Part shown: positions 1 through 64,000 of the stretch, piece by piece
How positions within the stretch are numbered: position 1 is the first letter of the stretch
How the letters are laid out: each line of letters begins with the position of its first letter
NCBI GenBank assembly: GCA_001790955.1
Contig: MGDP01000039.1
Coordinates: 193-64,192, forward strand
Origin: Candidatus Tectomicrobia bacterium RIFCSPLOWO2_12_FULL_69_37
Lineage (GTDB): Bacteria; UBA8248
Direction of reading: 5' to 3'
DNA length: 64,000 nt
Translations under genes and position numbers: made by a program
The notes under the pieces: model-generated
Told to the model about the DNA's origin: nothing
Database searches by the model: none
Seen by the model: only the letters and a program-made list of their open reading frames with translations

Positions 1-425
1 CTCTTCGCGGTCTTGAACACGAGGATCACGTCCGTGGACTGCACGCCGACCTGCCAGCCGAGGCTTCCGCCCGTGAGGGTGATCTCCAGAGGCTCCTTCC
101 AGCCTCCCGCCGGGTTGCGCACCAGCAGCACTCCCTTCCCGTACCTCCCGCCCACCACCAAGCCCACCTTGATGACGCCGGGGATGATGGCGACGCCGTG
201 GGCGTTCCTCAGGAGAGTCCCGGGCATCCCCTTCTCCGGGATGGCCGTGATCTCGCGGACGAGGGTGGCGGCCAGCCGGAGGGCGTCCGCGTCCTCCGGC
301 TCATCCCCGAATGCGGGTTGCGCATAGGCGGAAGGATCCCCCGGCAACGGCGCCCAAGAAGGCGCAGCCGCCTGCCAGGCAGCCAGGCCAAACAGCATTC
401 CGGCAGCGATCATCCATCGTCCCAT
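1..425 (-). CDS. SYLF/Ysc84-like (DUF500) lipid-binding domain protein, partial (C-terminus runs off window start)
   Basis: Minus-strand ORF starting at ATG 425..423 with signal-peptide-like N-terminus (MGRWMIAAGMLFGLAAWQAAA). Body motif 'GVAIIPGVIKVGLVVGGRYGKGVLLVRNPAGGWKEPLEITLTGGSLGWQVG' resembles the Ysc84/SYLF domain. No stop before position 1. Confidence 0.5.
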   Translation of the reverse strand, partial: MGRWMIAAGMLFGLAAWQAAAPSWAPLPGDPSAYAQPAFGDEPEDADALRLAATLVREITAIPEKGMPGTLLRNAHGVAIIPGVIKVGLVVGGRYGKGVLLVRNPAGGWKEPLEITLTGGSLGWQVGVQSTDVILVFKTAK

Positions 426-624
426 TGCGGATCTCCCCGGCGACGAACCGCAGCCCCCGCGTTTCCCGGGCCCGCCACAGCATATCATGCTTGAGGGGGC
501 GTGAGGCCTCCGCCGCGTCTCACCCCGTGACTGAGCCCGGGCCGGCCTTCTCTTGGCCCGCCGCAAGGTGCCATAATGCCGCAGGAGCGCTGACGCCGCG
601 CCGCCGCGGCCGGAGAAACCGCTC

Positions 625-1758
625 ATGCATGAAAAACTGGCCGCCCTGCCCGTTCTCCTGTGCCTCCTCGCTCCATCCCCTCTTTTCGGGGCCGAGGGGA
701 GCTCCTGCGGCGCCAAGCCAATCCCGGAACTCTACAAGGAGACTTCCCCGGCGGTGGTGTTCATCTCCTCCGTGGGGATCGACCCCTTCAAGATCACCGA
801 CCGGGTGACGAGCAGCATCGGATCGGGCTTCTTCATCGACCCGAAAGGCCTGATCCTCACCAACTCCCACGTCGTCTACCGCCGCAGGGCGATCACGGCG
901 ACGCTGGACGACGGCAAGACCCTCCCCGCCAAGCTCCTCGGCGCGGACCCCATTCTCGACCTGGCCGTCTTGAAGGTTCCGGCCCCGGATGCGGCCCATC
1001 CCGCCTTGAACCTGGGGAATTCGGACAAGGCCCAGGTGGGCGATGAGGTGTTCGCCATCGGGAATCCCCTGGGCCTCGACCAGACGCTGACGCGCGGGAT
1101 CATCTCGGGCCTGAACCGGCTGCTGCCAGACACCCCCACGAGCCGGATGCTCCCCTTCATCCAGACCGACGCCGCCATCAACCCCGGGAACTCGGGCGGG
1201 CCGCTCCTCAACCGCTGCGGCGAGGTGATGGGGCTGATCACGGCCATCCTCCCGGACGCGCAGAACCTGGGCTTCGCGATCCCCATCAACCTCGCCAAGA
1301 AGTTCGTGCCCCAGCTGATCGAGCACGGGCGCATCATCCGGCCCTGGCTCGGCTTCAGCGGAAGGGTGGTGGACAAGGGCATCAAGGAGCTCCTCCGCGC
1401 TCCCCTGGTGGACGGCTATCTGGTGGAGACCATCGAGCCGGGAAGCCCCGCCGAGAAGGAGGGTCTGCGGGGAGGCAGCTTCCCCCTCAAAGTGGCGGGG
1501 GACGAGTATCTCCTCGGCGGGGACATCGTGACCCACCTCAACGATCAGGAACTCAGCGACCCCGATAAGGTTCCCGACCTCTTCAATACCCTCAAAGTGG
1601 GAGACCAGGTGCGCCTGCGGATCTTCCGGGAGGGGGAAATCAAGGAGATGGAATTCTCCCTTCCCGAGCGGCCCATTCTGCCGGGGGATCTCCCGCCGGA
1701 GGACCGCCGCACCCTCTCGCCGACCCATCGGAGCCGTTTCCCCCGCCAGCTCCCCTGA
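625..1758 (+). CDS. HtrA/DegP-family periplasmic serine protease with PDZ domain
   Basis: Signal peptide, trypsin-like catalytic motifs (HVV..., DLAVLKV, GNSGGPLLN) and a C-terminal PDZ-like region. The 402-aa ORF on the opposite strand is an antisense artefact. Confidence 0.9.
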   Translation: MHEKLAALPVLLCLLAPSPLFGAEGSSCGAKPIPELYKETSPAVVFISSVGIDPFKITDRVTSSIGSGFFIDPKGLILTNSHVVYRRRAITATLDDGKTLPAKLLGADPILDLAVLKVPAPDAAHPALNLGNSDKAQVGDEVFAIGNPLGLDQTLTRGIISGLNRLLPDTPTSRMLPFIQTDAAINPGNSGGPLLNRCGEVMGLITAILPDAQNLGFAIPINLAKKFVPQLIEHGRIIRPWLGFSGRVVDKGIKELLRAPLVDGYLVETIEPGSPAEKEGLRGGSFPLKVAGDEYLLGGDIVTHLNDQELSDPDKVPDLFNTLKVGDQVRLRIFREGEIKEMEFSLPERPILPGDLPPEDRRTLSPTHRSRFPRQLP

Positions 1759-1853
1759 GGCTCAACCGGGGGGGGAGCAGTTTTACATCCTTGGATAAAA
1801 AGGACTAGAATTTCTGAAATTGGCCGTTGTTGGTCCCCTGTATAGGTCACCTT

Positions 1854-3266
1854 ATGATTCCAGTCCTCCGCGCAGCCGTGAATACGCTCGTCCATGTCCC
1901 CGACCTCGTCCGGTACGGCTCCAAACCCTTCCGCGAGGGGTCGCGGCCCGGTTCCTTCCTGGCCGATCTCAAGGCCCGGTTGAGAACCTTCGAGGATGCG
2001 GCCGCCTACCCCCCTCACCAGGCCTTCATCGGGAACCTGCGCCCGGAGTCACTGGCCGATATTCCCTCCCCCTGGTACGGCCATCCCCTGCCGGGTGCCT
2101 CCCATCAGGGGCCGTTCGGGGAGATCCTCGGCCAGGGACCTTTTTACTCCATGCTCGAAAAGGCTGATCAGTTCGGCCTCGTCTCACTGGACGCCGGTTG
2201 GACGCCTCCCGCGAACGGCGCCTCCGCCGCGGCGAAGGGGCTCATGAGCGCCGGGGCCAGGCGCGGGACGGAGAAGGAGATCCGCCGGCGCATCGGGTCG
2301 GGGGAAGCCCTGGCCCTGGAGCACGAGGGCGCCCTCATCGGCTGCATCCGCCGCGACCACGAGGAGGACGAATCCCTGGCCGCCCGCGTCCTGCTCGAGA
2401 ACCTGGCCGCCAAGGCGAGCGGGGCGCACGCCCTCCGCCTGCTGCTGGAGAAGGCCCGCCTCCCCGCCGAGGAGGTGGACTACATCCTCAGTTGCTCCGA
2501 GGAGGCCATCGGCGACCGCTACAACCGGGGCGGCGGGAACCTCGCCAAGGCCATCGGCGAGATGGCGGGCTGCCCGAACGCAGCCGGGACGGACATCAAA
2601 GCCTTCTGCGCCGCGCCGGTCTACGCCCTCGTGCACGCGGCGGCGCTCGTCCAGGCCGGGGTGGTGCGCAACGCCGTGGTCGTGGGGGGCGGCTCCCTTG
2701 CCAAGCTCGGGATGAAGTCCCACCGCCACATCGAGAAGCGGATGCCCGTGCTGGAGGACGTGCTGGGCGGAGTGGCCTTCTGGGTCGGCCCGGACGACGG
2801 CGAGAGCCCCCGGCTGAACCTGGAGATGGCGGGCCGTCACCCCTCGGGCCGCCCCTCGACCCCCCAGGGGATGATGGAAGCCCTCGTGTGCGAGCCCCTC
2901 GCCCGCGCGGGCCGGAAACTCCGGGAGATCGACAAGTACGCCGTCGAGCTCCACAACCCCGAGGTGACCCTCCCCGCCGGGGCGGGGGACGTCCCCCTCA
3001 CGAACTACCGCACCCTGGCCGCCCTGGCCGTCATCCGCGGCGAGATCGGGCGGGAGGAGATCCCGGCCTTCATCCGCGACCACGGGATGCCCGGCTTCGC
3101 TCCCACCCAGGGCCACATCCCCGCCGGAGTCCCCTACCTGGGCCACGCCCTCGCCGCCATGCGGGCGGGCACGATGAAGAGCGCCATGGTGGTGGCCAAG
3201 GGGAGCCTCTTCCTGGGGCGGATGACCCAGCAGGCGGACGGGGCGTCGATCGTGGTGGAATCATAG
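1854..3266 (+). CDS. glycine/sarcosine/betaine reductase component C-like protein (GrdC/GrdD family, thiolase fold)
   Basis: Immediately upstream of grdA in the same orientation. Thiolase-like nucleophile elbow 'AFCAAPVYALVHAAALVQAGVVRNAVVVGGGSLAKL'. Start is ambiguous (ATG 1854 or TTG 1827). A TTTACA-18-TAGAAT promoter-like element lies at 1782..1813. Confidence 0.5.
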   Translation: MIPVLRAAVNTLVHVPDLVRYGSKPFREGSRPGSFLADLKARLRTFEDAAAYPPHQAFIGNLRPESLADIPSPWYGHPLPGASHQGPFGEILGQGPFYSMLEKADQFGLVSLDAGWTPPANGASAAAKGLMSAGARRGTEKEIRRRIGSGEALALEHEGALIGCIRRDHEEDESLAARVLLENLAAKASGAHALRLLLEKARLPAEEVDYILSCSEEAIGDRYNRGGGNLAKAIGEMAGCPNAAGTDIKAFCAAPVYALVHAAALVQAGVVRNAVVVGGGSLAKLGMKSHRHIEKRMPVLEDVLGGVAFWVGPDDGESPRLNLEMAGRHPSGRPSTPQGMMEALVCEPLARAGRKLREIDKYAVELHNPEVTLPAGAGDVPLTNYRTLAALAVIRGEIGREEIPAFIRDHGMPGFAPTQGHIPAGVPYLGHALAAMRAGTMKSAMVVAKGSLFLGRMTQQADGASIVVES

Positions 3267-3311
3267 GGGCCGGCGTTCCGGCCCGCCCGGCCTCATAAGA
3301 GGAGGTGCGAG

Positions 3312-3776
3312 ATGTTCGACGGCAAGAAGGTGATCGCCCTGGGGGAGAGGGACGGCATCCCGGGCCCTGTCCTGGCCGAGTGCCTCCAGGCGGCGGGCAC
3401 GGAAGTCGTCTACCAGACGACGGCCTGCTTCGTCTGAACCTCCGCGGGAGCCATGGACCTGGACAACCAGGCCACCATCAAGCAGCTCGTGGATGCGCAC
3501 GGGGCGGAGAACTTGGTGGTGGTGCTGGGGATGAGCGGGGAGGGCGTCCGGATCGCCGCCGAGACGCTCACCACCGGCGACCCCAGCTGGGCCGGGCCCT
3601 TGGCGGGAGTCTCGTTGGGACTCCCGGTGTACCATATCTTGGAGGAGCGGGTCCGCACGCGTCTCCCGGCTGAGATCTACGCCGAGAAGGTGCAGCTCAT
3701 GGAGATGGTGCTCGACGTGGCGCAGATCGAGGACGCGCTCGCCGGGCTGCGCAAGACCCAGGCGAAGCGGAGCTGA
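3312..3776 (+). CDS. grdA: glycine reductase complex selenoprotein A (GrdA), in-frame TGA = Sec at 3435..3437
   Basis: Strong RBS GAGGAGG before ATG 3312. Translation '[61 protein letters not shown]...' matches the canonical GrdA Sec motif CFVUTAAGAMDLENQ. The track ORF 3453..3776 is the in-frame continuation. Confidence 0.9.
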
Positions 3777-3788
3777 GGGGGATCGGCC

Positions 3789-5066
3789 ATGCGGCTCGAA
3801 ATGGGAATCTTCCCGGTCAGGAAGGTCGCCTTCGGGAGCCGGACCGGCTACCGGGACGGCTCCCTCACCGTCAACGCCCAGGAGCTCAAGGAAGTGATGA
3901 TGGCCGAGGGCGGCTTTTTGGACGTGCGCTTCGACCTCGCCCACCCGGGCGAGAGCGTGCGCATCGTCCACAACGTGGACGCTGTCGAGCCCCTCTACAA
4001 GGTGAGCGGCCGCTCGTGCGCCTTCCCGGGGTTCCTGGGGCGCGCCCTGACCGCGGGAGAGGGCCGCACCCACAAGCTCGCCGGGATGTGCATTCTCAGC
4101 ACCACCCGCTACCCCGGCCCCCAGACGGGCATCATGACCTTCCGGGACAGCATCATCGACATGAGCGGGCCCGGCGCCCTCTACTGCGCGACCTCGGAGA
4201 CGGCGAACCTCGTCGCCTGCTACGAGCCCATCCCGACCGCCTCGAACGGCGAGCACGACGCGGCCATCCGGCTCGCCACCTTGCGGGGGGCCTCCTGCCT
4301 GGCCCGGTGCACCGCGGACCTGAAACCCGAGAAGATCGAGGTGTACGAGCTCGGCGAGGTGGGCCCCACCCTGCCCCGCATCGTGTACGTGGACCAGGTG
4401 ATGCACCAGGCGGTGATGGTGGCCACCTACGTCTACGGCAAGGACCTGGACGACTCCCTCCCCACCCTCATCCACCCCAACGAGATGCTGGACGGGGCGG
4501 TAGTCGGGGCGAACTACAAGACCGGCCAGAAGGTGCCGACCTACCTCCACTGCAACAAGCCGGTCCTCCTCGAGCTCTACCGCCGCCACGGCAAGGACGT
4601 GAACTTCGCCGGGGTGATCATCACCCGTGGGCACCGCGACAACCAGGCCCTCAAGGAGCGCTCGGCCCAGTACGTGGCCAAGCTGGCCAAGCTCCTCAAG
4701 GCGGACGGCGCCGTCCTCGCCCACGAGGGGGGGGGCAATTCCTCGGTGGACTACTTCCTGACCGTCCAGGCTCTTGAGCAGGCGGGCGTCAAGGCGGTGC
4801 CCATCATGTACGAGACGGCAGACCCGGGGAGCGGGGACTTCCCCCTCGTCTACACCGTCCCCGAGGCGGACGCCATCGTGAGCAAGGGGCTCCAGGGCCA
4901 GTCGATCGTCCTCCCCGCCGTCGAGCGCGTGATCGGCTCCCCCAAGTTCAAGCCCTACGGCGGGACCCTGGTCGACACGGCTTCGAGCTTCGAGGTGACC
5001 AACGCCGACCTCTACGCCGACGAATGGGGAATGGAGCTCAGCCACTTCACCGGGAAGGACTACTGA
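3789..5066 (+). CDS. grdE: glycine/betaine reductase protein B proprotein (GrdE family)
   Basis: N-terminus MRLEMGIFPVRKVAFG... is typical of GrdE/GrdG/GrdI proproteins. About 425 aa. Placed between grdA and grdB. Confidence 0.85.
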   Translation: MRLEMGIFPVRKVAFGSRTGYRDGSLTVNAQELKEVMMAEGGFLDVRFDLAHPGESVRIVHNVDAVEPLYKVSGRSCAFPGFLGRALTAGEGRTHKLAGMCILSTTRYPGPQTGIMTFRDSIIDMSGPGALYCATSETANLVACYEPIPTASNGEHDAAIRLATLRGASCLARCTADLKPEKIEVYELGEVGPTLPRIVYVDQVMHQAVMVATYVYGKDLDDSLPTLIHPNEMLDGAVVGANYKTGQKVPTYLHCNKPVLLELYRRHGKDVNFAGVIITRGHRDNQALKERSAQYVAKLAKLLKADGAVLAHEGGGNSSVDYFLTVQALEQAGVKAVPIMYETADPGSGDFPLVYTVPEADAIVSKGLQGQSIVLPAVERVIGSPKFKPYGGTLVDTASSFEVTNADLYADEWGMELSHFTGKDY

Positions 5067-5103
5067 GGCCCAGGCGCCCCTGGGCGAGCCAGGAGAGACC
5101 GGA

Positions 5104-6432
5104 ATGCCCACGAACAAGAAGATTCGCGTCGTCCACTACGTCAACCAGTTCTTCGCGGGGGTGGGAGGGGAGGAGAAGGGGGACCATCCCCTGACCTTCA
5201 GGGAGGGCCCCGTGGGCCCCGGCCTCCTGCTCCAGCGCCTGCTGGGGGCGGAGGGGGAGGTGGCCGGCACCCTCTTCTGCGGGGACAACGCCTACGCCGC
5301 CGATCCAGGGGCCGAAGCGGCCGCCCTCGACCACATCGAGCGGCTTGCGCCCGACCTCCTCGTGGCCGGGCCCGCCTTTAACGCGGGCCGCTACGGCCTG
5401 GCCTGCGCCCGCCTCTGCCTCGCCGTGAAGGCGGGCGGCAAGACGGCGGCGGTGACGGGGATGTACCCCGAAAACCCGGGGGTCTCGGCCTGCCGCCGCC
5501 AGGTGCACATCGTCCCCACCGGGGACACCGCCGGGGGGATGGGAGAAGCCCTTCCCAAGATCGTCCGCCTGGGCCTCAAGCTCGCGCGCGGGGAGGAGCT
5601 GGGCCCGGCCCAGGAGGAGGGCTACCTGCCCCGGGGGGTCCGCTACAACGCTTTCGCCGAGGTGCCCGCCGCCCAGCGGGCGGTGGACATGGTGCTCAAG
5701 AAGGTGCGAGGGGAGCCCTTCACCTCGGAGTTCACCTTCCTGGGCTTCGACCGGGTGGCCCCGCCCGCGCCCCTCAAGGGCCTCAAGGGCAAGAAGATCG
5801 CCGTGGTCACCGAGGCGGGGATGGTGCCCCCCGGGAACCCCGACCGCATCCCCGGCTCCCGGGCCTCCACCCATCACTGGAACAAGTACTCCTTCGGGGG
5901 GCGGACGGAGCTCCCCAAGGGCTCCTTCATCTGCATCCACGGGGGCTTCAACACCGTCTTCGTGAACGAGGACCCGGACCGGATGCTCGCCCTGGACGCC
6001 CTCAAGCAGCTCGAGCGGGAGGGCGTCTTCGAGAAGCTCCACGAGGAGTTCCTGAGCACCTGCGGGAACGGCGGCCCCGTCCACGTCATGAAGCAAGTGG
6101 GCCAGGCCATGGCCAAGGAGGCCCGCGCCGCCGGGGTGGAGGGAGTGGTCCTGCCCGCCACCTGAGGGACGGGCACGCGTAGCGGCGCTACGCTGGCGAA
6201 GGAGCTGGAGAGGGAAGGCATCCCCACCGTGCTGGTCACCTGCCTCCCCGACGTGGCGAAGGACGTGGGGGCCAACCGCATCCTCAAGACGCGGGCGGGC
6301 CACTTCCATCATCCCTTCGGGGATCCGAGCCGCCCCGAGGCCTCCGAGCGGCGGTGGCGCCTCGAAGCCACCAAGAAGGCCCTGGAGGTCCTGACCGAGC
6401 CCGTGACGGAGCCCACGGTCTTCGAGTACTAG
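5104..6432 (+). CDS. grdB: glycine/betaine reductase selenoprotein B (GrdB family), in-frame TGA = Sec at 6163..6165
   Basis: N-terminus MPTNKKIRVVHYVNQFFAGVGGEE is canonical GrdB. Track ORFs 5104..6165 and 6229..6432 are in the same frame. Reading through gives '...VLPAT-U-GTGTRSGATLAKELEREGIPTVLVTCLPDVAKDVGANRIL...', matching the GrdB Sec motif (UGTCTRCGAT...). Total 442 aa. Confidence 0.9.
6177..6193 (+). promoter_or_regulatory. candidate bacterial SECIS hairpin for grdB
   Basis: 17-nt perfect hairpin gcgtagc-ggc-gctacgc beginning exactly 11 nt after the UGA. This is the spacing and size of the E. coli fdhF minimal SECIS. Confidence 0.5.
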
Positions 6433-6445
6433 CCCCCCGCAGTAG

Positions 6446-6480
6446 CAAAGGGGGCGGAGGTCCTCCTCCGCCCCTTTGCT
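6446..6480 (+). terminator. GC-rich palindrome downstream of grdB (terminator-like, no T-run)
   Basis: gcaaagggggcggagg-tcct-cctccgcccctttgc, a ~15-bp stem, directly after the grdB stop. It is followed by an AT-rich intergenic region. Confidence 0.45.
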
Positions 6481-6629
6481 CCATCCATAAGATCCGAATA
6501 AGGCAATTTAAATCAATGGGTTAAAAAACATGCCAAAAATTTCCCCTGGATCTCGAATTTCGTCTTTATTTCGTGCTATATTTCGCTTTATATTTGTCTT
6601 CGTGAAATGTCCTCACAGGAGGCTCTGCC

Positions 6630-8171
6630 ATGCTGGCCAAGACGCAGGCGGCGGCGGTTCTCGGGGTGGACGCCCACCCGGTCGAGGTCGAGGTGGACCT
6701 CGCCTCGGGCCTTCCCTACTACTCCACCGTGGGTCTGCCGGACGCCGCCGTGAAGGAAAGCAAGGACCGCATCCGGGCGGCCATCTCGAACACGGGCTTC
6801 ATCTACCCCCTCGGGCGGATCACGGTGAGCCTCTCCCCCGCCGACATGCGGAAGGAGGGGAGCGCCTTCGACCTCCCCATCGCCTTGGGGCTCCTGCGCG
6901 CGAACGGCGCCCTGAACGGGGGCGGGGAGAGGACGCGGGGGCTGATGTTCCTGGGAGAGCTGGCGCTGGACGGCGCCCTCAAGCCCGTGCGCGGGGCGCT
7001 CAACATCGCCGTTCTGGCCAAGAAGCTGGAGATCGAGGGCCTGGTGCTCCCGGCCGAGAACGCTGGAGAAGCGGCCGTAGTGGAAGGGCTCCCCGTCTAT
7101 CCCGTCCGCACCCTGCCCCAGGTGGTGGGCTTCCTGCGGGGGGAGCTCACCATCCCGCCCACGAAGGAAGACCCGGCCTCCCCGGGGAACGCCTCCGGCG
7201 CGTGCGACGACTTCCGGGACATCCGGGGCCAGCACCACGCCAAGCGCGCCCTCGAGGTGGCGGCGGCGGGGGGCCACAACCTCCTCATGATCGGCCCCCC
7301 CGGCAGCGGCAAGAGCATGCTGGCGCGCCGCCTGCCCACCATCCTCCCCCGGCTCACCCTCGAGGAGGCCATCGAGACGAGCCAAGTCTGGAGCGTCCTC
7401 GGGAAGCTCGGGCCGGGGCGCTCGCTCATGGCCGAGCGCCCCTTCCGCGCTCCTCACCACACCATCAGCGACGCCGGGATGGTTGGGGGCGGGACCGTGC
7501 CCCTGCCCGGGGAGGCTTCCCTCGCCCACAACGGGGTGCTCTTCCTGGACGAGCTGCCCGAGTTCCGCAAGAACGTCCTGGAAACCCTGCGGAGCCCGAT
7601 GGAGGAAGGGAAGATCGTCATCAGCCGGGCCCAGGCCAGCCTGGCCTTCCCCGCCCGGTTCATGCTCACGGCGGCAATGAACCCCTGCCCCTGCGGCCAC
7701 CTGGGGGACACCGCGAAGTCATGCTCCTGCACTCCGAAGCTCGTCGAGCGCCACCGCTCGCGCATCTCGGGGCCGCTCCTGGACCGCATCGACATCCACA
7801 TCGAGGTGCCGAGGCTCCCCTGGAAGGAGCTCGCCGAGGAGCCCGAGGGAGAGGGCTCAGAAGCCATCCGCGCCCGGGTCGAGGCCGCCCGCACCAAACA
7901 GCGCGCGCGCTTCACCGGCATCCCGGGCGTCCACTCCAACGCCCACATGGGGGCCGGGCTCATCGGGCGGTTCTGCAAGACGGACGCGGAAGGGAAGCGG
8001 CTCATGCAGCTCGCCGTCCAGCGGCTGGGGCTCTCGGCCCGGGCCTACCACCGGGTGCTGAAGCTGGCGAGGACGATCGCGGATTTGGCGGGAGAGGAGA
8101 GCATCACGCCAGCGCATATCGCGGAGGCGATTCAGTACCGGCAGCTGGACAGGCCGGTGGGGGGGAAGTGA
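6630..8171 (+). CDS. comM: YifB/ComM-family Mg-chelatase-like AAA+ ATPase
   Basis: RBS aggagg. N-terminal Lon-like/ChlI domain, Walker A GPPGSGKS, 'LFLDELPEF', and zinc-ribbon CPCGHLGD...CSC. Confidence 0.9.
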   Translation: MLAKTQAAAVLGVDAHPVEVEVDLASGLPYYSTVGLPDAAVKESKDRIRAAISNTGFIYPLGRITVSLSPADMRKEGSAFDLPIALGLLRANGALNGGGERTRGLMFLGELALDGALKPVRGALNIAVLAKKLEIEGLVLPAENAGEAAVVEGLPVYPVRTLPQVVGFLRGELTIPPTKEDPASPGNASGACDDFRDIRGQHHAKRALEVAAAGGHNLLMIGPPGSGKSMLARRLPTILPRLTLEEAIETSQVWSVLGKLGPGRSLMAERPFRAPHHTISDAGMVGGGTVPLPGEASLAHNGVLFLDELPEFRKNVLETLRSPMEEGKIVISRAQASLAFPARFMLTAAMNPCPCGHLGDTAKSCSCTPKLVERHRSRISGPLLDRIDIHIEVPRLPWKELAEEPEGEGSEAIRARVEAARTKQRARFTGIPGVHSNAHMGAGLIGRFCKTDAEGKRLMQLAVQRLGLSARAYHRVLKLARTIADLAGEESITPAHIAEAIQYRQLDRPVGGK

Positions 8172-8302
8172 GCGCCTCGGGGTAAGGCAGTCCTTTAACG
8201 CTTCGTCGCCGCCGTGAGCTCTGCGAACCGGCGGAGGAAGCCAGGCGGCCTTCGGCGCGAGCACCCGGCCTCCCGCGTCCTCCACAGGGAAGGCTGCGAA
8301 GC

Positions 8303-8824
8303 TCAGAATCCCTGGATTTTCTGATACGCCCGGAGAATCTCCGCAGACTCTTCCGGCGCCATCCCCGAATCCGGCTTCTCCCTCATTCGCCGGATGATTT
8401 CCAGCCTCTCCGCCGTTCCCATCGGCGCGAGCTTCTTTAGATTGACCTCACCATGGCAACGCACGCACTTCAGCAACTCGAGAGAGGCGTGGACCCTGTC
8501 CCGCTCCTGGGCGGAAAGATGGACGTCCGGCAGCTTCTCCATCTTGGCAATGATTCCCTGCAATTCGCTGGATGTTCCGTGGACTCCCAAGAACTTGCGG
8601 TCGCTGTGACAGCTCACGCACTTCTCATCGAATACGGCGAACGGCTGGAGGGAGGCCTCACGGGCCTTTGGGTCGGTTCGTATCGCCTGGATCGCCGTCT
8701 TGACCCTGACAAGCTCGGAGCGCACCTCAAGGGTCAGCTGGGCCACGAAAACGACTACTATCGCGGTCACCAGGACCAGGAACATGGTCAGCATCTCTCT
8801 AAGCCTTGCGGTCATCTCCTTCAT
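8303..8824 (-). CDS. membrane-anchored diheme c-type cytochrome
   Basis: N-terminal TM helix (LTMFLVLVTAIVVVFVAQL). Two CxxCH motifs (CVSCH, CVRCH). Last gene of the fdh cluster. Confidence 0.75.
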   Translation of the reverse strand: MKEMTARLREMLTMFLVLVTAIVVVFVAQLTLEVRSELVRVKTAIQAIRTDPKAREASLQPFAVFDEKCVSCHSDRKFLGVHGTSSELQGIIAKMEKLPDVHLSAQERDRVHASLELLKCVRCHGEVNLKKLAPMGTAERLEIIRRMREKPDSGMAPEESAEILRAYQKIQGF

Positions 8825-8869
8825 GACAACACCCCTTTATGAGCGGTCATCTCCCTTCGGAAGCCGTCC

Positions 8870-10144
8870 TCAGGCCGGGTGAGGCGATTCGCCCTCCACA
8901 TGGATGGGCAGGTTGCGCATCGCCCACCGGAACGCGAGCAGCCCTACGGATATGATGCCGACGGTGATAAAGACCTCCGCCCAGTAGGGATAATAGGTCT
9001 CCCACGGGCGGACGATGACCCCGACCACCGCCACATTGAGGCGATTCCAGACGACGCCGGCAATCACCAGGACTGAGGTTCCGAACAGGCCGGCGCGGTT
9101 GCGAATCAACTCAGGGGTCATAAAGAGTACCAACGGGATGACCGCCCCGATGCCCATCTCCATCCACCACGAGACGGCTTGCGGGGTGAGAGCCAGCGCG
9201 TGGGGGACAGCGCCGCGTCCCACCAGGTCGGCCAGCTTCAGGAACAGGTACACCCCCAGCAGATAGGGCATGACCCTGGCCGCCGCGTGGAGCAGGTCGA
9301 GATGCGCTTTGTATCCGAGCGTTCGCTCGGTCACCAATGACTCAAAGATGACCATCGCTGGAGCGACCATCACGGCGGAGAAGAAGAAGAGCAGCGGCAG
9401 GATCGGGGTGTGCCACAAGGCGTGCAACTTGTGGGGCACGATCAAGAACAGCGACCCGAGCGAAGATTGGTGCAGCGTCGACAAGATCACCCCCGCGGCG
9501 ATCAGCAGGATGGACACCTCCGCGTGCCGCGGCATGATCCGGAGCCGAATCAGCCCCTCCCACACCAGCAGCACGGCGACCATGGCCAGCGCCCATTGGG
9601 GCGAATGGGTCATGGCCAGGGTGAACAGCCCGAGGATAAACACGATGAGCCAGGGAACCATCATCCGCCAGAGGGAATGAAGCTTCTCCAGCCGGTATCG
9701 CTCAAAGACCGACGGGAGCATCTCCAGAAACAGAACGAACGTATAGAGCATGACGCACCAGGATACTTCGAACATCGGGGACTCGTGCTGCCAATTGAAC
9801 ACCGGCTTCCAGATGTTCCAGGGGCGTCCCAGGTCGACGATCAGGCCGAAGATGAACAGGAGATACCCCAGGAAGGCCGTCAAGACGGCGGTCCGGGCCA
9901 TGACGTGGAACCTCTGCCCTCCCAGCAGATACACCGTGCCGGCCATCACGAACCCCCCGGCCGCCAGCGCGATCCCCGCGAGGATATCAAGCCCGATCCA
10001 AATGCCCCACGGGTACCCGTCGCTCAAGTTCGTCACGGCGCCGAGCCCCATCACGAACCGGTAGACGATCAGGACAAGTCCCAAGACCGCCAAAAACCAA
10101 ATCACGCTTTGCCCGGAGAGGAGATTCAGCGATTTGGCTTTCAT
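8870..10144 (-). CDS. NrfD/PsrC-family polytopic membrane subunit (quinone-interacting) of formate dehydrogenase
   Basis: 424 aa, about 10 predicted TM helices, NrfD-like composition. 4-nt overlap with the upstream FeS subunit gene. Confidence 0.8.
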   Translation of the reverse strand: MKAKSLNLLSGQSVIWFLAVLGLVLIVYRFVMGLGAVTNLSDGYPWGIWIGLDILAGIALAAGGFVMAGTVYLLGGQRFHVMARTAVLTAFLGYLLFIFGLIVDLGRPWNIWKPVFNWQHESPMFEVSWCVMLYTFVLFLEMLPSVFERYRLEKLHSLWRMMVPWLIVFILGLFTLAMTHSPQWALAMVAVLLVWEGLIRLRIMPRHAEVSILLIAAGVILSTLHQSSLGSLFLIVPHKLHALWHTPILPLLFFFSAVMVAPAMVIFESLVTERTLGYKAHLDLLHAAARVMPYLLGVYLFLKLADLVGRGAVPHALALTPQAVSWWMEMGIGAVIPLVLFMTPELIRNRAGLFGTSVLVIAGVVWNRLNVAVVGVIVRPWETYYPYWAEVFITVGIISVGLLAFRWAMRNLPIHVEGESPHPA

Positions 10145-10950
10145 GATTCACCTCCCGAGGAGGAGCCGTTCTTCTCATCGCGTCCATTTCGGATCCGCCG
10201 CTGGATGACCCACGAAACGGCCCCCAAAGCGACTGCCAGCCCGATCTTGACGTGGGGCACCACCTGCATGGCCGTCTTGGTGTACTCGCGCAGCGAAATC
10301 TTCGGGAGGTCGGTGCGGTAGCCCAGCACCTCGAACGGCACGTTGGACAGGTGAAGCACGCAGGTCCCGCCGACCTCGTCCTTCCCATAGATGTGGTGGA
10401 CGTACCCTCGCGGGTTGCGGTGGATCCGGTTCTCGGCCTCTGCGATGAGATCCTCCCGCTCGCCGAAGACGATGGCGTCCGTCGGGCAGACCTTCGCGCA
10501 GGCCGGCTCCTCCCCCGCCGCCACCCGGTCGGCGCACATGGTGCACTTGGTGATTTTGGGGATGGCCTTGTCCCACTCGAAGCGCGGGACCAGGAACGGG
10601 CAGGCAAGCTGGCAGTAGCGGCAGCCGAGACACCGATCCGGGTCGTAAACGACGGGACCCTCCTTGGTCTTCTGCAACGCGGACACAGGACATGCCGTGG
10701 CGCACGAAGGCTCAATGCAGTGGAAGCACTGAAGATGGCCGAACACCCACTCGAAGCGCCCGTTGGTCTGCGCTTCGTTGTAGGTCACGACCCGCCACGT
10801 CTTCGACGAAAGATCCCGCGGGTTTTGATACCCCTTGGGGGACGCGAAGAAGCGGGTCTTCTCGGCCGGAAGCTCGTTCCACTCCTTGCAGGCCACCTGG
10901 CAGCCCCGGCAGCCGACGCAGCGCGTCACGTCGATGAGGAGCGCTTTCAC
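10141..10950 (-). CDS. fdhB: formate dehydrogenase iron-sulfur subunit (FdnH-like, 4x[4Fe-4S], C-terminal TM anchor)
   Basis: Multiple CxxCxxCxxxCP ferredoxin motifs (CVGCRGCQVAC, CFHCIEPSCATACP, CLGCRYCQLACP, CTMCADR...CAKVCP). C-terminal hydrophobic helix. Overlaps fdhA by 4 nt. Confidence 0.85.
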   Translation of the reverse strand: MKALLIDVTRCVGCRGCQVACKEWNELPAEKTRFFASPKGYQNPRDLSSKTWRVVTYNEAQTNGRFEWVFGHLQCFHCIEPSCATACPVSALQKTKEGPVVYDPDRCLGCRYCQLACPFLVPRFEWDKAIPKITKCTMCADRVAAGEEPACAKVCPTDAIVFGEREDLIAEAENRIHRNPRGYVHHIYGKDEVGGTCVLHLSNVPFEVLGYRTDLPKISLREYTKTAMQVVPHVKIGLAVALGAVSWVIQRRIRNGRDEKNGSSSGGES

Positions 10951-13900
10951 GACGCACCTCCCTTCGCCTTATAGACGTTGCAGAGGAACGCCTTGTACTC
11001 CGGGATCATGGTGTTGGCGTCCCCCACGTGCGGCGTCAGGACGTTCGCGCTGTCGCCCTTGACGATGCCTTGGTAGCCGAAGTGCCAGATAACGCCGACC
11101 TCGTGGACGATCTTCCCGTTGTGCCGGAAGGGCTCGAAGCGGCGCGTCACCAGGGCGTAGCCGCTCATCTTGCCCCGCGCCGTCTCCAGGGTGACGCGGT
11201 CTCCGTTCTGAACGCCCTTCTGCCGGGCGAGGTCCACTCCCATCTCGACGAAGACATCCGGCACCAGCTCCGCCAGCCAGGGCAGGTTGCGCGTCATCGC
11301 CCCGGCCTGCCAGTGCTCGCTCACGCGGTAGGTCGTCCCCACGATCGGGAAGCGGTCGGCGGTCCCGACGGCGTTCATCTCGGGTGCGTCCTTGTGCCAG
11401 AGCTTGATGGCCGGGTTGACCTGCTGCCGCGACATCATGTTCGGCAGCGGGCTCTCCAAGGGCTCATAGTGCTCGGGCAGAGGCCCGTCGTTGAGGTTGC
11501 CAGCGAAGAGCCACGCGTGGCCGTCCGGCTTCATGATGAAGGGATGCTTCTCCCCCGGCGGCCACGGGCCGTCAGGCACGTCGCCCTCCCACTGTTTTTT
11601 CCCGGCGTTCCAGCGGATGACCCACCGCTTGGGGTTCCAGGGCTTGCCGGTGGGGTCGACCGAGGCGCGGTTGTAGAGGATCCGCCGGTTGACCGGCCAG
11701 CACCACGCCCAATCGGGGTAGAGGCCGATCCCGTTCATGGCGTCCCGTTTGCTCCGCCGGGCCATCTTGTTGTCCTTCTTCTCCGGGCCGGCGTAGCTGT
11801 TGCAGTAGAGCCAGTTGCCAGAGCAGGTGGAGCCGTCGTCCTGCAGCAGGGCGAAGCCGGGAACCTGCTCGCCCTTCTTGTACTGTCTGCCGCCGACGGT
11901 CTTCTCCTGGGTGAAGTAGCCGTTGATTTCCTTCGCCACCCGGTGCACGTCGGGCTCCTTGCGGACGTCGACCTCCTCGCCCGTGCCGTAGTCCCAGGCG
12001 AGGCGGGTGATGGGCTCGGGGAAGACGCCGCCCGCCGCGTACTCCTTCTTCACCGCCTTGCACAGGGCGTCCAGGATCCACAGGTCGGACCGGGAGTTCC
12101 CCACCGGATGGACCGCCGCGTAGCGCCACTGCGCCCAGCGGGCGCTGTTCGTGATGCTCCCTTCTTTCTCCACCGAAGACGCCGACGGTAGGAGGAATAT
12201 CTCGGTCTTGATGTCGGCGGGCTTCACGCCCGGGCGCTTCCAGATCGATGCCGTCTCCGTCTCCCAGAGATCGACGGCCACCATCCAATCGAGCTTCTCC
12301 AGCGCCTTGATCTCCTTGTTCGTGTTCGGCCCGCCGACCGCCGGGTTCTGACCGAAGAGCATGAGACCCTTGATCTGGCCTGCATACATCGCCTCGAACA
12401 GCGATATCCACGAGTAGTCGCCGCTGCGCTTGGGGATGTAGCTGAACGCGAAGTCGTTCTCCCGAGCGGCGTGGCCGCCGTACCAGGCTTTGAGCAGCGA
12501 GACGATGTACTTCGGATAGTTACCCCACCAGTTGGCCGATTTCGGGTCGTTCGTCCTGGGTGTGTTGCTCGCCAGGTAGGCCGCGAGCGATTGGTCGGCG
12601 GCGGTGGGCGAGGCCAGGTAGCCCGGCAGGATGTGGAAGAGCAGGGCCATGTCGGTGGAGCCCTGCACGTTGGACTCGCCCCGGAGGGCGTTCACCCCCC
12701 CGCCCGCCAAGCCGACGTTGCCCAGGAGGAGCTGGAGGATCGCGTAGGTCCGGATGTTCTGGGTCCCGTGCGTGTGCTGGGTCGCCCCCATGGCGTAAAG
12801 CCAGGTGCCCACGCGGTCGGGCGCCCAGGTCGAGGTGTAATGGCGGCAGACCTGGAGATAGACATCCCGCGGCGCGCCGGTGATGTTGCACACCGTGTCC
12901 ACGTCATAGCGCTGAAAATGTTTCTTCAACAGCTGGAACGCGCAGCGGGGGTGTTGGAGGGTCATGTCCCGCACCGGCATGCCTTTCCCATCGAGCTCGT
13001 ACGCCCAGTGGGACTTGTCGTAGCTGCGAGACGCCGGGTTGTAGCCCGTGAACAGGCCGTCATCGAATCCGTACTTTTCAGAGATGATGAACGAGGCATT
13101 CGTGTAGTTGAGGACGTAGTCCTTCTGGACGAAATCGTTCTGGAGAGCATAGTTGATCATCCCGCCCACGAAAGCGATGTCGGTGCCGCTACGGAACTTG
13201 CAGTAGACGTCGGCGAAGGAAGAGGTACGGGTGTAGCGCGGATCCGCACTGACGACGATGGCCCCCTTCTCTTTCGCGCGTGTTATCCATTTCGTGGCGA
13301 TGGGATGGTTCTCCGCCGCGTTCGAGCCCATGATCATGATCACGTCGGCGTGGACCATGTCGCTCCAGTGATTGGTCATCGCGCCCCGCCCGAAGGTCGC
13401 CGCCAAACTGGCGACGGTGGAGCTGTGTCATATCCGCGCCTGGTGCTCCAGGTAGGCGACCCCCAGCGCCCGGGCGAGCTTCGAGTAGAGGTAGCACTCC
13501 TCGTTGTCCAGCGCCGCGCCGCCGAGGCACGCGATGCCCTCGGTTCGGTTCACGGTCCTGCCCCCCTCCTCGCGGCGGAAGGTGGCGTCGCGGGTGCGCT
13601 TGATGCGCTTGGCGATCTCCGGGACGGCCCACTCCCAGGTCTTCTCCTCCCAGCGGCTACCCCCCGGGGCCCGGTAGAGGACGCTCCGCAGGCGCCGCTC
13701 GTTCACCGCCACCTGATAGAGGGCCATGCCCTTGGAGCAGAGCGAGCCTTCGTTGATGGGGTGATCGGGGTCGCCTTCGATGCTGACCACCTTCCCGTCC
13801 CTGGCAGAGACGATGAGCCCGCACCCCACCCCGCAGTACGGGCATATGGTCGTCGACTGCTTGGTGCGAACCGTCTTCATCGGGGGTGTTTGGGCGGCGT

Positions 13901-13994
13901 GGGCCCTCCCTTTTTGAGGGCCGAAAAGAGAGACGGCCGTCCCCAGTGCGCTTCCGCCCGTTGCCCCCAAAAAGGTACGCCGCGAAATCTTCAT
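10947..13994 (-). CDS. fdhA: formate dehydrogenase catalytic subunit (FdnG/FdoG-like, molybdopterin, TAT-exported), in-frame TGA = Sec at 13428..13430
   Basis: TAT signal MKISRRTFLGATGG. Fe-S cluster motif CPYCGVGCG. Track ORFs 13428..13994 and 10947..13406 are in frame, separated by TGA plus 7 codons. Read-through gives '...YLEHQARI-U-HSSTVASLAATFGRGAMTNHWSDM...', almost identical to E. coli FdnG 'NQARVUHGPTVASLAPTFGRGAMTNHW'. Total 1015 aa, the same length as FdnG. Confidence 0.9.
13396..13415 (-). promoter_or_regulatory. candidate SECIS hairpin for fdhA
   Basis: Minus-strand mRNA has stem gucgcc / ggcgac with a GU-containing loop, starting about 12 nt after the UGA. Confidence 0.4.
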
Positions 13995-14098
13995 CGCCCT
14001 CCCCTCCAGTCACGATTCACCTGGCACCGTCTTCGCTTGCAGCGATTCATCCTCACCTGCGTCATCCGCGCCCCAGGCCCGTGCGCCTCCTTTCCCCC

Positions 14099-14965
14099 TC
14101 AGGGGTCCACCGAAGCGGCCGCGAGGAGCGGATGCGGGGCAAATCCGGCGCTCGCCGCGAGGAGGTCGAGCGCGCGGGTCCCCAAGTAGAACACATCAAA
14201 GGAAAATGCTTCGGCCGATAAGGCGGACATGACCTCCTTGATGTATTTCCCGCAGCGGGCGCAGGTGTGCGCGCGGAAGGACGGCTCGGCCTCTGCGCTG
14301 ATCAAATTAAGCGCTTCCTGGTCCTCGTTGAGGCAATAAGGGCACTGAAGTCGGCCGTAGGGCCAGTGCGTCCCGCAGAGCAGGCACCACAGCGTCCGGC
14401 GGCCCTCCACCGACTGGATGTGCGCCAAGGCCGGCCAATTCCCGCACACCGGGCAATGGCCCCGGTGCCACTTCCCCAGGTCCACCTCCCGGGTCAGCTC
14501 CAGGGCCGCCTGCGCGCGGAATGGACGCGCCAGGTAGACCGCAATGAAAGTGAGCAAACCTTCATCCACGCCCAGTCTCTTCGCTGCCCCGAGAATCTCC
14601 TCAGACCGACCACGGAACACAAGCGAGACGAAATCTTTCGGCGGGATTTCCCCCGCCGCGAATGCCCCTTGGATCCGTCCGAGGGCGTCCTCGCGGTCAG
14701 GCAGACGCTTTCTCAGCAGGTCCAGCAAGACCGATGCAACTTCTTTGCAAGCTTTGGGAGCGAATCGATATTCTGAGGCGCGAAGAACAGAGCGTCCGCT
14801 TTCCAGAAAACCGGCGATTGAATCGGGAAATTCCTGAGGAGGCTGGGATTCAAACAGGGAGGCGCTGCGGAATTCCTGAAGAAAATTTCCTATTTCCGCA
14901 TGAATCGGTGGGAAGGCGGAAAGGCCTTTCTCGAGGGAAGAATCGTTGCGCGGTGGGGCTTTCAT
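14099..14965 (-). CDS. fdhE: formate dehydrogenase accessory protein FdhE
   Basis: C-terminal motifs 'WHRGHCPVCGNWP', 'LWCLLCGTHW', 'CPYC', 'CARCGKY' match FdhE. The track ORF extends to 15343 but would overlap fdhD. Start placed at the internal Met (MKAPPRND...). Confidence 0.7.
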   Translation of the reverse strand: MKAPPRNDSSLEKGLSAFPPIHAEIGNFLQEFRSASLFESQPPQEFPDSIAGFLESGRSVLRASEYRFAPKACKEVASVLLDLLRKRLPDREDALGRIQGAFAAGEIPPKDFVSLVFRGRSEEILGAAKRLGVDEGLLTFIAVYLARPFRAQAALELTREVDLGKWHRGHCPVCGNWPALAHIQSVEGRRTLWCLLCGTHWPYGRLQCPYCLNEDQEALNLISAEAEPSFRAHTCARCGKYIKEVMSALSAEAFSFDVFYLGTRALDLLAASAGFAPHPLLAAASVDP

Positions 14966-15203
14966 GGGCTCTGCCCCCTTCGGGAGGGGCCGGCTCCCTG
15001 AAAACCGCCAAAACCACCCTTGGGAGGAGCAATTTCCTTGCCACGCAGCCCAGCCATGTCCCCCAAGAAAGCGAGCCGCTGCCCGTGGTAAATACCCCAC
15101 GCTCCTGCAACCCGCGCGGGAAGATGAGACAAAAAATCCCTTCCCCGGGACTGAATGCCACATCTCCTTCGACCCCGGGACGAGCGAATTTCTGGTTCTC
15201 TCC

Positions 15204-16061
15204 TTACCGGACGCTCCTCTCCTTGGTACAACCAAAATTAAGGGATGAGGCGTCCGAGCATGCCCAGGCGGTTTTCCCTTCCCAGCACGAACCCGTGCCG
15301 GAGGCGAGACCCTCGGGGTGGGCGTAGACAGTAAATTGGTCATGTGTCACATAGCCGATGAGGGTGATCCCTAGGCGCTTCGCCAAGTCGATCGACAAGC
15401 TGGTCGGCGAGGTCCGGGAAATCACGAAGGGAACCTTCATCTGCGCCGCTTTCCGGAGCATTTCTGAAGAAATGCGCCCGCTGCTCGCCAGGATATGCTC
15501 GCGCGGATCAATTCCCCTCACGAGCACTTCCCCGCGGAGCTTGTCCAGGGTGTTGTGACGACCGATATCCTCTGCCACCGCGATCAGCCCTTCTCCGTCG
15601 AAGAGCGCCGCCGCGTGGATTCCGCGAGATTGGTGGTAGAGTTCGGCCGCTTCGATCAGCTGATGCATCAGCGACGGCACCGCATCCGGGTTTAGGACGC
15701 CTTCGGCGCGGATGGGAGCATAATCCCGAACATCCAGGTGGAACGTCACTCCGCCGGCGCAGCCCGAGGTCAAAATCCGCGGCCTCGATGACGGGAGAGG
15801 CCGATTCAGCTCGACATGGGCCTCGAATTCATTCTCGTCCACCTCAAGGCTCTTCACATCGCCAAGCGAATCAATGACCCGCTCGAAGGCAAGAAAGCCC
15901 AGAGCCAGCTCCCGGAGCTTCAGCGGGGTGCACATCAACGTCGCAAGCTCCTTGTTCTCCACCAAAATGCGGAAGGCGATTTCGCGCACCACGGGAATCT
16001 TGGCGGGTGAGAAAACTCCATTCGCATAGCGGTAGATAGTAAAGTCCATGTTGCCATCCAT
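15204..16061 (-). CDS. fdhD: formate dehydrogenase accessory sulfurtransferase FdhD
   Basis: Motifs 'SGCAGG', 'EDIGRHNTLDKLRG', 'ITLIGYV...FTVYAHPEGL' align with E. coli FdhD (EDVGRHVALDKL, LTLVGF, ATVYTHPQRL). Start chosen at MDGNMDF. Confidence 0.75.
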   Translation of the reverse strand: MDGNMDFTIYRYANGVFSPAKIPVVREIAFRILVENKELATLMCTPLKLRELALGFLAFERVIDSLGDVKSLEVDENEFEAHVELNRPLPSSRPRILTSGCAGGVTFHLDVRDYAPIRAEGVLNPDAVPSLMHQLIEAAELYHQSRGIHAAALFDGEGLIAVAEDIGRHNTLDKLRGEVLVRGIDPREHILASSGRISSEMLRKAAQMKVPFVISRTSPTSLSIDLAKRLGITLIGYVTHDQFTVYAHPEGLASGTGSCWEGKTAWACSDASSLNFGCTKERSVR

Positions 16062-16468
16062 CAATCGCTGCGGGCTTGCCAAGTCGTCCTTTCCGCAAGC
16101 CGCCAGAGAACTTCCCTCCACTCCATCACAGCCTTGTCATGCAAGTTTGCTGCCACGCGCTCCCCCATCGCTCATGAAGAACCAATCACCGAAACCCGGC
16201 TTTCCCCCGATCTCCTCTTTCCGGCCCAGCGATCGTGCAAACCACATCTTGAATCCTCCCTTGCGACAGCTCCCTTCCCGCCTCGCCAGGTCCACCTCCA
16301 GCTGCCGGGCCGCCTCTTTTCTGGGCGGGGCCCAGCTTCACCGGCACGTCTTGAGCAGTGCGCCGGGCGTCCGGGGCTTGTCCTCCAAAGCGTGTGTCCA
16401 AGGAGCTGGATTATTTTTGGAGCAGACGGGAAGCCCGAAGAGGGGAAGCCTCTAGAACCCCCCCCCGC

Positions 16469-16921
16469 TCACTTCTCCCGGGGAGGCATCAGGGTGCGGA
16501 TATAGGCGACCAGGGACCGGACCTCGTCTTCGCTGAGGGCCTCTCCCCAGGCGGGCATGGCGGGGGACTTCTGGACCGCGGCCCCTCCTCGCTTGATGAT
16601 CTCGAACATCGCCGCGTCCGTGATCCGGCTGGCGAACGCCTTGTCCGAGTAATTGCGCGGCTTGGGATTCAGGGCGGCGGCGGCCGGCCCATCCCCCCTG
16701 CCCGAGGGGCCGTGGCAAACGGCGCACAACTGCTGGAACTTCTCCTTCGCGAGCCTCAAATCCACCGGCGCGGCCGAGGCGGACACAGAGGGCCAGAACG
16801 CCAGGGCGAGGAGGCAGGCGAGGCCGCGCCGGCGAAGGAGGGAAACCCTCTTCTCATCGGGAAACTTGGCCAATGCGTCCCCCGCCTCCGGGCGGCAAGA
16901 AAATCCCCCGTGCAACTCCAT
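16469..16921 (-). CDS. monoheme class I c-type cytochrome (c551/c552-like)
   Basis: Signal peptide, single CAVCH, Met-rich C-terminal region (SPAMPAWG). Start set at the internal Met; upstream part of the track ORF is unlikely to be coding. Confidence 0.6.
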   Translation of the reverse strand: MELHGGFSCRPEAGDALAKFPDEKRVSLLRRRGLACLLALAFWPSVSASAAPVDLRLAKEKFQQLCAVCHGPSGRGDGPAAAALNPKPRNYSDKAFASRITDAAMFEIIKRGGAAVQKSPAMPAWGEALSEDEVRSLVAYIRTLMPPREK

Positions 16922-16998
16922 ACGAAGAAAAAGGCCCCTCGTCCAGCGCCTTCTCGAGCCGGACGAGGGGCAAGCAGACCGGGTCCCCCGATAAGCGT

Positions 16999-17343
16999 CT
17001 ATTTCTTCGCGGGATGGCACTTCACGCATTCGGTGATTGGGAAGGCCTTCTGCCCGTTGTGACAGGCGCCGCAGTATTTCCCCGCGAGGAGGTCGGCGAC
17101 CATGATTGGCTTCCCCTCGGTGGTCGCGCCCTTCTTCATCTGGAAGATCTGGACATGACAGGCCGTGCACTCCGGGTTTTTCGCCTGGTGCGTCTTATGG
17201 CTGAAGGTGACGGGCGTCTGGTCCTTGGTCTGCGTGTACTTGATGTCCTCGGGAACCGGCATCTGCGAGTAGGCCCACACCGCGCTCAAGGTGACCGCCA
17301 GAACGGCCGCCGCCGCCAAACCCCATCGCGTCCATTTGCCCAT
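16999..17343 (-). CDS. triheme cytochrome c7 (PpcA-like)
   Basis: Signal peptide MGKWTRWGLAAAAVLAV. Three CxxCH motifs (CTACH, CGACH, CVKCH). 'VTFSHKTHQ' is a c7/c3 hallmark. About 114 aa. Confidence 0.7.
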   Translation of the reverse strand: MGKWTRWGLAAAAVLAVTLSAVWAYSQMPVPEDIKYTQTKDQTPVTFSHKTHQAKNPECTACHVQIFQMKKGATTEGKPIMVADLLAGKYCGACHNGQKAFPITECVKCHPAKK

Positions 17344-17486
17344 GTTCAAAGCTCCTTCTCCTTGTTCCCGAGAGACACAACCCCAGACCCTGCAGCCTCG
17401 GCTCTCCTGAGACGAGAGAACTTCGGCGCCATGATACTCAACCCAAGCCCGTCTGCAACCGGGAACGACCGCCAGCGCCAATCGTC

Positions 17487-19037
17487 CTATCGAACTTTCT
17501 TCGCCTCGATATCCGCCTTCGTGCCCAGCCCCAGCGTGTACTCGAAGGAGACGTGGTGGCGGCGGGTGGTTACGTGATCGTCGTGGATAGCGAAGGCGAT
17601 GGGATAGGTCTCCCCGTCCTTCAGGATCACGTCATCCTCGGGATGGCCCGTGTCGAGCTTGCGCTTGAGGATGAGGGTATATTTGCCCATCTTCTCGCCG
17701 GCCTTCCTCAAGAAGACCCCGTAGGCCTGGATGTCGCCCCGGCTCCCGTCCGGCGCCCGGAGGACGCGCTGGTAGAGGATGTCTCCCTCCTTGGGCTTGT
17801 AGACCTTGGGATCATAGGGAACCGCATTCTTGCCCAGGGTCGTGAGGAAGGCGATGGTCTCCTGGTCCTTGATCACCGGCAGGGGGTTCTTCCCGCCCTG
17901 GATGGCATACTCGCCCCCGCCCAGCCGGCCGGAGGGAACCGCCTGGGGATTGAACATGAAGCCCTTGGGGGGGGTCGCGTTCAGGTCCGCGGGCCGCTGC
18001 ATCTGCCAGAGGCCCTTCCCCCTGTCGCCGTTCCGGTAATCGAAGATCCACATGTCGTCGGCGTAGCCGATGTGGCCTGCGCGCGCGGCCCGCCACATCC
18101 ACATGTCGAGGAACTGGCCCTTCTTCCGCATCCCGGCCAGCTCTTCCTTGCCCTTGAGGAGCGACCAGCGCCCCTCGGCCTCGGTCGCGCCCTTCTTCTC
18201 CTTGGGGTCGCCCGCCTGGGCCGCGTTGCGGGTGGCGAGGAGGTACTTCCGGATGTCGCTCTGCTTCGGGAAGACCGATTTCACGCCCTTGTTGTTGAGC
18301 GCGTCGTAGGGCATGTCCCGCATGCTGTTGTGGCAGGTGATGAAGCAGCCGGCCGACTGGAAGCCGGCGGGGGTGCCCGCGTCCGCCGGGACGTGGCCGG
18401 GGGCGCCCTGCTTGTAGCCGAGGAGGAAGGTGAGCCGGTCCTCATAGAGCCCGGGGGACTTATCGGGCTTGAACCCGCCGTAGCCCACCCACTTCTTGCC
18501 GTCGAAGCGCATCGCGTTGTGGTAGGCGCCGGGCTCCTCGCTCTCCCACTGGAGCCAGAAGTACATGTTCTGGGCGTCGTAGGCGGCCTTGACGGCGAGG
18601 TCGACGGTGGGGCGCTTGCCGGGGATCGGCTTGTCCTCGGCGGGCCCCTTGGGGACGAGCTTCTTGCCGAGCGCCTCTTCGTCCGGCCCCGCTCCTCCCG
18701 TCACATGGCAGGTGCGGCAGGCGACGCCCGTCTTGACCACCGGCCCGCCCAGATGCGTAAAGTCCTTCTGGGGGTTCACCAGGCGATCCCAGGAGGCTTG
18801 GCCGGGGTAGAAGAGACGGATGCTCCTCGCCGGGATACCTTCCCATTTCACGGGGACATCCTTAGGCTGAAACGTCGGGATCTCCGGCTTGACCTCACTT
18901 CTCGCGGCCGCCCAGGATGGAGCCGCACCTAGCAGAAGGACCGCCGTACTCACGAGGGCAAGCACGAAAGAGGCCAGGCCCCGACCCAGGCGCTGTTCAG
19001 CAACAGGTCCAGCATCTCGATGAAAAAATGCCATCAT
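17487..19037 (-). CDS. diheme c-type cytochrome fused to an EB_dh/DOMON-like heme-binding domain
   Basis: Signal peptide. CRTCH and CFITCH motifs. C-terminal ~200 aa resemble the ethylbenzene-dehydrogenase gamma-subunit-like (EB_dh) fold. Confidence 0.55.
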   Translation of the reverse strand: MMAFFHRDAGPVAEQRLGRGLASFVLALVSTAVLLLGAAPSWAAARSEVKPEIPTFQPKDVPVKWEGIPARSIRLFYPGQASWDRLVNPQKDFTHLGGPVVKTGVACRTCHVTGGAGPDEEALGKKLVPKGPAEDKPIPGKRPTVDLAVKAAYDAQNMYFWLQWESEEPGAYHNAMRFDGKKWVGYGGFKPDKSPGLYEDRLTFLLGYKQGAPGHVPADAGTPAGFQSAGCFITCHNSMRDMPYDALNNKGVKSVFPKQSDIRKYLLATRNAAQAGDPKEKKGATEAEGRWSLLKGKEELAGMRKKGQFLDMWMWRAARAGHIGYADDMWIFDYRNGDRGKGLWQMQRPADLNATPPKGFMFNPQAVPSGRLGGGEYAIQGGKNPLPVIKDQETIAFLTTLGKNAVPYDPKVYKPKEGDILYQRVLRAPDGSRGDIQAYGVFLRKAGEKMGKYTLILKRKLDTGHPEDDVILKDGETYPIAFAIHDDHVTTRRHHVSFEYTLGLGTKADIEAKKVR

Positions 19038-19096
19038 GTGCTACCTCCTTTTTCTTGGGACGGCCCAAAACCGCCCCCGAGAACCCGGCGGATGCC

Positions 19097-20356
19097 CTAA
19101 ACCCCGCCCGGGGACTTCCTCTCCATCTCCCGGAGCTTCAGGAAAAGAAGCAACGCCAGAACAACGGTCAGCACAATCGGAAGAATGACCCACCTCCTGC
19201 GGGCCTCAAACTCCTTCAGGGCGCCAAGCGCCGTTTGCAGGGCTCCCTGGGCCACTTTATTGCCAATCTGAGCCTCTTTCTCAACCTCCTTCAGCGCGAA
19301 GGAATGGACCTGAGTGCGCACCTTGATGAGCATCGTGCGGGCCTCCTTCATGCTGAACTTGGCCTCCGAGACTTCCATGCCCAGCCGCTCGGCCTTCTCC
19401 AGCTCTTCCGTCGCGCGGTGGATCAGGCTCTTGAGATCCTCGATCTGCTTGCGCATCCCGGCGGCCACCCGCAACTGCGGCGACCCCGCGGCGTGGCAGC
19501 TGACACACACCGCCGGGGACTTGTCGCCGATCATGGCCTCGGATACGCGCACCACCTTGTGGTTCGAGTGGCAGACCACGCACTCGGGAAGCTTCATCCG
19601 CTCGAACGCCGGCTTATGCGGGCTCTTCACGAAGAGATCCCGGTTGTTCACGTGGCACTGCCCGCACATCCCGCTCACCGAACTCACGGCCGGGGGGAAA
19701 GCGCCGTGGTTGCCGTGGCAGTCGTTGCAGGTGGGGGCCGAGAGCTCCCGCTTCTTGATCAAGAGATCGGCATGGACGCTCTGGAGGTAGTTCTCGAGCT
19801 GATTGGTCGGGATCTTGTAATCCTTCATGTATGCCTTGTCCGCGTGGCACTTGGAGCAAGTGCCGGCCACCTTCGGCGCGTAGACGGTGGAATTGGCATG
19901 CGCGGCGGGGAGGATGCCGTGCGCGTTATGGCAGCTCGCGCAAGTCGCGACCTTCACGTCCCCTTTCGCAAGGCGCTGCCCGTGCACGCTCGTCTGGTAG
20001 GCCTTGTGCTGATCGACCGCGATGGACGGGCTGAACCGGCGCATGAAGGCGAGATCCCCGTGGCACTTGTCGCACAGGGCGGGGATCTCGGCCGGCTTGG
20101 GCACGCCGGTGTAGCCCTTCTCCTTGGACATAGAGACTTTGACGTCGAAGGAGGCGGGATCCCCGCCGTGGCAATTCACGCAGGAGAAGCCCTTCTGCGC
20201 ATGGATGTCGGCCTCCAGCATCTTCGCGGGGGCGCCCAGCTTCCCCGGCAGCGCGCGGTGGCACTGAACGCAGGAGTCGGGCTGGGGCGCCGCCGCCCGG
20301 CTCTCCGGAGCCGCGAGGAGAAACACGGCCGCCGCCCCCAGGGCCGAAAACACCAT
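19097..20356 (-). CDS. nonaheme c-type cytochrome with C-terminal membrane anchor
   Basis: Start MVFSALGAAAVFLLAAP (signal peptide). Nine CxxCH motifs (CVQCH, CVNCH, CDKCH, CASCH, CSKCH, CNDCH, CGQCH, CVVCH, CVSCH). C-terminal TM helix. The 901-aa track ORF merges this gene with the antisense of cytochrome b. Confidence 0.75.
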   Translation of the reverse strand: MVFSALGAAAVFLLAAPESRAAAPQPDSCVQCHRALPGKLGAPAKMLEADIHAQKGFSCVNCHGGDPASFDVKVSMSKEKGYTGVPKPAEIPALCDKCHGDLAFMRRFSPSIAVDQHKAYQTSVHGQRLAKGDVKVATCASCHNAHGILPAAHANSTVYAPKVAGTCSKCHADKAYMKDYKIPTNQLENYLQSVHADLLIKKRELSAPTCNDCHGNHGAFPPAVSSVSGMCGQCHVNNRDLFVKSPHKPAFERMKLPECVVCHSNHKVVRVSEAMIGDKSPAVCVSCHAAGSPQLRVAAGMRKQIEDLKSLIHRATEELEKAERLGMEVSEAKFSMKEARTMLIKVRTQVHSFALKEVEKEAQIGNKVAQGALQTALGALKEFEARRRWVILPIVLTVVLALLLFLKLREMERKSPGGV

Positions 20357-20388
20357 CCGCCGCCAAGAATTTCCGCGCACCGCAGACC

Positions 20389-21480
20389 TCAATAAGGTTT
20401 GAAGTAGGCCAGCGATGTCATGGTGGCCAAAAAGACGATCACCGCCACTCCATACGCCGTCACCAGCCAGTGCCGCCTCCCCTCCCTCGACCAGCGGTCC
20501 CAGAAGGGTACCAGGAAGAAGATCAGCCCGCCCGCCCCGATGGCGTACACCCCCAGGGCCTCCCCCTCCATCCCCATGACCTTGGCCGGGATGTACTTGA
20601 GCGACTGGGACATGAACGTGAAGAACCATTCGGGGCGGATCCCCGCCGGGGCGGAGGCGAGCGGATCGGCCTTCTCGCCCACCTCCCAGGGGAGGTACAC
20701 CGAGAGCACGGCGAGCAGGCCGAGGACGACCACCCACACGATGCCTTCCCGCAGGACGAAGTTCGGGATGAAGGGAATTCCCCTCGCTTTCTGCTGGCCG
20801 AGGGGCTGGCTCATCCCCAGGAGCTGAATCAGGAGCAGATGAAGCCCCAGGAAAATCGTGAAGATGGGGGGAAGGATCGCGACATGAAGCGCGAAGAACC
20901 GGGTGAGGGTGGGCCCGCTGATCTCGCTCGCGCCGAGGAGGAAGTTGCGCATCCCCTCGCCCACGACGGGGATGACCTTCGTGACGTCGGTCCCGATCTT
21001 GGTGGCGAAATAGGAAAGCTTCGTCCAGGGGAGGAGATAGCCGGAGAAGCCGAACGTCATGGACAGCACGAGGAGGACGAACCCCGTCACCCAGACCAGC
21101 TCGCGGGGGGGGCGGTAGGCGCGCATGAAGTAGACGCTGAACATGTGGATGAACAGCGCCAGGATCATCAGATTGGCCGACCAGCTGTGGATGGATCGGA
21201 TCAGCCAGCCGAAGGGAACCTTGGCCGAGATGAGGAGCACGCTCTCGTACGCCCCCTCCGGCGCGGGGACGTAGTAGAACATGAGCAGGATTCCCGTCAT
21301 CACCTGCACGCAAAACAGCAACAGGGCGACCCCGCCGAAAAGATAGAAGAAAGTGCCCTTGTGCCAGGGAACCTCTTTGTGGCGGAGGAACTCGACGACG
21401 CCGGAGAGAGGGGCTCGGCTCTCCAGCCAGGAAGCGAGCCGCTCGGACCTGTTCCCGGGGGATTGGGCCATTTGCGTCAA
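20389..21480 (-). CDS. cytochrome b (long bc-complex type, b6 plus subunit IV fused)
   Basis: 363 aa polytopic protein. Conserved cytochrome b signatures (SIHSWSANLMI, heme-ligand histidines, PEWFF). 4-nt overlap with the Rieske gene. Confidence 0.85.
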   Translation of the reverse strand: MTQMAQSPGNRSERLASWLESRAPLSGVVEFLRHKEVPWHKGTFFYLFGGVALLLFCVQVMTGILLMFYYVPAPEGAYESVLLISAKVPFGWLIRSIHSWSANLMILALFIHMFSVYFMRAYRPPRELVWVTGFVLLVLSMTFGFSGYLLPWTKLSYFATKIGTDVTKVIPVVGEGMRNFLLGASEISGPTLTRFFALHVAILPPIFTIFLGLHLLLIQLLGMSQPLGQQKARGIPFIPNFVLREGIVWVVVLGLLAVLSVYLPWEVGEKADPLASAPAGIRPEWFFTFMSQSLKYIPAKVMGMEGEALGVYAIGAGGLIFFLVPFWDRWSREGRRHWLVTAYGVAVIVFLATMTSLAYFKPY

Positions 21481-21929
21481 ACCTTCCGCGCGGAGACGAA
21501 GATTTCCTCGCCGCGGACCGCCACATCATAGGCCGCCAGCGGCGTGGGGGGAGGGCCCGCGATGTTGCGGCCGAACAGATCGAAGTGGCCGTTGTGGCAG
21601 GCGCACCAGATGTGCTCCAGGTCGGCCCGGTATTGGACGGTGCAGGACAGATGGGTGCACGTGGCGCTGAAGGCGCGGTACTCGCCCCCGGGCGTCCGGA
21701 CCAGGATGCCGATCGACCCGCCGAAGCGGAACAGCTTCGCGGTATTGGGCTTGATCTCGGATGTCGAGGCCACCCGGACGGTGTCCACATGCGCGACGGC
21801 AAAGCGCGAAGGGAGAAGAAAGCGGAAAACTGGGTACACCATGGTGCCCAGGAGGGCCAGGATGCCGCCCCCCAGGAAGTAATCCAGGACGCTCCTTCGG
21901 GTCAGCGAGAACCGGCTTTCCGATGCCAT
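21477..21929 (-). CDS. Rieske [2Fe-2S] iron-sulfur protein
   Basis: TAT-like N-terminus (SLTRRSVLD), TM anchor, Rieske boxes CTHLSC and CACHNGHF. Start set at the internal Met (MASESRF...). Confidence 0.8.
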   Translation of the reverse strand: MASESRFSLTRRSVLDYFLGGGILALLGTMVYPVFRFLLPSRFAVAHVDTVRVASTSEIKPNTAKLFRFGGSIGILVRTPGGEYRAFSATCTHLSCTVQYRADLEHIWCACHNGHFDLFGRNIAGPPPTPLAAYDVAVRGEEIFVSARKV

Positions 21930-22590
21930 TCGGAATACCCCCTCCTTCAAGTCTCTCCACGGCAACATTCTATTCTTGGCGCTGCACCACCCCAAGGGAA
22001 AGCGGCCATTCCCGACGCGAGACGGCCCCATCCGGGCGGACGGGACCCCACGAACCTCGCTTTTCCCTCTGCGGCTGCCAGCCAAGCCGGGGAACGGGGG
22101 TCCCCCGAAACGGCAATCACATCACGTGCCTTGCCGATAAAGGCAAGAAGCACACGTCTGAGTTGAGAATTTCAACGGAGGGCCAAGTCGTAATATGAAA
22201 CGGTTCCCAGCCCCTGTCAACGAGAAAACCCCCGCTTGAGGCCAAGATTGCATCCGAAGGAACCACCCAAAAGTTAAGTATTGCTTAACACTCTCAGGTT
22301 GGTGAGAACTTTGACAATTTGGCCACCTTGCGGGCGCAGGGACCGAGAGAATATCGGATGCCGGTCAAAAAACTGTTGCATTGGATATCATAATCCCCTA
22401 TCTTTTATGGCGTGGTGATTATCAACACTTGAAGATTCATCGGCCCTCCCTGAATTTCCGGCAGATCTCCGAAGCGTGTCTTTGAGGCCCCTTTCGTGGG
22501 TTGGGGCCAGAAGTTCTTCTGCGCTCGCGGTCAACGGGCGCGGGAGAATCTGATATCTCATTGCGAAACTCACATCTCTCGGAGAGCTTC

Positions 22591-23595
22591 ATGGGGGCGA
22601 CACAGAAGCACCAGCGAAAGGGAAAGCAGATGGTTTTCCTTGTACTTGCTTTCGTTGCCCTTCTGGCCGCGGGCGGCTGCTCCTCCGGTGACCGAGCCCC
22701 CGCCGCCAAAGCCCCGCCCGCCGCAGCCGCAGCCGCTTCCCGCACGACGGCAACCCAGGCCCGCGCGCAGGCCGCCTCCGCCCAGTATGTGGGTGACAGA
22801 GCCTGCATCGCCTGCCACAAGGACGCCGCCGAGAAATACGCCAAGACCCTCATGGGCAAGACCCTGAGCGGCCCGGCCCGGCCCGGCGTCCAGCGGGTGG
22901 ACTGCGAGTCCTGCCATGGGCCCGCCTCGGCCCACGTCGCCGCCGGCGGCGGGAAAGGGAAGGGGATCCTGGTCACCTTCCGCAGCGGCATCGAGCTGGC
23001 CGCGGTCCAGAACCAGCCGTGCCTCAAGTGCCACGAGAGCGACGAGCGGCGCTACTGGAAGTCGAGCGCCCACGACTCGCGCGACGTCTCCTGCGTCAGC
23101 TGCCACAAGCTGATGGAGAACGTCTCGGACCGCTTCGCCCTCGCCAAGCCCACCCAGAACGACACCTGCGCCCAGTGCCACCTCGTCCGGAAGGCCCAGA
23201 GCTTCCGCAACGCCCACATGGCCGCGCGGGAGGGGGCGACGCAGTGCTCCAACTGCCACGCCCCGCACGGCTCGCCCACCGAGAAGCTCCTGAAGGGCAA
23301 CTCCGTCAACGAGAACTGCTACAACTGCCATCCCGAGAAGCGGGGGCCCTTCATCTTCGAGCACGCCCCCGTGCGCGAGAGCTGCACCAACTGCCACGAG
23401 CCCCACGGCACCCTCAACGACAACCTCCTGAAGATGCGGCGGCCCCGGCTGTGCCAATCGTGCCACGTGGAGGGGCGCCATCCCTCCTCGGCGGGCCTGG
23501 CCAATACGGTCTACACGTTCGGGGCCTCCTGCCTGAACTGCCACAGCCGTGTCCACGGGTCGAATCATCCCTCGGGGAACTTCTTCCTGAGGTAA
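22591..23595 (+). CDS. periplasmic decaheme c-type cytochrome, MtrA/DmsE/PioA family
   Basis: Signal peptide with a possible lipobox (LLAAGGC). Ten CxxCH motifs in about 330 aa. Followed 47 nt downstream by a large beta-barrel gene. Confidence 0.75.
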   Translation: MGATQKHQRKGKQMVFLVLAFVALLAAGGCSSGDRAPAAKAPPAAAAAASRTTATQARAQAASAQYVGDRACIACHKDAAEKYAKTLMGKTLSGPARPGVQRVDCESCHGPASAHVAAGGGKGKGILVTFRSGIELAAVQNQPCLKCHESDERRYWKSSAHDSRDVSCVSCHKLMENVSDRFALAKPTQNDTCAQCHLVRKAQSFRNAHMAAREGATQCSNCHAPHGSPTEKLLKGNSVNENCYNCHPEKRGPFIFEHAPVRESCTNCHEPHGTLNDNLLKMRRPRLCQSCHVEGRHPSSAGLANTVYTFGASCLNCHSRVHGSNHPSGNFFLR

Positions 23596-23642
23596 GGGAC
23601 TTCAGCCGGATTCATTTGGGGACGCCCCAGCCGTAAGGAGAC

Positions 23643-25835
23643 ATGAAGATGATGCCGAGGGCGGCGAGGACACCATTCATGCTTGGGCTGCTCGTGGCGG
23701 CGATTGCCCTGCTCGCCGCACCGGCCGACGCGCAAGAGCTCAAGCTCGGCGACTACACGATCTCGGGTGACTTGGAAGGCGGCGTCCGCCAGCTCTACGG
23801 CGAGCGCCGGGACAGCCGGTTCAACGAGTTCCGGGAAATCCCCCAGGGGCTGTTCTTCCCCGGCCTCCGGCTGGACGTCGGCAAGCCCGGCTACTATTAC
23901 GAGCTCCGGGCCGAGGACCTGCTGGAGAACGATCAGTCCCTCCGCTTCTCGCTGGGGTCGCCGGGCCTCTACCGCCTGGACGTGGAGTGGAACGAGCTCC
24001 AGCACATGTTCAAGAACCAGGCCATCACCCCCTACTCCGGCGTGGGGGGGAGCGACCTCACGATCGACTCCGCCGTCCGGACGGTGATTCAGGGCCAAAG
24101 CAGCTCCGCGCAGATCACCAGCGTGGACAGCCTCTTCCGAAGCGGGCACAGGGAGGTCATCGGTTTCGACCGCGACCGGGCCGAGGTGAAGTTCAGGACC
24201 ATGCTGGCGCCGGACTTCACCGTCAAGACGTATTACAAGAACGAGCGCTGGGACGGCACCCGGCCCATCAATATGCTGTTCGGCAGCAGCCCCGGCGGCC
24301 GCCCGTTCATCGAGCTCCCGATGCCCGTGGACTACCGCCACGACGTGGTCCGTCTCGCTCTCGAGTGGGCCCGGAACGGCAACTCCCTCGAGGTGGGCTA
24401 CGAGGGCTCCTTCTTCGAAAACCGCTACGGCAGCGTGACCTTCAGCAACCCCTTCCGGGGGACGGATGCCTCCAGCACCCCCGCCCGGGGCCGCTTCGCC
24501 CTGGACCCGGACAACCAGGCCCACTACCTCAACGTCCACGGCGCCTTCAACCTGCCGGCCGAGACCCGCCTGATGGGCACCTTCTCCTACGGCTGGCTGA
24601 CCCAGGACGAGACCTTCGTCCCCCACACCATCAACACCGCCCTCACCAGCTCGACCCTCACCCTCCCCCGGAACAGCCTGGACGGGGAGCTCAACCCGAC
24701 CCTCGTCAACCTCGTCCTGACCAACCGGGCGATCCACAACCTCACCATCACGGGCCGCTACCGCTACTACGACCTGGAGAACAACACCAAGCACATCGAG
24801 TTCCCGGGCCACACCGTGGGCGACGTGAGCCAGGTGACCACCTCGACCCTGGAGAACTCCCGCATCGAGTACACCCGCCAGAACGCGGGCGTGGACCTGA
24901 GCTACCGCCTCAGCAACAACCTCAAGCTGAGCGGCGGCTACGAGTGGAGGAAAGCGGACTACCACGAGCTCCACGCCAAGGAGAACCAAGAGGACCGGGC
25001 CAAGGTCAGCCTGGATATCAAGGCCAACAACTGGCTCATGATCCGGCCCGCCTACATCTACTCCGACCGGAGCGTCTCGGGCTACGTGGCCCAGAGCCTC
25101 CCCACGCAGGCGGAGCGGCGGGAGTTCAACCTGGCCGAGCGCGAGCGGCACGAGGGCAAGCTGATGGCCCGGATCATGCCCTCCGACAGGTTCTCCATCA
25201 CCTTCGAGGGCGGCCTCGGGACCGAGGACTACAACGCCAAGTACGGCCTGGACGAGGGCTACGTGTGGAACGCCTCCGTCGAGGTGGCGGTGACCCCCGT
25301 CGACTGGCTCAACATGTTCGCGAGCTACACCCACGAGAGGGTTTTCGGCAAGATCCACTCGGTCCAGAACAGCCGCGTCGGCGGCGTGGATACCTTCTTC
25401 GACGTGGACGCCTGGACGATGAAGTTCACGGACGACTACGACGTCATCCGCGCGGGCTTCGACCTCCTCCTCTACGAGAACAAGGAGAAGGGCCGGAAGG
25501 TCACCGCCCGGGCCGAGATGTCCTACGCCTACAGCAGCGGGGAGACGAGGAACTCCAAGGACGACCCCGCTTCTACCGTTGTTGCCACCGAGAACTGGCC
25601 CGACATCAAGGCCAAGCTGTGGGGGGTGTTCACCCGGGTGGACTACCACCTGAGCAAGCACTTCTCCATCGGCGCGGGCTACAACTACGAGCGCTACACC
25701 CTCGACGACTTCACGCAGCGGTGGGTGGACGTAGTCGTGCCCTCGCAGATCAGCACGCGGGTGTACTCCCTCGGCGACCGGCTGGACAACTACGAGGCCC
25801 ACACCGTGGCCATGTTCGCCCGCTGGCGCTTCTGA
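23643..25835 (+). CDS. MtrB/PioB-family outer-membrane beta-barrel (porin-cytochrome conduit)
   Basis: Signal peptide, 730 aa, alternating amphipathic composition rich in Y/G/N/D, C-terminal aromatic beta-signal '...ARWRF'. Sits immediately after the decaheme cytochrome. Confidence 0.65.
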   Translation: MKMMPRAARTPFMLGLLVAAIALLAAPADAQELKLGDYTISGDLEGGVRQLYGERRDSRFNEFREIPQGLFFPGLRLDVGKPGYYYELRAEDLLENDQSLRFSLGSPGLYRLDVEWNELQHMFKNQAITPYSGVGGSDLTIDSAVRTVIQGQSSSAQITSVDSLFRSGHREVIGFDRDRAEVKFRTMLAPDFTVKTYYKNERWDGTRPINMLFGSSPGGRPFIELPMPVDYRHDVVRLALEWARNGNSLEVGYEGSFFENRYGSVTFSNPFRGTDASSTPARGRFALDPDNQAHYLNVHGAFNLPAETRLMGTFSYGWLTQDETFVPHTINTALTSSTLTLPRNSLDGELNPTLVNLVLTNRAIHNLTITGRYRYYDLENNTKHIEFPGHTVGDVSQVTTSTLENSRIEYTRQNAGVDLSYRLSNNLKLSGGYEWRKADYHELHAKENQEDRAKVSLDIKANNWLMIRPAYIYSDRSVSGYVAQSLPTQAERREFNLAERERHEGKLMARIMPSDRFSITFEGGLGTEDYNAKYGLDEGYVWNASVEVAVTPVDWLNMFASYTHERVFGKIHSVQNSRVGGVDTFFDVDAWTMKFTDDYDVIRAGFDLLLYENKEKGRKVTARAEMSYAYSSGETRNSKDDPASTVVATENWPDIKAKLWGVFTRVDYHLSKHFSIGAGYNYERYTLDDFTQRWVDVVVPSQISTRVYSLGDRLDNYEAHTVAMFARWRF

Positions 25836-25863
25836 CCCGCCTTCACGGCCGCTGGACGCAAAA

Positions 25864-25896
25864 GGGGGGCCATCGAAAGATGGCCCCCCTTCTATT
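25864..25896. terminator. rho-independent terminator-like hairpin between convergent genes
   Basis: ggggggccatc-gaaa-gatggcccccc followed by ttctatt. Lies between the MtrB-like gene (+) and the cupin gene (-). Confidence 0.55.
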
Positions 25897-25911
25897 GTCT
25901 AATCCGGCGTC

Positions 25912-26241
25912 CTACGCCTCGGCCTTGATGACGGCCTCGCGCGGCGGGCTGTAGATGCCGATGTAGGTGATGGGAGTGTGGGCCTCGAGCTGATGGGGCA
26001 CCCCCGCCGGGATGTGCACCACCTGCCCCGCCTCGATCTCCCGGCTCTCTCCCGCCACCGTGAAGCGGGCCTTCCCCTTCTGGAGATAGACCAGCTGCTC
26101 GTTGTCGTGGCTGTGGCTCTGGGTGGTCCCCCCCTCGCGCTCGACGTAGACCATCATGACGTTCTTGCCGACCACGAGCCTCCGCTTCCGCCCTGGCATG
26201 TCCTGCGCGTCGACCTTGGCCAGATCGTAGAAGTATTGCAT
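25912..26241 (-). CDS. cupin-domain protein
   Basis: About 109 aa with cupin motifs (G...H.H...E..Y...G and PAGVPH). The upstream part of the track ORF is Gly/Arg-rich non-coding. Confidence 0.6.
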   Translation of the reverse strand: MQYFYDLAKVDAQDMPGRKRRLVVGKNVMMVYVEREGGTTQSHSHDNEQLVYLQKGKARFTVAGESREIEAGQVVHIPAGVPHQLEAHTPITYIGIYSPPREAVIKAEA

Positions 26242-26291
26242 GTCTGCCTCCCTGCCGGCGGCCCCCGCCCGGCCGGGGCCTGACGGATGCC

Positions 26292-27368
26292 TTAGCCTTC
26301 GAGTCGGACCGCCCTGCTCGTGCGGGCCGACTCCTCGATGGCGAGCGTGACCGCGAGCGTCCGCCGGCCCTCCCGGGCCGTGGTGTGGGGGCACGGCCGC
26401 CCCGTCGCGAGGTGATCCAGCCACGAGCGGGTCTCGTTGGCGATGGGGCCCCAGAAGTCCCCCATCGCCCAATCGCCCGAGGAGTTGGTCTGCATGAACA
26501 CCATGTTGGCCGTGTGCCCGGGGACGTAGGCGTGGGGTATCCCGGCGTCGGTGAACAGGATGCTGTCCTTGTTGTCCTGATCGAGAAGGATGACCCCGTC
26601 CGTCCCCAGCACCTCGAACCGGGCGCTCTGGCCGTGGGAGGGATACTTCGCGGGCAGGGCGTAGCAGACGCCCAGGTTCACCACGGCGCCATCCTCGAAG
26701 GTGACGATGGCCCAGGTCACGTCCTGGGCGGAGTACCCCATCTCCTTGAAAATGAGGGAGTTACCGCGGGCAACCACCTCTACCGGCCGGATGCCCTCCA
26801 GGAACCAGCAGGCCATGTCCACATAGTAGGTGAGGACGTCCAGGATGGGCGTCGCCTCGGGGGAGCGCTCGAGGATCTGGAGCATCTGGGCGCGCGTGTT
26901 GTAGACCCTGGCGGTCGCCCCCAGGATGCGGCCCAGACGGCCCCGGACGATCTGCTCCTTGGCGAGCATCCAGCGCCGGTCGTGGCGCCGGGAGTAGCCG
27001 ATACGGAGGTCCACCCCCGCCGCCTCCGCCGCGGCCACGATGCGGTCCGCGTCCTCCAGGGTTAGGGCGATGGGCTTCTCCACGAAGACGGGCTTGCCCA
27101 GCCGCAGCGCCTGGAGGATAGGCCCGGCGTGGTCGTGCTCCGGGGTGGAGACGAAGACGGCGTCCACCTCCGGGCGGGAGACGACCTCCTCGTTGTCCCC
27201 CGAGGAGAAGTTCGCCGCGACGCTCTCGGCCAAGGCGGAGGCGCGCGCCGGGTCCTTGTCCGAGACGGCGAGAAAGCGGACCGAGGGATGCCGGGCCGCC
27301 ATGTGGGCCCGGAGCGTGCCGATCCGCCCCGAGCCGACGACCGCGATCCCGATCTGCTTGTTCCTCAC
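26292..27368 (-). CDS. Gfo/Idh/MocA-family NAD(P)-dependent oxidoreductase
   Basis: N-terminal Rossmann motif IAVVGSGRIG and the characteristic EKP motif (VFVEKPIALT). Confidence 0.85.
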   Translation of the reverse strand: MRNKQIGIAVVGSGRIGTLRAHMAARHPSVRFLAVSDKDPARASALAESVAANFSSGDNEEVVSRPEVDAVFVSTPEHDHAGPILQALRLGKPVFVEKPIALTLEDADRIVAAAEAAGVDLRIGYSRRHDRRWMLAKEQIVRGRLGRILGATARVYNTRAQMLQILERSPEATPILDVLTYYVDMACWFLEGIRPVEVVARGNSLIFKEMGYSAQDVTWAIVTFEDGAVVNLGVCYALPAKYPSHGQSARFEVLGTDGVILLDQDNKDSILFTDAGIPHAYVPGHTANMVFMQTNSSGDWAMGDFWGPIANETRSWLDHLATGRPCPHTTAREGRRTLAVTLAIEESARTSRAVRLEG

Positions 27369-27387
27369 CGCTCCCCTCCCGCCCGCC

Positions 27388-28476
27388 TTACGCCTCGTCC
27401 GAGAGCGGCAGCCTCACCGCCTTCCCGGCCCGGGCGGAGCGCTCGATCGCCATCGTGACCTCGAGCGTCTGCCGGGCTTGCGCGGCCGTCGTGTGGGGGC
27501 ACGGCCTCCCCGTCGCGAGGTGGTCGAGCCAGGAGCGCGTCTCCTCCCCGAGGGGCCCCCAATAGCCCCCGAGGGCCGCGTTCCCCGAGGCGTTGCTGGT
27601 CAGGAAGACCATCTCCAGGCCGATGCCCGGCACGTAGGCGTGCGGGAACCCCTCCTCCGTGTAGAGGATGTTCTCCTTGTGGTCCTCGTCGAGGAGCGCC
27701 ACTCCCTTCTCCCCCAGGACCTCCACCCGCACCGCCCTTCCGTGGATGGGGTACTTCGGAGGGAGCGCATAGCCCACCCCGAGGCTCACCGAGGCCCCGT
27801 CGGCGAAAGTCACGATGGCCCAGGTGACCTCGTCCGCCTCGTAGCCTAAGCCCCGGTACACCACTCCGTGGCTCCGCGCATAAACCTCCACGGGGAGGTT
27901 CCCCTCCAGGTACCAGCCGAAGAGGTCCACGAGATAGGTCAGGGCGTCCCGGACAAAGGTGGCGTCGAGGGAGCGCTTGAGAATTTGGACGCCGTGCGCC
28001 CGGGTGTTGTAGAGCCTTCCCGTCCCGCCGACGATCCGCCCGAGCTTGCCCTGCGCGATCTGATCTTTCGTCAGGAGGTAGCGGCGCTGGAAGCGGATGC
28101 TGTAGCCCACCCGGAGGTCCACGCCGGTACGTTTGGCGGCGGCGAGCATCTCGTCGGCGTCCCGGAGGCGAAGGGCGATGGGCTTCTCCACCAGCACGGG
28201 CTTCCCCGCCTCCAGGGCCTGGATCACGGGGAGGGCGTGCTCGGGCTCGCTGCTGGAGACGATGACCGCGTTCACCTCGGGCCGGGAGATGACCTCCAGG
28301 TTGTCGCCCGAGCTGAAATTCGCGGCCACGCTCTCCGCCAGGACGGAAGCCCGAACCGGGTCCTTGTCGGAGACGGCGAGGAAATCCACCGAGGGATGGG
28401 AAGCCGCCATCCCCGCCCGGAGGGTGCCGATCCGGCCGGACCCGACTACCGCGATCCCCAACCGCTTCCCGCCCAT
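27388..28476 (-). CDS. Gfo/Idh/MocA-family oxidoreductase (tandem paralog)
   Basis: About 65% identical to the upstream neighbour over the full length (GIAVVGSGRIGTLRAGMAASHPSV...VLVEKPIAL). Confidence 0.85.
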   Translation of the reverse strand: MGGKRLGIAVVGSGRIGTLRAGMAASHPSVDFLAVSDKDPVRASVLAESVAANFSSGDNLEVISRPEVNAVIVSSSEPEHALPVIQALEAGKPVLVEKPIALRLRDADEMLAAAKRTGVDLRVGYSIRFQRRYLLTKDQIAQGKLGRIVGGTGRLYNTRAHGVQILKRSLDATFVRDALTYLVDLFGWYLEGNLPVEVYARSHGVVYRGLGYEADEVTWAIVTFADGASVSLGVGYALPPKYPIHGRAVRVEVLGEKGVALLDEDHKENILYTEEGFPHAYVPGIGLEMVFLTSNASGNAALGGYWGPLGEETRSWLDHLATGRPCPHTTAAQARQTLEVTMAIERSARAGKAVRLPLSDEA

Positions 28477-28507
28477 CCAGCCCCCTTGGCCCGTCCCGGG
28501 CCCCGCC

Positions 28508-29165
28508 CTATTCCGCCGGCCCGGGGAACGTCCGGGGCCAGCTCTCCACGAGGCCGGAGAGATAGCGCACCAGGTCCCCCGCGTCCTGCCGTCGGCTGTC
28601 CTTGGCGCGGTCGATGCTCTCCTGCGCCTCGAGCGGTATCCGGAGGGAGTCCTGAAACCGGTTCCGCATGTTGAAGTAGGTGATCACCATGGTCAGCTCG
28701 ACGAGTTCGGGCCGCGAGAAACGCCGGCTCACCTCCGCGAACACGTCATCCCGCGACTTGGCCGTGTTCCGGGTGACGTGCCCGGCCCAGAGGACTGCGG
28801 CCTTCTCCCGGGGAGAGAGGAGCGGCGAATCCATGTAGCGGTCCGTGCCGATGACCTGGATCTGCTCGTCCGTGATCCCGGCCGCCCGGCCGAGCGCCGT
28901 GTTGTGGGCGAGTCAGTAGTTGCACCCGTTCACCTGGCTCGTCTTGATGACGGCCATCTCCTTGAGCTTCGTCTTCAGGACAGACCCGAGCCCTTCCCGC
29001 ATCAGGGTCACCGTGAAGGGAAGCAGCACCCGCGCGGCGTAGGGCGCGTGGGCCATCACCCGCCAGGAGTTGGGGACCCGCCCCGAGCATCTTCTCGGCG
29101 CTCGCGTAAAAGCGCTTCATACCGCCCCCGGCTTCCTCCTCCGGGACTCCTGGGATTCGGGACAT
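28508..29165 (-). CDS. AhpD/carboxymuconolactone-decarboxylase-family selenoprotein (CxxU motif; Sec TGA at 28913..28915), with an apparent frameshift near the 5' end
   Basis: The minus-strand frame continuous with ORF 28508..28834 reads '...KEMAVIKTSQVNGCNY-U-LAHNTALGRAAGITDEQIQVIGTDRYMDSPLLSPREKAAVLW...'. The TGA sits where AhpD/CMD proteins have the second Cys of CxxC(xxH). The N-terminal 'MSRIPGVPEEEAGGGMKRFYASAEKMLG' lies in a different frame (track ORF 28746..29165), implying a 1-nt indel around 29070..29085. Confidence 0.55.
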
Positions 29166-29207
29166 CTCGCGCCCGCCGGCTCACAAGTCGTCATGCGGCG
29201 CGCAACC

Positions 29208-29609
29208 TCACGCCTTGCCCTTCCCTTGCGCCTGCTCGTCCGCGATCCGTTTCAGTGCGTAGAGGCCCTCCATGAGCACGGGGGCGCCCCCGCCGATGCT
29301 CGCCACCTCGAACGCCTCCAGGACTTCCTCCATGGTGGCCCCCAAGCGCAGGGCCTTCTTCGCGTGAGTATAGACCTCGTGCTTCATCCCCTTGAACGCC
29401 AGGATCCCCAGCTCGATCAATTCCCGGGTCTTGGGATCCAGGTGGCGCGGCTCCTCCTTGAAGAAACCCCAATGCATCTGGGCGTACACCTCGAAGTAGT
29501 CGGGGTCCAACTGCGCGCCAAAACCCAGCACGTCATAGACGAAGCCCCGGTCTCGGTGAATCCTCTCGGTGATCCGGCGGACCCGCTCCTCGCGCGTTTC
29601 AGGCGCCAT
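29208..29609 (-). CDS. carboxymuconolactone decarboxylase (CMD) family protein
   Basis: 133-aa C-terminal portion of the track ORF beginning at MAPETREERV. CMD-like helix pattern. Confidence 0.6.
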   Translation of the reverse strand: MAPETREERVRRITERIHRDRGFVYDVLGFGAQLDPDYFEVYAQMHWGFFKEEPRHLDPKTRELIELGILAFKGMKHEVYTHAKKALRLGATMEEVLEAFEVASIGGGAPVLMEGLYALKRIADEQAQGKGKA

Positions 29610-29942
29610 GGCCGTGTTCCTCCCATCTCGAAATGGAAAGCCCCACACACCCGGAAAGCGGATCATTACGCGGTTTGTGACAACCGTATGTTCGGCCCCG
29701 CGGCGGCCAATGTCAACGCTGCCCGTCCTCCGCGCGCGCTTCTCCGCCCCGGATCCGCCCCCTGGAAGGAGGGAGGGGACATCCCGACAAAAATCGGGCC
29801 GCCCATTCCCGGGGGGACGCGGCGCAGAAAGAGGAGCCGGGGAAGCCCGCGGACCTCCCTCCGCGCGCGTCCAGATTGACGGTCCGGGTGAACCCGGGCA
29901 TCCTGAAATCCCCAACACGTCAGCCAGCGTGCGAGGTGGGTC

Positions 29943-30875
29943 GTGGCCATCTATGTCCTCAAACGGCTGCTTTGGCTCGCGCCCGTCCTCTTCGGCGTTT
30001 CGCTCGTCATCTTCCTCTCCATCCGCCTGATCCCGGGAGACCCCGCCGAGGCCCTGGCCGGGGAGTACGCCACCCCGGAGTACGTCGAGGAAATCCGCCG
30101 CGAGTACGGCCTGGACAAGCCCATCCATGTCCAATACCTCGTTTTCCTCCGCCGCCTGGCGCGGGGGGACTTGGGCCGCTCCATCCGATCCGACCGGCCG
30201 GTGCTGGACGAAGTGCTCGCGCGCTTCATCAACACCCTCCACCTCGCGCTATGGTCCATGCTCCTCGCCACCTTGCTGGGCCTCATCGCCGGGGTGATCT
30301 CAGCCACGCGTCCCTACTCCAAGTTCGACTACGGCAGCATGACGGGGGCGCTCCTCGGAATCTCCATGCCCTCCTTCTGGCTCGGCCTCATCCTCATCTG
30401 GTTTTTTTCGGTTCAGCTCGGCTGGCTTCCCGCGGGAGGCAAGGGCACGGTGGCTCATCTGGTCATGCCCGTCTTCACCCTCGGGGCGACGGCGGCCGGC
30501 CTCGTGGCACGCATGACGCGCAATTCGATGCTGGAGATCATCCACAGCGAGTACATCATCACCGCCCGGGCAAAGGGCCTGGCGGATCCGGCGGTCCACT
30601 ACGTCCACGCCTTGAGAAACGCCCTCCTGCCCGTGGTGACCGTCATCGGCCTCCAGTCCGGCTACCTGCTCGGCGGATCGGTCATCACCGAGTCCGTCTT
30701 CGCCTGGCCGGGCCTCGGACGGCTCATCGTGGACGCCATCAAGCTGCGAGACTACCCGGTGGTCCAAGGCTCGCTCCTCGTCTTCGCGCTGAGCTTCGCC
30801 CTCGTGAACCTGGCCGTGGACCTCCTGTACGCCGTGATCAACCCGCGGATCCGCGTCGGGAGGGGAGGCCGGTGA
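29943..30875 (+). CDS. ABC transporter permease, DppB/OppB family
   Basis: GTG start with RBS gaggtggg. Typical N-terminus 'YVLKRLLWLAPVLFGVSLVIFL..IPGDP'. EAA-loop region present. Confidence 0.85.
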   Translation: MAIYVLKRLLWLAPVLFGVSLVIFLSIRLIPGDPAEALAGEYATPEYVEEIRREYGLDKPIHVQYLVFLRRLARGDLGRSIRSDRPVLDEVLARFINTLHLALWSMLLATLLGLIAGVISATRPYSKFDYGSMTGALLGISMPSFWLGLILIWFFSVQLGWLPAGGKGTVAHLVMPVFTLGATAAGLVARMTRNSMLEIIHSEYIITARAKGLADPAVHYVHALRNALLPVVTVIGLQSGYLLGGSVITESVFAWPGLGRLIVDAIKLRDYPVVQGSLLVFALSFALVNLAVDLLYAVINPRIRVGRGGR

Positions 30876-31771
30876 GCCGGGCGCTTGAGGCGGCCGCTGC
30901 CCCCCCGCAGGAAGAAGCGGAGCCCTCGCTTGGCTTGTGGGCCGTCGGCTGGAACCGCCTTTGCCGCCACCGGGTGGCTCTCGCCGGGGGCGTGTGCATC
31001 TTGATCTTCATCCTCGCCGCCCTCCTGGCACCCTTGCTCTCGCCCTACGATCCCCTCGAAACCAATCTGCACGCCACCCTGAAAAAGCCGTCGCTCGCCC
31101 ATTGGCTCGGGACGGACCACTTCGGGCGGGATGTCCTGAGCCGGATCATCTTCGGAGCCCGCACTTCGCTGGTCATCGGGGTCGTGGCGGTGCTGATCGG
31201 GGCCGTGGGGGGGATCCTGCTGGGGCTCGTCGGAGGCTATTTCGGAGGCACGCTCGACAATGCCATCATGCGGGTGGTGGACGTGGCGCTCACCTTCCCC
31301 CGAATCTTGCTGGCCATCCTCCTCATCGCCATCGTCGGCAGCGGAACGCAGAACATCATGCTGGCGGTGGGCCTCTTCTCCGTCCCCACCTTCGCCCGGC
31401 TCGTGCGCAGCTCCGTGCTCGCCCTGAAGGAGACCGAGTTCGTGGAAGCAGCGCGGGCCATCGGCAACGGCCACCGGCGCATCTTGCTCCACCACATCTT
31501 CCCCGGGACGCTGGGGCCCATCGTGGTGCAATCCACCTTCCTGATGGCCACTTCCATCCGCGTGGCGTCCGGCTTGAGCTTCCTCGGCATCGGGGTGACG
31601 CCGCCCACCCCGGAATGGGGAGCCATGCTGGCCGACGCGCGGAGCTACATGGCGCTCGCGCCCCATCTGCTCACCATTCCGGGCTCGGCCCTGATGATGG
31701 TGGTTCTCTCGTTCAACCTGCTGGGGGACGGGCTCCGGGACGCCCTAGACCCGCGCCTGAAGCGGATCTAG
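30872..31771 (+). CDS. ABC transporter permease, DppC/OppC family
   Basis: GTG start overlapping the dppB-like stop (GTGA). Conserved 'HWLGTDHFGRDVLSRIIFGAR'. Confidence 0.85.
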   Translation: MSRALEAAAAPPQEEAEPSLGLWAVGWNRLCRHRVALAGGVCILIFILAALLAPLLSPYDPLETNLHATLKKPSLAHWLGTDHFGRDVLSRIIFGARTSLVIGVVAVLIGAVGGILLGLVGGYFGGTLDNAIMRVVDVALTFPRILLAILLIAIVGSGTQNIMLAVGLFSVPTFARLVRSSVLALKETEFVEAARAIGNGHRRILLHHIFPGTLGPIVVQSTFLMATSIRVASGLSFLGIGVTPPTPEWGAMLADARSYMALAPHLLTIPGSALMMVVLSFNLLGDGLRDALDPRLKRI

Positions 31772-31796
31772 GGCGCCCCTCGCCGCAGAGGATTGA

Positions 31797-33335
31797 TCAG
31801 TCGTCCAGGCGCGCCTTGTGGAAATAAACGCGCTCGGACGGATGCAAGATCACGCCGTGCAGCTTCTTCGACTTCCCGACCAGCATCACCTCCTGCTTCA
31901 GGAAGACCCAGGGCGCGTCCTGGATGACGACCTTGACCGCTTCCTTGTAGAGCGCCTTGCGCTTCCCGGCGTCGACCGTCGAGCGGGCCTGCTCGAGCAG
32001 CTTGTCAACCACAGGGTTCTTGTAGCGGTCGTAGTTGCCCTGGGCGCCCCACATGGAAGAGTGGAACTTGAAGTACATGGCCATGTCGGCGTCGCCCGAC
32101 ATCACGCCCCAGCCGTAGAAGTAGACCGGCGCCTTGCCGTTGCGGATGGTCGGGGCGACCAAGCCCCAGTCTCCCGTCCGGAGCTTCGCCTTGACGCCCA
32201 CCTTCGCCAGCTGGGCCTGGATGGCCTCGGCGGCGATCTTGTCGGCGGTGTACTTCCCCGTGGGATGCCAGAGATCGGTCTCGAAGCCGCTGGGGAAGCC
32301 TGCCTCCTTGAGAAGCCTCTTGGCTTTCTCAGGGTCGTAGCTGTAGCCCATCTTTTCGAATTCGGGGTCGTACCCCCAGGTGGCTGGCCCGAAGGGCCCC
32401 CGGAGATGCTTGCCCGTCTTCATCATCAGCTTGTCCACGATGACCTGGGTGTCGATGGCGTAGTTCATGGCCCGGCGGACGAGCGGATTGTCGAAGGGCT
32501 TGATCAGGTTGTTCATCCCGATATACACGACCCGGAACAAAGGCGCGCTCACCAGGTCCAGCTTTGGATCCTTCTCCACCTCCTGCATCTGCGCGGGAGG
32601 CAGGTACATCGCCAAATGGGACTGGCCGGCCCGGAGCTGGAGCACCCGCGTGGTGTCCTCGGGGATCACGCGGAACTCCAGTTGATCGATGGCGGGTCTG
32701 CCGCCCCAATAGTTGGGATTGGCCTCGAACTGCATGTACTCGCCCGGCTCCCATTTCTTGAAGATGAAGGGCCCCGTCCCCACGGGACGGCGGCGGAAGT
32801 CCTTGCCGTGCTTCTTGACGGCCGCCGGGCTGGCCATCGCCGCCACCGGGATGGCCAGGTTCGCCAGGATGGGGCCGTAGGGGTTCTTGAGCTTGATCTC
32901 AACCGTCTGGTCGTCGAGCACCTTGACGGATTTGATCATCCGGATGTAGCCGGCCCAGCGGGCGGCCTTGTTGTTGATGACGCGCTCGAAGTTGAACTTC
33001 ACGTCCTCCGCCTTGAAGGGCGTCCCGTCATGGTACCGGACGCCCTTGCGGAGGGTGAACACCAGGGTGGTGTCGTCCTTGAATTTCCAGGAGGTGGCGA
33101 GATTCGGCTCGATCTTCCCATCCGGCGTCTGGAACACCAGGGTGTCGTAAAGGTCCACGTGGACCAAGGCGTCATACGTCCCGGTGGGGTGAAGGGACGG
33201 GTCGAGGCTCTGGGCGTCGGCACCCGCAGTGAAAATCACCTTCTTCTGTGCCGAGGCGGCGGGGGAAGCACCCAGGCTCAGGGCCAAGGAGAATGCCGCA
33301 CAGGCGAGCAAGGCGGTTCGGGCTGGGGACCTCAT
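31797..33335 (-). CDS. ABC transporter substrate-binding protein, family 5 (DppA/OppA-like)
   Basis: Signal peptide MRSPARTALLACAAFSLALSLGASPAASA. Family-5 solute-binding protein composition. Convergent with the permease genes. Confidence 0.8.
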   Translation of the reverse strand: MRSPARTALLACAAFSLALSLGASPAASAQKKVIFTAGADAQSLDPSLHPTGTYDALVHVDLYDTLVFQTPDGKIEPNLATSWKFKDDTTLVFTLRKGVRYHDGTPFKAEDVKFNFERVINNKAARWAGYIRMIKSVKVLDDQTVEIKLKNPYGPILANLAIPVAAMASPAAVKKHGKDFRRRPVGTGPFIFKKWEPGEYMQFEANPNYWGGRPAIDQLEFRVIPEDTTRVLQLRAGQSHLAMYLPPAQMQEVEKDPKLDLVSAPLFRVVYIGMNNLIKPFDNPLVRRAMNYAIDTQVIVDKLMMKTGKHLRGPFGPATWGYDPEFEKMGYSYDPEKAKRLLKEAGFPSGFETDLWHPTGKYTADKIAAEAIQAQLAKVGVKAKLRTGDWGLVAPTIRNGKAPVYFYGWGVMSGDADMAMYFKFHSSMWGAQGNYDRYKNPVVDKLLEQARSTVDAGKRKALYKEAVKVVIQDAPWVFLKQEVMLVGKSKKLHGVILHPSERVYFHKARLDD

Positions 33336-33630
33336 TTCGCCTCCCTCCAGATGATCGTTCGTGGTGGACGCCACTGGGGATTCACCCCTCCCGGGAGAAA
33401 CGGTGCGGGAGGATCACCCAGCCAAAAAAAGCCGCAGGAGTTATAATATATTCTTACGCCGCCGCGGCGGGAGCGTCAATATCGGCGGCCCAGAGAGGGC
33501 CGCTGGCCGGCACGTCCCATCCGGAGCGAGCGCCGCACGGGAGACTGGAATCATTCCAGGATCGTCCGGGCAATCATCATTCGATCCGAGCGGATTTTCG
33601 ATCCCGCTCACACCGTTGGGGTGAACTGAG

Positions 33631-34989
33631 ATGAACGCGACCGAGCGGATGGCGGAGTTCATAGTGACGACCCGTCTGGAGCGCATTCCGGACGCGGTGA
33701 TCGCCTCGGCGAAGCGGGCGATCCTGGACACCTTGGGCGTCACCGTGGCGGGCGCCTCGGAGCCGGTGGGGCGGACGATCGTCGAGTATGTCCGCGGCAT
33801 GGGAGCCGCCGGCGATGCGACCATCCTGGCGGCCGGGCTCAAGACCTCCCCGCCCTTGGCCGCCCTGGCCAACGGCGCCCAGGGGCACGCCCTCGACTTC
33901 GACGACTCGAACTGGTCGCTCAACGGCCACGCCAGCGTGGGCGTCCTACCCGCGGTCCTGGCCCAGGCCGAGGCCCAGGGAGCATCCGGCGGAGAGGCGC
34001 TCGAAGCCTACGTCATCGGCTTCGAAGTCTCTTCGAAGCTCGGGGCCGGGATGAACATGGGCTTGTACTACAACGGCTGGCACCCCACCGCGGCGCTGGG
34101 CGCCATGGGGGCCACGGCCGCCGCCGCCCGCCTCCGTGGGCTCGACGTCGAGCGGACGCGCGTTGCCCTGGGCTGCGCCGCCTCGCACGCCTCGGGGATC
34201 CGGGCCAACTTCGGAACGATGATGAAGCCCATGCACGCCGGCCTCGCCGCCGAGTCCGGCGTCCGCTCGGCCGCCCTGGCCGCGGCCGGAATATCGGCCA
34301 ACCGCCAAGTGCTGGAGGCTCCCAGCGGCTTCGGCGACACCTTCAGCGGGGCCGGGAAGCACCGCATCGGAGAGGCCGTGGAGGGGTTGGGGCGGCCCTT
34401 CGTTCTGGAGTCCCCGGGAAACAACATCAAGCCCTATCCCTGCTGCATGTCGGCCCATGCCGCGGTCGATACCCTGCGGGACCTGATGGCAGGTTCCGGC
34501 TTCGCCGCCGAGGATGTCGAGCGCATCGACGTGGAGCTTCCCGAGCCGAACGTCCTCAACTTGAGCTACCACCAGCCCAAGACGGGGCTCGAGGGGAAGT
34601 TCTCGGGCGAATACATCCTCTCCCGCCTGATGGTGGATGGAGAGCTGCGCTTGAGCACCTTCACCGACGCCGCCGTGAGCGACTCCCATATCCAGGGCCT
34701 GATGAAAAGGATTCACGTCCGCGTCGCCGAAAACCTCGAATGGGCCCAGGGCACCGGCCGGCCGGCCCTCGTCACCGTCCGCACGAGGGACGGCCGCACC
34801 CTCCAGAAGCGCAGGCAAGGCTCGCGCGGAAACGCCGCCTGGCCGCTGACGGACGAGGAGCTGCGCGCCAAATTCCGCGACTGCGCCGGCGCCCGCCTCG
34901 GCCCCGTGAAGACGGAGGCGGTCATCGAGCAGCTGGCCGGCCTGGAGAAGCTCGCGGATATCCGGACCCTGATATCCCTCCTGGCCTGA
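33631..34989 (+). CDS. MmgE/PrpD-family protein (2-methylcitrate dehydratase-like)
   Basis: 452 aa. N-terminal 'RLERIPDAVIASAKRAILDTLGVTVAGA', 'HALDFDD' and 'NGWHPTAALGAMGA' are characteristic. Confidence 0.85.
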   Translation: MNATERMAEFIVTTRLERIPDAVIASAKRAILDTLGVTVAGASEPVGRTIVEYVRGMGAAGDATILAAGLKTSPPLAALANGAQGHALDFDDSNWSLNGHASVGVLPAVLAQAEAQGASGGEALEAYVIGFEVSSKLGAGMNMGLYYNGWHPTAALGAMGATAAAARLRGLDVERTRVALGCAASHASGIRANFGTMMKPMHAGLAAESGVRSAALAAAGISANRQVLEAPSGFGDTFSGAGKHRIGEAVEGLGRPFVLESPGNNIKPYPCCMSAHAAVDTLRDLMAGSGFAAEDVERIDVELPEPNVLNLSYHQPKTGLEGKFSGEYILSRLMVDGELRLSTFTDAAVSDSHIQGLMKRIHVRVAENLEWAQGTGRPALVTVRTRDGRTLQKRRQGSRGNAAWPLTDEELRAKFRDCAGARLGPVKTEAVIEQLAGLEKLADIRTLISLLA

Positions 34990-35291
34990 GAGCGGCCGGC
35001 TCGACCCCGCTCCCGTCCAAGAGGAGACCAGCCCGAACCCCTGCCGCCCCGGAGAGGTCCCCGGCTCCTTCTACGAATCCATGAAGCTGGACGGGTATCC
35101 CCCGAACATCCGGTTTCATTGCTGGCGGAGCGAAAAAAGCGGCCACAAGCCGCCGGAGGCCGTCGTCCTCGCGAGAAGCCCGGAGGAAAGTATCATACGA
35201 GACGAAGGAGAGAGCTGCCTGCCGGGAAAGTGACGCCCGGCGGCCCCGTGGCAGCGGACTTCAATGCCTCGCGAATGGGAGGATCTGTGCG

Positions 35292-36263
35292 ATGAAGGCA
35301 GTGCGCGTGCATCAGTTGGGCTTGGATGTCCCGATGCACCTCGACGAAGTGGAAGATGCCCGGCCCGGGCCCGGCGAACTGCTGGTGAAGCTCGGCGCCG
35401 CGGGCGTGAACCCCTCCGACGTGGCCACGCGGATGGGGACTCACGTTCACGCCGGGGGCGGGCTCCCCTATATCCCCGGCCTCGAGGCGGCGGGCGAGGT
35501 GGTGGGCCTGGGGGAGGGCGTAAAGGAGTTCCGCGCCGGGCAGCGCGTCTTCGGCCGCTGCGCGGGAGGATCCTACGCCGAGCTCGTCCGGATGGACGCG
35601 GGGACCGCCGCCGTGCTGCCCGAGCCCTACAGCTACCGAGAGGGCGCCGGGATCACCCTGCCGTTCCGGACGGCCTGGAACGCCCTCTTCTTCAAGGCGC
35701 ACGCGGGCCCGGGCGAGACGGTGCTCGTCCAGGGAGGGGCCGGGGGCGTCGGGATGGCGGCCATCCAGCTGGCCAAGCTGACGGGCTGCCGCGTATTCGC
35801 CACGGCGAGCTCGGACGAGAAGGCGGCCTTCTGCCGGGACATGGGCGCGGACGTGGTGATCAACTACCGCACGGAGGACTTCGCGGCCCGCTGCAAGGAG
35901 CTGACGGGCGGCCGGGGGGTGGAGGTCATCGTTGAAGTCTCCGGGCGCGAGAACCTCGGGAAAGACCTCGACGCCCTCTGCGTGAACGGCCGCATCGTGG
36001 TCATGGCCGCGGGGCGGGGGGAAGGAGCGGCCGCCCTGCCCGTGCCCGCCCTGATGACGAAGGACGCGCAGGTCTTCGGGATCACGGGGGTCAATCTCGT
36101 CCCCAGAATGCCCGAGTACGTCCGCCGCCTCGTGCCGCTGCTACGCCAGAACCGATTGAAAATCTATGTGGATCGGGCTTTCTCCTTCGCCGACGCGGAG
36201 GCCGCCCATGCCCTCGCCCGCAGCGGGGATTTCTTGGGAAAGATCGTCCTGGTTCCCGCGTGA
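35292..36263 (+). CDS. zinc-binding dehydrogenase / NADPH:quinone oxidoreductase (MDR family)
   Basis: 323 aa. 'VLVQGGAGGVGMAAIQLAKLTG' cofactor-binding motif. Confidence 0.85.
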   Translation: MKAVRVHQLGLDVPMHLDEVEDARPGPGELLVKLGAAGVNPSDVATRMGTHVHAGGGLPYIPGLEAAGEVVGLGEGVKEFRAGQRVFGRCAGGSYAELVRMDAGTAAVLPEPYSYREGAGITLPFRTAWNALFFKAHAGPGETVLVQGGAGGVGMAAIQLAKLTGCRVFATASSDEKAAFCRDMGADVVINYRTEDFAARCKELTGGRGVEVIVEVSGRENLGKDLDALCVNGRIVVMAAGRGEGAAALPVPALMTKDAQVFGITGVNLVPRMPEYVRRLVPLLRQNRLKIYVDRAFSFADAEAAHALARSGDFLGKIVLVPA

Positions 36264-36399
36264 GGACTGCGCAACGGGCGCAGGTAGCTAGCCGCAGGGA
36301 TTCGCGGGCATGGCCGGCGGGGAGAGCTGAGTCACCCAAGCTCGGTTGATGCACGGGGGTGGAAAGTCAGCCTTAGCCTGCTTCGCAAGTTCCCGTGCG

Positions 36400-36560
36400 C
36401 CAAAATTTCCCAATGTGCGTACATGTTTGTCATTTTGCCCCAGGGCATTATCTCAGCAAAGCAATAAACCTTACAACTAATTGTTTTAATTACTGTAATA
36501 CATAATAACTCGCTCGCATATCTGGCATGGGGATTGCTTTCACTCAAGTGACGAAGCTGG
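36400..36560 (+). promoter_or_regulatory. AT-rich intergenic island (probable promoter/regulatory region for the cytochrome-rhodanese operon)
   Basis: About 160 nt with much lower GC than the surroundings (ttgtcattttgccccagggcattatctcagcaaagcaataaaccttacaactaattgttttaattactgtaatacataataactcgc). Lies inside a 400-nt intergenic gap upstream of 36668. Confidence 0.35.
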
Positions 36561-36667
36561 CCCTTCCCGCTCTTTGTGATCCGGCCCTCCCGTTACCGAA
36601 GCTTTTCCACCGTCCTCCGGAGGCCGGTTGGAGGACGCTGACGAAATCGGCCCATAGGAGTTGAGTG

Positions 36668-37948
36668 ATGCAAGGGCCGGTATTCATTCCGCGGGGAGGG
36701 CACCATCCGATGCGGCGAGTGTTCTGGTTCCCCTTAGCAGCCTTCTTGCTGCTTGCCTGGCCCCAGACGGGTCAAGCCGCGGGCCAGTGCGTGGCGTGCC
36801 ATACCGACGCCGCCAAGCTCAAGGCGCTGGTCCAGGCCCCTGCCGAAACCGCCGAAGAGGAAGGATCGAGCTGAGCGGCCCCCATCCCCCGGTCGGGGGA
36901 GCTCTGGGAGCGGTTCCTCGTGAAGAGCGAGTTCGTGCAGTCGACCCACGGGAAGCTCGGCTGCAGCAATTGCCACGGCGGCGACCCCGCCGCGGCGGAT
37001 AAGGAGAAGGCCCACGCCAAGCGGATCTCCCGCCCTTCCGAGGCGATGGAGAAGCAATGCGGCACCTGCCATGCGGAAACCGTGAAGCTCTACAAGACAT
37101 CCCTCCACTTCACGACCCGCGGCTACGATACGGTCATGAAGGCCAAGAGCGGCGCCAAGTGGCCGGAGGTCCACCCGATCGTGCAGCAGGCCTGCCACAC
37201 CTGCCACGCGAGCTGCGGCGACTGCCACGTGCGCTGGCCCAAGCCGGCCGGAGGCGGGCTCCTGAACGGCCACCTCTTCGTGAAAAAGCCTCCCGCCGAA
37301 TCCACCTGCAACGGCTGTCACAGCGGCCGGGTCAGCGCCGACTATTTCGGCTGGAACACGGACCAGCCGGCCGACGTCCATTGGAAGAAGGCCAAGATGG
37401 ATTGCATGGCCTGCCACCAAGTGAAGGACCTCCACGGCGACGGAACGGCCTATCCTTACCGGCTGGACCGCACCACCCAGCCGCGCTGCGTGGATTGCCA
37501 CCCGCAGGCGGCTCCGGGCAAGTCGCCCCTCTTGGCCCACAACGTCCACGGGGACAAGCTGCAGTGCAACGTCTGCCACTCGGTCAAGTACACCAATTGC
37601 TACGGCTGCCATCTGGGAAAAGGGGCAGAGCCCGAGCTGGACTTCCGCATCGGCCTGAACCAGCGGAAGGACCGTCCTTACGCCTACAACCTCGTCCGCC
37701 ACATCCCTACGACGAGGGAGATGCTGAGCGCCAAGGTGCCCGACGCGCTGCCCAACTACGACGACAACCCCACATGGCTGGCGACTTTCCCGCACAACAT
37801 CCAGCGGATCACGCCCCAGAACAAGACGTGCGACGGCTGCCACGGAAACGAAGGTTTGTTCCTCCTGAAAGAGAACCTCGATCCACGCTATCCGAAGGCC
37901 AATCTCAAGGTGGCGGTCCCCCGGGTGCCGCCGAAACTCACGAAATAA
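36668..37948 (+). CDS. putative 11-heme c-type cytochrome with in-frame TGA (candidate selenocysteine at 36872..36874)
   Basis: RBS AGGAG 9 nt before ATG 36668. Signal peptide (RRVFWFPLAAFLLLAWPQTGQAAG), then heme 1 CVACH, then '...AETAEEEGSS-U-AAPIPRSGELWERFLVKSEF...'. The downstream track ORF 36920..37948 is in the same frame, has ten CxxCH motifs and no signal peptide of its own. The hairpin ccccc-GGUC-ggggg begins exactly 11 nt after the TGA. Confidence 0.55.
36875..36908 (+). promoter_or_regulatory. candidate SECIS element (11-nt spacer plus CCCCC-GGUC-GGGGG hairpin with lower stem CCCA/UGGG)
   Basis: The apical loop GGUC is identical to the fdhF SECIS loop. The spacer length matches the E. 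coli rule. Confidence 0.45.
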
Positions 37949-37961
37949 GGAGAAGATAAAG

Positions 37962-38888
37962 ATGAGCAAGACGAGAGGAACGCAAAGAGGATGGATCCTC
38001 GCACTGGCGCTGTTCGCGATCATCGGGTGGGCAGGGCCCGCCGCGGCGGCGGGCTACGCCCGGCCGGAGCTTCTGATCTCGACCGAGGAGCTGGCGAAGC
38101 TCGCGAGCCAGCCGGGGATTAAGATCGTCGATGTCCGAGCCGCGGACGCCTATAAAGCCGGGCACATCCCGGGGGCGCTCTCCATGCCCCGGCCGTCCAC
38201 CCAGTACACGGCGGGGGGCGTCCCGGCGCTCATGGCGCCCGTCGAGAAGATGGAGGAAATCTTCGGCAAGCTCGGAATCAAGCCCACCGACACCCTGGTC
38301 CTCTATGACGAGTCGGCATCTCGGGAAGTGGCCCGCGTGTTCTGGACGGCCGACGTCCTGGGCCATGCCAAGATCCGGGTCCTGAACGGCGGCATGAGCA
38401 AGTGGGCCAAGGAGAAGCGCACCATCAGCAAGGAAGTCCCCCCGGTCACCGCCGCTGCCTACAAGGCCAAGCCGGACAAGAGCAAGGTCGCGGACGCCAA
38501 GTATGTCCAGGCGAGCATGAAAAAGCCCGCAACCGTGCTCCTGGATTCGCGGAGCGCCCGCGAGTGGACCGGCGCGGTGGCCAGTGGTGGCGTGAAGCGC
38601 GCAGGCAAGATCCCCGGGTCGGTGAACGTTGACTCCGATCTGGTGCTCGCTTCCTCGGGCGGGGTCAAGGTTTTCAAGAGCGCCGACGCCCTCGCCAAGC
38701 TTTTCGCGAAGGCCGGCGTGAGCAAGGACAAGGAGATCGTCATCTACTGCCTGACCGGCGTGCGGGCCTCCCACAATTACCTGGCCCTCAAGCTCCTGGG
38801 CTACAACAACCTCAAGAACTACGATGGATCGATGATCGAATGGGGCAACCGGCCGGAGCTGCCCATGGAGAAGTCCGCGAAGAATTAA
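37962..38888 (+). CDS. periplasmic tandem-rhodanese sulfurtransferase (thiosulfate sulfurtransferase-like)
   Basis: RBS AAGGAG. Signal peptide. Two rhodanese domains. Active-site loop 'CLTGVRA' (CxxGxR) in the C-terminal domain. Confidence 0.85.
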   Translation: MSKTRGTQRGWILALALFAIIGWAGPAAAAGYARPELLISTEELAKLASQPGIKIVDVRAADAYKAGHIPGALSMPRPSTQYTAGGVPALMAPVEKMEEIFGKLGIKPTDTLVLYDESASREVARVFWTADVLGHAKIRVLNGGMSKWAKEKRTISKEVPPVTAAAYKAKPDKSKVADAKYVQASMKKPATVLLDSRSAREWTGAVASGGVKRAGKIPGSVNVDSDLVLASSGGVKVFKSADALAKLFAKAGVSKDKEIVIYCLTGVRASHNYLALKLLGYNNLKNYDGSMIEWGNRPELPMEKSAKN

Positions 38889-38902
38889 CGCCTGACGCCC
38901 CA

Positions 38903-38937
38903 GCCGCCGCCGGGGGACCGGCGGCGGCCTTTTTTTC
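38903..38937. terminator. rho-independent terminator (bidirectional position)
   Basis: ccgccgccgg-ggga-ccggcggcgg followed by ccttttttt. Lies between the convergent rhodanese (+) and DUF296 (-) genes. Confidence 0.7.
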
Positions 38938-38977
38938 GCCCCTCAGTTGGCCTTCATGCCCAGCGCTTGAACAACCC

Positions 38978-39400
38978 CTAGACCAGCTCGTAGACGTCGG
39001 CGAACATCCCTTTCACGAGCCCCCCGCTCAGGTGCCCCGTGAGCACCTCTTCGTTCCTCCCCGGCGCTCCGCTCATGGCCATGTGGATGTGGACGTAGGG
39101 CTGGGGCTCGGTCCAGGTCACTCCCTCGCCGAGGGCCGCGGGGGGCTTGTCCGGCCAGGAGATGTTCCCCAGGCCCACCAGCTCCCGCCAGTCGCCGAAA
39201 TGGCGGCGGTCCACGTCGTAGCCCTTCATGCTCTTGAAGCCGGAGATCATGTCCATCTGGTTCATCGCCCCGAAGACGAAGACCGACCCCCCCCGGATGC
39301 TCTTCTCCTTCAGGAAGCGGTTGAACTCCCCGTAGAAGTCGTCTCCCGCCTCGAACCGCAGGTGGAACACCCGGCCCAGCTTCCGTTCCGTCGCTTGCAT
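38978..39400 (-). CDS. DUF296 (PPC-domain) protein
   Basis: 140 aa. 'GRVFHLRFEAGDDF' ... 'HIHMAMSGAPGRNEEVLTGHLSGGLV' fits the DUF296 pattern. Confidence 0.6.
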   Translation of the reverse strand: MQATERKLGRVFHLRFEAGDDFYGEFNRFLKEKSIRGGSVFVFGAMNQMDMISGFKSMKGYDVDRRHFGDWRELVGLGNISWPDKPPAALGEGVTWTEPQPYVHIHMAMSGAPGRNEEVLTGHLSGGLVKGMFADVYELV

Positions 39401-39452
39401 CTCGTCCCCTCCGGCTATGGAGAATTGATCCGGGGAATGCGGACGGCTCCCC

Positions 39453-40332
39453 TCAGCCCGCCATGGCGGCCTTCGCTTCCTTGTAGACGGTCTCCAGGCC
39501 CTTGCGGAAAGTCTCCTTCCGCTCCTGGGTCCAGAACGCGCCCTTGGTGGCGTCGGCCCAGAAGAACCTGTCGAACGCGGGATCCTTGATCGCCTCTTCC
39601 ATCGAGCGGCCCGCGCGCACGATTTTCTCCATGACGCCGCCCATGTCCTGGAGGTAGTTCCTGAGCTTGCGGACGACCTCCACCCCGCAGAGCTCGCCGT
39701 GGCCGGGGACGATGCGGCTGGGGTTCAGCTTCTCCACCCAGTCCAGCGCGGCGAGCCACTGCCTGACGTTGGCGTCCCTCATCCCGGGGGTGGGGCTGTC
39801 CATCACCACGTCGCCCGAGAAGAGCACGTTCTCCTCGGGCACGTAGACCACGCTGCAGGCGGGCGAGTGCCCCCCCAGCCGGCGGATCTCGAAGGTCAGC
39901 GGCGGCAGATGGAGGATCATGCTTTCCTCGAAGCAGATCTGGGGGGCGGGCACCACCGCCGCCTCGATCTGGTCCGCTTCCTTCGTGTGGCCCTGGTCGC
40001 GGAGGGTGTTCACGAAGAGGGCCTTGGCGAAGGGATGCTTGCCCGCGGTGCGGGAAATCTCCTCGTACACCCGCTGGGGAGCGATGAAGGTCACGTCCCC
40101 GACGAAGGCGGAGCCGGTGGTGTGATCCCCGTGATAGTCCGTCCCGATGAGGTACTTGAAGCCCTTCGGGCTGAGCGCCCGGATGTCCTTCTGCCAGTGC
40201 TGGGAGTCGGAGGGGCGCACCGGGCAGTCGATCAGCACGAGGCCCAGGTCGGTCACCGCCGCTCCGACGTTCGCCCAGTCGTATGCCGTCTCCGCGTACA
40301 GATGCTCGGTGAGTTGACGCACGGGAAGCCTC
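39453..40332 (-). CDS. MBL-fold metallo-hydrolase
   Basis: GTG start preceded by GGAGG. HxHxDH motif 'TDYHGDHTTG'. The 767-aa track ORF is an over-extension across two genes. Confidence 0.75.
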
Positions 40333-40354
40333 CTGTCTGGTCCGGTGGCTGGAG

Positions 40355-41377
40355 CTAAATCTTGTAAACGCGCCTCGCGTTGCCGGAGAGTATCTTCTCC
40401 TGATCCCCCCTGGACAAGCGGGAGAGGCCGGGAATCTCCGCCGCCCGGCCCAAGAGGCCCACGTCCCAGGGGTAATCCGTCCCGTAGAGGATGGCGTCCG
40501 CGCCGAGCGTCTTCACGGCGAACTCCAGGCAGTCCGCGTTGTGGATGACGGTGTCGTAGTACAGCTTCCCCAGGTAAGCGTCCGGGGCCTTGGCCCCTCG
40601 CACGCGGGTCTCCTCCCGCACCCCGTAGCCGTGCTGCCAGCGCCCCCGGATCCAGGGGGTGAAGCCGCCCAGGTGGGCGAGGACAACCTTGAGCCTCGGG
40701 AACCGGTCGAGCACCCCGCCGAAGATGAGGCAGGCCGCCGCGATGGTGGTGTCGAGCGGGTTGGCGATCAAGTTGTGCATGTAGAAATCCTTCATCCGGT
40801 CCCCGGCCCCGATGATGTCCCCCGGGTGGATGAAGACCGGCACGTCCAGCGACTCCGCCTGGGCCCAGAAGGCGTCCAGCGCCGGGTCGCTCAGGTTGAC
40901 GCCTGCCACGTTCGTGCCGATCTTCACCCCGATGTGGCCCCGCCTCACCGAGCGCTCCAGCTCGGCCGCGGCCGCCCCGGGATCCTGAAGGGGCACGTTG
41001 CACATGCAGTGGAACTTGTCCGGCATCCTCTCCGCCACGGCGGCGATCTCGTCGTTGTACATCGCCGAGATCTCCCGGTTGAGCCCGGCGTCGAGGCCGT
41101 AGAAGGTCATGTTCGTGATCGCGGAGAGGATCTGCCGGTCCACCCCCATGTTCCGCATGTGGGTCAGGCGGAGGTCGAGGTTGATGAGCTCCTCCGGCAG
41201 CCGGTTCCGCATGACCGTCCGCTTGCCGAGGACGGTGATGTTCGCGACGACCTCCTCGCCCCTCTTCCTGCCAGGCTGAACCGTCACGTGCGGGGCGAAA
41301 CGGCCGCTGCGGATCACGCCCAGGCACGTCTCCGGCAGGATATGCGCATGGAAATCGATGATCATGTTTCTCCTCAA
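40355..41377 (-). CDS. amidohydrolase-2 family (ACMSD-like) metal-dependent hydrolase
   Basis: N-terminus 'MIIDFHAHILPE', about 340 aa, TIM-barrel amidohydrolase signature. Confidence 0.75.
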   Translation of the reverse strand: MRRNMIIDFHAHILPETCLGVIRSGRFAPHVTVQPGRKRGEEVVANITVLGKRTVMRNRLPEELINLDLRLTHMRNMGVDRQILSAITNMTFYGLDAGLNREISAMYNDEIAAVAERMPDKFHCMCNVPLQDPGAAAAELERSVRRGHIGVKIGTNVAGVNLSDPALDAFWAQAESLDVPVFIHPGDIIGAGDRMKDFYMHNLIANPLDTTIAAACLIFGGVLDRFPRLKVVLAHLGGFTPWIRGRWQHGYGVREETRVRGAKAPDAYLGKLYYDTVIHNADCLEFAVKTLGADAILYGTDYPWDVGLLGRAAEIPGLSRLSRGDQEKILSGNARRVYKI

Positions 41378-41613
41378 ACTGCGGCGCGCTTCGGAAAGGA
41401 GTCAACCATCCTATCACGGGCTCGTGGAACCAAGGGAGCCGTGCGGCCTCCTTTCCCCGCGCGTCCCAGGCTCCAGGCGAAGACACTCCGCAGGGCGGGA
41501 CGGCCGAATCCCATTGCCGGATCCGCCGGAAGGCCATACCATCGAGGCGGCCCCCAATTGCGGCTGACGCCAGGTGCCTTGTGCCGCCCGGGCAGCCATC
41601 AGGAGATCCCACG

Positions 41614-42171
41614 ATGGAAGAAAAACCCTTGAACCCCTTCGAACAAAGCACCGTCGCCGGCGAGCGCATCACCGACAAGCCGGAGCTGCCCCGCCAGGGG
41701 TTCGCCATGCACCTCGTGGCCGACGCCGAGACCATCGAGGGGGAGGCCCACCTCAAGCTGGGGAAGTCCCGGGGCTTCGAGGTCTACTCGGACGAGCCGC
41801 CGCACATCGGCGGGACCAACAAGTTCCCTCCGCCGATGAGCTACCTCGCCATGGGCATCGGCTTCTGACTGCTCACCCAGGTGGCGCGGTACGCGTCCAT
41901 GATGAAGCTGAAGGTCAAAAAGGCCAGCTGCCACGTGGAGTTCGACTACATGCTTTCCGGGTCGGTCCTCAAAGGCACCGTCAAGACCACTTGGAAGGGG
42001 GTTTCCACCCGCCTCGACATCGACTCGGAGGAGCCCGCCGCGAAGATAGCCGCCCTGGTCCGGAACGCCAAGGGGGGCTGCTTCGCGGAGAACTTGGTGG
42101 TCCAGCAGGTCCCGCTCCACGGCGCGGTCTTCCTCAAAGGCCAGCCGGTCGAACCGAACGAGGCACCCTGA
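41614..42171 (+). CDS. OsmC/Ohr-family peroxiredoxin-like selenoprotein (Sec TGA at 41866..41868 replacing the peroxidatic Cys)
   Basis: RBS aggag 8 nt before ATG 41614. Translation '...DEPPHIGGTNKFPPPMSYLAMGIGF-U-LLTQVARYASMMKL...GGCFAENL...'. The in-frame downstream track ORF 41881..42171 is the continuation. The TGA aligns with the conserved 'LAGC' Cys of OsmC. Confidence 0.75.
41881..41898 (+). promoter_or_regulatory. candidate SECIS hairpin for the OsmC-like gene
   Basis: guggcgcg-GUA-cgcguc stem-loop with G/U-rich apical loop, beginning 12-14 nt after the UGA. Confidence 0.35.
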
Positions 42172-42184
42172 GGCCCCCCCCGCC

Positions 42185-43861
42185 CTACTCGGCGTAAGCC
42201 CCCGGCGCCAGGGCCTCGATGTCGGAAACCACCTCCACCACCACGGGGCCGCCCTTGATGGAGAGGGCCTTCTGGAGGGCGCCCTTCAGCTCGCCCGGCT
42301 TCTCCACGCGGATGGCCGCCGCGCCCATGGACTCGGCCACCTTGGAGAGGTTCGTCTGCTTGAAGGTCCAGAGCTGGCGCGAGTTCGCCTGCTGCTTCCC
42401 GCCGTAGGCCCGGGAGTAGATGTTGGTCTCCTGGTTCTGGGCGCAGTTGTTGTTCACCACGATGATCGCGTTGATGTTCCAGCGGACGGCCGTCTCGAGC
42501 TCCCCGATGTGGTACCAGAAGCCCGCGTCCCCCGAGAAGAGGACCACCGGCCGGTCTGGCAGGGCGCACTTGGCGCCGAGCGTGGCCGGGAAGCCCCACC
42601 CCAGGTGCCCGGCGCAGCGGATGTAGCCCTGGCCCGGGTGGTTGAGGTCGAGGTAACCCCCGGTCCACATGCCCGAGTGCCCGGTGTCCGAGACCACGAA
42701 GGCGTCGGGAGGCAGGTTGTCGCTCAGCTCCTTGATGATGCGGACGGGGTGGATGGGGGAGCTGTCCGAGTGGTAGAGGGGGGCGAACTCCGCCCGCCAG
42801 TCCGCCACCATCTTCTGGCAGTGGGCCACCCACTCCTTGCGGGAGGCCGCCGTCGAGGCGTCCGCCGCTTCGATGAGCTTGCGGAGCGAAACCTTGGCGT
42901 CCCCCAGGATGCTCCCCCGGAGGGGATAGTTGCGCCCCAGATCCTCGGGGTTGATGTCCAGCTGGACGGCGGGAACTCCAATCTTCGGCACGCGCCATGT
43001 GTGCGTCGTCATGCCTCCCGCCCGCGTGCCGGCGAAGAACACCAGGTCCGCCTGCCCCACCAGCACGTTCGCGCTCCGGCGGGAGTAGGTCCCCACCACG
43101 CCGAGCGAGAGCGGATGGTTGCCCGGGATGAGCTCCTTGCCGGTCAGGGAGGTGGCCACCGGGATCTGGAGCTTCTCCGCCAGCTCCACCAGCTCTCGCT
43201 TCGCGCCCGAGCTCCGCACCCCGCCGCCCGCCACGATGATGGGCTTCTTCGCCCCCGCCAGCGCCTTGGCCACCTGCCGGACGTGCTCCGGCTGGGGCTC
43301 CGGCCGGAAGGGGGGGTAGCGGCTGAACTGCTCCTCGGCCAAGACCTCGAGGTCGGCCGCCTCCTCCTCGATCTGGCCGAGCTTGCCGCGGAGGCGCAGG
43401 TGCACCGGCCCCGGATTGCCCGTCGTGGCCGTCCGGAAGGCCTGGCGGATGAGGTCGGGGAAGCGCCGCACGTCGTCGATATAGGCGTTGAACTTGGTCA
43501 CGCTCTCGAAGGCGTCGAAGTCCTCCGCCTCCTGGTAGTCGTGGCGGTAGCGGTACATGGGGTCGTATCCGCCCGTGAAGGCGATGACCGGCGAGCCCGC
43601 CAGATGGGCGTCCCGCAGGCCGGCGGCCAGGTTCAGCCCGCCCACGATCTGGGCCATGGTGATCCCAGGGCGGCCGGAGGCCCGGGCGAAACCGTCGGCC
43701 ATGTAGACGGCCGCCTTCTCGCCGTGGGTGATGACGCGCGAGATGCCCGTCCCCTCGAGATCCATCACCGCGAGGGCCCGGCTCAGCACGGTGGGCACGA
43801 AGAAGATATGGGTCACCCCGTACGCCTTCAGCGCCCGCGACACGTATTCCGCTCCGCTCAT
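42185..43861 (-). CDS. thiamine-pyrophosphate enzyme (acetolactate synthase large-subunit / sulfoacetaldehyde acetyltransferase-like)
   Basis: Start MSGAEYVSRALKAYGVTHIFFVP. TPP-binding 'GDAGFWYHIGELETAV...NNN'. About 558 aa. Upstream part of the track ORF is non-coding. Confidence 0.8.
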   Translation of the reverse strand: MSGAEYVSRALKAYGVTHIFFVPTVLSRALAVMDLEGTGISRVITHGEKAAVYMADGFARASGRPGITMAQIVGGLNLAAGLRDAHLAGSPVIAFTGGYDPMYRYRHDYQEAEDFDAFESVTKFNAYIDDVRRFPDLIRQAFRTATTGNPGPVHLRLRGKLGQIEEEAADLEVLAEEQFSRYPPFRPEPQPEHVRQVAKALAGAKKPIIVAGGGVRSSGAKRELVELAEKLQIPVATSLTGKELIPGNHPLSLGVVGTYSRRSANVLVGQADLVFFAGTRAGGMTTHTWRVPKIGVPAVQLDINPEDLGRNYPLRGSILGDAKVSLRKLIEAADASTAASRKEWVAHCQKMVADWRAEFAPLYHSDSSPIHPVRIIKELSDNLPPDAFVVSDTGHSGMWTGGYLDLNHPGQGYIRCAGHLGWGFPATLGAKCALPDRPVVLFSGDAGFWYHIGELETAVRWNINAIIVVNNNCAQNQETNIYSRAYGGKQQANSRQLWTFKQTNLSKVAESMGAAAIRVEKPGELKGALQKALSIKGGPVVVEVVSDIEALAPGAYAE

Positions 43862-43943
43862 CTTCGGCACTTTCCGATCCTCCCAGAATGATTCCGCGCG
43901 AAGGCGCGCCCGCTTCAGGTCCTCCGCCGCTCCCCGCGGCCCG

Positions 43944-44747
43944 TCACCGGGCCGGGATCTGGAGCTTCGCCCGGGCCTCTTCCACCGAGGCGACCTCCCG
44001 GCCCACTTCCTTCGCGATGCGGGCGATGCGGGAGACGTGGTCCACGTTGTCTCCCAGCACGCCAGGGTAGAGATAGGGCTCGTCCTCCGTCCCCACGCGG
44101 ACGTGGCCGCCCTGCATGACGGCCATGGTCTCCAGCGCGATGTGGGTGGGGCCGGTGCAGCTCGTGACATATACCGCGTGCGGCGGGAGCGCCTCCACCC
44201 GGTGCAGGAACTCCTTCATCGTGGGAGGGGACCACGCCCCGCCGGGCCGGCCGAAGAAGCAGGTCATGAGGACGGGAGGCTTGAGGAGACCTTTCTGCAT
44301 CACGTCGTCGATCAGCCAGAGCTCGCCTATCGAAAAGACCTCGAACTCGGGCTTCACCCCGTAGTCCGCGCACAGGCGCATCATGTCGGCGATCTCCTGG
44401 CGGGGGTGGAGCATCATCATGTCCCGCTCCAGGAAGGCCATGTTGTGGGCCCCGGCCGCCACCGACATCATCTCGGGCCGGTTCTTCACCACCTCGCGGC
44501 GCTGGTCCAGGGTCTGGGTGGAGATCCCGTACTGGAGCATGACGCCCGACCGGCCGCGGATGGCCTTGGAGTGGCTCTCCCACGCCTTGAAGTCGGCCGG
44601 GGGGGCGTGGATGTGGGCGATGGCGGCCCCCGCCTTCCAAGCCTTCTCGACGGAGACGGCGAGGGGCTCCGACTCCTTGAAGCGGGGGGGAACGCCGGCG
44701 TGCATCGAGGTGTCCGCTGCGCAGGTGGTGATGATGAGCTTGTCCAT
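43944..44747 (-). CDS. BKACE-family enzyme (3-keto-5-aminohexanoate cleavage enzyme-like, DUF849)
   Basis: N-terminus 'MDKLIITTCAADTSMHAGVPP...AGAAIAHIHA' is typical of beta-keto acid cleavage enzymes. Confidence 0.7.
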   Translation of the reverse strand: MDKLIITTCAADTSMHAGVPPRFKESEPLAVSVEKAWKAGAAIAHIHAPPADFKAWESHSKAIRGRSGVMLQYGISTQTLDQRREVVKNRPEMMSVAAGAHNMAFLERDMMMLHPRQEIADMMRLCADYGVKPEFEVFSIGELWLIDDVMQKGLLKPPVLMTCFFGRPGGAWSPPTMKEFLHRVEALPPHAVYVTSCTGPTHIALETMAVMQGGHVRVGTEDEPYLYPGVLGDNVDHVSRIARIAKEVGREVASVEEARAKLQIPAR

Positions 44748-44779
44748 TCGTTCTCCCCTGGGGGCGTCGCCGCCCCGGA

Positions 44780-45556
44780 TTAGTCCAGGCTCCCCTCCGA
44801 GTAGAGCAGGCGCCGGATGCGCTGGTTGTATTCCACGAACTTGGGATCCCCCATGGTGGCCATGGAGCGCGGGCGGGGAAGGCCGACGGGGATGACCTCG
44901 CGGATCCGCCCGGGCCGCGCCGTCATCACGACGACGCGGTCGGCGAGGAAGACCGCCTCGGGGATGCTGTGGGTGATGAAAAAGACGGTCTTCCGGCTCT
45001 CGAGCCAGATGCGCTGGAGCTCCAGGTTCATCTGCTCGCGGGTCATGGCGTCGAGCGCCCCGAACGGCTCATCCATCAGGAGCACGGCGGGATCGTGGAT
45101 GAGCGCCCGGATGATCGCGTTGCGCTGGCGCATGCCTCCCGAGAGCTCCATCGGGTACTTGTCCTCGAACCCATCGAGGCCGACCAGCTTGATCAGATCA
45201 CGCGCGCGCGCCTCCGAGGCCCTCCGGTCGAGGCGCAGGATCTCGGCGGGGAGCAGGGTGTTCTGGAGCACCGTCCGCCAGCCCAGCAGGACGGGATCCT
45301 GGAAGACGATGCCCACGTCGCCGCGGGGGCCCTCGATCGGGGTGCCCATGATCGACACCTTCCCCGACGACCGGGGGAGGAGGCCCCCCAGGATCTTGAG
45401 GAGGGTGCTCTTCCCGCAGCCGCTCGGCCCCACCACGCTGACGAACTCGCCCACCCCCACCTCCAGGCTGACCGGGGCCAGGGCGTAGACCTTCTCGCGC
45501 CGGGTGGTGAGGTAGATCTTCTCGACTTCTTCCAGCGTGATGCAGGGGTTCATCAC
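44780..45556 (-). CDS. ABC transporter ATP-binding protein (NitT/TauT family)
   Basis: Walker A GPSGCGKST, signature LSGGMRQR, Walker B LLMDEPFGALD. Confidence 0.85.
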   Translation of the reverse strand: MMNPCITLEEVEKIYLTTRREKVYALAPVSLEVGVGEFVSVVGPSGCGKSTLLKILGGLLPRSSGKVSIMGTPIEGPRGDVGIVFQDPVLLGWRTVLQNTLLPAEILRLDRRASEARARDLIKLVGLDGFEDKYPMELSGGMRQRNAIIRALIHDPAVLLMDEPFGALDAMTREQMNLELQRIWLESRKTVFFITHSIPEAVFLADRVVVMTARPGRIREVIPVGLPRPRSMATMGDPKFVEYNQRIRRLLYSEGSLD

Positions 45557-45605
45557 AGCGGTTCCCGCCGGTCGGCCCGGGCTCCCCTTCCCGGGCGCTG
45601 AAGGC

Positions 45606-47465
45606 TCATGCGGCTCGCTTTCCCTTGAACCTCATCCACTGCAAGGCATAGACCAGGGCGAAGCCGGCCAGCCCCAGCGCATCGGTGACCAGGCCCGGCT
45701 TGATCAGGGCGAACGCGGCCCCGACCAGGATCGCCCGCTCCAGCCACGTCGCCGGACCCAGCATCCACCCTTGCAGCCCGGAGGCCAGGCATATCACTCC
45801 CAGGACTGACGTCAGGGAGGCCCAAATGATCTCCGGGACGCTTCCCTTGAGAAGCAGCGCGGGGCCATACACGAAGAGGAACGGGACCAGAAAGCCGGTG
45901 AAGGCCAGCTTGGAGGCGATCATTCCCGTGCGGAGCATGGGGCTCCCCGCGATGCTCGCCGCGGCGTAGGCGGCCATCGCGACCGGCGGGGTCACGTTCG
46001 AGAGGACGGCGAAATAGAAGGCGAACATGTGCGCCGCCAGCGTGGAGACGCCTAGTTCGATCAGGGACGGAATGGCCAGCGCCGCCACGATGATGTAGGC
46101 CGGGGCCGCGGGCATGCCCATCCCCAGGATCAGGCAAGCCACCATCGTCAGCCCCATGGGGAAGATGAGCCCCGCGCCGGAGAAGGAGAGGACGAGCGAG
46201 GTGAAGCGCAGGGCGAGGCCGGTCAGAGCAACCATACCGATGATGATGCCGGAGGCGGCCGTCGTCAGGGCGATCAGCACCATGTCTTTCCCGCCCTGGT
46301 CGAGCGCCTCCAGGGCCTTGCCCGGCGTCAGGCGGGTTTCCTTGCGGATGAAGCTCACCGCGATGGACAGCACCACCGCGATGAAGGCGGCCCGGAAAGC
46401 CGTAAATCCCGATGACAAGGTGTAGACGAGCCCGACCAGAGGAATGGCGAGGTATAGGTTGCGCATCACCTGGCGGCCGCTCGGGATCTCCTCCGGAGGG
46501 AGGCCTTTCAAGTCCTCCTTCACCGCCTCATAATGGACCATCAGGCCGACGGCGAAATAATAGAGGACGGCCGGGAGGGCCGCGGACAGGGCGATGGACG
46601 CGTAGGGGATGCCCGTGATGTCCGCCATGAGGAACGCGACCGCCCCCATGACGGGGGGCATGATGGCCCCTCCGGTGGAAGCGGCCGCCTCGACCGCCGC
46701 GGAGAACGCCCGCTTGTAGCCCAGGCGGATCATCATGGGGATGGTGAAGCTCCCCGTCCCGTACACGTTGGCGACCGGGGAGCCCGAGACCGAGCCGAAG
46801 AGCGCGCTCGAGAGCACAGCGATCTTCGCCGGTCCCCCGCGGGTCCCTCCCGCGACGGAGCACGCCAGGTCGATAAAGAACCTGCCCGCCCCCGTGATGT
46901 TCAGGAACGAGCCAAAGAGGATGAACAGCGCCGCGTAGGTGGCCGAGACGCCCAGGGGCACCCCGAAGATGGCGTCCTGATCCAGGTACATGGAGGCGAC
47001 GATGAGCCTCCAGCTCCACCCGCGGTGCGCCAAGAGCCCGGGCAGGTAGGGCCCCGCCCAGGTGTAGACCAGCGCGCTCAGGGTTACCAGCACGAGGGGC
47101 CAGCCCGCCACCCGCCGGAGGCCCTCCAGGATCAGGGCGAATGTCGCCATCCCGAGGAGAAGCTCGCCATCCGAGACGGGGCTCGCCAATCCCTCCCGGT
47201 TCACGACGTAGTCGTAGTTGCCGGCGACGTAACCGATACAGACGACGGAGCCCAGCGCGAGCAGCACATCCAGCGCCACCACGGCGGGGTGGTCCTCATG
47301 GCGCTTGGACGCCGGGTAGAGCAGGAACACCAGCACCATCGTGAGCAGGAGATGGACGGAACGCTGCAGCAGCGCCACGAGCACGCCGAAGTAGCCGGTA
47401 TACAGATGGAACAGCGAGAGCGCGATCGAAATGACAACAGCGACCCCCGCGAGACGCTTCCGCAT
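45606..47465 (-). CDS. TRAP transporter fused 4TM/12TM permease (TAXI-type)
   Basis: 619 aa polytopic protein with typical N-terminus 'MRKRLAGVAVVISIALSLFHLYTGYFG'. Confidence 0.8.
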   Translation of the reverse strand: MRKRLAGVAVVISIALSLFHLYTGYFGVLVALLQRSVHLLLTMVLVFLLYPASKRHEDHPAVVALDVLLALGSVVCIGYVAGNYDYVVNREGLASPVSDGELLLGMATFALILEGLRRVAGWPLVLVTLSALVYTWAGPYLPGLLAHRGWSWRLIVASMYLDQDAIFGVPLGVSATYAALFILFGSFLNITGAGRFFIDLACSVAGGTRGGPAKIAVLSSALFGSVSGSPVANVYGTGSFTIPMMIRLGYKRAFSAAVEAAASTGGAIMPPVMGAVAFLMADITGIPYASIALSAALPAVLYYFAVGLMVHYEAVKEDLKGLPPEEIPSGRQVMRNLYLAIPLVGLVYTLSSGFTAFRAAFIAVVLSIAVSFIRKETRLTPGKALEALDQGGKDMVLIALTTAASGIIIGMVALTGLALRFTSLVLSFSGAGLIFPMGLTMVACLILGMGMPAAPAYIIVAALAIPSLIELGVSTLAAHMFAFYFAVLSNVTPPVAMAAYAAASIAGSPMLRTGMIASKLAFTGFLVPFLFVYGPALLLKGSVPEIIWASLTSVLGVICLASGLQGWMLGPATWLERAILVGAAFALIKPGLVTDALGLAGFALVYALQWMRFKGKRAA

Positions 47466-47505
47466 CCCTTCCCCCGATGACGATTGGCAGTCTGGGCCCT
47501 TGCAG

Positions 47506-48489
47506 CTACTTCAGCAGACCCTTCTCCTTGTAGAAGCGGACCGCGCCCGGATGGAAGGGCCCGGGGACGTCGGAAATCAGCTTCTTCACGTCATAGCTGG
47601 CCAGTGAGGAATGCAGCTTCCGGATGCGACCGGCGTTCTCGTAGAGGCTCTTCGTCATGTCGTACACGATCTGGGCCGGGGTTTGTGCCCGGGTCAGGAT
47701 GTAGCCCGACCACCCGAACGACGGGAGGTCTTCCTTCGCGACGTTGTAGGTCCCCTTGGGGATGGTCACGGGAATGTAGCCGTACTTATCGACCATCTTC
47801 TTGATCATCGGCCCGGGAACGGGCAGCAGGTCCACGCTGCGGGCGCTCGCCACCTCAGCGTGGAAGGGCGAGGGCAGGCCTGTCCCCCCGATGATGGCGT
47901 CCACATGGCCGTCGCGCGCGAGGGAGACGCAGTTCGCCCAATCCATGTAGTTGATCTTCCCGCCCCACGCGGAGATGTCCGCCTCCTTGACGCCGTACTC
48001 CTCGAAGAGGCGCAGCGCCGAGACGGCGGGGGGGCCGGCCTTGCGGAAGGTGCAGAACCGCAGGGGCATCTTCTTCTCCGCGTACTCCTTGATCGACTTT
48101 ATGCCCTTTGCCTTGTCGACCATGAAGTAGTAGACGCTCACCGATTGTATATTCGCCACGCCCAGAACGCTCTTGTGCGGCTTCTTGTAGGGAGCGGCCC
48201 CCTTGAGGGCGGCTACGTACAGATCGGTCGAGGTGAGGCCGAAGTCGATGGTCCCCTGGTCCAGCAGGTTGACGTTCGCGACCCCGCCGCCCGCCATGAC
48301 CGTGATCTGGGTGCCGCCGTACATCTTCTTCAGGTTCTCGCCCAGCAGCGCGGCCAGCATGTACCAGTTCTGGCCGATGGCGCCCGCGCTCAGGGTGATG
48401 GACTTGGGCTGGGCCTGAACGGGAGAGGCCAGCGCCAGGGCCAGGCAAGCGGCCAACAGCGCGGTTCCGGCTTTTCGCACGAGCTTCAT
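47506..48489 (-). CDS. TAXI-family TRAP transporter solute-binding protein
   Basis: Signal peptide, 327 aa, 'ITLSAGAIGQNWYMLAALLGENL' is typical of TAXI receptors. Confidence 0.75.
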   Translation of the reverse strand: MKLVRKAGTALLAACLALALASPVQAQPKSITLSAGAIGQNWYMLAALLGENLKKMYGGTQITVMAGGGVANVNLLDQGTIDFGLTSTDLYVAALKGAAPYKKPHKSVLGVANIQSVSVYYFMVDKAKGIKSIKEYAEKKMPLRFCTFRKAGPPAVSALRLFEEYGVKEADISAWGGKINYMDWANCVSLARDGHVDAIIGGTGLPSPFHAEVASARSVDLLPVPGPMIKKMVDKYGYIPVTIPKGTYNVAKEDLPSFGWSGYILTRAQTPAQIVYDMTKSLYENAGRIRKLHSSLASYDVKKLISDVPGPFHPGAVRFYKEKGLLK

Positions 48490-48582
48490 CGTTTCCCTCC
48501 TTTCCCATGATTGGCCCGCCCCGCCCGGAGGATCCCACTCCCTCCCCGGCGGGACGGCGCGCAGGCTGCAAAATCCCCTGCT

Positions 48583-49497
48583 CTACGTCCCGAAAGTCCG
48601 GCTGGTTTCGGGCGACCAGAACAAGACCTTCCGCCTCAGGACCTTGACCGCCCTGTGCATCGCCACCCCCATCACCGCCAGGATGATCAGGACGGCGAAG
48701 GTGCCGGTGGTGTCGCTGCTGAAGCTCATCTGCATGAGGAGGACGCCCAGCCCGCACTGCCCCCTCCCCCCCCACATGCACTGGCCCGCGCCCACGAACT
48801 CGCCCAGGAGCGCCCCCAGCAGGCTGAAGACGACGGCGAGCTCGATGCCCGCGAAGATGAAGGGCATGGCGTTCGGGAACTGGAGCTTCCAGAACATCTG
48901 CCAGCGCGAGGCCGAGAGGGAGCGCAGCAGGTCCAGCTGATCGGCCTGGGCGGACTTGAGGCCGACCATCGTGTTGACCAGCAGCGGGAAGAAGGCCACC
49001 AGCCCCGCCAGCAGCACCTTCGACTCGATCTCGTAGCCGAACCAGATCACGAACAGGGGGGCGATCGCCAGCTTGGGCAGGGTCTGGAACGCCACGACGT
49101 AGGGGAGGACGATCTCCTCGATGACCTCCGACTGCATGAAGAGGAGCCCGAGCCCGAAGCCGATGAAGCTCCCGATCAGGAACCCGATGAGAGCCTCGAT
49201 GAAGGTGTGGGCGATGTGCAGGTAGTAGCTGTTCTGCATGGCCCCGAAGAAGTCGACGGAGCCCACCCCTCCTCCCGCCCCGAGAAAGAAGAGGCCCTGC
49301 AGGAGGGCCACCCCCACCGCCGAGGGTGCGGGCAGGATGAACGAGGGAACTTCGAAGGCGCGCACGAACCATTCCCACGCGCCCACGAAGATCACGAACG
49401 AGATCGGGAACACCACGTACCTGCGGTGGGCGCGGAGGAAGCCCGCTGGATCCAGCCGCGCCTCCTGGAGCGCCCCCCGGATTCCTTCGCCGATCAT
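48583..49497 (-). CDS. ABC transporter permease (NitT/TauT family)
   Basis: Start MIGEGIRGAL... and 6 TM helices. The N-terminal 78 aa of the track ORF are non-coding. Confidence 0.8.
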   Translation of the reverse strand: MIGEGIRGALQEARLDPAGFLRAHRRYVVFPISFVIFVGAWEWFVRAFEVPSFILPAPSAVGVALLQGLFFLGAGGGVGSVDFFGAMQNSYYLHIAHTFIEALIGFLIGSFIGFGLGLLFMQSEVIEEIVLPYVVAFQTLPKLAIAPLFVIWFGYEIESKVLLAGLVAFFPLLVNTMVGLKSAQADQLDLLRSLSASRWQMFWKLQFPNAMPFIFAGIELAVVFSLLGALLGEFVGAGQCMWGGRGQCGLGVLLMQMSFSSDTTGTFAVLIILAVMGVAMHRAVKVLRRKVLFWSPETSRTFGT

Positions 49498-49535
49498 GAC
49501 GCGATCCTCCCCGCCGCCCTTGAGCCGCCGCCCGC

Positions 49536-50669
49536 CTATTTGCCCCTTGCCGCCATGCGGGCCTTGAATTTCTTGAGCTCGGCCTCGAAGTTGAATTTCC
49601 TGGCCTGATTCTCGACCTCCTTGGGGTCGAAGTTGTTCACCTCGGAGATCAGATCGTTCGTCCAAAGCGCGTTCACCTTGCCCACCGGGAGCTCTTTCTC
49701 GAGGCCGAGGAACCGGACGTACGCCTCCCATTTCTTCGGAGAGAACTCACCGAAGCGCGTGGCGTTCTTGTCCTTCCGGAGCTTGGGGGCGCGTGACTCC
49801 AGCACCTGCCGGAAGAGCTTGGTCGCGTTTTCCTTGCTCATCCCCTTGGGGAGGGATTCGGGGTAGAGCACCCAGTGGATCTCGAGGGCCGCGTCGAGAT
49901 TACTGTAGAAAAAAATGCTCCCCTTGGCCAGGCCCCTGAGGAAGCCGACAACTGCCCCGCGGTTGTTCCCGAAATACTGCCGGTTGACCCATATGGTATT
50001 TCCGAACAGATCGCCGAGGAAATTCCCGTAGGGGATCACTCGGAACTCGAAGCCCCGCGCCTTGGCGAGCGAGAATTGGACATCCACCGACGCCCAGGCG
50101 TCCACCCGCCCCAGCCTCATGGCGGCGGCGGACTTGTCGGCCACCCCCGTGGGGAGGAAGGTCACGTCCTGGGCCTTCAGGCCGCAGTCCTTGAGGGCGC
50201 GGGCGACGAAGGCGATGCCTGCGTCGTTGGGAGCCAGGATACCGACCTTCTTCCCCTTGAGGTCGCAGAGCGTCTTGATAGGGCTGTTCGGCGGCACGGC
50301 GACCCCTTCATAAATCGGCTGGTTGTTGAACACGTACACCCCTGTCACCCCCACGTCCTCGCCCCGGGCCGCCCGGAACAGGATCGGGAAGGGCCGGGGC
50401 ATGGCGATGTCCGTCCGTCCGGCCACCGCCCACCCCAGCGACTGGCCCTCGCCCTGGGCACCGACGAACTGGGCGTCCACCCCCTCTTCCTCGAACCAGC
50501 CCATGAAGCTGCCGATCCAGAGGAACGAGATGCCGGGGTTGAAAATGGGATTCGCGAGGGTCACCTTGATCGGGGTCAGCTTCTTCGGAGCCCCGAGAGC
50601 GGGCCAGGCCCCCGCCGCAACGAACAGAAGGCACATCAGTGCTCCCAACCACACCCGCAAAGGCTTCAT
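49536..50669 (-). CDS. ABC transporter substrate-binding protein (NMT1/THI5-like, NitT/TauT family)
   Basis: Signal peptide MKPLRVWLGALMCLLFVAAGAWPALGA. 377 aa. Confidence 0.75.
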   Translation of the reverse strand: MKPLRVWLGALMCLLFVAAGAWPALGAPKKLTPIKVTLANPIFNPGISFLWIGSFMGWFEEEGVDAQFVGAQGEGQSLGWAVAGRTDIAMPRPFPILFRAARGEDVGVTGVYVFNNQPIYEGVAVPPNSPIKTLCDLKGKKVGILAPNDAGIAFVARALKDCGLKAQDVTFLPTGVADKSAAAMRLGRVDAWASVDVQFSLAKARGFEFRVIPYGNFLGDLFGNTIWVNRQYFGNNRGAVVGFLRGLAKGSIFFYSNLDAALEIHWVLYPESLPKGMSKENATKLFRQVLESRAPKLRKDKNATRFGEFSPKKWEAYVRFLGLEKELPVGKVNALWTNDLISEVNNFDPKEVENQARKFNFEAELKKFKARMAARGK

Positions 50670-50811
50670 GGCCGTCCCCCTTCGCTAGAGAGGCATGACG
50701 CGGCGAAACCCGCCATCTTTCCCCAGATCCCCAGGCCCGCGGACCATCGAACGGCCACGCGCGCGGAGAAAACCCCCGCAGGGCGCCCTTTGTCCCCTCC
50801 GGCTCCCCCGC

Positions 50812-51990
50812 CTAAAGATACGGCATCGAGCGGACGTGCTGGGCCTCGTTCGTGCCCGCCGAGTGCAGGAAGCTCGTCACGTCGCGCAGGTATTTCTCCA
50901 TCGGGGCCTCGGTCATGTAGCCCATCCCGCCCCAGACCTCCAGGGCGCGCTTGGCGATGCGGAAGCAGGCCTCCGAGGCGTAGGCCTTCGCCATGTAGCC
51001 GAGCTTGGGGTCGTAGCCCTCGTCCTTCATGGCCATCCAGGCGGCGTAGTGCAGGGTCTGGCGCGCGGAGACGTACTCGATGTAGCAGTCGGCCAGCGCG
51101 AAGCCGATCGCCTGGTGCTGGATGATGGGCTTGCCGCCCTGGACGCGGTTCTTGGCGTACTCGACAGCGTCCTCGTAGGCCGCCCGGGCCGGCCCCAGGG
51201 CCGTCGCCGCGGACTCGATGACCGAACCGCGCGAGAAAGAGCCCGCGCGGGCCCTGGCCCCGCCGCCCACCTCGGTGATCCGGTCCCTGTCCGGGACGCG
51301 GCAGTTCTCGAAGATGAGCTCGGCGTTCTGGGAGAGGCGCTGGCCCATCTTGTCGTGGACCTCGCCGATGGTGAACCCCTTCGTGCCCGGGGCGACCATG
51401 AAGTAGGTCATCCCCTTCAAGGCCGCTACCTTGGGGTCCGTCCGCGTGACGAGGACGTAGAGCTTCGCGATCCCCCCATTGCTGATGAAGTGCTTCATCC
51501 CGTTCAGGACCCAGCCGTCGCCGTCCCGGACCGCCCGCAGCCGGACGCCGTGGTCCGCCCGGTCGGCGGGGATGAAGTTCTCCGAGCCGGCGTCCGGCTC
51601 GGTCATCCCCACGGCGAGGTGGAAGCGGTGATCCTCGAGGAAGGCCTGGAGGAAGCGGCCGCGCTGCTCCTCATTCCACATGCGGTCGAGGAAGTGGCTG
51701 ATCTTCCAGGTCTGGTCGAAGGTGACGGCCACGCCCAGGTCGCCCCAGGCCAGCTCCTCCCCCACGACGCACAAGTCGAGGATGGTCGCCCCGGCCCCGC
51801 CCCTCTCCTCCGGCAAGGAGAGCGTCCGCAGCCCGAGCCGGCTGCCCTTCTCGAGGATCTCCCAGGGGAAGCGCTCCTTCGGGTCCCGGATCCGCTCCCG
51901 CTCCCGGGCGACGGGGCGGATCTCCTTCTCGGCGAACTCGTGCGCCAGCCGCTGGAGCGAAAGCTGGGTTTCGGTGAGGCTGAAGTCCAT
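50812..51990 (-). CDS. acyl-CoA dehydrogenase family protein
   Basis: 392 aa with the ACAD N-terminal, middle and C-terminal domain pattern (MDFSLTETQ..., GMTEPDAGS). Confidence 0.85.
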   Translation of the reverse strand: MDFSLTETQLSLQRLAHEFAEKEIRPVARERERIRDPKERFPWEILEKGSRLGLRTLSLPEERGGAGATILDLCVVGEELAWGDLGVAVTFDQTWKISHFLDRMWNEEQRGRFLQAFLEDHRFHLAVGMTEPDAGSENFIPADRADHGVRLRAVRDGDGWVLNGMKHFISNGGIAKLYVLVTRTDPKVAALKGMTYFMVAPGTKGFTIGEVHDKMGQRLSQNAELIFENCRVPDRDRITEVGGGARARAGSFSRGSVIESAATALGPARAAYEDAVEYAKNRVQGGKPIIQHQAIGFALADCYIEYVSARQTLHYAAWMAMKDEGYDPKLGYMAKAYASEACFRIAKRALEVWGGMGYMTEAPMEKYLRDVTSFLHSAGTNEAQHVRSMPYL

Positions 51991-52007
51991 GGCCCGTCCC
52001 TATCCTC

Positions 52008-52781
52008 TCACCTGCCGTCGTCCACGATCGCCACCGGCCGCACCCACGCGCCGGACGCCTTCTCGACGTTGATCGGGAAGCAGGCGATCTTGAAGCCGTG
52101 CGCCCTGGGGATCTTCCCGAAGTTGGCCATCTGCTCGATCTGGAGGTACTCGCGCCGGCGCCCCAGGATGTGGTGGCAGGGCATGAGGGCCCGGCGGTTC
52201 CCCGCCTTGAACTCGGGGATCTGGAAGCTGAAGGGGCGGTCGTAGCCGAAGGCGTCGATGCCGATGATCCGGACCCCCCGGTCCAGGAGGTACTCGGTCG
52301 CCTCGATGCTCATGCCCGGGTGCAGCTCGGGGTAGTTGGGGTCCGGCCGCTTCTCGTCCGTCCCCGTCCAGAGGAGGACGATGTCCCCCGCCTTGATTTG
52401 GTAGCCGATCTTCTTCAGGCAGGCCTCGACGTCGGCGGCGGTGATGGAGTCCCCCGTCTTCTTGTGGCGCAGGTCGAGCACCACCCCGTCGGCGAAGCAC
52501 CACTCGAGCGGCACCTGGTCGATGGAGCGGGAGGGCTTCCCCGCCACGGTGGGGCCGTAGTGCAGGGGGGCGTCCATGTGGGTGGCCGAGTGGGTGGAGA
52601 CCTTGACGAACTCCGTCTGGCTGCCCACCCCGTCGTGCAGCTCCTCCGGCTTGATGCCCCAGCCCGCGGCCGTCTTGGCGCCGAACTCCTTGTGGTCCAT
52701 GTAGTAGATGTCGGGGGGCCTCGGCTCGTGGGCGCCGTTGGCCATGGGGGTGCTCAGGTCGATGCATCGGATGGCGCACAT
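52008..52781 (-). CDS. cyclase-family protein (kynurenine formamidase-like)
   Basis: Motif 'VSTHSATHMDAPLHY' (HxGTHxDxPxH). Confidence 0.8.
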   Translation of the reverse strand: MCAIRCIDLSTPMANGAHEPRPPDIYYMDHKEFGAKTAAGWGIKPEELHDGVGSQTEFVKVSTHSATHMDAPLHYGPTVAGKPSRSIDQVPLEWCFADGVVLDLRHKKTGDSITAADVEACLKKIGYQIKAGDIVLLWTGTDEKRPDPNYPELHPGMSIEATEYLLDRGVRIIGIDAFGYDRPFSFQIPEFKAGNRRALMPCHHILGRRREYLQIEQMANFGKIPRAHGFKIACFPINVEKASGAWVRPVAIVDDGR

Positions 52782-52842
52782 GATGCGGATCCTCTTCGGC
52801 GAGCCGGGAAACCTCCGGCCAGGAAAGACTCCCCTCGCCCCG

Positions 52843-54081
52843 CTAGGCCGGCCTCACCCAGAGCTTGCGCTCCTGGGGATAGATGGGCTCCCAGCCGTTG
52901 CGGGTCACCACCACCGTCTTCTCGATCTGGGTGCCTCCCACCCCGAAGATCTGGGTGGGGTTCTCCACGCAGATCGTCGTCCCCGCCTCGAGCGGGAAGT
53001 CGCTCGAGGGCGGCAGGAACTGGCTCTTGATCGGCGCGGGGTCGGCCAGCACGTAGGGCACCTCCCGCTGCTCGAGGCCGATGGCGTGGCCCGCGAAGTT
53101 GCCGTTGTGCCCGGGCAGGAGGGCCTTGGTGGCGTCGAGCATGGCGCGGTAGATCTTGGAGCCCATGACGCCCGCCTTCACCTCCGCCATCGCGGCATCG
53201 AAGCCCGCCTCGGTCGCCTTCCACATGTCGAGCTGCTGCTTCGCGGGCTCGCCCAGCACTCCTCCCCAGCCCGTGTCGGCCTGGTAGTTGCCCAGCACCA
53301 CGCCCGCGTCGAACTTCCACATCTCGCCCTTGGCGATCTTCTTGCCGGTGGGCGGGAAGATGCCCGTCGCGCGCCGGCCCGAGCAGAAGTGGAACCACTG
53401 CCACATGCCTCCGCCCCTGCCCACCTCGGCGCGGAACACCGAGGAGACCTCGTTCTCGGTCGCCCCCTCGCGGACCGCCAGCGAGGCGCACGAGCAGGCC
53501 CGCTCGTTCAGCTCGGCCGCCGCCCGCATGGCCTTGAGCTCGTCGGGGGTCTTCACCATCCGGATCAGGCGGAAAAGGTCGGCCCCATCCACGATCGTCG
53601 CCTGGGGGAGCGCCTCCCCGATCTGCCTGCGCACCTCCGGCATGACGCGCTCCTGGTCCAGGGCGATTTTGCCCTTGTCCAGCCCCCGCTCGCGGAGCGC
53701 CTGCCCTACCGCCGCCCCCGCGCTCTTGGCCCGGCGGGCGTCGTTGTTGTACATGCCGAGGTAGGTCTCCTCCTCGGGCGTCTGGGCCTTGGCGCCCGGG
53801 GGGATGATGAGGGCGCTCCTCCCGCCGAAGGTGTAGTGCTCCTTGATCCAGGACTGCTGCATGGAGACGTAGGTGACCTCCTGGCCGGGGACGACGAGGG
53901 CCGGGGGCCGGTTCGCGTCTTGGGGGAAGACGGCGAACATGTGGACGGAGTAAACGTACACCTTGTTCGACCACCCCACCGTGCCCGCCAGGTAGGTGAC
54001 GTTCTCGGGCGTGCTCGCCACGAGGGCGTCGATGCCGAAGTCCTTCATGAGGCCGCGCGCGCGTTCCGCATTCAGATACAT
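52843..54081 (-). CDS. M24-family metallopeptidase (Xaa-Pro aminopeptidase / creatinase-like)
   Basis: Creatinase_N-like N-terminus (MYLNAERARGLMKDFGIDALV) plus a pita-bread catalytic domain. 412 aa. Confidence 0.75.
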   Translation of the reverse strand: MYLNAERARGLMKDFGIDALVASTPENVTYLAGTVGWSNKVYVYSVHMFAVFPQDANRPPALVVPGQEVTYVSMQQSWIKEHYTFGGRSALIIPPGAKAQTPEEETYLGMYNNDARRAKSAGAAVGQALRERGLDKGKIALDQERVMPEVRRQIGEALPQATIVDGADLFRLIRMVKTPDELKAMRAAAELNERACSCASLAVREGATENEVSSVFRAEVGRGGGMWQWFHFCSGRRATGIFPPTGKKIAKGEMWKFDAGVVLGNYQADTGWGGVLGEPAKQQLDMWKATEAGFDAAMAEVKAGVMGSKIYRAMLDATKALLPGHNGNFAGHAIGLEQREVPYVLADPAPIKSQFLPPSSDFPLEAGTTICVENPTQIFGVGGTQIEKTVVVTRNGWEPIYPQERKLWVRPA

Positions 54082-54090
54082 GGAAACCCC

Positions 54091-54879
54091 CTACCGAAGT
54101 CCCGCCGCCCGCTTCCGCCGCCTGCCCTCGGGCGCCCCGATCCGTCTCACGCCCCGTCCTTGCTCCTCCGGGGCGGGGAAAAGTCTCGCCCAATCCTGGC
54201 CGGTCCACGTCCTGGACTTGAACTGCCTGCGGAGAGAGCGCTCGGCGTTCTCCCGCTGGACGACCAGCATCCTCTCCGCCCGCTTGAGATCGCCCTTCCG
54301 GAGGTGGCCCACGAGCCGGCGGTGCTCCGAGAGGTTCTGGGCAGCCCGGCTGGGGTCGAAGAAGTAGAGCAGGTTGCTGCTCATGGAGGACTCGTCCCAA
54401 AGGTCCAGGATCATCTTCTTCAGGCGGGGCAGCGGGCAGGGATCGAAGAGGCGGAGGTGAAACATCCGGTTCAGGCGGTTCAGCTCCGGCGTCTCCCCTC
54501 GCGCGCAGGCGTCCTCGGAGTCCCGGATGATCCGTTCGAGCGCCCGGAAGTCCTCCTCCGCCATCTCGGGGGCGGACAAGCGGAGGGCGAGCGACTCAAG
54601 GCAGGCCCGGATGGTGAGGGTCTCGGTGATGCGCTCCAGGTCCGGGAAGACGATCCGGGCGCCGACGTGGGGCGAGGAGATGACGAAGCCCTCCCCCTCG
54701 AGCCGCTGGATGGCCTCTCGCACGGGCAGGAGGCTTGTGCCCAGCCGGGCGGCCACCTCGCGGAGGATGAGCCTCTCGCCGGGCCGGACGGCGCCGGAGA
54801 CGATCTCCGCGCGCAGCCGCTCGTACACCAAGTCCTTCTTGGTCTTGTAGGCGAACACGCCCCCCAGCGCCCTCTCCAT
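54091..54879 (-). CDS. GntR-family transcriptional regulator (FadR/FCD-like)
   Basis: wHTH 'LVYERLRAEIVSGAVRPGERLILREVAARLGTSLLPVREAIQRLEGEGFV' plus an FCD-like C-terminal domain. Start at the internal Met. Confidence 0.75.
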   Translation of the reverse strand: MERALGGVFAYKTKKDLVYERLRAEIVSGAVRPGERLILREVAARLGTSLLPVREAIQRLEGEGFVISSPHVGARIVFPDLERITETLTIRACLESLALRLSAPEMAEEDFRALERIIRDSEDACARGETPELNRLNRMFHLRLFDPCPLPRLKKMILDLWDESSMSSNLLYFFDPSRAAQNLSEHRRLVGHLRKGDLKRAERMLVVQRENAERSLRRQFKSRTWTGQDWARLFPAPEEQGRGVRRIGAPEGRRRKRAAGLR

Positions 54880-55092
54880 CCCGGATTCCGCTCCCGTGTG
54901 CTGGACGATCTTGGCCGAGCCGGCGAGTCGACTGTTTGGATACCTATTATATTTAATCACATATCACATCGCCTGCAACCGAAAGTCCTTGCGAATCCCG
55001 CCGGGCGGAATCTTTTCCTCGCGCGCGTCTCGCCCCGGAGACGAAGGCCGTCCCAATATGCGGGATGCGGCCGCGCCCCCCGCGCGAAGGAG

Positions 55093-55128
55093 AAAAAAAG
55101 AGGGGTCTTCCGCCCGGCGGAAGGCCCC
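55093..55128 (-). terminator. rho-independent terminator for the minus-strand TPP-enzyme gene
   Basis: Minus-strand transcript ggggccttccgcc-ggg-cggaagacccc followed by tcttttttt. Confidence 0.55.
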
Positions 55129-55159
55129 GTGGGGGAGGGGACCGGAGCCCGGAACGAGG

Positions 55160-56968
55160 TCAGGGCTTCTGGCAGATCACGTTGAGGAGGGCCTGGCGCC
55201 CCTCCTCGCGCACGGCGCGCAGGGCCCGCTGGAGGGCGGGCCGGATCTGGTCCGGGTCCTCCACCCTCTCGCCGTAGCCGCCGCAGGACTCGCAGATCTT
55301 CTCGAAGGCGGGCGAGGGCTCGAGGGCGGTGAAGGCGAAGTCGTTCTGCCCGACGGCCCAGCCGTCCGGGTGGAGGGCCCGGGCGTTGCGCTTCACCGAG
55401 CCCCAGGTGCGGTTGTTGAAGACCACCACCAGGACGGGGAGCTTGTGGGCGTTCGAGGCGAAGTGGCAGGCGGCCGGGTTGCTGAAGATGTAGGAGCCGT
55501 CCCCCAGGGTGACGAAGACGGTGCGGCCCTTGGCGGCCAGCTTGGCGCCGAGCGCCGCCCCGAAGCCCCAGCCGAGGCCGGCCGCGGGCGGGTGGTCGAA
55601 GTAGGTCCCGGGCTTGGTGCGGACGAGCTGGGTGCCCACCATGTCGTACTCGTTCACCAGGATGTCGTCCTCCCCCAGCACCTCGGCGATGCACTTGGAG
55701 AGCCAGACGTACTCGATGGGCATGCTCGTGGAGGCCTTTTCGGCCTCCTCCTTCCACCGCGCGCGCATGGCCTTGTGGGACTTCTCCAGGGCCTCGCGCC
55801 GCCTGGCGATCTCCTTCTCCTTGCCCGCGAGGCGGGGCTTGAGGGCCTCTCGCAGCGCCGCCAAGGCGGGGCCGGGCTCGGACTGGATGGGAAGGTCCGA
55901 GGGGAAACCGCGCACGGGGTAGCGCGAGAAGTTCGGGTCGACCGCGAGCTGGATGAACATGGTCTCCGGGCGCGGCTGCACCTGGGCGGGGATCCAGGGC
56001 ACGCAGGACTCGATGGTGAGGACGACGTCCGCCTCCTTGAAGTGATCCCACAGCGCGTAGCCCTGGTGGAGGGGATGGTTCGAGGGGAAGTTCACGAACT
56101 CGCGGAAGCGGTCCTCCACCACGGGAAAGGCGCCCAGTTCGGCCAGGGCGACGAGCTCGGGCACCGCCGCCGGGTCGTGGCCCATGGCGCCCACGTGGAG
56201 GACGGGGTGCAGCGCCCCCGCGATCAGATCGGCCGCGCGCCCGACCGCCCCGAGGTCCGGGTAGAGGCGGGCGGGGCGGGTGGTGCGGGGCTCCGCCCAG
56301 TAGGTGAACTCCTTCTGGGGCGCGGCCAGCACCTCGCGCGGGAGGGTGAGGTAGACGGGGCCCTGGGGGTGGGAGGTGGCGATGCCCAGGGCGCGGTCCA
56401 CCACGGTCTCCACCTGCTCGAAGGCGCGCAGCTCGTAGTCCCACTTCACGAACTCGCGCACCATGGCCCCCTGGTCGAAGGACTCCTGGGCCCAGTGGAT
56501 GTAGACGCTGCGGCTCCCCCGCAGGCCGCTCTCGGTGAGGGGGGTGCGGCCCGCGGTGAAGAGCATGGGTATGTTGAGGCGGTTGGCGTTGATGAGGCCC
56601 AGGAGGGAGTTGGCCGTGCCCACCGAGACGTGGACCATCACCAGCTGGGGCCGGCCCGTCACCATGGCGTAGCCGTGGGCCATGCTCACCGCCGTCATCT
56701 CGTGCGGGGCCAGGATGGGGATGGGGGAGGGGCGTTTCTCCGCCTTGAGCTTCGCCAAGGCTTCGATGATGGAAGGGAAGTCCGTGCCGCCGTTGCCGAA
56801 GAAATACTCGACCCCGCGCTCGGCGAGCAGGGTGAGATAGGCCTCGGCCGTGGTCTCCACGGCCACGCGCTTCCTCTCCACAGAGATCCCTCCCCCCCGG
56901 CGCGGGGCGCGCGGGGTCCGGCTGCTTGTGGACGAAAAAAGGTCGGTGCTAAGATTCCGGCGCTTCAT
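55160..56968 (-). CDS. thiamine-pyrophosphate enzyme (acetolactate synthase / benzoylformate decarboxylase-like), second copy
   Basis: TPP N-terminal (GVEYFFGNGGTDF) and C-terminal (GDGSYIFSNP...NN) domains. About 600 aa. Confidence 0.8.
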   Translation of the reverse strand: MKRRNLSTDLFSSTSSRTPRAPRRGGGISVERKRVAVETTAEAYLTLLAERGVEYFFGNGGTDFPSIIEALAKLKAEKRPSPIPILAPHEMTAVSMAHGYAMVTGRPQLVMVHVSVGTANSLLGLINANRLNIPMLFTAGRTPLTESGLRGSRSVYIHWAQESFDQGAMVREFVKWDYELRAFEQVETVVDRALGIATSHPQGPVYLTLPREVLAAPQKEFTYWAEPRTTRPARLYPDLGAVGRAADLIAGALHPVLHVGAMGHDPAAVPELVALAELGAFPVVEDRFREFVNFPSNHPLHQGYALWDHFKEADVVLTIESCVPWIPAQVQPRPETMFIQLAVDPNFSRYPVRGFPSDLPIQSEPGPALAALREALKPRLAGKEKEIARRREALEKSHKAMRARWKEEAEKASTSMPIEYVWLSKCIAEVLGEDDILVNEYDMVGTQLVRTKPGTYFDHPPAAGLGWGFGAALGAKLAAKGRTVFVTLGDGSYIFSNPAACHFASNAHKLPVLVVVFNNRTWGSVKRNARALHPDGWAVGQNDFAFTALEPSPAFEKICESCGGYGERVEDPDQIRPALQRALRAVREEGRQALLNVICQKP

Positions 56969-57095
56969 TCTCCCATGAACGGGTGGGCGGTGCCAGCGCC
57001 GGACGTGACTCCGCAGGGAGGGAACGGCGCCGCCCCCCGCGGCCTCGCCTGACGGCAGCAATCAGCGCAGGCATCACCTTCCGGCCGGAGGAACC

Positions 57096-58136
57096 TTGAT
57101 GAGACACATTGCGGGCAAGAAGCTGACTTTCATGGCATTGTCGATCGCGTTCCTGGCGGCGCTGGCCGTCCCCCATCCGGAGGCGGCCGCCGCGCCCGTC
57201 AAGATCCGCATCGCCCACGGCATCCCCCCCGCCCACCTGACCCCCCTTCTCTTCCAGAAGAAGGAGCTCTTGAAAAACTACGGGAAAACCTACGAGGTGC
57301 AGCTCATCTACGTCGCCAACACCTCGGCGCAGATCCCGATGCTGGCCGCGAAGGAGATCGACATCACCTGGACCGCCTACTCCAGCTTCGCGGCCGCCGT
57401 CATGAACGCGAAGCTCGACCTCAAGCTCATCCTGGACATCCTCTCCTACGGAGAGCCGGGGCACTTCACCTCGTACTGGTCCGTGATGAAGGAATCCCCC
57501 ATCAAGTCCATCAAGGACGTCAAGGGGAAGCGGATCGCCGTCCCCGCCTTCGGCACCGCGCTCGACATCGCGGCCCGGATCGCGCTCAAGAAGGCGGGGC
57601 TGGAGGCGAACAAGGATTACACCCCCGTCGAGGTCAACTTCCCCAACATGTTCGCCATGCTGAGCCAGGGGAAGGTGGACATCGCGGCCATCACGACCCC
57701 GTTCATCTACGACCCGAAGATCTCCTCGAAGGTCAGGAAGGTCTTCGGCGCCGAGGCCGCCATGGGGAAGATCCAGGCCCTGATGCACGCCGTCCGGGGA
57801 GATTTCCTGGCGAAGAACCGGGCCGCCGTCCAGGACATGGCGGAAGACTACGTCCGCGCCTGGCGCTGGTTCTTGACCCCGGCGAACCGCGAGGAGGCGC
57901 TGAACATCGCCGCCAAGTTCACCAAGCGCCCCCGCGCGGCCTATGAATGGGCTCTGACGAGGGACAAGGACTCCTACCGCGACCCCTACGCCCAGGTCGA
58001 CATCAAGGTCCTCCAGGGCAACCTCGACGTGATGCACCAGATGGGCTACCTCAAGGAGCGGCTCGACATCTCCAAGTTCGCCGACACCTCCATCGCCGCG
58101 GAGGCACGCCGGCGCGTCATGGCCGCAAAGAACTAG
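57096..58136 (+). CDS. ABC transporter substrate-binding protein (NMT1-like, NitT/TauT family)
   Basis: Signal peptide. 346 aa. Confidence 0.75.
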   Translation: MMRHIAGKKLTFMALSIAFLAALAVPHPEAAAAPVKIRIAHGIPPAHLTPLLFQKKELLKNYGKTYEVQLIYVANTSAQIPMLAAKEIDITWTAYSSFAAAVMNAKLDLKLILDILSYGEPGHFTSYWSVMKESPIKSIKDVKGKRIAVPAFGTALDIAARIALKKAGLEANKDYTPVEVNFPNMFAMLSQGKVDIAAITTPFIYDPKISSKVRKVFGAEAAMGKIQALMHAVRGDFLAKNRAAVQDMAEDYVRAWRWFLTPANREEALNIAAKFTKRPRAAYEWALTRDKDSYRDPYAQVDIKVLQGNLDVMHQMGYLKERLDISKFADTSIAAEARRRVMAAKN

Positions 58137-58162
58137 GCCCGCCGGGGAGGCGCGGGCGGGCC

Positions 58163-58921
58163 CTAGCGGCCCGCCTGCGCCTCCTCATGCCATTGCAGGA
58201 GCAGCCGCCTCAACTGGGCCATGAGGCTCATCGAGAAGGCCCCGACGACGGCCAGCACGATCAGGTAGACGAAGACGCGCGGCATCAGCGCGAAGCGCGC
58301 GCTCTCCATCATGGAGGCCCCCACGCCCCCTCCCCCTCCCAGCATCTCCGTCACCGACGTCACGATGAGCGAGACGGGGAAGGCGATCTGGAGGCCGTTG
58401 AAGATCTGGGGCAGCGCCGCCGGCAGCACGACCTTCCAGAGGATCTTCCGCTCCCCCGTGCCCATGTTCCGCGCCGACCAGATGAGATAACGGTCGATGC
58501 CGACCGTCCCGAGATACGTCATGTTGATGAGCGGAAACGTGCAGGCCACGAAGATGAGGGCGATCTTCGACGCACTGCCGAAACCGAACCAGATGACGAA
58601 GAGGGGGAAGAAGGTAACCTTCGGCGCCGGCAGCCAGATCGAGACGAGGGGGTCGAGGAACCAGCGCACGGCCTTCACCCTCCCCATCGCCGCGCCCAGG
58701 GGCACCCCCACGAGGACGGCCATCGAAAGGCCCGTCAGGGCGCGGAACATGGAGAGCGCGATGTCCATGGGGAGCTGGCCCGAGGCGGTATCCACCCACG
58801 CCTGCTGGCCGATGGACACCCAGGAGGGGAGGAAGAATTCGGGCACCAGCTTCAGTTGGCTGGCCGCCTCCCACGCCAGGAGGAAGAACAGCACCGAGCC
58901 GTACCGCCGCGCGCGGGTCAT
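58163..58921 (-). CDS. ABC transporter permease (NitT/TauT family)
   Basis: Start MTRARRYGSVLFFLLAWEAA. 6 TM helices. Upstream part of the 400-aa track ORF is non-coding. Confidence 0.8.
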   Translation of the reverse strand: MTRARRYGSVLFFLLAWEAASQLKLVPEFFLPSWVSIGQQAWVDTASGQLPMDIALSMFRALTGLSMAVLVGVPLGAAMGRVKAVRWFLDPLVSIWLPAPKVTFFPLFVIWFGFGSASKIALIFVACTFPLINMTYLGTVGIDRYLIWSARNMGTGERKILWKVVLPAALPQIFNGLQIAFPVSLIVTSVTEMLGGGGGVGASMMESARFALMPRVFVYLIVLAVVGAFSMSLMAQLRRLLLQWHEEAQAGR

Positions 58922-58941
58922 TCCTCTCCTCCGGAGGCCGC

Positions 58942-59754
58942 CTACTCCTGGTCTTCCCGCTGCCAGATGAGGATCCGCCGCATGAAGCGGAGGTAGAGCC
59001 GGTCGGCGAGAAAGCCAAGCAGCGTCAGCGTGAAGATGGCGGCGAACATGCCCGCCAGGTCCCCCGCCTCGCTCAGGAAATAGGTGAGGAACCCCAGGCC
59101 GGTGTTCCCGGCCAGCATCTCCGAGCCCACGAGGAGGACAAAGGAGACCGCCAGGGCCAGCCTCGTCCCGCTCAGGATGTCCGGCAGGGCGCCCGGGATG
59201 ATCACCCGCCACAGGAGCTTCCGCTTCCCCGTCCCCATGATGAGCGCCGACCAGACGAGGTGGCGGTCCACCCCCCGGGCCCCGTTGAACGAGCTCACGA
59301 TCACGGGGAGGATGCACCCGAGGAAGATCACGGCGATCTTGGAGAGGTGGCCGATGCCCAGCCACACGATGAGGATGGGGATCAGGGCGGACTTGGGCAG
59401 GGGGAACAAGAGCCTGAGCAGCGGCTCGAAGAGGTCGCGCAGCACCCGGAAGCGGGCCATCGCGATGCCCACCGTGATCCCGAACACCACGCTCGAGGAG
59501 AAGCCCGCCGCCTCCCGCCAGATGGAGGACAGCGCGTGCTCGGGCAGCTCGCCCGAGAGCATCATCCGGGCCCAGGCCGCCATGACGTCGGAGAAGCGCG
59601 GCAGTAGCAGCTCCGGGATGAGGCCCGCCGCAGTGGCCAGCTCCCAGGCCGCGATCATGTAGGCGAGGGGCGAATACTTCCCGAGGAAGAGGACCTGCGC
59701 CGGGCTGCGCCGCTCGCCTACGAGATGACCACTTCGTCCCGCACCAGCGACCAT
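58942..59754 (-). CDS. ABC transporter permease (NitT/TauT family), second permease
   Basis: 270 aa. Start uncertain: ATG 59754 overlaps the ATPase gene by 37 nt, and an internal ATG at 59658 is an alternative. Confidence 0.75.
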   Translation of the reverse strand: MVAGAGRSGHLVGERRSPAQVLFLGKYSPLAYMIAAWELATAAGLIPELLLPRFSDVMAAWARMMLSGELPEHALSSIWREAAGFSSSVVFGITVGIAMARFRVLRDLFEPLLRLLFPLPKSALIPILIVWLGIGHLSKIAVIFLGCILPVIVSSFNGARGVDRHLVWSALIMGTGKRKLLWRVIIPGALPDILSGTRLALAVSFVLLVGSEMLAGNTGLGFLTYFLSEAGDLAGMFAAIFTLTLLGFLADRLYLRFMRRILIWQREDQE

Positions 59755-60512
59755 ATCTCGTTCACCTTCTCGACGAACTCCTGGGTCTCGACGTGCTCGC
59801 GCCCCGCGGAGGAGCCGGGCGCCCTCGTCTCCACGATCCTCTTGATCCGGCCCGGCCGCGCCGTCATGACCGCCACGCGGTCCGAGAGGTAGACCGCCTC
59901 GCGCACGTCGTGGGTGATGAAGATGACCGTCTTCTTCCTCTCGCTCCAGAGCTCCAGCAGCTCCTCCTGCATGAGCAGCCGGGTCTGGGCGTCGAGGGCG
60001 CCGAAGGGCTCGTCCATCAGCAGCACCTCGGGATCGTAGGCCAGGGTCCGCGCCAGCGCCACCCGCTGCTTCATCCCGCCCGAGAGCTGGTTGGGGTAGA
60101 CGTTCTCGAAGCCCTTGAGGCCGACGCGCTGGATGAGCTCCCTCGCCCGGCCGGTCCGCTCAGGCCGGGGAAGCCCCTGCTCCTCCAGCCCGTAGCACAC
60201 GTTCCCCATCACCGTCCGCCAGGGGAAGAGGGCGAAGTGCTGGAACACCAGCCCCCGGTCCGGCCCCGGGCCCCGGATGGCGGCCCCGTCCTTCACCAGC
60301 TCTCCGCCAGTGACCTCCAGGACCCCCGCCACGAGGTAGAGGAAAGTGCTCTTGCCGCACCCGCTGGGCCCGACGATCGAGAGGAACTCGTTCTCCCGCA
60401 CCTCGAGGTCCACCCCATCGATGGCCAGGACGGATTCCCCGCCCGGGGAGATGTAGGTCTTGGAGACACCCGCGGCCCGGATCTTGACCCGAGACTCGCT
60501 CATTCCGGACAA
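59718..60512 (-). CDS. ABC transporter ATP-binding protein (NitT/TauT family)
   Basis: Walker A GPSGCGKST, LSGGMKQR, LLMDEPFGALD. Confidence 0.85.
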   Translation of the reverse strand: MSGMSESRVKIRAAGVSKTYISPGGESVLAIDGVDLEVRENEFLSIVGPSGCGKSTFLYLVAGVLEVTGGELVKDGAAIRGPGPDRGLVFQHFALFPWRTVMGNVCYGLEEQGLPRPERTGRARELIQRVGLKGFENVYPNQLSGGMKQRVALARTLAYDPEVLLMDEPFGALDAQTRLLMQEELLELWSERKKTVIFITHDVREAVYLSDRVAVMTARPGRIKRIVETRAPGSSAGREHVETQEFVEKVNEIWSLVRDEVVIS

Positions 60513-60790
60513 GCCTCCAGGGCCGCCCCGGCGGGGCCCACATCAAGAGGGGGGAACTCTCGAGCGCGAGAGCTGGATCGGGCCAAGTTGTCCCTACCCA
60601 TAGCACGAGACGAACCGCGGGTAAACGCCGGCGGCGGGCCACCCTCTCCCGCAGAACGCCCCCCTGCCTTTACGGGGGGAACGGCTTCCTCTACAAGAAA
60701 CGGCAAGGGGCCGGACGGCGGTATCGGCATGTGGAACTCCCCCATTTCAAACCCGGCCCCGGCCTCATACCACCTGGAGGATTGGCGATC

Positions 60791-61987
60791 ATGGAATTCA
60801 CCCTGACCGAAGAACAGAGGGCTGTTCAAGAGCTGGCGCGCGACTTCGCCCGGCGGGAGATCGAGCCCGCCGCGGCGGAGCTCGACCGCGAGCCCGATTG
60901 GAAGAAGCGGATGCCCTGGGCGCTGGTGGAGAAGGCGAGCGCCGTGGGCCTGCGCCAGCTCCCCTACCCGGAGGAATACGGCGGGGGCGGCGCCGATGTC
61001 CTCACCTGCTGCCTGGCGGGCGAGGAGCTGGCGGTGGGCGACCTGGGGATGGCCGTCAACCTGGACCAGACCTGGAAGCTCGCTCACATCCTCGACCACA
61101 TGGCCCCCCAGCTGAAGGACCATTGGCTGCGCCGCCTGTGCGCCGAGCCCCGCTTCCTGACCGCCATCTCCATCACCGAGCCCGGCGTGGGGAGCGACCA
61201 CCAGGGCTACTACGACGACCCCTCCATCGCCTTCTACACCCGCGCCGAGCGGCGGAACGGCCGCTGGGCCATCAACGGCATGAAGCACTACATCAGCAAC
61301 GGCCCCGTCGCCTCCCTCTACGTGGTCGGCGCCCGGACGGACATGTCCAAGAAGCTGCGCGACGGGCTCACCGGCTTCCTCGTCCCCCGCGAGACGGCCG
61401 GCCTCGCCGTCGGGAAGGTCCACGAGAAGATCGGCCAGCGCCTCTCCATGAACTCCGAGCTCCTCTTCAAGGACGCCGAAGTGAACGAGGAGAACGTCAT
61501 CCTCGGCGCCGGCAAGTTCTGGGAGATCCGGGGGCGGCTCCTCGCCTGCGGCAAGCCCGAGGCGGCGGCCAACTGCGTGGGAGTCGGGCGGGCCGCCTTC
61601 GAGCGGGCGCTCGCCCACGCCCGCGAGCGCGTCCAGGGCGGCAAGCCCATCGCGGAGCACCAGGCCGTCGCCGCCATGCTGGCCGACATGGCGATCGGCC
61701 TCGACCTCGCCCGGAGCTTCGTCTGGCGGTGCGCCTGGGCGGTGAACCACCAGAAGCCCTACGACTTCACCCTGGGCTGGAAGGCCAAGATCTTCGCCTC
61801 CGAGACCGCCTTCAACTGCGCCCGCTGGGGCATGGAGATCTTCGGCGGGGCGGGCATCATGCAGGAGGCCCCCATGGAGAAGCTGATGCGCGACGCGAGC
61901 ACCTTCCTCCACTCCGACGGCACCAACCAGGTCCTGCGGCTGCGCACCGCCAGCGCCTACGCCCAGGGCACGGTTTCGGCATTTTAG
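60791..61987 (+). CDS. acyl-CoA dehydrogenase family protein (paralog of 50812..51990)
   Basis: Start MEFTLTEEQRAV. ACAD three-domain pattern. Shares motifs with the other ACAD (GMKHYISNG, GGKPI..HQA). Confidence 0.85.
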   Translation: MEFTLTEEQRAVQELARDFARREIEPAAAELDREPDWKKRMPWALVEKASAVGLRQLPYPEEYGGGGADVLTCCLAGEELAVGDLGMAVNLDQTWKLAHILDHMAPQLKDHWLRRLCAEPRFLTAISITEPGVGSDHQGYYDDPSIAFYTRAERRNGRWAINGMKHYISNGPVASLYVVGARTDMSKKLRDGLTGFLVPRETAGLAVGKVHEKIGQRLSMNSELLFKDAEVNEENVILGAGKFWEIRGRLLACGKPEAAANCVGVGRAAFERALAHARERVQGGKPIAEHQAVAAMLADMAIGLDLARSFVWRCAWAVNHQKPYDFTLGWKAKIFASETAFNCARWGMEIFGGAGIMQEAPMEKLMRDASTFLHSDGTNQVLRLRTASAYAQGTVSAF

Positions 61988-62053
61988 GCGGCCCCGCCGG
62001 ATGAGGTAAGATAGGGGCGTCCCGCCCATCCATGCCTTCAGGGGGCGCCCCAG

Positions 62054-62812
62054 ATGCTGGAGCTACGCAGCGTCTCCAAGCGGTTCGGCGGCACGGTGGC
62101 CCTCCAGCCCACCAGCCTCCAGATCCCCGCCGGCAAGACGGCCGCCCTCATCGGCCCGAGCGGCTGCGGCAAGAGCACCCTCCTCCGCGTGATGATCGGC
62201 CTCGTGCGGGCGGACGCGGGCGAGGTCCTCTTCGAGGACCGGCCCGTCCTCCCCGAGAACGTGCTCGAGGCGCGCCGCAGGATGGGCTACGTCATCCAGA
62301 GCGGCGGCCTCTTCCCCCACCTGACCGTGCGCGGCAACATCACCTTCATGGCGAGGTACCTGGGCTGGCCCCCCGACCGGACGGCGCGGCGGGTGGAAGA
62401 GCTCGTGGAGCTCACCAAGTTCCCCGCGGAGGGGCTGGACCGCTACCCGGCCCAGGTCTCGGGCGGCCAGCGCCAGCGCGTGAGCCTGATGCGGGCCCTC
62501 ATGCTCGACCCCCACATGCTCCTCCTCGACGAGCCCTTCGGCGCCCTCGACCCCCTCATCCGCTCCGACCTCCAGAAGGACCTGAAGGAGATCTTCGCGC
62601 GGCTCAAGAAGACCGTGATCATCGTGACCCACGACATCGGGGAGGCGGGCTTCCTCGCCGACCTCATCTTCCTGCTGAAGGATGGCGCCGTCCTCCAGGG
62701 CGGCACCCTGGAGGACCTGGTGCTGCGGCCCCGGCACCCCTTCGTCACCCATTTCATCAACGCCCAGCGGAGCCCCCTGGAGAGCCTCCGCCCGGCCGAG
62801 GGGGCGCCGTGA
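62054..62812 (+). CDS. ABC transporter ATP-binding protein (quaternary-amine/QAT-type)
   Basis: Walker A GPSGCGKST, 'VSGGQRQRV', 'LLLDEPFGALD'. Confidence 0.8.
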   Translation: MLELRSVSKRFGGTVALQPTSLQIPAGKTAALIGPSGCGKSTLLRVMIGLVRADAGEVLFEDRPVLPENVLEARRRMGYVIQSGGLFPHLTVRGNITFMARYLGWPPDRTARRVEELVELTKFPAEGLDRYPAQVSGGQRQRVSLMRALMLDPHMLLLDEPFGALDPLIRSDLQKDLKEIFARLKKTVIIVTHDIGEAGFLADLIFLLKDGAVLQGGTLEDLVLRPRHPFVTHFINAQRSPLESLRPAEGAP

Positions 62813-64000
62813 TCCCCCGCCTCCTCCTCGCGCTCGCCGGGGCCGCCGCGCTCGCCTTCGCGGCGCCCGCCGGGGGCGCCACCCTGCGGATCGGCTCCAA
62901 GAAGTTCACCGAGTCGGTCATCCTCGGGGAGATCATCACCCACCTCTCCCGCCACGCCGGGGACCAGCCCACCCACCGCAAGGAGGTGGGCGGCACCCGG
63001 GTGCTCTGGAACGCCCTCCTCTCGGGCGAGATCGACGCCTACCCCGAGTACACGGGCACCATCTCCCAGGAGCTGCTCGCGGGCCAGGGGCTGACGACCG
63101 AGGACCAGATCCGCGCCGCCCTGGAGCGGGCGGGGGTCCGCATGAGCCGCTCCCTGGGCTTCAACAACACCTACGCCATCGGGATGAAGGAGGAGACCGC
63201 CCGGCGCCTGGGCATCCGAGCCATCTCGGACCTGCGGAGCCACCCCGGGCTCAGGCTCTTCCTCACCAACGAGTTCATGGACCGCAAGGACGGCTGGCCC
63301 AGCCTGCGCGAGCGCTACCGGCTCCCCCACGCCGCCGTGCGGGGGCTGGACCACGACCTGGCCTACCGCGCCCTCGAGACGGGCAGCATCCAGGCGACGG
63401 ACCTCTACTCGACCGACGCCGAGATCCTCGAGCACAGGCTCCGGGTGCTCGCAGACGACCTGAGCCACTTCCCGGCCTACCGCGCCGTGCTGCTGTACCG
63501 GGCCGGCCTGGAGCGGCGCGCCCCCGCGACGGTGCGCGCCATGCTCTCCCTCGAAGGGAAGATCGCCGAGGCCGACATGATCCGCATGAACGCCCAGGCC
63601 AAGATCGAGCGCGCCCCCGAGGAGGTGGTGGCCGTTCGCTTCCTCGCGCAGAAGATGGGCGTCCAGTCCAGGGCCGAGGTCGAGACGGCCTGGGGCCGCT
63701 TCCTGCGCCACACGCGCGAGCACCTCCTCCTCGTGGCCGTCTCGCTCGGCGCGGCGGTGCTGGTGGCCCTGCCCCTGGGCGTCCTGGCCGCCAAGCGGCC
63801 CGCAGCGGGCCAGGCCATCCTGGCGGGGGTGGGGATCGTCCAGACCATCCCCTCCCTGGCCCTGCTCGTGTTCATGATCCCCTTCCTGGGGATCGGGGGG
63901 CCCCCCGCGGTGGTGGCCCTCTTCCTCTACAGCCTCCTCCCCATCGTCCGGAACACCTACACGGGCCTGACCGACATCCCCGTCGAGGTGCGCGAGTCCT
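62809..64000 (+). CDS. fused substrate-binding/permease protein of a glycine-betaine/choline-type (QAT) ABC transporter, partial (runs off window end)
   Basis: GTG start overlapping the ATPase stop (GTGA). Signal peptide, then an OpuAC-like binding domain (RIGSKKFTESVILGEII..., TDLYSTDAEI). A permease domain begins about 63720. No stop within the window, so it is absent from the ORF track. Confidence 0.65.
   Translation, partial: MIPRLLLALAGAAALAFAAPAGGATLRIGSKKFTESVILGEIITHLSRHAGDQPTHRKEVGGTRVLWNALLSGEIDAYPEYTGTISQELLAGQGLTTEDQIRAALERAGVRMSRSLGFNNTYAIGMKEETARRLGIRAISDLRSHPGLRLFLTNEFMDRKDGWPSLRERYRLPHAAVRGLDHDLAYRALETGSIQATDLYSTDAEILEHRLRVLADDLSHFPAYRAVLLYRAGLERRAPATVRAMLSLEGKIAEADMIRMNAQAKIERAPEEVVAVRFLAQKMGVQSRAEVETAWGRFLRHTREHLLLVAVSLGAAVLVALPLGVLAAKRPAAGQAILAGVGIVQTIPSLALLVFMIPFLGIGGPPAVVALFLYSLLPIVRNTYTGLTDIPVEVRES

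Follow-up and report, generated by a model that had tools for sequence, protein, structure and literature searches.

A Rieske/cytochrome b operon with a nonaheme cytochrome, back to back with an MtrAB-type conduit, in an uncultured Tectomicrobia-like bacterium

Pairings of Rieske/cytochrome b proteins with Mtr systems have already been noticed in genomes. The Mtr cluster of Zixibacteria RBG-1, which includes PetAB (Rieske/cytochrome b), was described by Castelle et al. in 2013 (PMC3903129), and FeGenie reported homologs of mtrAB from Tectomicrobia in 2020 (PMC7005843). The Geobacter extHIJKLMNOPQS genes likewise combine a Rieske protein, a cytochrome b, multiheme cytochromes, and a porin (PMC5877670). 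The locus described here lies in a 64-kb stretch of DNA (the window) from an uncultured, Tectomicrobia-like groundwater bacterium. It is a real, uncharacterized variant of such pairings, and its arrangement, preceded by the reports on Zixibacteria (2013) and on Tectomicrobia mtrAB (2020), is less new than the sequence-only description would imply. Two divergent gene sets stand back to back, a minus-strand Rieske/cytochrome b/multiheme operon and a plus-strand MtrAB-type pair, with the following features.

16469..16921, minus strand: class I monoheme cytochrome c, mature form of ~95 aa, start codon uncertain (PF13442, PF00034)
16999..17343, minus strand: c7-type triheme periplasmic cytochrome, 114 aa (TIGR04257, 75.6 bits, cutoff 40; PF14522)
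17487..19037, minus strand: periplasmic EB_dh-domain diheme cytochrome, 516 aa (PF09459, E=3.6e-40)
19097..20356, minus strand: nonaheme cytochrome c, 419 aa (nine CxxCH; signal peptide; helical hairpin; C-terminal transmembrane helix 390-408)
20389..21480, minus strand: long cytochrome b, b6-like four-helix part fused to a subunit-IV-like part, 363 aa (PF00033, E=9e-50; PF00032, E=4e-8); the L001 gene call starts at 21471, giving 360 aa
21477..21929, minus strand: Rieske 2Fe-2S subunit with N-terminal transmembrane anchor, 150 aa (PF00355, E=2e-12)
21930..22590, no strand: divergent control region, 661 nt (633 to 661 nt in four loci)
22177..22220, minus strand: promoter-like TTGACA-17 nt-CATATT, 7 nt on GGCCCTCC (22184-22177), directed toward the Rieske gene (consensus scan)
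22376..22449, plus strand: promoter-like TTGCAT-17 nt-TATCTT, then GGCCCTCC (22442-22449) and N6-TCCGGC, directed toward mtrA (conserved in four loci)
22591..23595, plus strand: MtrA/DmsE-family decaheme cytochrome, 334 aa (ten CxxCH; TIGR03508, 241.8 bits, cutoff 192.2)
23643..25835, plus strand: MtrB/PioB-family outer membrane barrel with signal peptide, 730 aa (PF11854, E=1.2e-118; TIGR03509, 344 bits, cutoff 240)

All eight cytochrome and conduit genes were found where a sequence-only reading of the window had placed them. Motifs and profile matches upheld its minus-strand gene list (Rieske, long cytochrome b, nonaheme, diheme EB_dh, c7, and monoheme proteins), and the intergenic region, put at 660 nt, measured 661 nt. 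Its statement that cytochrome c1 is absent also held: no protein of the operon matched the cytochrome c1 family in a Pfam scan, and the other CxxCH-bearing open reading frames of the window were not c1-like. The remaining genes of the window are those of heterotrophic metabolism, and neither carbon fixation nor oxidase genes were found near the locus in the window or its relatives. Elsewhere in the window, a selenocysteine-containing 11-heme cytochrome is encoded at 36710–37948.

The Rieske protein has CTHLSC and CACHNGHF as its cluster boxes; throughout its family, box II is C[AP]CHNG, as against the canonical CPCHGS, and its top NCBIfam matches were b6f-type Rieske proteins, every one of them under cutoff. 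Cytochrome b has ~7 to 8 hydrophobic segments, histidines at positions 98, 112, 199, and 214, and the Qo motif PEWF. Its nearest solved chain is spinach b6 (6RQF; E=1.6e-55), and the Cys for heme cn is absent, FYCLGG of b6 aligning to FYLFGG. Heme motif and transmembrane analysis of the third protein gave nine CxxCH motifs and the helix at 390-408, in agreement with the earlier description of a membrane-anchored nonaheme cytochrome. All nine motifs were invariant among 19 homologs, and searches of the PDB by sequence and by fold found no relative. With its C-terminal anchor, the nonaheme protein is predicted to take the position of c1 or f in a variant complex III.

The heme sites of the EB_dh cytochrome, a CxxCH (C107) and a CX3CH, CFITCH (C231), are both unchanged across 13 homologs with identities as low as 40%; thus, the term “diheme” holds for this EB_dh fusion, although its second site is a CX3CH and lies within the EB_dh domain. 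The gene occurs in this operon in the window genome only, being missing from the syntenic operons of four related contigs (L002 to L005), and homologs adjoin other Rieske/cytochrome b sets (L081 and L090). The c7 and monoheme cytochromes are both kept in L002 to L007.

On the plus strand, the decaheme protein has a lipobox (LLAAGGC) followed by a Pro/Ala-rich tether, and its alignment with chain A of 6R2Q (E=1.2e-65) begins at the first heme motif and extends as far as the C-terminal HGSNHPSG. The lipobox is common to L002 to L004; the other MtrA homologs examined are without it. The TIGR03508 score and the chain A match confirm the protein as MtrA/DmsE-like with a lipobox, as first proposed. 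NrfB was considered as an alternative identity for the decaheme protein and rejected, the NrfB models scoring far under their cutoffs (59 versus 184 and 43.9 versus 166.6). The 730-aa protein ends in ARWRF, contains no cysteines, and matches chain B of 6R2Q (E=1.5e-32); together with the PF11854 and TIGR03509 scores, this match substantiates the proposal of an MtrB/PioB-like barrel. Of the two results named beforehand as speaking against these assignments, a barrel failing the MtrB profiles and a decaheme protein of the NrfB family, neither was what we found. The sub-clade of the barrel is isolated: one representative is 56% identical, and the one after it 35%. The outer membrane part is a predicted two-component conduit of the MtrAB type, with a lipid-anchored decaheme cytochrome inside the 730-aa barrel.

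Comparative synteny, suggested in the sequence-only reading as a check, showed the divergent pair to be kept in the four related contigs, one of which comes from an NCBI “Candidatus Tectomicrobia” MAG and whose MtrB proteins are 70 to 77% identical to that of the window. Apart from the inverted pair GGAGGGCC / GGCCCTCC, the only invariant blocks of the control region are its two promoter-like elements. The Rieske-directed promoter boxes and GGCCCTCC hold their position in the window, L002, L003, and L004, and the identical 8-mer is retained in both leaders of the four loci even though the remaining spacer has diverged; near the mtrA-directed leader motif, a search for RNA structure found nothing convincing. 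The two operons are probably coregulated. Farther afield, the Rieske, cytochrome b, and nonaheme genes form a widespread three-gene module with 554 relatives, complete in 75 of the best 80 loci. At least 17 of these best 80 carry a pair consisting of a decaheme cytochrome and a large secreted protein within ~5 kb of the module. Such loci occur in Acidobacteriota, Aminicenantes, and Binatia, and the large proteins are remote MtrB homologs (hhalign probability of 97.7%, E=2.5e-12, and 84.8%, E=6.5e-6). MtrA and MtrB homologs adjoin the module on the same strand in Acidobacteriaceae/Acidiferrum (L056, L074, and L076) and divergently in Aminicenantales (L080). By a rough estimate, chance would place such a pair within 5 kb in well under 1% of loci, as against the 21% observed; this recurrence therefore argues that the coupling is not due to chance. 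We consider it likely that the two operons, in architecture and coupling, make up one electron route, and this route probably links the quinones of the membrane with extracellular metals or other redox partners. The single quinone-to-surface route of the sequence-only reading is thus backed as to the coupling of the operons (synteny, promoters and leader motif, and recurrence in other phyla) but not as to its formate link, considered below.

Our preferred reading, to which we assign a probability of roughly 0.4, is that electrons flow outward through the variant complex III and MtrAB. The inner membrane complex consists of the Rieske protein, the fused b6/subunit-IV cytochrome b with both b-heme sites, and the anchored nonaheme protein. 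Its Qo site would oxidize quinol from the (mena)quinone pool, with energy conserved by a Q cycle, and the Rieske electron would travel through the nonaheme wire, reach c7 and/or the monoheme cytochrome, and go on to MtrA and out of the cell. The acceptor would be one of fairly high potential able to reach the mouth of the barrel, candidates being chelated Fe(III), Mn(III/IV), and oxidized humic quinones; with such an exit, the route would serve a heterotroph as an alternative outlet to oxygen. Consistent with this, the module is widespread in heterotrophic phyla, the rest of the window encodes heterotrophic metabolism, and in our census the neighborhoods of the module are rich in multiheme cytochromes, including MtrC/MtrF-domain proteins and CbcL-like proteins in which a multiheme c is fused to a b561-type cytochrome b, with no oxidase family among the 25 commonest. 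Triheme c7 cytochromes are the periplasmic shuttle type in Geobacter, which also counts toward outward flow. As Campylobacter Qcr illustrates, a Rieske/cytochrome b complex can feed periplasmic reductases, with acceptors down to +130 mV (PMC6195509). However, no MtrC/OmcA-type extracellular cytochrome is encoded in the 64-kb window, which is the pattern of the Fe(II)-oxidizing MtoAB and PioAB systems. The cysteine-free barrel also lacks the N-terminal CXXC that is reportedly the rule for MtrB of metal-reducing Gammaproteobacteria (attributed to Wee, 2014, which is cited in PMC12175506). Moreover, MtrA-type bis-His hemes usually have potentials much lower than +150 to 200 mV. The Rieske centers of the Chlorobi/NC10/Acidobacteria-type clade are predicted to lie at about +150 to 200 mV (PMC4122944); with lower MtrA-type hemes, forward flow would thus be uphill in places, and low-potential Fe(III) oxides would be beyond its reach. 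In addition, Castelle et al. preferred oxidation for the analogous Zixibacteria cluster (PMC3903129), and the neighboring fdh cluster, a would-be supplier of quinol, is not conserved.

Several of these points also speak for uptake of the Mto/Pio type, a real possibility to which we give somewhat less credence. Extracellular Fe(II), Mn(II), reduced humics, or minerals would be oxidized at MtrAB, and electrons would pass via c7 and the monoheme cytochrome to the anchored nonaheme hub and from there either downhill to an oxidase encoded elsewhere or uphill, with Rieske/cytochrome b reversed, to quinone. The two-component conduit, its lack of an MtrC-type partner in the window, and the cysteine-free MtrB all suit such a system, and transfer from low-potential hemes to a Rieske center at +150 to 200 mV would be downhill. 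The closest named relative of the barrel comes from a Zetaproteobacterium, and the next MtrB clade (L008; 32% identity) lies beside a NapC/NirT cytochrome, a monoheme c, an EB_dh protein, and a Cu-oxidase, a layout resembling an Mto cluster; the class I monoheme cytochrome of our operon is likewise analogous to MtoD. Acidithiobacillus operates its bc1 complex in reverse (PMC10654088), and Castelle et al. reasoned in the same way for RBG-1 (PMC3903129). On the other hand, the window and its relatives look heterotrophic, with no carbon fixation or oxidase genes found nearby, and reverse electron flow is mainly an autotroph's need. The partners of the module in other phyla, CbcL-like and MtrC/MtrF-like, are typical of reducers, and FeGenie classed the Tectomicrobia genes as mtrAB, i.e., reduction (PMC7005843). 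Outward flow is favored over inward flow only narrowly, and sequence cannot decide the direction.

Formally, the operons could also be neighbors rather than partners, the module being an ordinary complex III that feeds terminal oxidases while MtrAB draws on a quinol dehydrogenase encoded elsewhere. It is true that 63 of the best 80 loci carry the module without a recognizable conduit, that our search for NapC/NirT, ImcH, and CbcL genes was confined to the 64-kb window, and that Rieske and bc complexes go unmentioned in the two main surveys, on Mtr systems and on the quinol oxidases of extracellular electron transfer. We nevertheless regard this explanation as unlikely, since the same juxtaposition is seen in at least three phyla, in divergent and in same-strand (operon-like) layouts and far above the chance estimate, since both promoters and the shared leader motif are conserved, and since multiheme cytochromes rather than oxidases stand beside the module.

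The upstream fdh cluster was confirmed (FdhD, an FdhE-like protein, selenocysteine FdnG, and HybA/FdnH-like and NrfD/HybB-like subunits; FdnG scores 1,077 bits against TIGR01553, with its selenocysteine TGA at 13428-13430). A dedicated unit running from formate dehydrogenase through quinone and the bc complex to MtrAB for metal reduction is nevertheless very improbable, and the formate link first proposed was not supported: although this complete periplasmic enzyme, with its HybA-like and NrfD/HybB-like subunits and a transmembrane-anchored diheme c, follows the monoheme gene on the same strand after ~400 nt, with no clear terminator found between fdh and the cytochrome operon, it holds that position only in the window genome (its place is taken by a Qrc/ACIII-like module in L002 and L003 and by unrelated genes in L004 and L005), and the quinone pool could be fed by any quinone-reducing dehydrogenase.

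Among known systems, Shewanella MtrCAB (6R2Q) and DmsEF share with the window a decaheme protein above the TIGR03508 cutoff, a barrel above the PF11854 and TIGR03509 cutoffs, and adjacent genes in the order A then B. The window differs in having no MtrC/OmcA surface decaheme, no CymA nearby, and an MtrB without the N-terminal CXXC, and its barrel is at most 35% identical to relatives outside its own sub-clade. Canonical MtrA has neither a lipobox nor a long tether, whereas the MtrA of the window has both. MtoAB of Sideroxydans and PioAB of Rhodopseudomonas are alike in pairing A with B without a surface cytochrome and in the monoheme class I c alongside (compare MtoD), and models of Fe(II) oxidizers invoke a downstream bc-type complex. 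In the window, however, the partner is Rieske/cytochrome b/nonaheme rather than NapC/NirT (CymA/ImoA) or HiPIP (PioC), and the organism looks heterotrophic.

Geobacter Cbc6/ext also places a Rieske protein (ExtO), a b6-like cytochrome b (ExtP), and multiheme cytochromes next to an outer membrane porin, but ExtP is short and is accompanied by a separate membrane protein, and ExtI, the porin, bears no relation to MtrB. The cytochrome b of the window scores 212 bits against the ExtP model, under its 290-bit cutoff, and the nonaheme protein barely matches ExtM (15.8 bits). With b6f, bc1, the Chlorobi/NC10/Acidobacteria cytochrome b clade (Kao & Hunte 2014), and clade G' (Dibrova 2017), the window shares the Rieske boxes, four b-heme histidines, and PEW[Y/F]. 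The b6-like N-terminal half of its cytochrome b is nearest to spinach b6, and this long, fused protein is of the kind found in “large conserved operons of unknown function”; we infer membership in the two named clades from shared taxa rather than from a tree. The window differs in having no c1 or f, with a C-terminally anchored nonaheme protein in that position, no Cys for heme cn, and CxCHNG rather than CPCHGS in box II. The anammox complexes R/b-2 and R/b-3 of Kuenenia likewise join a Rieske/cytochrome b core to multiheme c subunits in place of c1, but their cytochrome b is split and they have HAO-like or NAD(P) oxidoreductase subunits, which the window lacks; the EB_dh cytochrome homolog in L090 does sit in a cluster of this kind. 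Zixibacteria RBG-1 has MtrA, MtrB, monoheme and multiheme cytochromes, and Rieske/cytochrome b in one predicted cluster, and it carries the Rieske/cytochrome b/nonaheme module (L067), with no MtrAB found within ±10 kb of that module. It belongs to another phylum, and the Tectomicrobia version is set apart by its lipidated MtrA, its c7 and EB_dh carriers, and its divergent layout.

Three lines of evidence, namely, synteny, a conserved control region, and recurrence in other genomes, indicate that the two divergent operons of this window probably make up one unit. The window has a G+C content of 61 to 72%, and real genes were marked by open reading frames (ORFs) with a GC3 of ~0.8 to 0.95. Six genes lie on the minus strand (21929 to 16469) and two on the plus strand, separated by a spacer of 661 nt (21930 to 22590). 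All eight had been placed here by the sequence-only reading, and profile searches, CxxCH counts, and alignments to 6R2Q, the Shewanella baltica MtrCAB complex, recovered every one of them; passing of the family cutoffs together with the 6R2Q alignments confirms that observation.

Features of the two operons, the spacer between them, and the end of the formate dehydrogenase cluster
8303-8836, minus: TM-anchored diheme cytochrome c, end of the formate dehydrogenase cluster
16469-16921, minus: class-I monoheme cytochrome c
16999-17343, minus: c7-type triheme cytochrome (TIGR04257, 75.6 bits against a cutoff of 40)
17487-19037, minus: EB_dh-domain cytochrome, 516 aa (PF09459, E = 4e-40)
19097-20356, minus: nonaheme cytochrome c, 419 aa; nine CxxCH motifs, signal peptide, C-terminal transmembrane helix (residues 390-408)
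20389-21480, minus: long cytochrome b, 363 aa (PF00033, E = 9e-50, and the subunit-IV part PF00032)
21477-21929, minus: Rieske protein, 150 aa (PF00355, E = 2e-12; boxes CTHLSC and CACHNGHF)
22177-22220, minus: promoter-like element, Rieske side; TTGACA, 17 nt, cATAtT, then GGCCCTCC 7 nt on
22376-22449, plus: promoter-like element, mtrA side; TTGCrn, 17 nt, TAtnTT, then GGCCCTCC, then N6-TCCGGC
22591-23595, plus: decaheme cytochrome, MtrA/DmsE family; ten CxxCH motifs (TIGR03508, 241.8 bits against a cutoff of 192.2)
23643-25835, plus: MtrB/PioB barrel, 730 aa (PF11854, E = 1e-118; 397.9 bits against a cutoff of 23, residues 80-729)

The Rieske boxes, the four b-heme histidines, and the PEWY-type Qo motif place the inner-membrane complex in the bc1/b6f superfamily. 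The N-terminal half of its cytochrome b is closest to chloroplast b6 (6RQF, E = 1.6e-55); the four heme-ligating histidines (His98, His112, His199, and His214) are kept, and the Qo motif is PEWF. The heme-cn cysteine of b6 (FYCLGG) is replaced by leucine (FYLFGG), and Rieske box II reads CACHNG (C[AP]CHNG family-wide) rather than CPCHGS. In contrast with bc1 and b6f, the complex has neither c1 nor f; as had been proposed for c1, no operon protein matched a cytochrome c1 or f family in profile searches, and the nonaheme cytochrome, anchored by its C-terminal helix as predicted, occupies that position. A longer ORF at 19097 to 21802 was rejected, since it consists of the nonaheme gene plus a spurious upstream extension overlapping cytochrome b in another frame. 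Kao and Hunte (PMC4122944) united Chlorobi, NC10, and Acidobacteria in a single PEWY clade of cytochromes b, for which Rieske potentials of ~+150 to 200 mV are predicted. The taxa carrying the module of adjacent Rieske, cytochrome b, and nonaheme genes fit that clade, the fit being one of shared taxa and not of a tree.

When 19 homologs were aligned, the nonaheme protein proved invariant in all nine CxxCH motifs, in seven or eight further histidines, and in several methionines, and these conserved residues suggest that its hemes are mostly bis-His, with one or two His/Met. When an AlphaFold2 model of the protein (pLDDT 77) was searched against the PDB with Foldseek, no fold relative was found at E <= 0.001, and the helical tail alone aligned; PDB sequence searches with the nonaheme and EB_dh proteins gave no matches. 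The nonaheme subunit is without a solved or characterized relative, despite having 554 relatives in reference genomes.

The plus-strand pair passed all MtrB/PioB and DmsE/MtrA family cutoffs, in keeping with the MtrAB-like conduit first supposed. The barrel did not fail the MtrB profiles, and the decaheme protein is not an NrfB, its scores against NrfB models falling far short of the cutoffs. The alignment of the decaheme protein with 6R2Q_A (E = 1.2e-65) begins at the first heme motif and runs through HGSNHPSG at the C terminus, and the barrel matched 6R2Q_B by sequence homology over residues 80 to 721 (E = 1.5e-32). The barrel gene begins 48 nt after mtrA, and its product (TIGR03509, 344 bits against a cutoff of 240.05) starts with a signal peptide (...LLAAPADA/QE) and ends in an aromatic beta-signal (...ARWRF). 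A 728-aa form, differing in its start codon, occurs on ENA contig ERZ4903185 k141_2701140. Unlike the soluble form with an ordinary signal peptide that is typical of the MtrA/DmsE/MtoA/PioA family, the window decaheme protein bears a lipobox (LLAAGGC; LLA[AV]GGC[ST]S among orthologs) and a 35- to 40-residue Pro/Ala/Ser-rich tether. Lipobox and tether are kept in the window and in three related contigs (L002 to L004) and are missing in nine more distant MtrA homologs; to our knowledge, canonical members of the MtrA family are not lipoproteins. The N-terminal CXXC motif of Shewanella-type MtrB is also missing, and neither the window MtrB nor its four close homologs contain any cysteine. No extracellular decaheme of the MtrC/OmcA type (TIGR03507) adjoins the conduit within the 64 kb, where the only CxxCH ORFs outside the cluster encode the diheme cytochrome at 8303 to 8836 and an 11-heme protein (36710 to 37948) without a match to MtrC/OmcA models. 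The idea that the barrel is rare (13 matches) was rejected as a word-index undercount, since an exhaustive search yielded 2,275 clusters at 50% identity. In that search the window's MtrB sub-clade was isolated and small, a single representative reaching 56% identity and the next 35%. Scans of reference genomes with single-sequence peptide patterns gave no matches.

The EB_dh cytochrome has one CxxCH and one CX3CH, the latter inside the EB_dh domain, and because both are invariant, it is plausibly a diheme cytochrome c. It could not be equated with Leptospirillum Cyt572, which is a Cyc2-like fused porin-cytochrome and not an EB_dh protein, nor could the monoheme cytochrome be equated with Cyt579 (40 bits against a cutoff of 280). 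The EB_dh gene is confined to the window's operon and is missing from those of the four related contigs (L002 to L005). In another locus (L090; Logan SRR3439553, 436 to 10208), a 73%-identical homolog lies between two Rieske/cytochrome b gene sets. One of these sets has its cytochrome b fused to a cytochrome c, and a GltD-like FAD/FeS NAD(P) oxidoreductase comes before the other, an arrangement reminiscent of the anammox R/b-2 complex. A 76%-identical homolog in a Tectomicrobia genome (L089; GCA_016190025.1, 1 to 10908) adjoins an iron-uptake set (Fe-dependent repressor, hemP, FTR1/FtrD-like permease, and ABC transporter), with a Porin_O_P gene also present; a link of this cytochrome family to iron is possible in that context. 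Next to the module of a further locus, a 960-aa protein (L038:12027-14906) combines an EB_dh domain with a C-terminal T9SS sorting domain, which suggests that EB_dh heme proteins can reach the cell surface in some lineages.

Gene order around the spacer proved to be conserved, and the same divergent layout was found in four related contigs: Logan SRR22388342, Hainich groundwater ERZ1292660, ERZ27256875, and GCA_016192135.1 (NCBI "Candidatus Tectomicrobia bacterium"). In each, the genes for Rieske, cytochrome b, nonaheme, c7, and monoheme proteins face those for MtrA and MtrB, which are followed by the same cupin and GFO/IDH/MocA genes; the MtrB proteins are 70 to 77% identical to that of the window. 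Judged by best matches, the window probably has a Tectomicrobia-like origin. The genes downstream of the monoheme cytochrome differ, being fdh in the window, a Qrc/ACIII-like four-gene module in L002 and L003, and unrelated genes in L004 and L005. The four-gene module (L002:467-3410 and L003:3-3658) encodes a QrcA-like multiheme protein, a QrcB-like molybdopterin-family protein, a 4Fe-4S protein, and an NrfD protein, with all scores below equivalog cutoffs.

Spacer length is likewise kept (633 to 661 nt), and its sole invariant blocks look regulatory. Both promoter-like elements are kept in four loci (the window, L002, L003, and L004), and one 8-mer, GGCCCTCC, recurs in sense orientation in both leaders. 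With 18 matches in the window versus 13.9 expected, the 8-mer shows no enrichment, and the evidence for it is purely positional conservation. CCCUCC is complementary to GGAGGG, the Shine-Dalgarno (SD) sequence of the Rieske gene, and we regard the motif as a candidate regulator-binding site or anti-SD element. Because the mtrA leader showed almost no covariation (RNAalifold, -8.4 kcal/mol), we do not claim an RNA structure there. Scanning the window for Rfam families and tRNAs gave no matches.

A nonaheme-profile scan of one genome per GTDB species returned the 554 relatives, and the best 80 loci were inspected. Acidobacteriota formed the majority of these 80, which also included Binatia, Methylomirabilota/Rokubacteria, KSB1, Aminicenantes, Zixibacteria RBG-1, Nitrospinota, Gemmatimonadales, and Calditrichota. 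The Rieske, cytochrome b, and nonaheme genes were adjacent in 75 of the best 80 loci. With phmmer, homologs of both MtrA and MtrB were recognized beside the module at four loci, on the same strand and operon-like in L056, L074, and L076 and divergent in L080; no MtrAB was found within ±10 kb of the Zixibacteria RBG-1 module (L067). In 17 of the 80 loci, a decaheme protein ending in ...HGSN....F is followed within ~5 kb by a secreted protein of 630 to 950 aa with an aromatic C terminus. Eleven Acidobacteriota loci (L023, L027, L029, L033, L041, L047, L052, L062, L079, L083, and L088) have a secreted protein of 700 to 880 aa after the decaheme gene, encoded by the large ORF immediately upstream of the Rieske gene. 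A Pfam scan of eight large proteins missed by phmmer (from six of these eleven loci, L014, and L022) gave no MtrB/PioB match; seven had no match at all, and one matched generic porin/β-barrel models. Profile-profile comparison with hhalign nevertheless aligned the large proteins of Pyrinomonadaceae/Blastocatellia with MtrB at 97.7% probability (E = 2.5e-12, 555 columns) and those of Terriglobia at 84.8% (E = 6.5e-6). By these alignments, the Acidobacteriota proteins are remote MtrB/PioB homologs, and current Pfam and FeGenie-type screens probably miss the conduits of this phylum.

A census covered 125 ORFs from 51 loci, all lying no more than 3.5 kb downstream of the module. Multiheme cytochromes dominated it (53 Cytochrome_C7, 36 c3-type, and 15 MtrC/MtrF-domain matches), and it also contained seven b561-type cytochromes b and six NapC/NirT proteins; the top 25 families of the census included no terminal-oxidase family. 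Several neighborhood proteins of 650 to 750 aa join a multiheme cytochrome c to a b561-type cytochrome b, the architecture of CbcL in Geobacter. Fusions with a b561/HydC-type cytochrome b were seen in Acidobacteriota islands with the module at L021:6375-8318, L023:16513-18513, L043:11267-13276, L047:13343-15610, and L076:5860-7878.

The fdh cluster upstream (8303 to 16121, minus strand) is a genuine periplasmic formate dehydrogenase cluster with FdhD and an FdhE-like protein. Its FdnG contains an in-frame TGA at 13428 to 13430 in the context ARI-U-HS, a selenocysteine codon, and a HybA/FdnH-like subunit and an NrfD/HybB-type membrane subunit stand in place of an FdnI-type cytochrome b. The dehydrogenase could supply electrons to either the quinone pool or the c pool, and the anchored diheme cytochrome could link formate oxidation directly to c-type cytochromes. 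Farther along, a probable selenocysteine-containing 11-heme cytochrome c is encoded at 36710 to 37948 (plus strand), where a signal-peptide ORF with one CxxCH ends in a TGA (36872 to 36874) in frame with a decaheme ORF, and a CCCCC-GGUC-GGGGG hairpin follows 13 nt after that TGA. The TGA, its context (EG[ES][GS]-U-[AG][AG]), and a covarying hairpin (GCCUCC...GGAGGC) are kept in four related metagenome loci (L091 to L094) with identities as low as 44%; the protein falls outside all curated NCBIfam families. Next comes a gene (37962 to 38888, plus strand) for a secreted rhodanese-like sulfurtransferase with a weak ExtH match, a pairing that recalls ExtKL/ExtH of Geobacter. Genes for component B of glycine/sarcosine/betaine reductase (PF09338 and GRDB PF07355) lie at 3777 to 6165 (plus strand); taken with FdnG and the heme selenoprotein, these genes suggest extensive use of selenocysteine by this organism.

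Sequence evidence on the direction of electron flow points both ways. Our preferred reading, to which we give a probability of roughly 40%, is that the operons are coupled and that electrons would pass outward from the quinone pool through the Rieske/cytochrome b/nonaheme complex to MtrAB. Outward flow is supported because module carriers are largely heterotrophs, because the window abounds in genes for transporters, acyl-CoA dehydrogenases, and TPP enzymes, because neighborhoods elsewhere hold reducer-type parts (CbcL-like and MtrC/MtrF-like), and because complex-III-type enzymes normally run forward. We also count for this direction the work on Campylobacter Qcr, according to which a Rieske/cytochrome b complex can serve modest-potential acceptors (PMC6195509).

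The same parts could work inward, with electrons taken up via MtrAB, and this is a serious contender that we rank only narrowly behind outward flow. Consistent with uptake, the window has no MtrC-type surface cytochrome, the barrel is cysteine free, the next MtrB clade (L008) has an Mto-like layout, a class-I monoheme cytochrome c is present, and the Rieske center would lie at +150 to 200 mV, above typical MtrA-type hemes; Castelle et al. reasoned in the same way (PMC3903129). That the two operons are adjacent without being partners is improbable, since the census and the CbcL-like fusions show that the module typically lives in multiheme islands and that its pairing with a conduit is not accidental. 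A chain dedicated to formate, a special case of outward flow that the sequence-only reading had raised as a possibility from its correctly recognized fdh cluster, is very improbable because fdh is not conserved at this position in the relatives.

At stake is the quinol-oxidizing step, which models of extracellular electron transfer take from Shewanella (CymA) and Geobacter (ImcH and CbcL). Rieske/cytochrome b complexes go unmentioned in two major surveys covering Mtr systems and quinol oxidases for extracellular transfer. If the complex trades electrons with MtrAB, then phyla abundant in soil and groundwater, among them Acidobacteriota, Tectomicrobia, and Aminicenantes, would gain a route to extracellular redox partners, and if the narrowly favored outward reading holds, that route would conserve energy via a Q cycle. 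Estimates of which organisms cycle Fe, Mn, and humics in soils and aquifers would then be revised, and it could be asked whether, and at which potentials, a Q-cycle enzyme can be wired to multiheme chains. Tentatively, and with more doubt than confidence, we propose that the module and MtrAB-like conduits represent a widespread and so far overlooked class of trans-envelope pathway (Acidobacteriota, Tectomicrobia, Aminicenantes, and Zixibacteria), in which the inner-membrane step would be a proton-motive Q cycle and not a CymA-, ImcH-, or CbcL-type dehydrogenase. Such a class would in effect be an energy-conserving "complex III for extracellular acceptors."

All of the parts belong to known superfamilies, and the idea itself predates this work: Castelle et al. 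(2013) described a Zixibacteria RBG-1 Mtr cluster in which genes for PetAB and for monoheme and multiheme cytochromes are also present (PMC3903129). FeGenie had already reported MtrAB homologs in a Tectomicrobia genome (PMC7005843), and Dibrova et al. drew attention to long cytochromes b in "large conserved operons... of an unknown function" (PMC5600118). The present analysis adds that the association spans several phyla, that Acidobacteriota carry remote MtrB homologs, that a variant of MtrA is lipidated, that both promoters are conserved and share a leader motif, and that EB_dh diheme proteins are recurrently linked to Rieske/cytochrome b sets (L081 and L090). The ext cluster of Geobacter likewise brings together a Rieske protein, a cytochrome b, multiheme proteins, and a porin (PMC5877670). 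The window differs from the Geobacter Ext/Cbc6 systems in that its cytochrome b scores 212.2 bits with ExtP (cutoff, 290) and its nonaheme protein 15.8 bits with the ExtM equivalog (cutoff, 800). Like MtoAB and PioAB, the conduit consists of A and B only, with no C component, and small carriers (the class-I monoheme and c7 cytochromes) are encoded in the divergent operon. By analogy with Geobacter, in which ImcH, CbcL, and CbcBA form a potential-tiered set, the putative Q-cycle complex may operate alongside CbcL-like enzymes as one tier of a comparable set.

Follow-up and report, generated by a model that had tools for sequence, protein, structure and literature searches.

Analysis of a 64,000-nucleotide stretch of DNA (the window) from a Candidatus Tectomicrobia MAG of the Rifle aquifer has revealed a disrupted AhpD-like gene. 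It is, in all likelihood, a pseudogene of recent origin that belongs to the known AhpD-like CxxU family of selenoproteins, in a groundwater bacterium. The gene occupies positions 28508..29165 of the minus strand (658 nt). In its working form it would have encoded an AhpD-fold thiol/selenol oxidoreductase of ~218 residues, an enzymatic role that is suggested by family membership. UGA codon 84 would have been read as selenocysteine (Sec), directed by a SECIS hairpin located 18-36 nt downstream. A single C inserted after codon 26/27, at position 29085, breaks the frame within the conserved motif LGRVPNS. From the ATG at 29165, ribosomes would run into 111 nonsense codons, and the CxxU domain would not be made in full. 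The inactivation appears to be real and recent, and the state of the gene in related lineages suggests that it is dispensable in the clade.

The coding sequence is distributed over two frames. The N-terminal coding piece, MSRIPGVPEEEAGGGMKRFYASAEKML, lies at 29086..29165 on the minus strand and begins with the start codon ATG 29163..29165. The frame opening at this ATG with MSRIPGVPEEEAGGGMKRFYASAEKMLG is not that of the CxxU part, so that the first 27 codons stand in a frame different from the rest of the gene; past the junction, it continues for 111 codons in which a family match is absent. The remainder, from G28 RVPNSW to PAE, is encoded at 28508..29084 of the minus strand, where it covers positions ~28-218 of the family HMM with 320 bits. 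This downstream frame is offset by one base, reads RVPNSWRVMAHAP...KEMAVIKTSQVNGCNY-TGA-LAHNTALG...WPRTFPGPAE-TAG and terminates at the stop codon TAG 28508..28510. Dropping one base of CTCGGGGCGGG (29078..29087) produces a single continuous frame, and the 657 nt that are left correspond to 218 codons plus the stop. The downstream frame has two adjoining internal starts on the minus strand, GTG 29057..29059 and ATG 29054..29056, where gene callers begin a 47-aa ORF, and these are the sole route to an N-terminally truncated product. On the same strand, 42 nt upstream of the gene, a Cys-free CMD/PcaC-like paralog was found at 29208..29609 (Pfam CMD, 4.3e-15). A sequence-only reading of this DNA had described a CMD/AhpD frame containing VNGCNY-TGA-LAHNTALG, an N-terminus in a different frame, an internal ATG at 29054 and a Cys-free CMD paralog immediately upstream, and every one of these elements is present in the sequence.

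The relationship between the two pieces was examined with an HMM of the family from which the window sequence had been left out. The downstream frame alone scores 322.4 bits, and the joined protein 346.6 bits, a gain of 24 bits. When the N-terminus was shuffled 300 times, the joined proteins scored 324.8 +/- 1.4 bits and none of the 300 attained the real value. A gain beyond all shuffles identifies the upstream piece as the true N-terminus of the gene. The possibility that this piece is irrelevant, also considered in the sequence-only reading, fails because the piece is homologous to the N-termini of the family.

With U represented as C, the repaired protein is recognized by Pfam CMD (PF02627) with 41.1 bits against a cut-off of 23, and by TIGR00778 (AhpD core domain) with 40.5 bits against a cut-off of 27.8. 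The best-scoring curated models are NF053654 (YciW-related selenoprotein) and TIGR01926 (peroxidase-related enzyme), which are aligned almost from end to end (positions 1-173 of the 179 in the first profile and 2-174 of the 178 in the second). The scores obtained, 73.8 bits for NF053654 and 64.2 bits for TIGR01926, are under the curated cut-offs of 310 and 81.8, the former by far, and the window protein thus represents a related subfamily rather than a member of either. For this subfamily of ~220 aa with its WPxxFPxP tail at the C-terminus, no equivalog cut-off of NCBIfam is reached. The fold is placed by similarity in sequence to AhpD-like proteins of solved structure. In the metagenome scan, no relative with more than 68% identity and no window-type copies were found. 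The first protein search omitted the window's own ORF fragments, and their absence from that list is therefore uninformative.

The CxxU redox motif is located at 28913..28924 of the minus strand and comprises Cys81 (TGC 28922..28924), Asn, Tyr and Sec84 (TGA 28913..28915), followed by L-A-H87. The TGA falls exactly on the second Cys of the CxxC motif, as seen in full-length Cys homologs (VNGCxYCYAHNT) and in the structure 2ijc (NGCAYC). In the combined genome and metagenome scans, at least 104 of the 107 distinct homologs have TGA in this column, and the other 3 have TGC. Nearly all genome loci carry TGA together with an in-frame N-terminus, and only two carry TGC, a count that rests on inspection of 58 loci found by regular expression and of sampled loci scored as lacking the motif. 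About 20 loci first scored in this way turned out to be CxxU too. Among 106 homologs, C81, Y83, position 84 (U counted as C), H87 and N88 are 100% conserved, as is E69, which is also kept in the window. The window therefore contains the active-site block CxxC(U)xxH with a conserved Glu placed 12 residues ahead of the first Cys, which presumably corresponds in position to E118 of the M. tuberculosis enzyme, E118 being likewise a Glu.

Membership of 28508..29165 in the known AhpD-like CxxU selenoprotein family is supported by the presence of TGA in at least 104 of the 107 homologs together with a covarying hairpin, as judged from the sequence. The sequence-only reading had assigned the frame to this class with TGA in place of the second Cys, and both the assignment and the coincidence with the Cys position hold, given the Pfam and TIGR00778 scores above cut-off, the Cys homologs and 2ijc, and the covariation in the SECIS. 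UGA aside, the frame does not run uninterrupted from start to stop, since the one-base insertion at 29085 splits it. The locus is therefore placed as a pseudogene of the family rather than as a functional member.

AhpD-like CxxU selenoproteins have been recognized as a family since 2005 and were described from metagenomes of the Sargasso Sea and of GOS (PMC1088965, PMC2398784). The GOS study listed 299 sequences of 'AhpD-like 1' (COG2128, CxxU) (PMC2398784). The likeness of the window gene to 'AhpD-like 1', as judged from published descriptions, includes the AhpD/CMD fold, Sec at the second position of CxxC and a SECIS just past the UGA. Most members of the family are marine and most are of the Sec type, whereas the window copy comes from a groundwater Tectomicrobia bacterium and is frameshifted and probably dead. 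Cys-type AhpD or peroxidase-related structures (PA0269, 2ijc/2o4d/7xw1; 2oyo, 2pfx, 2prr and 3c1l; AhpD, 6k40) match with E-values of 5e-14 to 3e-6 and share the domain, the NGCxYC..H block and a conserved W-x-E helix. They differ in having Cys instead of Sec and are at most distant relatives, and the Glu of the W-x-E helix is Gly in the window.

The SECIS hairpin occupies 28880..28898 of the minus strand, +18 to +36 from the U of UGA, with the stem GGCGCUC / GGGCG(G)CC and an apical loop at 28888..28891 that is GGCC in the window. It was revealed by ortholog comparison only; folding the 71 nt behind the TGA as a single sequence gave no significant signal (z = -1.2), and a crude scan for TGA plus hairpin returned mostly off-frame noise in this DNA of 67% GC. 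In 60 orthologs, the hairpin stands at a fixed distance from the UGA (+18..+35) and its loop is GGUC in 54, GGAC in 4 and GGCC in 2; that of the intact sister allele is GGUC. The pair 24-29, which links a synonymous Leu third position with a Gln/Arg second position, is U-A in 27 sequences, C-G in 13 and unpaired in none. The check for a bacterial SECIS downstream of the TGA that had been proposed from the sequence thus had a positive outcome, with a covarying pair. The stem is kept in the window, including the C-G closing pair. When the window allele is folded within 42 nt of sequence, 88% of the ensemble goes to a competing hairpin that is displaced by 4 nt. The GGCC loop and this competing structure make SECIS function in the window allele uncertain. 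The change from GGUC to GGCC was also considered as the mark of a dead SECIS, an interpretation that was downgraded because the apparently intact grdB of the same organism has the loop (C)GGC(G), likewise without U, and the GGCC loop cannot be called defective on that account.

In Escherichia coli fdhF, the apical loop of the SECIS is GGUC. The hairpin of the AhpD-like family resembles that of fdhF in its GGUC tetraloop and its fixed distance from the UGA. It differs in the sequence of the stem and in having no clear bulged U. The fdhF element has invariant U17, G23 and U24 (PMC8659212), and the equivalent of U24 in the window is C.

An intact allele of the gene (type 2) is available for comparison. 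With the repaired N-terminal fragment (83 aa) as query, a protein of 83 aa that is 86% identical over its full length (P0143) was retrieved; it is present on two contigs (L185 and L186) from two samples, one of which, ERZ4903185, also holds a window-type contig. Type 2 has 89% nucleotide identity to the window and retains the TGA, the CUU-GGUC-AG top of the hairpin, E128 and I187. Its intact sequence is taken to be the ancestral state, in a related co-occurring strain. The Cys-free CMD paralog belongs to the window-type strain only; it is missing upstream of the AhpD-like gene on L185, where the gap from the permease gene to the AhpD-like gene is just 119 nt.

Comparison of the two alleles defines the lesion. 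L185 and L186 read ATG CTG GGG CGG GTG CCG AAC, and the window reads ATG CT[C] GGG GCG GGT CCC CAA. The extra nucleotide is an inserted C at 29085 of the minus strand (window CT[C]GGGGCGGG, intact allele CTGGGGCGGG), its placement being formally ambiguous within 29081..29085. Four Gs are present in both alleles, so that a miscounted homopolymer is not the explanation of the lesion. The sequence-only reading had placed a 1-nt indel near the 5' end and had ascribed it to the G/C run: the indel stands, and the change in homopolymer length does not. Slipped-strand phase variation was rejected for a similar reason, as the G run is just 4 nt and of equal length in both alleles.

Seventeen contigs span the junction, and every one of them has the same sequence there, ATGCTCGGGGCGGG. 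Six of these are long contigs from different assemblies, with at most one SNP to the window in 751 nt, and eleven more bring the total to 17. They derive from many samples in ENA, Logan, NCBI and the original Rifle assemblies and comprise several haplotypes; two clean SNPs separate the window-type haplotypes, both of them synonymous. Contig names point to more than one assembler (MEGAHIT-style k141 contigs, scaffolds of the original study and Logan contigs). An identical lesion across samples and assemblers renders an assembly error very unlikely. An unbroken N-terminal ORF of 83 aa matching the window sequence itself was absent from about 15 billion proteins, and the 47-aa ORF left by the frameshift was called on 13-17 contigs. 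No other frameshift was seen among ~47 other ORFs of the window, selected as likely genes and mostly checked against Pfam.

Some further sequences were set aside. A protein starting exactly at MLG (P0019) was considered as evidence of a conserved break and was rejected, since its contig, L001, has two stops in the N-terminal part and a second frameshift close to the C-terminus; L001 is either a poor contig or a separate pseudogene and was discarded. L173 begins inside the G run and gives no report on the allele. L174 combines the frameshift with type 2 downstream sequence, may be a chimeric contig from a strain mixture and was not used to assess selection after the frameshift.

A third lineage has lost half of the gene. 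In five contigs from other samples (L088-L092), window positions 28800..35164 are missing, a 6.4-kb deletion that takes five genes together with 365 nt from the 5' end of the AhpD-like gene. The neighbouring GFO gene retains at least 90% protein identity. The gene remnant is 76-79% identical, contains indels and has a flat codon-position pattern (25/13/27), against 89-90% identity and a pattern of 15/15/88 in the flanking GFO gene. Thus, the AhpD-like gene is intact, frameshifted and half-deleted in three related lineages, states that point to its dispensability in this clade.

The remaining coding sequence of the window allele is almost consensus, with the first visible signs of decay. Of the 66 columns with a conservation of at least 90%, the window deviates at 2 (family median 1, maximum 7). 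Codon 128 (28781..28783, minus strand) is GGG (Gly), where 96% of the family have Glu in an otherwise invariant LWAEHVT block and L185 has GAG. Codon 187 (28604..28606, minus strand) is GCC (Ala), where 97% of the family, as well as L173 and L185, have Ile. From these comparisons, E128G and I187A are regarded as derived changes of the window allele. The Nei-Gojobori dN/dS between the window and type 2 is 0.28 (dS 0.27), close to the 0.24 of the adjacent permease gene, which indicates that the gene stayed under constraint for most of the interval after the two strains diverged and that the inactivation is recent. When the 27 amino-acid differences between the alleles were polarized by the family profile, the commoner residue was found in type 2 at 18 and in the window at 7 (p = 0.043), and in every well-conserved differing column the rarer residue is that of the window. 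Relaxation of the window lineage is thus visible at the sequence level. Several features count against a pseudogene. The catalytic block is kept throughout (K68, E69, K74, T75, N79, C81, Y83, U84, H87 and N88) and so is the SECIS stem, both haplotype SNPs are synonymous, and dN/dS is not raised over that of the neighbour. In addition, re-pairing of Gly-tRNA at CUC-GGG-G could leave some residual full-length product.

Three other explanations have been weighed against a young pseudogene. The sequence-only reading had left the choice between a sequencing indel and a recent inactivation, and the evidence favours inactivation. A technical origin of the extra base, with a true genome that is in frame, is suggested by the position of the site in a G/C-rich stretch beside the 4-G run; it is hardly credible against the 17 of 17 contigs that carry the identical base through several samples, runs, assemblers and SNP haplotypes, the intact allele of a relative and the half-deleted third lineage. 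Moreover, ERZ4903185 resolves the inserted and un-inserted alleles on separate contigs, GGGG in both alleles provides no homopolymer length difference, and the window ORFs that were selected and checked have no further frameshift. A shortened enzyme has a better claim, and yet an unlikely one. Translation from GTG 29059 or ATG 29056, with the UGA read as Sec, would yield a working product of ~184 residues without the first 34. Gene callers do place the 47-aa ORF at ATG 29056 on those 13-17 contigs, the downstream catalytic block and SECIS stem are intact with a low dN/dS, and with the shortest relatives of solved structure (PA0269-type, 145 aa) the alignment begins only at residue ~50. Such a product would lose G28, R29 and S33, which are 93-97% conserved, as well as L27 and V30 (85-88%), and the other family members have an in-frame N-terminus in 106 of 106 cases. 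Structures of similar length (2oyo, 6k40, 3c1l and 2pfx) align from residues 7-17, making the segment part of the fold. By eye, a good Shine-Dalgarno sequence at a proper distance is absent, GGCGGGTG abutting the ATG, and the derived E128G and I187A together with the deletion in the sister lineage point to lost constraint.

Dual recoding would reconcile the insertion with a full-length enzyme: a +1 frameshift or quadruplet decoding at CUC GGG G would restore MLG-RVPN, after which UGA would be read as Sec. As far as the sequence goes, a peptidyl-tRNA-Gly re-pairs perfectly from GGG to the overlapping GGG, and the resulting product matches the family consensus; the lesion is also fixed in all window-type contigs, with the remaining gene well preserved. 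If this were true, the insertion would be a translational attenuator of a selenoprotein and not a null mutation. The proposal is nevertheless very improbable. Such a shift occurs in none of more than 100 orthologs, and the closest relative is plainly in frame. The 0-frame A-site codon is GCG, neither a stop nor a hungry codon and expected to be common at 67% GC. In prfB, a Shine-Dalgarno-like stimulator stands 3 nt upstream of the +1 shift site; here the upstream sequence is GAGAAGAUGCUC, with no such stimulator at 3 nt. The excess of derived substitutions in the window lineage, and the ordinary way in which two other lineages lose or keep the gene, also speak against programmed recoding. A young pseudogene remains the preferred explanation of the locus.

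The loss appears to concern one gene and not the use of Sec as a whole. Four further genes of the window contain an in-frame TGA in a canonical context: grdA (TGA 3435, CFV-U-TSAGAMD), grdB (TGA 6163, PAT-U-GTGTRSGAT), an fdnG-like gene with a Tat signal (TGA 13430, minus strand, ARI-U-HSSTVASL) and an OsmC-like gene (TGA 41866, GIGF-U-LLTQ, a UxxT motif). These contexts suggest that the organism still uses selenocysteine, so that the loss of the AhpD-like gene would be gene-specific rather than a loss of the Sec trait. Within the 64-kb window, no selA, selB, selC tRNA-Sec or selD was found, and searches of the same stretch with Rfam and ARAGORN gave no Rfam hit and no tRNA. Lineage-specific loss of a single selenoprotein gene that relatives keep is also described in 'Dynamic evolution of selenocysteine utilization in bacteria' (PMC1794560). 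What differs here is that the loss is seen at three stages among close relatives, with the other Sec genes apparently kept.

The locus is best regarded as a young pseudogene of an ordinary kind within a known family, and represents neither a new system nor a new mechanism. In GenBank, only a 108-aa C-terminal fragment is annotated, as 'hypothetical protein' (OGL60433.1 / OGL67459.1), which is really part of a frameshifted AhpD-like selenoprotein gene. The four further Sec genes of the window also appear to be split or truncated at the TGA by gene callers, judging from ORF and Pfam patterns. The locus settles no open question, and its main value lies in annotation and in the snapshot that it offers of selenoprotein loss. 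It provides a small natural example of how selenoproteins may be lost gene by gene in an apparently selenoprotein-rich organism.

The locus of the AhpD-like CxxU selenoprotein pseudogene varies among related strains. The Cys-free CMD/PcaC-like paralog, encoded upstream of it on the minus strand (window 29208..29609), is found only in the window-type strain and is missing from the strain with an intact AhpD-like gene, where the permease and AhpD-like genes are separated by just 119 nt (L185:1013-1131). A larger change affects a third lineage. In related strains from other samples (SRR22388208, SRR22388342, and GCA_016184445.1; contigs L088, L091, and L092), a 6.4-kb deletion at about window 28800..35164 has removed a PrpD-like gene, an SBP_bac_5 gene, the CMD paralog, and two ABC permeases and reaches into the AhpD-like gene, whose 5' half is lost; about 366 nt of unrelated sequence stand in place of the deleted segment.

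Several contigs (L174, L173, L182, and L184) are mosaics. L174 (ERZ27254858 k141_723260) is identical to the window across the paralog and the junction, the one-base insertion that breaks the AhpD-like frame, and carries the type 2 allele, that of the strain with the intact gene, from 29012 on. In L173, the differences are clustered at 28592..28637 and within the GFO gene flanking the locus. Such patterns could reflect recombination between co-occurring strains or the chimeric assembly of a strain mixture.

Frame disruptions were also observed in further members of the family. In L072 (CBDCMA010000002.1), the frame is lost near the CxxU region and recovered further on; in L001 (Ga0589679_0488698), whose TGA is rendered as W in the JGI translation, the N-terminal part contains two stops and the C-terminal part a frameshift. 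These disruptions may stem from homopolymer errors in long reads, or the genes may be additional pseudogenes. Multiple copies of the family also occur. The Rhodospirillaceae contig JAYNQW010000001.1 (L047) carries two CxxU copies, VNGCAY-U and VNGCNY-U, with about 2 kb between them, and in several Nitrospinota MAGs two or three Sec-type paralogs are spread over separate contigs.

Other Sec-type genes are present in the window. A glycine/sarcosine/betaine reductase cluster on the plus strand (1827..6430) comprises a GrdC/D-like gene (1827..3266), grdA, a grdE-like gene (3789..5066), and grdB. The in-frame TGA of grdA lies at 3435..3437 (CFV-U-TSAGAMD), and the Pfam GRDA match of the grdA ORF 3453..3776 begins only at profile position 47. 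grdB starts at 5104, and its TGA (6163..6165) is followed by 88 further open codons. Since classical GrdB has Cys residues downstream of Sec (UxxCxxC), the window GrdB, with the context U-GTGTRSGAT, may be a variant. On the minus strand, there is a formate-dehydrogenase-N-like operon (8870..13994 and 15204..16121), with an FdhD gene close by. An in-frame TGA at 13428..13430 (EHQARI-U-HSSTVASL) interrupts the gene of the Tat-signal molybdopterin subunit; this gene has a SECIS-like hairpin (CGUCGCC/GGCGGCG stem, AGUUU loop) and is followed by those of the 4Fe-4S subunit (10141..10950) and the NrfD-type membrane subunit (8870..10144).

An OsmC-like gene on the plus strand (41581..42171) is likewise split by an in-frame TGA (41866..41868), across which the Pfam OsmC match runs (1.1e-12). 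Its hairpin has a GGCGC/GCGUC stem and a GGUAC loop, and its context, MGIGF-U-LLTQ, shows the same UxxT motif reported in OsmC-like selenoproteins.

The AhpD-like locus adjoins an extracellular-electron-transfer-type cluster (window 16999..25835; L002:12642-20988) in which an MtrB/PioB porin gene (23643..25835) occurs together with Rieske and cytochrome b genes, an EB_dh-domain protein, and several multihaem cytochromes. The presence of this cluster suggests that this Tectomicrobia bacterium has a redox metabolism of iron or other metals, and the occurrence of five Sec-type genes, the OsmC-like gene included, within one 64-kb window suggests that it is selenoprotein-rich.

Follow-up and report, generated by a model that had tools for sequence, protein, structure and literature searches.

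Gene Structure around the In-Frame TGA

Is the TGA at positions 36872–36874 of the Tectomicrobia DNA analyzed here (a stretch of 64 kb, hereafter the window) the end of a small cytochrome gene, or is it read as selenocysteine (Sec) within a much larger one? The ORF that it closes, 36668..36874, encodes a signal peptide and a single heme motif, CVACH, and ends after 31 mature residues. The next ORF, 36920..37948, shares the same frame and carries ten CxxCH motifs (aa 99–392 of the joined protein), and not one in-frame ATG, GTG or TTG lies between the TGA and the GTG at 36920. An initial annotation, made from the DNA letters, had read these features as a single gene with a Sec codon in it. Our comparisons make it very probable that 36668..37948, in one frame across the TGA, indeed encodes a single Sec-containing protein, a predicted 426-aa c-type cytochrome with 11 hemes and Sec at residue 69 (Sec69). 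All coordinates given here refer to features on the forward strand.

A Shine-Dalgarno sequence, AGGAG (36656..36660), stands 7 nt 5' of the ATG at 36668; the ATG at 36710 is a possible alternative start. The Sec-type signal peptide (aa 1–37/38, 36668..36781) has the hydrophobic core FWFPLAAFLLLAW followed by GQA|AG, its end reading ...WPQTGQA|AGQ. Next come the heme 1 motif CVACH (aa 41–45, 36788..36802), which is conserved in orthologues, an acidic linker that is probably flexible, the Gly-rich loop with the predicted Sec69 (36872..36874), heme 2 and a nine-heme core, the ten CxxCH motifs of hemes 2–11 occupying 36962..37843. The 11 CxxCH motifs show 100% conservation among 77 read-through orthologues. 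Together with the signal peptide and matches to the Pfam families Cytochrome_C7 and Cytochrom_c3_2, they give the protein the attributes of a c-type multiheme cytochrome.

The UGA Codon in Relatives

Searches for relatives returned at least 595 matches in species-representative genomes carrying at least eight phylum-level labels (the family also corresponds to 235 clusters at 50% identity, E ≤ 1e-30), and the codon was examined in the 80 best. It proved to be TGA in 78 of these 80 best loci (of at least 595 matches), and never TAA or TAG. The checks proposed in the initial annotation that were run all spoke for a single gene. Among the observations that it had named as speaking against one were orthologues ending at this point and an overlooked export signal on the downstream ORF, and we encountered neither. 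The only stop-type codon at the site was TGA, and coding conservation runs on past it, with the motif G-x-G-U-[GA]-[GA]...P...W-E-K straddling the codon. The downstream ORF has no export signal; in orthologues the signal peptide or lipobox, together with heme 1, always lies 5' of the Sec codon, in the upstream piece.

Homologues with Cys in place of Sec, which the initial annotation had proposed to look for, are present at the exact linker position: P0069 (...EEEGGGCAVAPGR), P0083 (...SGGCAVAPGR) and many more. Full-length Cys homologues comprise P0069, P0083, P0099, P0061, P0110 and more than 10 other representatives of the 50%-identity clusters, and at one Cys-type locus an uninterrupted ORF precedes a rhodanese gene.

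In some members of the family the Sec position is taken by Trp, His or Tyr, or has no counterpart. We considered whether the Trp might be a gene-calling artefact (genetic code 4) and rejected this explanation, the codons being genuinely TGG. Judging by sequence, the Sec position is not universally required in the family.

The SECIS Hairpin

The hairpin CCCCC-GGUC-GGGGG (36886..36899) begins 11 nt past the TGA, just as first described, and is assigned as the upper hairpin of a bacterial SECIS element from its fold, its conserved helix and compensatory changes; the predicted extended stem covers approximately 36873–36917. In bacterial SECIS elements the distance from the UGA to the apical loop is 16–37 nt (PMC10778597). 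The window hairpin, with a G in its GGUC loop and 16 nt between UGA and loop, conforms to this description.

In a single-sequence test the fold was not better than that of shuffled sequences (z = −1.0, at 67% G+C), and the significance of the hairpin accordingly derives from the comparative data. In orthologues, hairpins located 11–12 nt after the UGA had 89% of their cells paired, against 40–53% in slid controls. Covariation amounted to 53 double-change cells, a count reached by none of 500 shuffles; compensatory swaps of G-C to C-G in the stem turn the peptide VAPLEPW into VPPLEAW. The 28 nt past the UGA gave a mean folding energy of −11.5 kcal/mol, versus −4.5 elsewhere in the same genes. 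The SECIS-like hairpin is thus conserved at a fixed offset, with covariation. Rfam returned zero RNA families, both for the whole window at the gathering threshold and in a permissive scan of 36840–36960; curated models of bacterial SECIS elements are not expected in that database, so that the negative result carries little weight.

Selenocysteine Decoding in the Organism

The window holds four other UGA-Sec genes, encoding GrdA, GrdB, FdnG and an OsmC-like protein, in line with the initial annotation. When read through the UGA, all four score above NCBIfam cut-offs (GrdA, NF040748; GrdB family, TIGR01918; FdnG, TIGR01553; OsmC-like, NF041052), implying that the genome decodes Sec. Hairpins are found at the same 11–12 nt spacing at the UGA sites of the GrdB, OsmC-like and FdnG genes. 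No selA, selB, selC or selD was found within the 64-kb window, where the large ORFs were examined and there is no tRNA-Sec gene.

The Rhodanese Gene and the Operon

The gene that follows, beginning 13 nt past the cytochrome stop and with GGAG 8 nt 5' of its ATG, encodes an exported rhodanese of 308 aa (37962..38888). It had been described as a periplasmic tandem rhodanese with an active-site motif, and we could confirm each element of the description: a signal peptide, two PF00581 domains (matched in two stretches, E 2.7e-37) and the active-site loop CLTGVR (aa 263–268, with Cys263; 38748..38765) in the C-terminal domain. The intrinsic terminator attributed to the operon is also there (38903..38936), formed by a stem-loop at 38903–38928 with 11 G-C pairs and the loop GGGA, followed by T7.

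On the 5' side, an AT-rich island (36420..36520), read from the sequence, is possibly a binding region for an activator or IHF. It is followed by a sigma-54-type −24/−12 promoter-like element, TGGCATGGGGATTGCT (36523..36538), assigned solely from its match to the consensus; this is the sole match to TGGCAY-N5-TTGCW in the 64-kb window, against 0.04 expected by chance. The cytochrome and rhodanese genes would be co-transcribed, probably from this sigma-54-type promoter, and the transcript would end at the strong terminator. The genes on either side of the operon, which have no relation to it, encode a quinone oxidoreductase and MmgE/PrpD, PCC-domain, metallo-beta-lactamase and amidohydrolase proteins, and no quinol dehydrogenase gene is adjacent to the cytochrome in the window.

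The association of the two genes is conserved. In 66 of the 80 best loci (of at least 595 matches) the cytochrome gene has a rhodanese gene as its same-strand neighbor, and in P0101 and P0171 the cytochrome and the rhodanese are fused. These neighbors were counted with additional rhodanese queries and a Pfam scan, which were needed because tblastn with the window rhodanese alone gave 19 loci. At some loci, NrfC-like 4Fe-4S and membrane proteins are encoded beside the cytochrome in place of the rhodanese.

Fold, Heme Ligands and the Position of Sec69

The core of the protein, from heme 3 onward, shows a distant relationship to octaheme tetrathionate reductase (OTR). A PDB sequence search with the single protein gave marginal cytochrome c7 matches only. 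In the alignment with OTR (PDB 1sp3), which shares the fold of the multiheme core, OTR heme 1 corresponds to heme 3 here and the active-site heme 2 of OTR to heme 4. OTR differs in having 8 hemes instead of 11 and in lacking the N-terminal two-heme extension that bears the Sec. The cytochrome does not belong to the OTR family proper, as TIGR04315 gave no match at E ≤ 0.01. In the alignment, there is no conserved Lys or Cys opposite OTR residues 56 and 64, which we take to be the Lys heme ligand and the active-site Cys. OTR is a sulfur-oxyanion redox enzyme, and a 2026 review lists a Sec-containing subgroup of its family.

Sec69 lies in the N-terminal two-heme extension, within the Gly-rich loop G-x-G-U-G-G. 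In an AlphaFold2 model of the Cys homologue P0069, in which no hemes were placed, the Sec/Cys loop has a pLDDT below 50; as modeled, the loop is probably mobile.

The inventory of conserved heme ligands leaves room for another role of Sec69, namely that it serves mainly as an axial ligand of one heme (His/selenolate, a selenium counterpart of the His/Cys ligation in TsdA, SoxAX, DsrJ and heme 2 of MccSep), tuning its potential or forming an active site, and not as a nucleophile swinging freely. For the 11 hemes, ten distal His residues outside the motifs are conserved (H94, 116, 147, 202, 238, 256, 291, 294, 345 and 376), and the N-terminal piece offers no conserved His as sixth ligand for heme 1. 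No Cys outside the CxxCH motifs is conserved in the family, so that besides Sec/Cys the only other conserved potential ligand is M244 (94% conserved). The His and Tyr variants found at the site could both ligate a heme. However, M244 could itself be the missing ligand, several members with Trp (true TGG) or no residue at the position retain all 11 heme motifs, and the loop is rich in Gly and of low predicted confidence; we regard the axial role as unlikely.

Similarly unlikely, in our judgment, is a variant in which Sec69, on its flexible arm, would reach the single heme without conserved distal His, either as a selenolate ligand or through a Se-S/Se-Se intermediate held over the heme. Such ligation would have parallels in the His/Cys hemes of TsdA, SoxAX and DsrJ, where a chalcogen side chain lies at or near a c-type heme in sulfur chemistry; here the Sec ligation is putative, and those proteins, with their one to three hemes, show no sequence relationship to the present one. 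Selenolate ligation, if true, would give the first natural His/Sec-ligated heme. In either version of this reading, the family would consist of respiratory reductases of sulfur or selenium that depend on selenium and had gone unrecognized, with a wide distribution in Anaerolineae and further uncultured anaerobes.

Comparison with MccSep and ExtM

A precedent for a Sec69 cytochrome working with a rhodanese is MccSep, a Sec-dependent multiheme polysulfide/selenite reductase whose cluster also encodes the rhodanese ExtH (PMC13510729, PMC5877670). MccSep/ExtKL of Geobacter sulfurreducens (GSU2937-2936; PMC13510729) is likewise a periplasmic multiheme c-type cytochrome with one UGA-Sec and a SECIS directly downstream. 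Its gene, too, was historically split into two ORFs, its Sec lies in a Gly/Pro loop (D-G-U-P, versus G-x-G-U-G-G here), Cys-type homologues exist and the rhodanese ExtH belongs to the cluster.

Despite these similarities, we found no sequence relationship, either with NF040886 (no match at E ≤ 0.01) or in the PDB sequence search. MccSep has 5 hemes, against 11 here; its Sec is in a C-terminal Ig-like domain rather than an N-terminal extension; and it has a conserved heme-ligating partner, Cys239, whereas here no Cys is conserved outside the CxxCH motifs. MccSep ranges over Desulfobacterota and Nitrospirota, while the present family is found mainly in Anaerolineae, plus Desulfobacterota, Tectomicrobia, Rokubacteria and others. 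On these grounds (NF040886, heme number, N-terminal Sec, no extra conserved Cys) we rejected membership in the MccSep/ExtKL family.

The top NCBIfam match of the cytochrome is ExtM (NF040943), at 49.6 bits against a cut-off of 800 and over residues 88–153 only, a score far too low for membership; ExtM, from the Geobacter extHIJKLMNOPQS cluster (PMC5877670), has 12 hemes and lacks the Sec segment. The second NCBIfam match of the rhodanese is ExtH (69.3 versus a 200-bit cut-off). Together, these two matches indicate that multiheme cytochromes are repeatedly paired with exported rhodaneses.

Possible Function

Taken as a whole, the data are best explained by one Sec69 cytochrome gene in an operon with a rhodanese gene, presumably with a role in chalcogen redox chemistry, a reading that we consider likely. 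We infer that the cytochrome acts outside the cytoplasm as a redox enzyme of sulfur or selenium, in concert with the rhodanese. The idea of a periplasmic sulfur/selenium redox module, put forward in the initial annotation, is plausible and is strengthened by the conservation of the rhodanese linkage. To the specific claim that cytochrome and rhodanese are functionally coupled in sulfur or selenium chemistry we would give an even chance; that the enzyme works in the reductase direction, with Sec as nucleophile, is a tentative and somewhat doubtful proposal.

Translation would start at ATG 36668, or possibly at 36710, and UGA-69 would be decoded as Sec through SelB bound to the hairpin that begins 11 nt downstream. 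The chain would be carried to the periplasm by its signal peptide, yielding a product of about 42 kDa with 11 covalently bound hemes. Cys263 of the rhodanese may then bind, as a persulfide, a sulfane sulfur (or selenium) atom drawn from polysulfide, thiosulfate or selenite and hand it to the Sec69 selenolate, forming a Se-S (or Se-Se) adduct that electrons from the heme chain would reductively cleave, releasing sulfide or selenide. The oxidative, reverse direction may be possible as well. A periplasmic rhodanese-type carrier is known in Wolinella succinogenes, where Sud feeds sulfane sulfur to polysulfide reductase; that reductase, PsrABC, is a molybdoenzyme, not a cytochrome, and contains no Sec.

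A different role, compatible with the members in which Trp, His or Tyr replaces Sec or the residue is missing, would be that of a conduit for electrons, a heme wire in the periplasm or at the cell surface, in which Sec is accessory and the rhodanese linkage reflects co-regulation only. The loci where NrfC-like 4Fe-4S and membrane proteins replace the rhodanese fit this picture, and the window also encodes an MtrA/MtrB-type conduit. The picture is quite improbable, though: a costly UGA-plus-SECIS arrangement kept in 78 of the 80 best loci from representative genomes points to strong selection on Sec, the rhodanese gene adjoins in 66 of the 80 and is sometimes fused, and the proteins related by fold, OTR and hydroxylamine oxidoreductase, act as catalysts.

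The TGA as an Ordinary Stop or an Error

Gene callers and the public databases treat the TGA as a genuine stop and split the gene, as OGL60428.1 here and as WP_061913057.1 plus WP_061913058.1 in Bellilinea, where the cultured strain B. caldifistulae GOMI-1 has the two pieces as BECAL_00333 and BECAL_00334, with products of 83 and 367 aa. Read in this manner, the locus would hold two genes, for a 68-aa monoheme cytochrome and for a decaheme protein starting at GTG 36920. The downstream ORF had been said to lack a ribosome-binding site; strictly, this is not so, since GGGAG stands 9 nt 5' of that GTG, but the GGGAG falls within conserved codons (W-E-R). The downstream piece, whose hemes must be attached in the periplasm, lacks an export signal. 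Moreover, none of the 78 loci has TAA or TAG, the Cys-type homologues are single ORFs and the hairpin is conserved. Conservation extends to the residues encoded from the TGA to the called start, where close relatives differ mostly by synonymous changes. Two separate genes are thus very improbable, and the single read-through gene is by far the better description.

An error in sequencing or assembly, a pseudogene, or decoding as Trp by a near-cognate tRNA, for which the TGG variants of some relatives might speak, is extremely improbable: the 60-nt stretch containing the TGA has the same sequence in four separate public records of the organism, which rules out a one-off assembly error, TGA recurs in 78 other genomes, the rest of the gene is undecayed with its 11 heme motifs intact, the SECIS has been conserved, there are Cys homologues, and TGA is, besides, used more often than any other ordinary stop codon in the window.

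Novelty and Significance

The initial annotation had not recognized a described selenoprotein family in this gene, and as far as we have checked this assessment holds. No NCBIfam model matches the cytochrome at its cut-off. A review table of May 2026 lists as cytochrome selenoproteins only ExtKL, the GSU2204 family and the Otr octaheme family, the Sec69 family being absent, and our literature searches found no report of it. A large selenoprotein family, with at least 595 matches in species-representative genomes, thus appears to have been missed and to be systematically mis-annotated: its members are deposited as a small "hypothetical protein" and a leaderless "multiheme cytochrome," including those of the cultured Bellilinea caldifistulae (RefSeq).

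If confirmed, the family would represent a second lineage of multiheme cytochrome selenoenzymes, evolutionarily independent of MccSep, suggesting that extracytoplasmic sulfur/selenium chemistry has repeatedly been solved by combining Sec, heme and rhodanese. The existence of a cultured host, B. caldifistulae, makes the prediction directly testable. For the Anaerolineae, a group abundant in sediments and anaerobic digesters, it would mean an unrecognized dependence on selenium and, possibly, sulfur respiration.

Gene Layout and Conservation of the In-Frame UGA

The gene at 36668..37948 (+) most likely encodes an exported 11-heme protein, with Sec69 predicted to be inserted by SECIS-directed recoding of the UGA and with an exported rhodanese predicted to be co-transcribed. 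An AGGAG Shine-Dalgarno sequence (+) stands at 7-nt spacing from the ATG at 36668. The upstream ORF (36668..36874, +) encodes a signal peptide (…FWFPLAAFLLLAWPQTGQA, followed by AGQ) and one CVACH motif, ending at the TGA (36872-36874) after 31 mature residues; the downstream ORF (GTG 36920..37948, +) has ten CxxCH motifs in the same frame and is without an export signal. No in-frame ATG, GTG or TTG lies between the TGA and 36920 in the window sequence. The initial annotation had described the split frame, the heme counts and the missing start and export signal correctly, but its statement that the downstream ORF has no RBS was too strong, because GGGAG sits 9 nt 5′ of GTG 36920.

As also described there, a tandem, exported rhodanese gene (37962..38888, +; active-site loop CLTGVR; PF00581 in two stretches, E 2.7e-37) starts 13 nt past the cytochrome stop, and a terminator (38903-38936, +; an 11-bp, all-G-C hairpin and then T7) closes the operon. 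The window's sole match to the sigma-54-type −24/−12 consensus, against 0.04 expected, is at 36523-36538 (+; TGGCATGGGGATTGCT), at the 3′ edge of an AT-rich island ~130 nt 5′ of the cytochrome start. Beside the window operon we saw no gene for an enhancer-binding protein; some Thermodesulfobacteriota loci have NtrC-type regulator genes as neighbours.

The TGA had been flagged as a possible base-calling error, and four public records share an identical 60-nt stretch that includes it: GCA_001790935.1 at NCBI, two assemblies at ENA and a metagenome at JGI. A protein search gave 706 relatives, nearly all of ~340-368 aa and spanning only 80% of the query, the part after the TGA. Cys stands at exactly the Sec position in a few relatives of full length (e.g., P0069, …EEEGGGCAVAPGR, and P0083, …SGGCAVAPGR), the Cys-for-Sec orthologues that the initial annotation had proposed seeking in this linker.

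A scan of species-representative genomes returned at least 595 matching stretches, the best 80 of which were examined. The aligned codon was TGA in 78 of these 80 and never TAA or TAG; the other two had a sense codon, for neither Cys nor Sec. In the best loci examined, the stretch 5′ of the TGA always encoded a hydrophobic signal sequence and, after it, a CxxCH motif (with a lipobox additionally in 54/77), and conserved peptide continued unbroken on the 3′ side, with the family motif G-[EV]-G-U-[GA]-[GA]-x-x-x-P-x-E-x-W-E-K-V. Orthologues ending here in an ordinary stop, an outcome for which the initial annotation had allowed, were thus not what we found. All 11 CxxCH motifs were 100% conserved among 77 reconstructed read-through proteins. 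Judging from sequence comparison, the TGA is neither an error nor an ordinary stop. In one locus (L062, contig CAVVZR010000006.1, 5′ of 5977) the frame leading to the TGA is without a heme 1 motif, perhaps owing to a frameshift or faulty assembly of that MAG. An exhaustive profile search gave 235 representatives at E ≤ 1e-30 and 734 at E ≤ 1e-10.

Hairpin and Sec Decoding

The bSECIS-like hairpin CCCCC-GGTC-GGGGG noted initially is indeed present (36886-36899, +), beginning 11 nt past the TGA, and its UGA-to-apical-loop distance of 16 nt lies within the 16-37 nt quoted for bacterial SECIS elements (PMC10778597). Taken alone, in this 67% G+C DNA, the window hairpin was no better than shuffled sequence (z = −1.0). 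In an ungapped alignment of 78 sites the helix keeps a constant offset from the UGA. Over its 8 bp, 89.3% of cells are paired, versus 40-53% with the partner columns slid, and both-side changes occur in 53 cells, a count reached by 0/500 shuffles. The chief compensatory change, G-C to C-G (41 versus 32 sequences), alters the peptide VAPLEPW to VPPLEAW, so that pairing is preserved at the cost of two amino-acid substitutions. Other clades, that of the window among them, differ in peptide (PIPRSGE, PPPPAGE), yet at this position they too form a G+C-rich hairpin, with a loop of 3-5 nt that has G as first base. The 28 nt from 8 nt past the UGA fold with a mean of −11.5 kcal/mol, versus −4.5 for windows elsewhere in these genes, and rank among the best 5% of windows in 67/79 loci.

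When window genes were read through in-frame UGA and scored against curated NCBIfam cut-offs, four exceeded them, bearing out the initial view that other UGA-Sec genes are present: GrdA (3312-3776, +; Sec TGA 3435-3437; NF040748, 198 bits versus 130), GrdB-family selenoprotein B (~5101-6432, +; 6163-6165; TIGR01918, 420 versus 65), the formate dehydrogenase-N alpha subunit FdnG (10947-13994, −; 13428-13430; TIGR01553, 1311 versus 814) and an OsmC-like (seleno)protein (~41614-42171, +; 41866-41868; NF041052, 154 versus 95). As an internal control, the Sec-site hairpins of GrdB, OsmC-like and FdnG begin 11-12 nt past the UGA, with the loops GGC, GUA and one containing GUU, respectively. The organism, from its predicted genes, is one that decodes Sec; no Sec machinery genes lie within the 64-kb window.

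The GrdA gene is flanked by grdC-beta (1818-3266, NF040746) and a GrdE-like ORF (3777-5066). The GrdB-family gene has the motif PAT-U-GTGTRSG and a hairpin, GCGUAGC-GGC-GCUACGC, from 11 nt past the UGA; FdnG shows the canonical HQARI-U-HSS and a Tat-type leader. The OsmC-like gene (GIGF-U-LLT) follows the cytochrome-rhodanese operon by only ~3 kb.

Taken together, the TGA in 78/80 loci, the Cys homologues, the covarying hairpin and the other Sec genes support the initial reading of one gene with Sec, and we are close to certain that a single Sec-containing cytochrome is encoded.

Neighbours and Variants

Of the best 80 loci (of at least 595), 66 have a rhodanese gene on the same strand within 2.6 kb, downstream in 51 and upstream in 15, and one Cys-type locus has the same layout. 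The rhodanese has four domains (~575 aa) in Anaerolineae and a single domain (~150 aa) in Thermodesulfobacteriota; in the Bellilinea caldifistulae GOMI-1 locus (L074, NZ_LGHJ01000006.1, TGA at 6088) a four-domain gene follows the cytochrome by 28 nt. Cytochrome and rhodanese are fused in P0101 and P0171, and such fusions are probably why, by name transfer, JGI/IMG labels many cytochromes (P0005, P0007, P0009 and others; P0272-P0282) "thiosulfate/3-mercaptopyruvate sulfurtransferase". A LysR-type regulator gene is often a neighbour. In a minority of loci, an NrfC-like 4Fe-4S protein and a membrane protein replace the rhodanese downstream; this is so in a subclade (L086, L088, L023, L060) in which the site reads CC or CW and the cytochrome is extended at its C-terminus and has a transmembrane helix, with a LysR regulator gene upstream (in L086 also ccmE/F/H).

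Elsewhere in the window, 17002-25835 is a porin-cytochrome conduit cluster, with an ORF with 3 CxxCH (17002-17631), a long ORF with 9 CxxCH (19100-21901, -), an MtrA-like decaheme lipoprotein (22486-23595, 10 CxxCH) and an MtrB/PioB-family outer-membrane protein (23637-25835; TIGR03509, 344 bits).

Representatives of 50%-identity clusters have C, CC, W, H, Y or nothing at the Sec position. The Trp codons are genuine TGG in L087 (aa 106 of P0062) and L088 (P0087), and L087 retains a SECIS-like hairpin (GUGCCUCC-GAU-GGAGGC) despite the TGG, which suggests a recent UGA-to-UGG change. The variants without Sec look like products of lost Sec decoding; the Sec site is apparently dispensable in some members, and its variants argue against Sec as an obligatory structural heme ligand. 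Two Anaerolineae loci (L029, L031) keep heme 1 and the remaining protein with neither Sec nor Cys at the site; no rhodanese gene occurs within their fetched flanks, two cases that amount to anecdote.

Relation to Known Cytochromes and Possible Function

Pfam matches of the window cytochrome were to generic multiheme domains only. NCBIfam matches were all sub-threshold: the best for the cytochrome was ExtM (49.6 bits versus a cut-off of 800), and the second for the rhodanese was ExtH, both from the Geobacter selenite/tellurite ext cluster, in which the selenoprotein ExtKL is encoded as well. When the Cys homologue P0069 was modelled with AlphaFold2 (mean pLDDT 80, pTM 0.74), Foldseek gave no match to the model in the PDB; the best match of the family profile was octaheme tetrathionate reductase (OTR, 1sp3; E 3.2e-6). 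By that alignment, heme 1 of OTR is the counterpart of heme 3 here and its active-site heme 2 that of heme 4, so that an N-terminal extension, made up of heme 1, the acidic linker, the Sec loop and heme 2, would precede an OTR-like core. There are ten conserved non-motif His for 11 hemes, Met244 is 94% conserved, and Cys is nowhere conserved in the family except in the heme motifs. In the P0069 model the Gly-rich Sec/Cys loop has pLDDT < 50.

A May 2026 review lists as cytochrome selenoproteins ExtKL/MccSep (NF040886), the GSU2204 family (NF041027) and an Otr octaheme subgroup (TIGR04315); the window cytochrome matched none of these at E ≤ 0.01, and a full-text literature search found no published description of an 11-heme Sec cytochrome. 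We therefore rate this a new selenoprotein family, in agreement with the initial annotation, within a known kind, the multiheme cytochrome selenoenzymes, and not something categorically new. MccSep, a five-heme polysulfide- and selenite-reducing selenoenzyme of Geobacter, uses its Sec to attack the substrate beside a His/Cys-ligated heme (PMC13510729). It differs in heme number, Sec position and taxonomic range, and its partner Cys is lacking here; it is a precedent for the Sec-plus-heme chalcogen chemistry that we propose.

A sulfur or selenium redox mechanism shared with the rhodanese seems to us an evenly balanced proposition. On its mobile loop, the Sec69 selenolate would receive sulfane sulfur (or selenium) from the rhodanese Cys263 persulfide. 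Electrons supplied through the heme chain would then cleave the Se-S adduct reductively, or the reaction might go in the opposite direction.

In GenBank the window gene appears as OGL60428.1, a 342-aa "hypothetical protein" of Candidatus Tectomicrobia, and in RefSeq the orthologue of Bellilinea caldifistulae stands as two proteins, WP_061913057.1 (83 aa, hypothetical) and WP_061913058.1 (367 aa, "multiheme c-type cytochrome"). This large and mis-annotated family is open to experiment, Bellilinea caldifistulae being a cultured organism with an orthologue, and it surfaces at a time when a multiheme selenoenzyme has just been characterized for the first time.

Follow-up and report, generated by a model that had tools for sequence, protein, structure and literature searches.

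A gene-like stretch at 41614..42171 (+) of the window, by which we mean the whole 64-kb piece of DNA analyzed, carries an in-frame TGA at 41866-41868. Does this codon end a short gene, or is it read as selenocysteine (Sec) within a longer one, and what would such a protein do? We conclude that 41614..42171 very probably encodes an OsmC/Ohr selenoprotein of the NF041052 family in which UGA is read as Sec, with a peroxide chemistry assigned by analogy. The predicted coding sequence specifies 185 residues including Sec85, and translation places the real stop at TGA 42169-42171. A Shine-Dalgarno-like AGGAG read from the sequence (41601..41605, +) is followed by an 8-nt spacer and then by the ATG at 41614, so the ribosome-binding site and start codon named in the preliminary description are both present. 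The frame from 41614 to 42171 is broken only at 41866-41868, in the context PPMSYLAMGIGF-U-LLTQVARYA, and translation agrees with the earlier claim that it continues across this codon. A mechanical listing of open reading frames (ORFs) cuts the locus into pieces of 95 and 96 aa. Third-position GC content (GC3) 3' of the TGA is 0.91, and tblastn matches in homologous loci span residues 1-183 of the window protein.

Profile searches place a single domain across the TGA. With the codon read as Cys, the Pfam OsmC model (PF02566) scores 48.7 bits against a gathering cutoff of 27.5 (E = 1.1e-12); this match covers residues 67-167 (profile positions 1-96 of 100), and the TGA lies inside it, which settles the Pfam check that had been proposed. 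The NCBIfam model NF041052, "OsmC-related (seleno)protein," gives 163.2 bits (curated cutoff, 95; E = 3.6e-48) over residues 35-176 (profile positions 3-144 of 144). In phmmer alignments to PDB sequences, the TGA falls on the Cys of 3cje (GLTGCVMTQ), 2opl (ALSGCLTT), 2onf (LASCLLT), and 9wo1 (GLGACTAM). This is the first conserved Cys, so the TGA lies within, and not outside, the OsmC active-site motif, at the position that the preliminary description had assigned to it. In Ohr/OsmC enzymes, the first conserved Cys sits on helix alpha1 and is peroxidatic. The earlier description of the replaced residue as the peroxidatic Cys thus holds for its position, while the label itself rests on established knowledge of Ohr/OsmC.

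The remaining candidate active-site residues can be placed in the same way. By alignment to the conserved helix Cys, the UGA at 41866..41868 (+) corresponds to Sec85 and opens a U-L-L-T (UxxT) motif. Cys156 (TGC, 42079..42081, +), the presumed resolving residue, lies in GGCFAEN, is invariant in alignments A2 and A4, and aligns by phmmer with the second conserved Cys of 3cje (KKGCF, in KKGCFLE) and 2onf (EKYCF); the second Cys of GGCFAENL is therefore retained, as had been stated. A third conserved Cys, Cys106 (TGC, 41929..41931, +; ASCHV), is likewise invariant in A2 and A4 and aligns by phmmer with the Cys of VECRV in 3cje. Arg18, Glu61, Arg92, and Glu159 are invariant in the family alignment; in Ohr/OsmC, a catalytic Arg and a Glu activate the peroxidatic residue. 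We note that an N-terminal motif, S-T-x-P-G-E-R-I-T-D-K-P-E-L-P (41650-41694, residues 13-27), is nearly invariant family-wide and lies outside both the PF02566 (67-167) and NF041052 (35-176) matches, in a region modeled with a pLDDT of ~40. This motif, which includes GERITDKPELP, could be a source of the catalytic Arg.

When alignment A2 was searched as a profile against PDB sequences, no characterized OsmC/Ohr protein gave a significant E-value (1vla, E = 0.68); thus, the link to the characterized enzymes rests on the fold match. The fold was modeled on P0001, a natural Cys form that is 65% identical to the window protein. The AF2 model of P0001 (pLDDT 74.3, pTM 0.73) has a beta3-helix-beta2-helix-beta layout, and its Cys lies nine residues into a long helix. 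When this model was compared with the PDB by Foldseek, the top 49 matches were all OsmC/Ohr proteins, including E. coli OsmC (1qwi/1nye), Pseudomonas aeruginosa Ohr (1n2f), and Xylella Ohr (1zb9).

Relatives were collected by scanning a single genome for each species, using peptide patterns without the Sec/Cys position, followed by tblastn confirmation. This retrieved 216 confirmed relatives, of which 80 loci were kept. Across these 80 loci and six metagenomic loci (86 in total), all copies (99/99) carry TGA at this position followed in frame by LLTQxxRYA. The loci come from Burkholderiales/"Betaproteobacteria" metagenome-assembled genomes (MAGs), Nitrospinota, an Acidimicrobiia MAG, and others; the best relative of the window protein, 83% identical, is from a groundwater "Betaproteobacteria" MAG. 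A protein search retrieved four full-length homologs (P0001-P0004) with Cys at the Sec position (GIGFCLLTQ), and the DNA of these four Cys forms (L087, L088, L089, and L091) has TGC at the Sec codon. The comparison with Cys-containing orthologs that had been suggested could therefore be made, and it returned the expected substitution.

Several database "proteins" stop exactly at GIGF or start at MMK just past the Sec site, which is the usual footprint of gene callers halting at a Sec codon. One database protein (P0006) ends at the TGA and another (P0007) shows W there, the latter presumably from a code-4 style translation. Homologs that terminate at this position had been named in advance as grounds for abandoning the Sec reading; P0006 and a public 84-aa ORF ending at the TGA are gene-calling artifacts, because the DNA runs on in frame with a conserved C-terminal half. 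Fourteen public metagenomic contigs (L092-L094 among them) contain the identical gene in the same arrangement; there, gene callers report a pair of hypothetical ORFs without Pfam matches, one of 84 aa (41614-41868) and one of 90 aa (41899-42171). This two-ORF call is a systematic misannotation of the selenoprotein, and once the Sec codon is recognized, the two unannotated ORFs become one complete redox enzyme.

Some relatives have unusual architectures. In Nitrospinaceae MAGs (L002, 4716-5849, and also L003-L006), a single 377-codon ORF encodes two tandem OsmC-like domains; in L002, each domain has its own in-frame TGA (4968 and 5541) and SECIS core. Gene callers cut this tandem gene into pieces of 84, 180, and 91 aa. 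OsmC/Ohr proteins function as intertwined dimers; thus, the tandem protein may represent a pseudo-dimer within one chain, carrying two Sec residues. Two to four paralogous copies of the Sec gene lie within ~10 kb of one another in L010, L011, L012, L013, L016, and L028; in L013, a Burkholderiales MAG, OsmC-like TGAs occur at +6253, -3529, -10499, and -2790. Two divergent paralog types carry compensatory SECIS variants, UCGCG...CGCGA (L012 and L013) and GGGCG...CGCCC (L028). In the window itself, tblastn found no OsmC-like paralog.

If the UGA is decoded as Sec, a signal is expected directly downstream, and a SECIS-type hairpin is indeed predicted inside the coding sequence at 41881..41900 (+) from RNAfold, codon freezing, and covariation. 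The core helix pairs 41883-41888 with 41892-41897 around an apical GUA loop (41889-41891). Opening of the closing G-C pair would turn this loop into GGUAC, and an extension of the stem to 41881/41900 is possible with U41896 bulged. The whole element, GUGGCGCG-GUA-CGCG(U)CCAU, spans 41881-41900. Numbered from the U of UGA as 1, it reads G16-U17-G18-G19-C20-G21-C22-G23 / G24-U25-A26 / C27-G28-C29-G30-(U31)-C32-C33-A34-U35, such that the stem begins 12 nt past the UGA and the apical G-U falls at nt 24-25. The preliminary description had placed a stem-loop with a GGUAC-type apex 12 to 14 nt past the UGA; the element is present, starts at 12 nt, and is both conserved and covarying.

The conservation is at the level of nucleotides. 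The GUA loop (nt 24-26) is invariant in 60/60 distinct sequences. Codon usage was compared between 89 distinct Sec-form sequences and four Cys-form genes. In the Sec forms, codons +6 to +9 (Ala-Arg-Tyr-Ala) are GCG in 86/86, CGG in 89/89, TAC in 89/89, and GCG in 88/89 sequences; in the same sequences, Ala at -6 and +19 uses all four synonyms, Tyr at -8 is split between TAC (n = 41) and TAT (n = 42), and free variation is seen at the Leu and Thr codons lying between UGA and hairpin. The Cys forms retain the R-Y-A residues but spell them differently (GCA CGT TAT GCG, GCC CGG TAC GCC, GTC CGT TAT GCC, and GTG CGG TAC GCG), and their hairpins fold at -0.6 to -6.3 kcal/mol versus -9.5 kcal/mol for the Sec form. 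The six-pair core (18-23 with 27-32) is paired in 98.1% of cells, and three of the six pairs change on both sides: 18-32 (UA/GC), 19-31 (GC/GU/UA), and 20-30 (CG/GC). The observed values were not reached in any of 500 column shuffles, and sliding the pairing partner by 1 or 3 columns reduced pairing to <10%. Judged by this sequence comparison, the hairpin is under nucleotide-level selection beyond the protein code.

Two other searches were less informative about the element. Its single-sequence fold energy was no better than that of shuffled sequences (z = -0.06 and -0.85), a score that says little for a short hairpin in 66% GC DNA. Rfam returned no SECIS or other relevant family, either for the whole window at gathering thresholds or for an 800-nt region at E ≤ 10; the sole hit, a lncRNA, was a chance match. 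One further near-match to the hairpin core (21673, 1 mismatch) is no more than chance would produce. Taken together, the comparative evidence (TGA in 99/99 copies, frozen synonymous sites, and covariation) is decisive for a predicted recoding signal that exceeds chance, and Sec decoding at 41866-41868 is a strongly supported prediction.

Other genes in the window bear on whether the host uses Sec. A GC3 segment scan flagged further candidate Sec genes as same-frame coding segments joined only by TGA. A formate dehydrogenase-N alpha subunit (FdhA; 10947..13994, -; TIGR01553, 1312.8 bits) with a Tat signal (RRTFLGA) has a TGA at 13428-13430, the canonical Sec site (HQARI-U-HSSTVASL). On the other strand, 3312-6432 (+) holds a glycine/sarcosine/betaine-reductase-like cluster, which is unusual in a genome of ~66% GC: GrdA (3312..3776; TGA 3435-3437, CFV-U-TSAG), a GrdE/GrdG-like proprotein (3789..5066), and a GrdB-family selenoprotein B (5104..6432; TGA 6163-6165; TIGR01918, 422 bits). 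The GrdB-family protein does not reach the equivalog cutoffs of GrdB, GrdF, or GrdH. The FdhA and GrdB hairpins start 11 nt past the UGA, with GUU (FdhA) and GCG (GrdB) loops at nt 22-25. The best hairpin 3' of the GrdA UGA (within 3435-3494, +) differs from those of FdhA, GrdB, and the OsmC-like gene: it starts later (nt 20-40), and its ACAA loop contains no G.

ARAGORN found no tRNA, and hence no tRNA-Sec, within the 64-kb window, and selA, selB, and selD were not found among the subset of window ORFs scanned. The in-frame TGAs of FdhA, GrdA, and GrdB nevertheless imply that the host decodes Sec and that the machinery would be present elsewhere in its genome. Beside the OsmC-like gene, these genes point to a selenium-using host with a broad selenoproteome.

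The OsmC-like gene looks monocistronic, since its upstream neighbor is divergent and its downstream neighbor is convergent. Upstream lies an Amidohydro_2 gene (40355..41377, -) and, beyond it, an MBL-fold hydrolase; downstream lies a TPP-dependent acetolactate-synthase-like enzyme (~42185..43861, -), followed by a BKACE-family enzyme and then an ABC ATPase. When the window was compared with all loci by BLASTN, no similarity was seen beyond the OsmC-like gene itself. Clustering of the neighborhoods of 87 loci revealed no cross-lineage redox partner and no conserved peroxide-related neighbor. The top clusters from this analysis were spurious high-GC ORFs; the genuinely conserved neighbors are lineage specific (a Bug-family binding protein, an aquaporin-like gene, an ABC ATPase, and an FAD enzyme).

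Several of these lineage-specific associations are recorded here as observations. An aquaporin/MIP-like gene lies <~2 kb from the OsmC-like gene in ~24 loci of the "QPLCYIAMGVGF-U" group (e.g., L043, 4106-4879, -), a proximity that may reflect shared ancestry only. In L001, the closest metagenomic Sec homolog, a glutamate-cysteine ligase gene adjoins divergently (987-2564, -). In L089, the Cys-form gene lies between a CMD/AhpD-like gene and a luciferase-like monooxygenase (2235-2864, +; 3616-4530, -), and a luciferase-like gene also lies beside the Nitrospinaceae tandem gene in L002.

For the decoding step, we propose that SelB·GTP·Sec-tRNASec would bind the hairpin at 41881-41900 as the ribosome nears the UGA and deliver Sec there, in competition with release factor 2. 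Sec85 would then lie near the start of long helix alpha1, at the site of the first conserved (peroxidatic) Cys. Ohr and OsmC use a two-step mechanism with a peroxidatic and a resolving residue. By analogy, the Sec85 selenolate may attack a hydroperoxide at its O-O bond, releasing an alcohol and leaving Sec85 as a selenenic acid, after which Cys156 (GGCFAEN) may form a selenenylsulfide. A cellular dithiol reductant, with thioredoxin or a lipoylated protein as candidates, would reduce the selenenylsulfide. On this analogy, peroxide reduction is the probable function of the protein, held with more reserve than its identity as a selenoprotein.

The alternative that survives best accepts a true selenoprotein but holds that it is not a hydroperoxide reductase, Sec85 serving some other selenol-based redox role; thiol-disulfide exchange and detoxification of another electrophile are possible candidates. 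We consider this unlikely, though deserving of weight, because the nearest solved relatives are uncharacterized and the family has extra conserved features (GERITDKPELP and Cys106), which lie outside or beyond the canonical two-Cys scheme. The 2005 description of the family places it in COG1765, "predicted redox protein" (PMC1088965), and the NF041052 clade is nearest to COG1765/YhfA-like "predicted redox proteins." The lack of a conserved peroxide-related neighbor among the 87 clustered loci points the same way. Against it, the protein agrees with OsmC/Ohr in its fold and at both canonical Cys positions. To our knowledge, every branch of the OsmC/Ohr superfamily tested biochemically reduces hydroperoxides, and replacement of Cys by Sec is typical of peroxidatic sites.

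A related and somewhat more doubtful proposal is that the NF041052 clade is a functionally distinct, essentially obligate-selenium branch of OsmC rather than "Ohr with Sec." The Sec state is dominant (99/99 copies in genomes versus four Cys forms found), and the clade has its own N-terminal GERITDKPELP motif, a third Cys, multi-paralog arrays, and two-Sec tandem fusions. If this proposal were true, the clade could use a different substrate and a different reductant from known OsmC/Ohr enzymes. The SECIS sequence is also nearly the same in MAGs of Proteobacteria, Nitrospinota, and Actinobacteriota, a hint that gene and SECIS may have spread as a single transferable unit.

Recoding of the UGA to a residue other than Sec, whether by near-cognate insertion of Trp or Cys or through an alternative genetic code, is very improbable. 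The W of P0007 is the point in its favor. TGA is the commonest stop in the window, ending 22 of the 43 GC3-supported segments; thus, the genetic code is standard and the recoding site specific. Homologs with Cys at this position are the classic Sec/Cys signature, the hairpin is of the SelB type at canonical spacing, and the window holds the canonical selenoproteins FdhA, GrdA, and GrdB, all of which argue against insertion of another residue. That the TGA is a genuine stop, leaving a pseudogene or independent ORFs of 84 aa and ~90 aa, is the most improbable reading of all, for although gene callers report 84-aa and 90-aa ORFs without Pfam matches in the 14 metagenomic contigs and P0006 stops at this codon, the TGA lies inside a single OsmC domain, TGA recurs in every copy across phyla with the downstream half conserved in frame, the Cys-form orthologs are uninterrupted, GC3 past the TGA is 0.91, and the hairpin is under nucleotide-level selection.

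With the Sec reading of the window gene preferred, it remains to set it beside known systems. In the E. coli fdhF transcript, the SECIS is a hairpin in the coding sequence 11 to 12 nt past the UGA, with a loop G-U ~23 to 25 nt from the U of UGA. The window element resembles it in spacing and in the loop G-U. It differs in its stem (GCGCG/CGCGC), in its loop (GUA/GGUAC, not GGUC), and in the possible bulged U on the 3' side.

Compared with Ohr (1n2f and 1zb9) and E. coli OsmC (1qwi/1nye), the family has the same fold (Foldseek probability of 1.00 for the P0001 model), with two conserved redox residues in common, one on helix alpha1 and one close to the C-terminal helix. The window protein has Sec in place of the peroxidatic Cys, only 10 to 17% identity in structural alignments, ~55 extra N-terminal residues (containing GERITDKPELP), and a third Cys, Cys106. 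Among solved structures, the best match in both sequence and fold is 3cje, the OsmC-like Jann_2040 of Jannaschia sp. CCS1 (phmmer E = 8e-9; Foldseek TMt of 0.69 for the P0001 model). All three Cys positions align (GC..., ECRV, and KKGCF), although 3cje has Cys and not Sec, is ~18 to 30% identical to the window protein, and lacks the N-terminal extension. Along with 2opl and 2onf, 3cje is a structural-genomics entry without demonstrated activity.

The closest known system is the OsmC-like selenoprotein family itself. It was reported as a new selenoprotein family with a UXXT motif in the 2005 Sargasso Sea study of Zhang, Fomenko, and Gladyshev, which described three OsmC-like Sec sequences, Cys homologs, and a predicted SECIS (PMC1088965). 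A 2008 analysis of the GOS data lists five OsmC-like Sec sequences (pfam02566, UxxT) (PMC2398784), and a table in a 2026 review includes the OsmC-like selenoprotein (PF02566, UxxT) (PMC13188914). Our literature search found no biochemical characterization of any Sec-containing OsmC-like protein. The preliminary description called the family known but rare: it is known (NF041052; PMC1088965, PMC2398784, PMC13188914), and with 216 relatives found by tblastn it is not especially rare. The family dates from a 2005 description and is covered by a curated model (NF041052), so the feature is already known; the window gene is a correct instance of a curated selenoprotein family, one more member that opens no new question. 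It shares with the 2005 family the PF02566 domain, a UxxT Sec at the first conserved Cys, Cys homologs, and, immediately 3' of the UGA, a SECIS hairpin whose apical loop has a conserved G. There is no substantive difference between the two; the window copy comes from a high-GC (~66%) uncultured organism.
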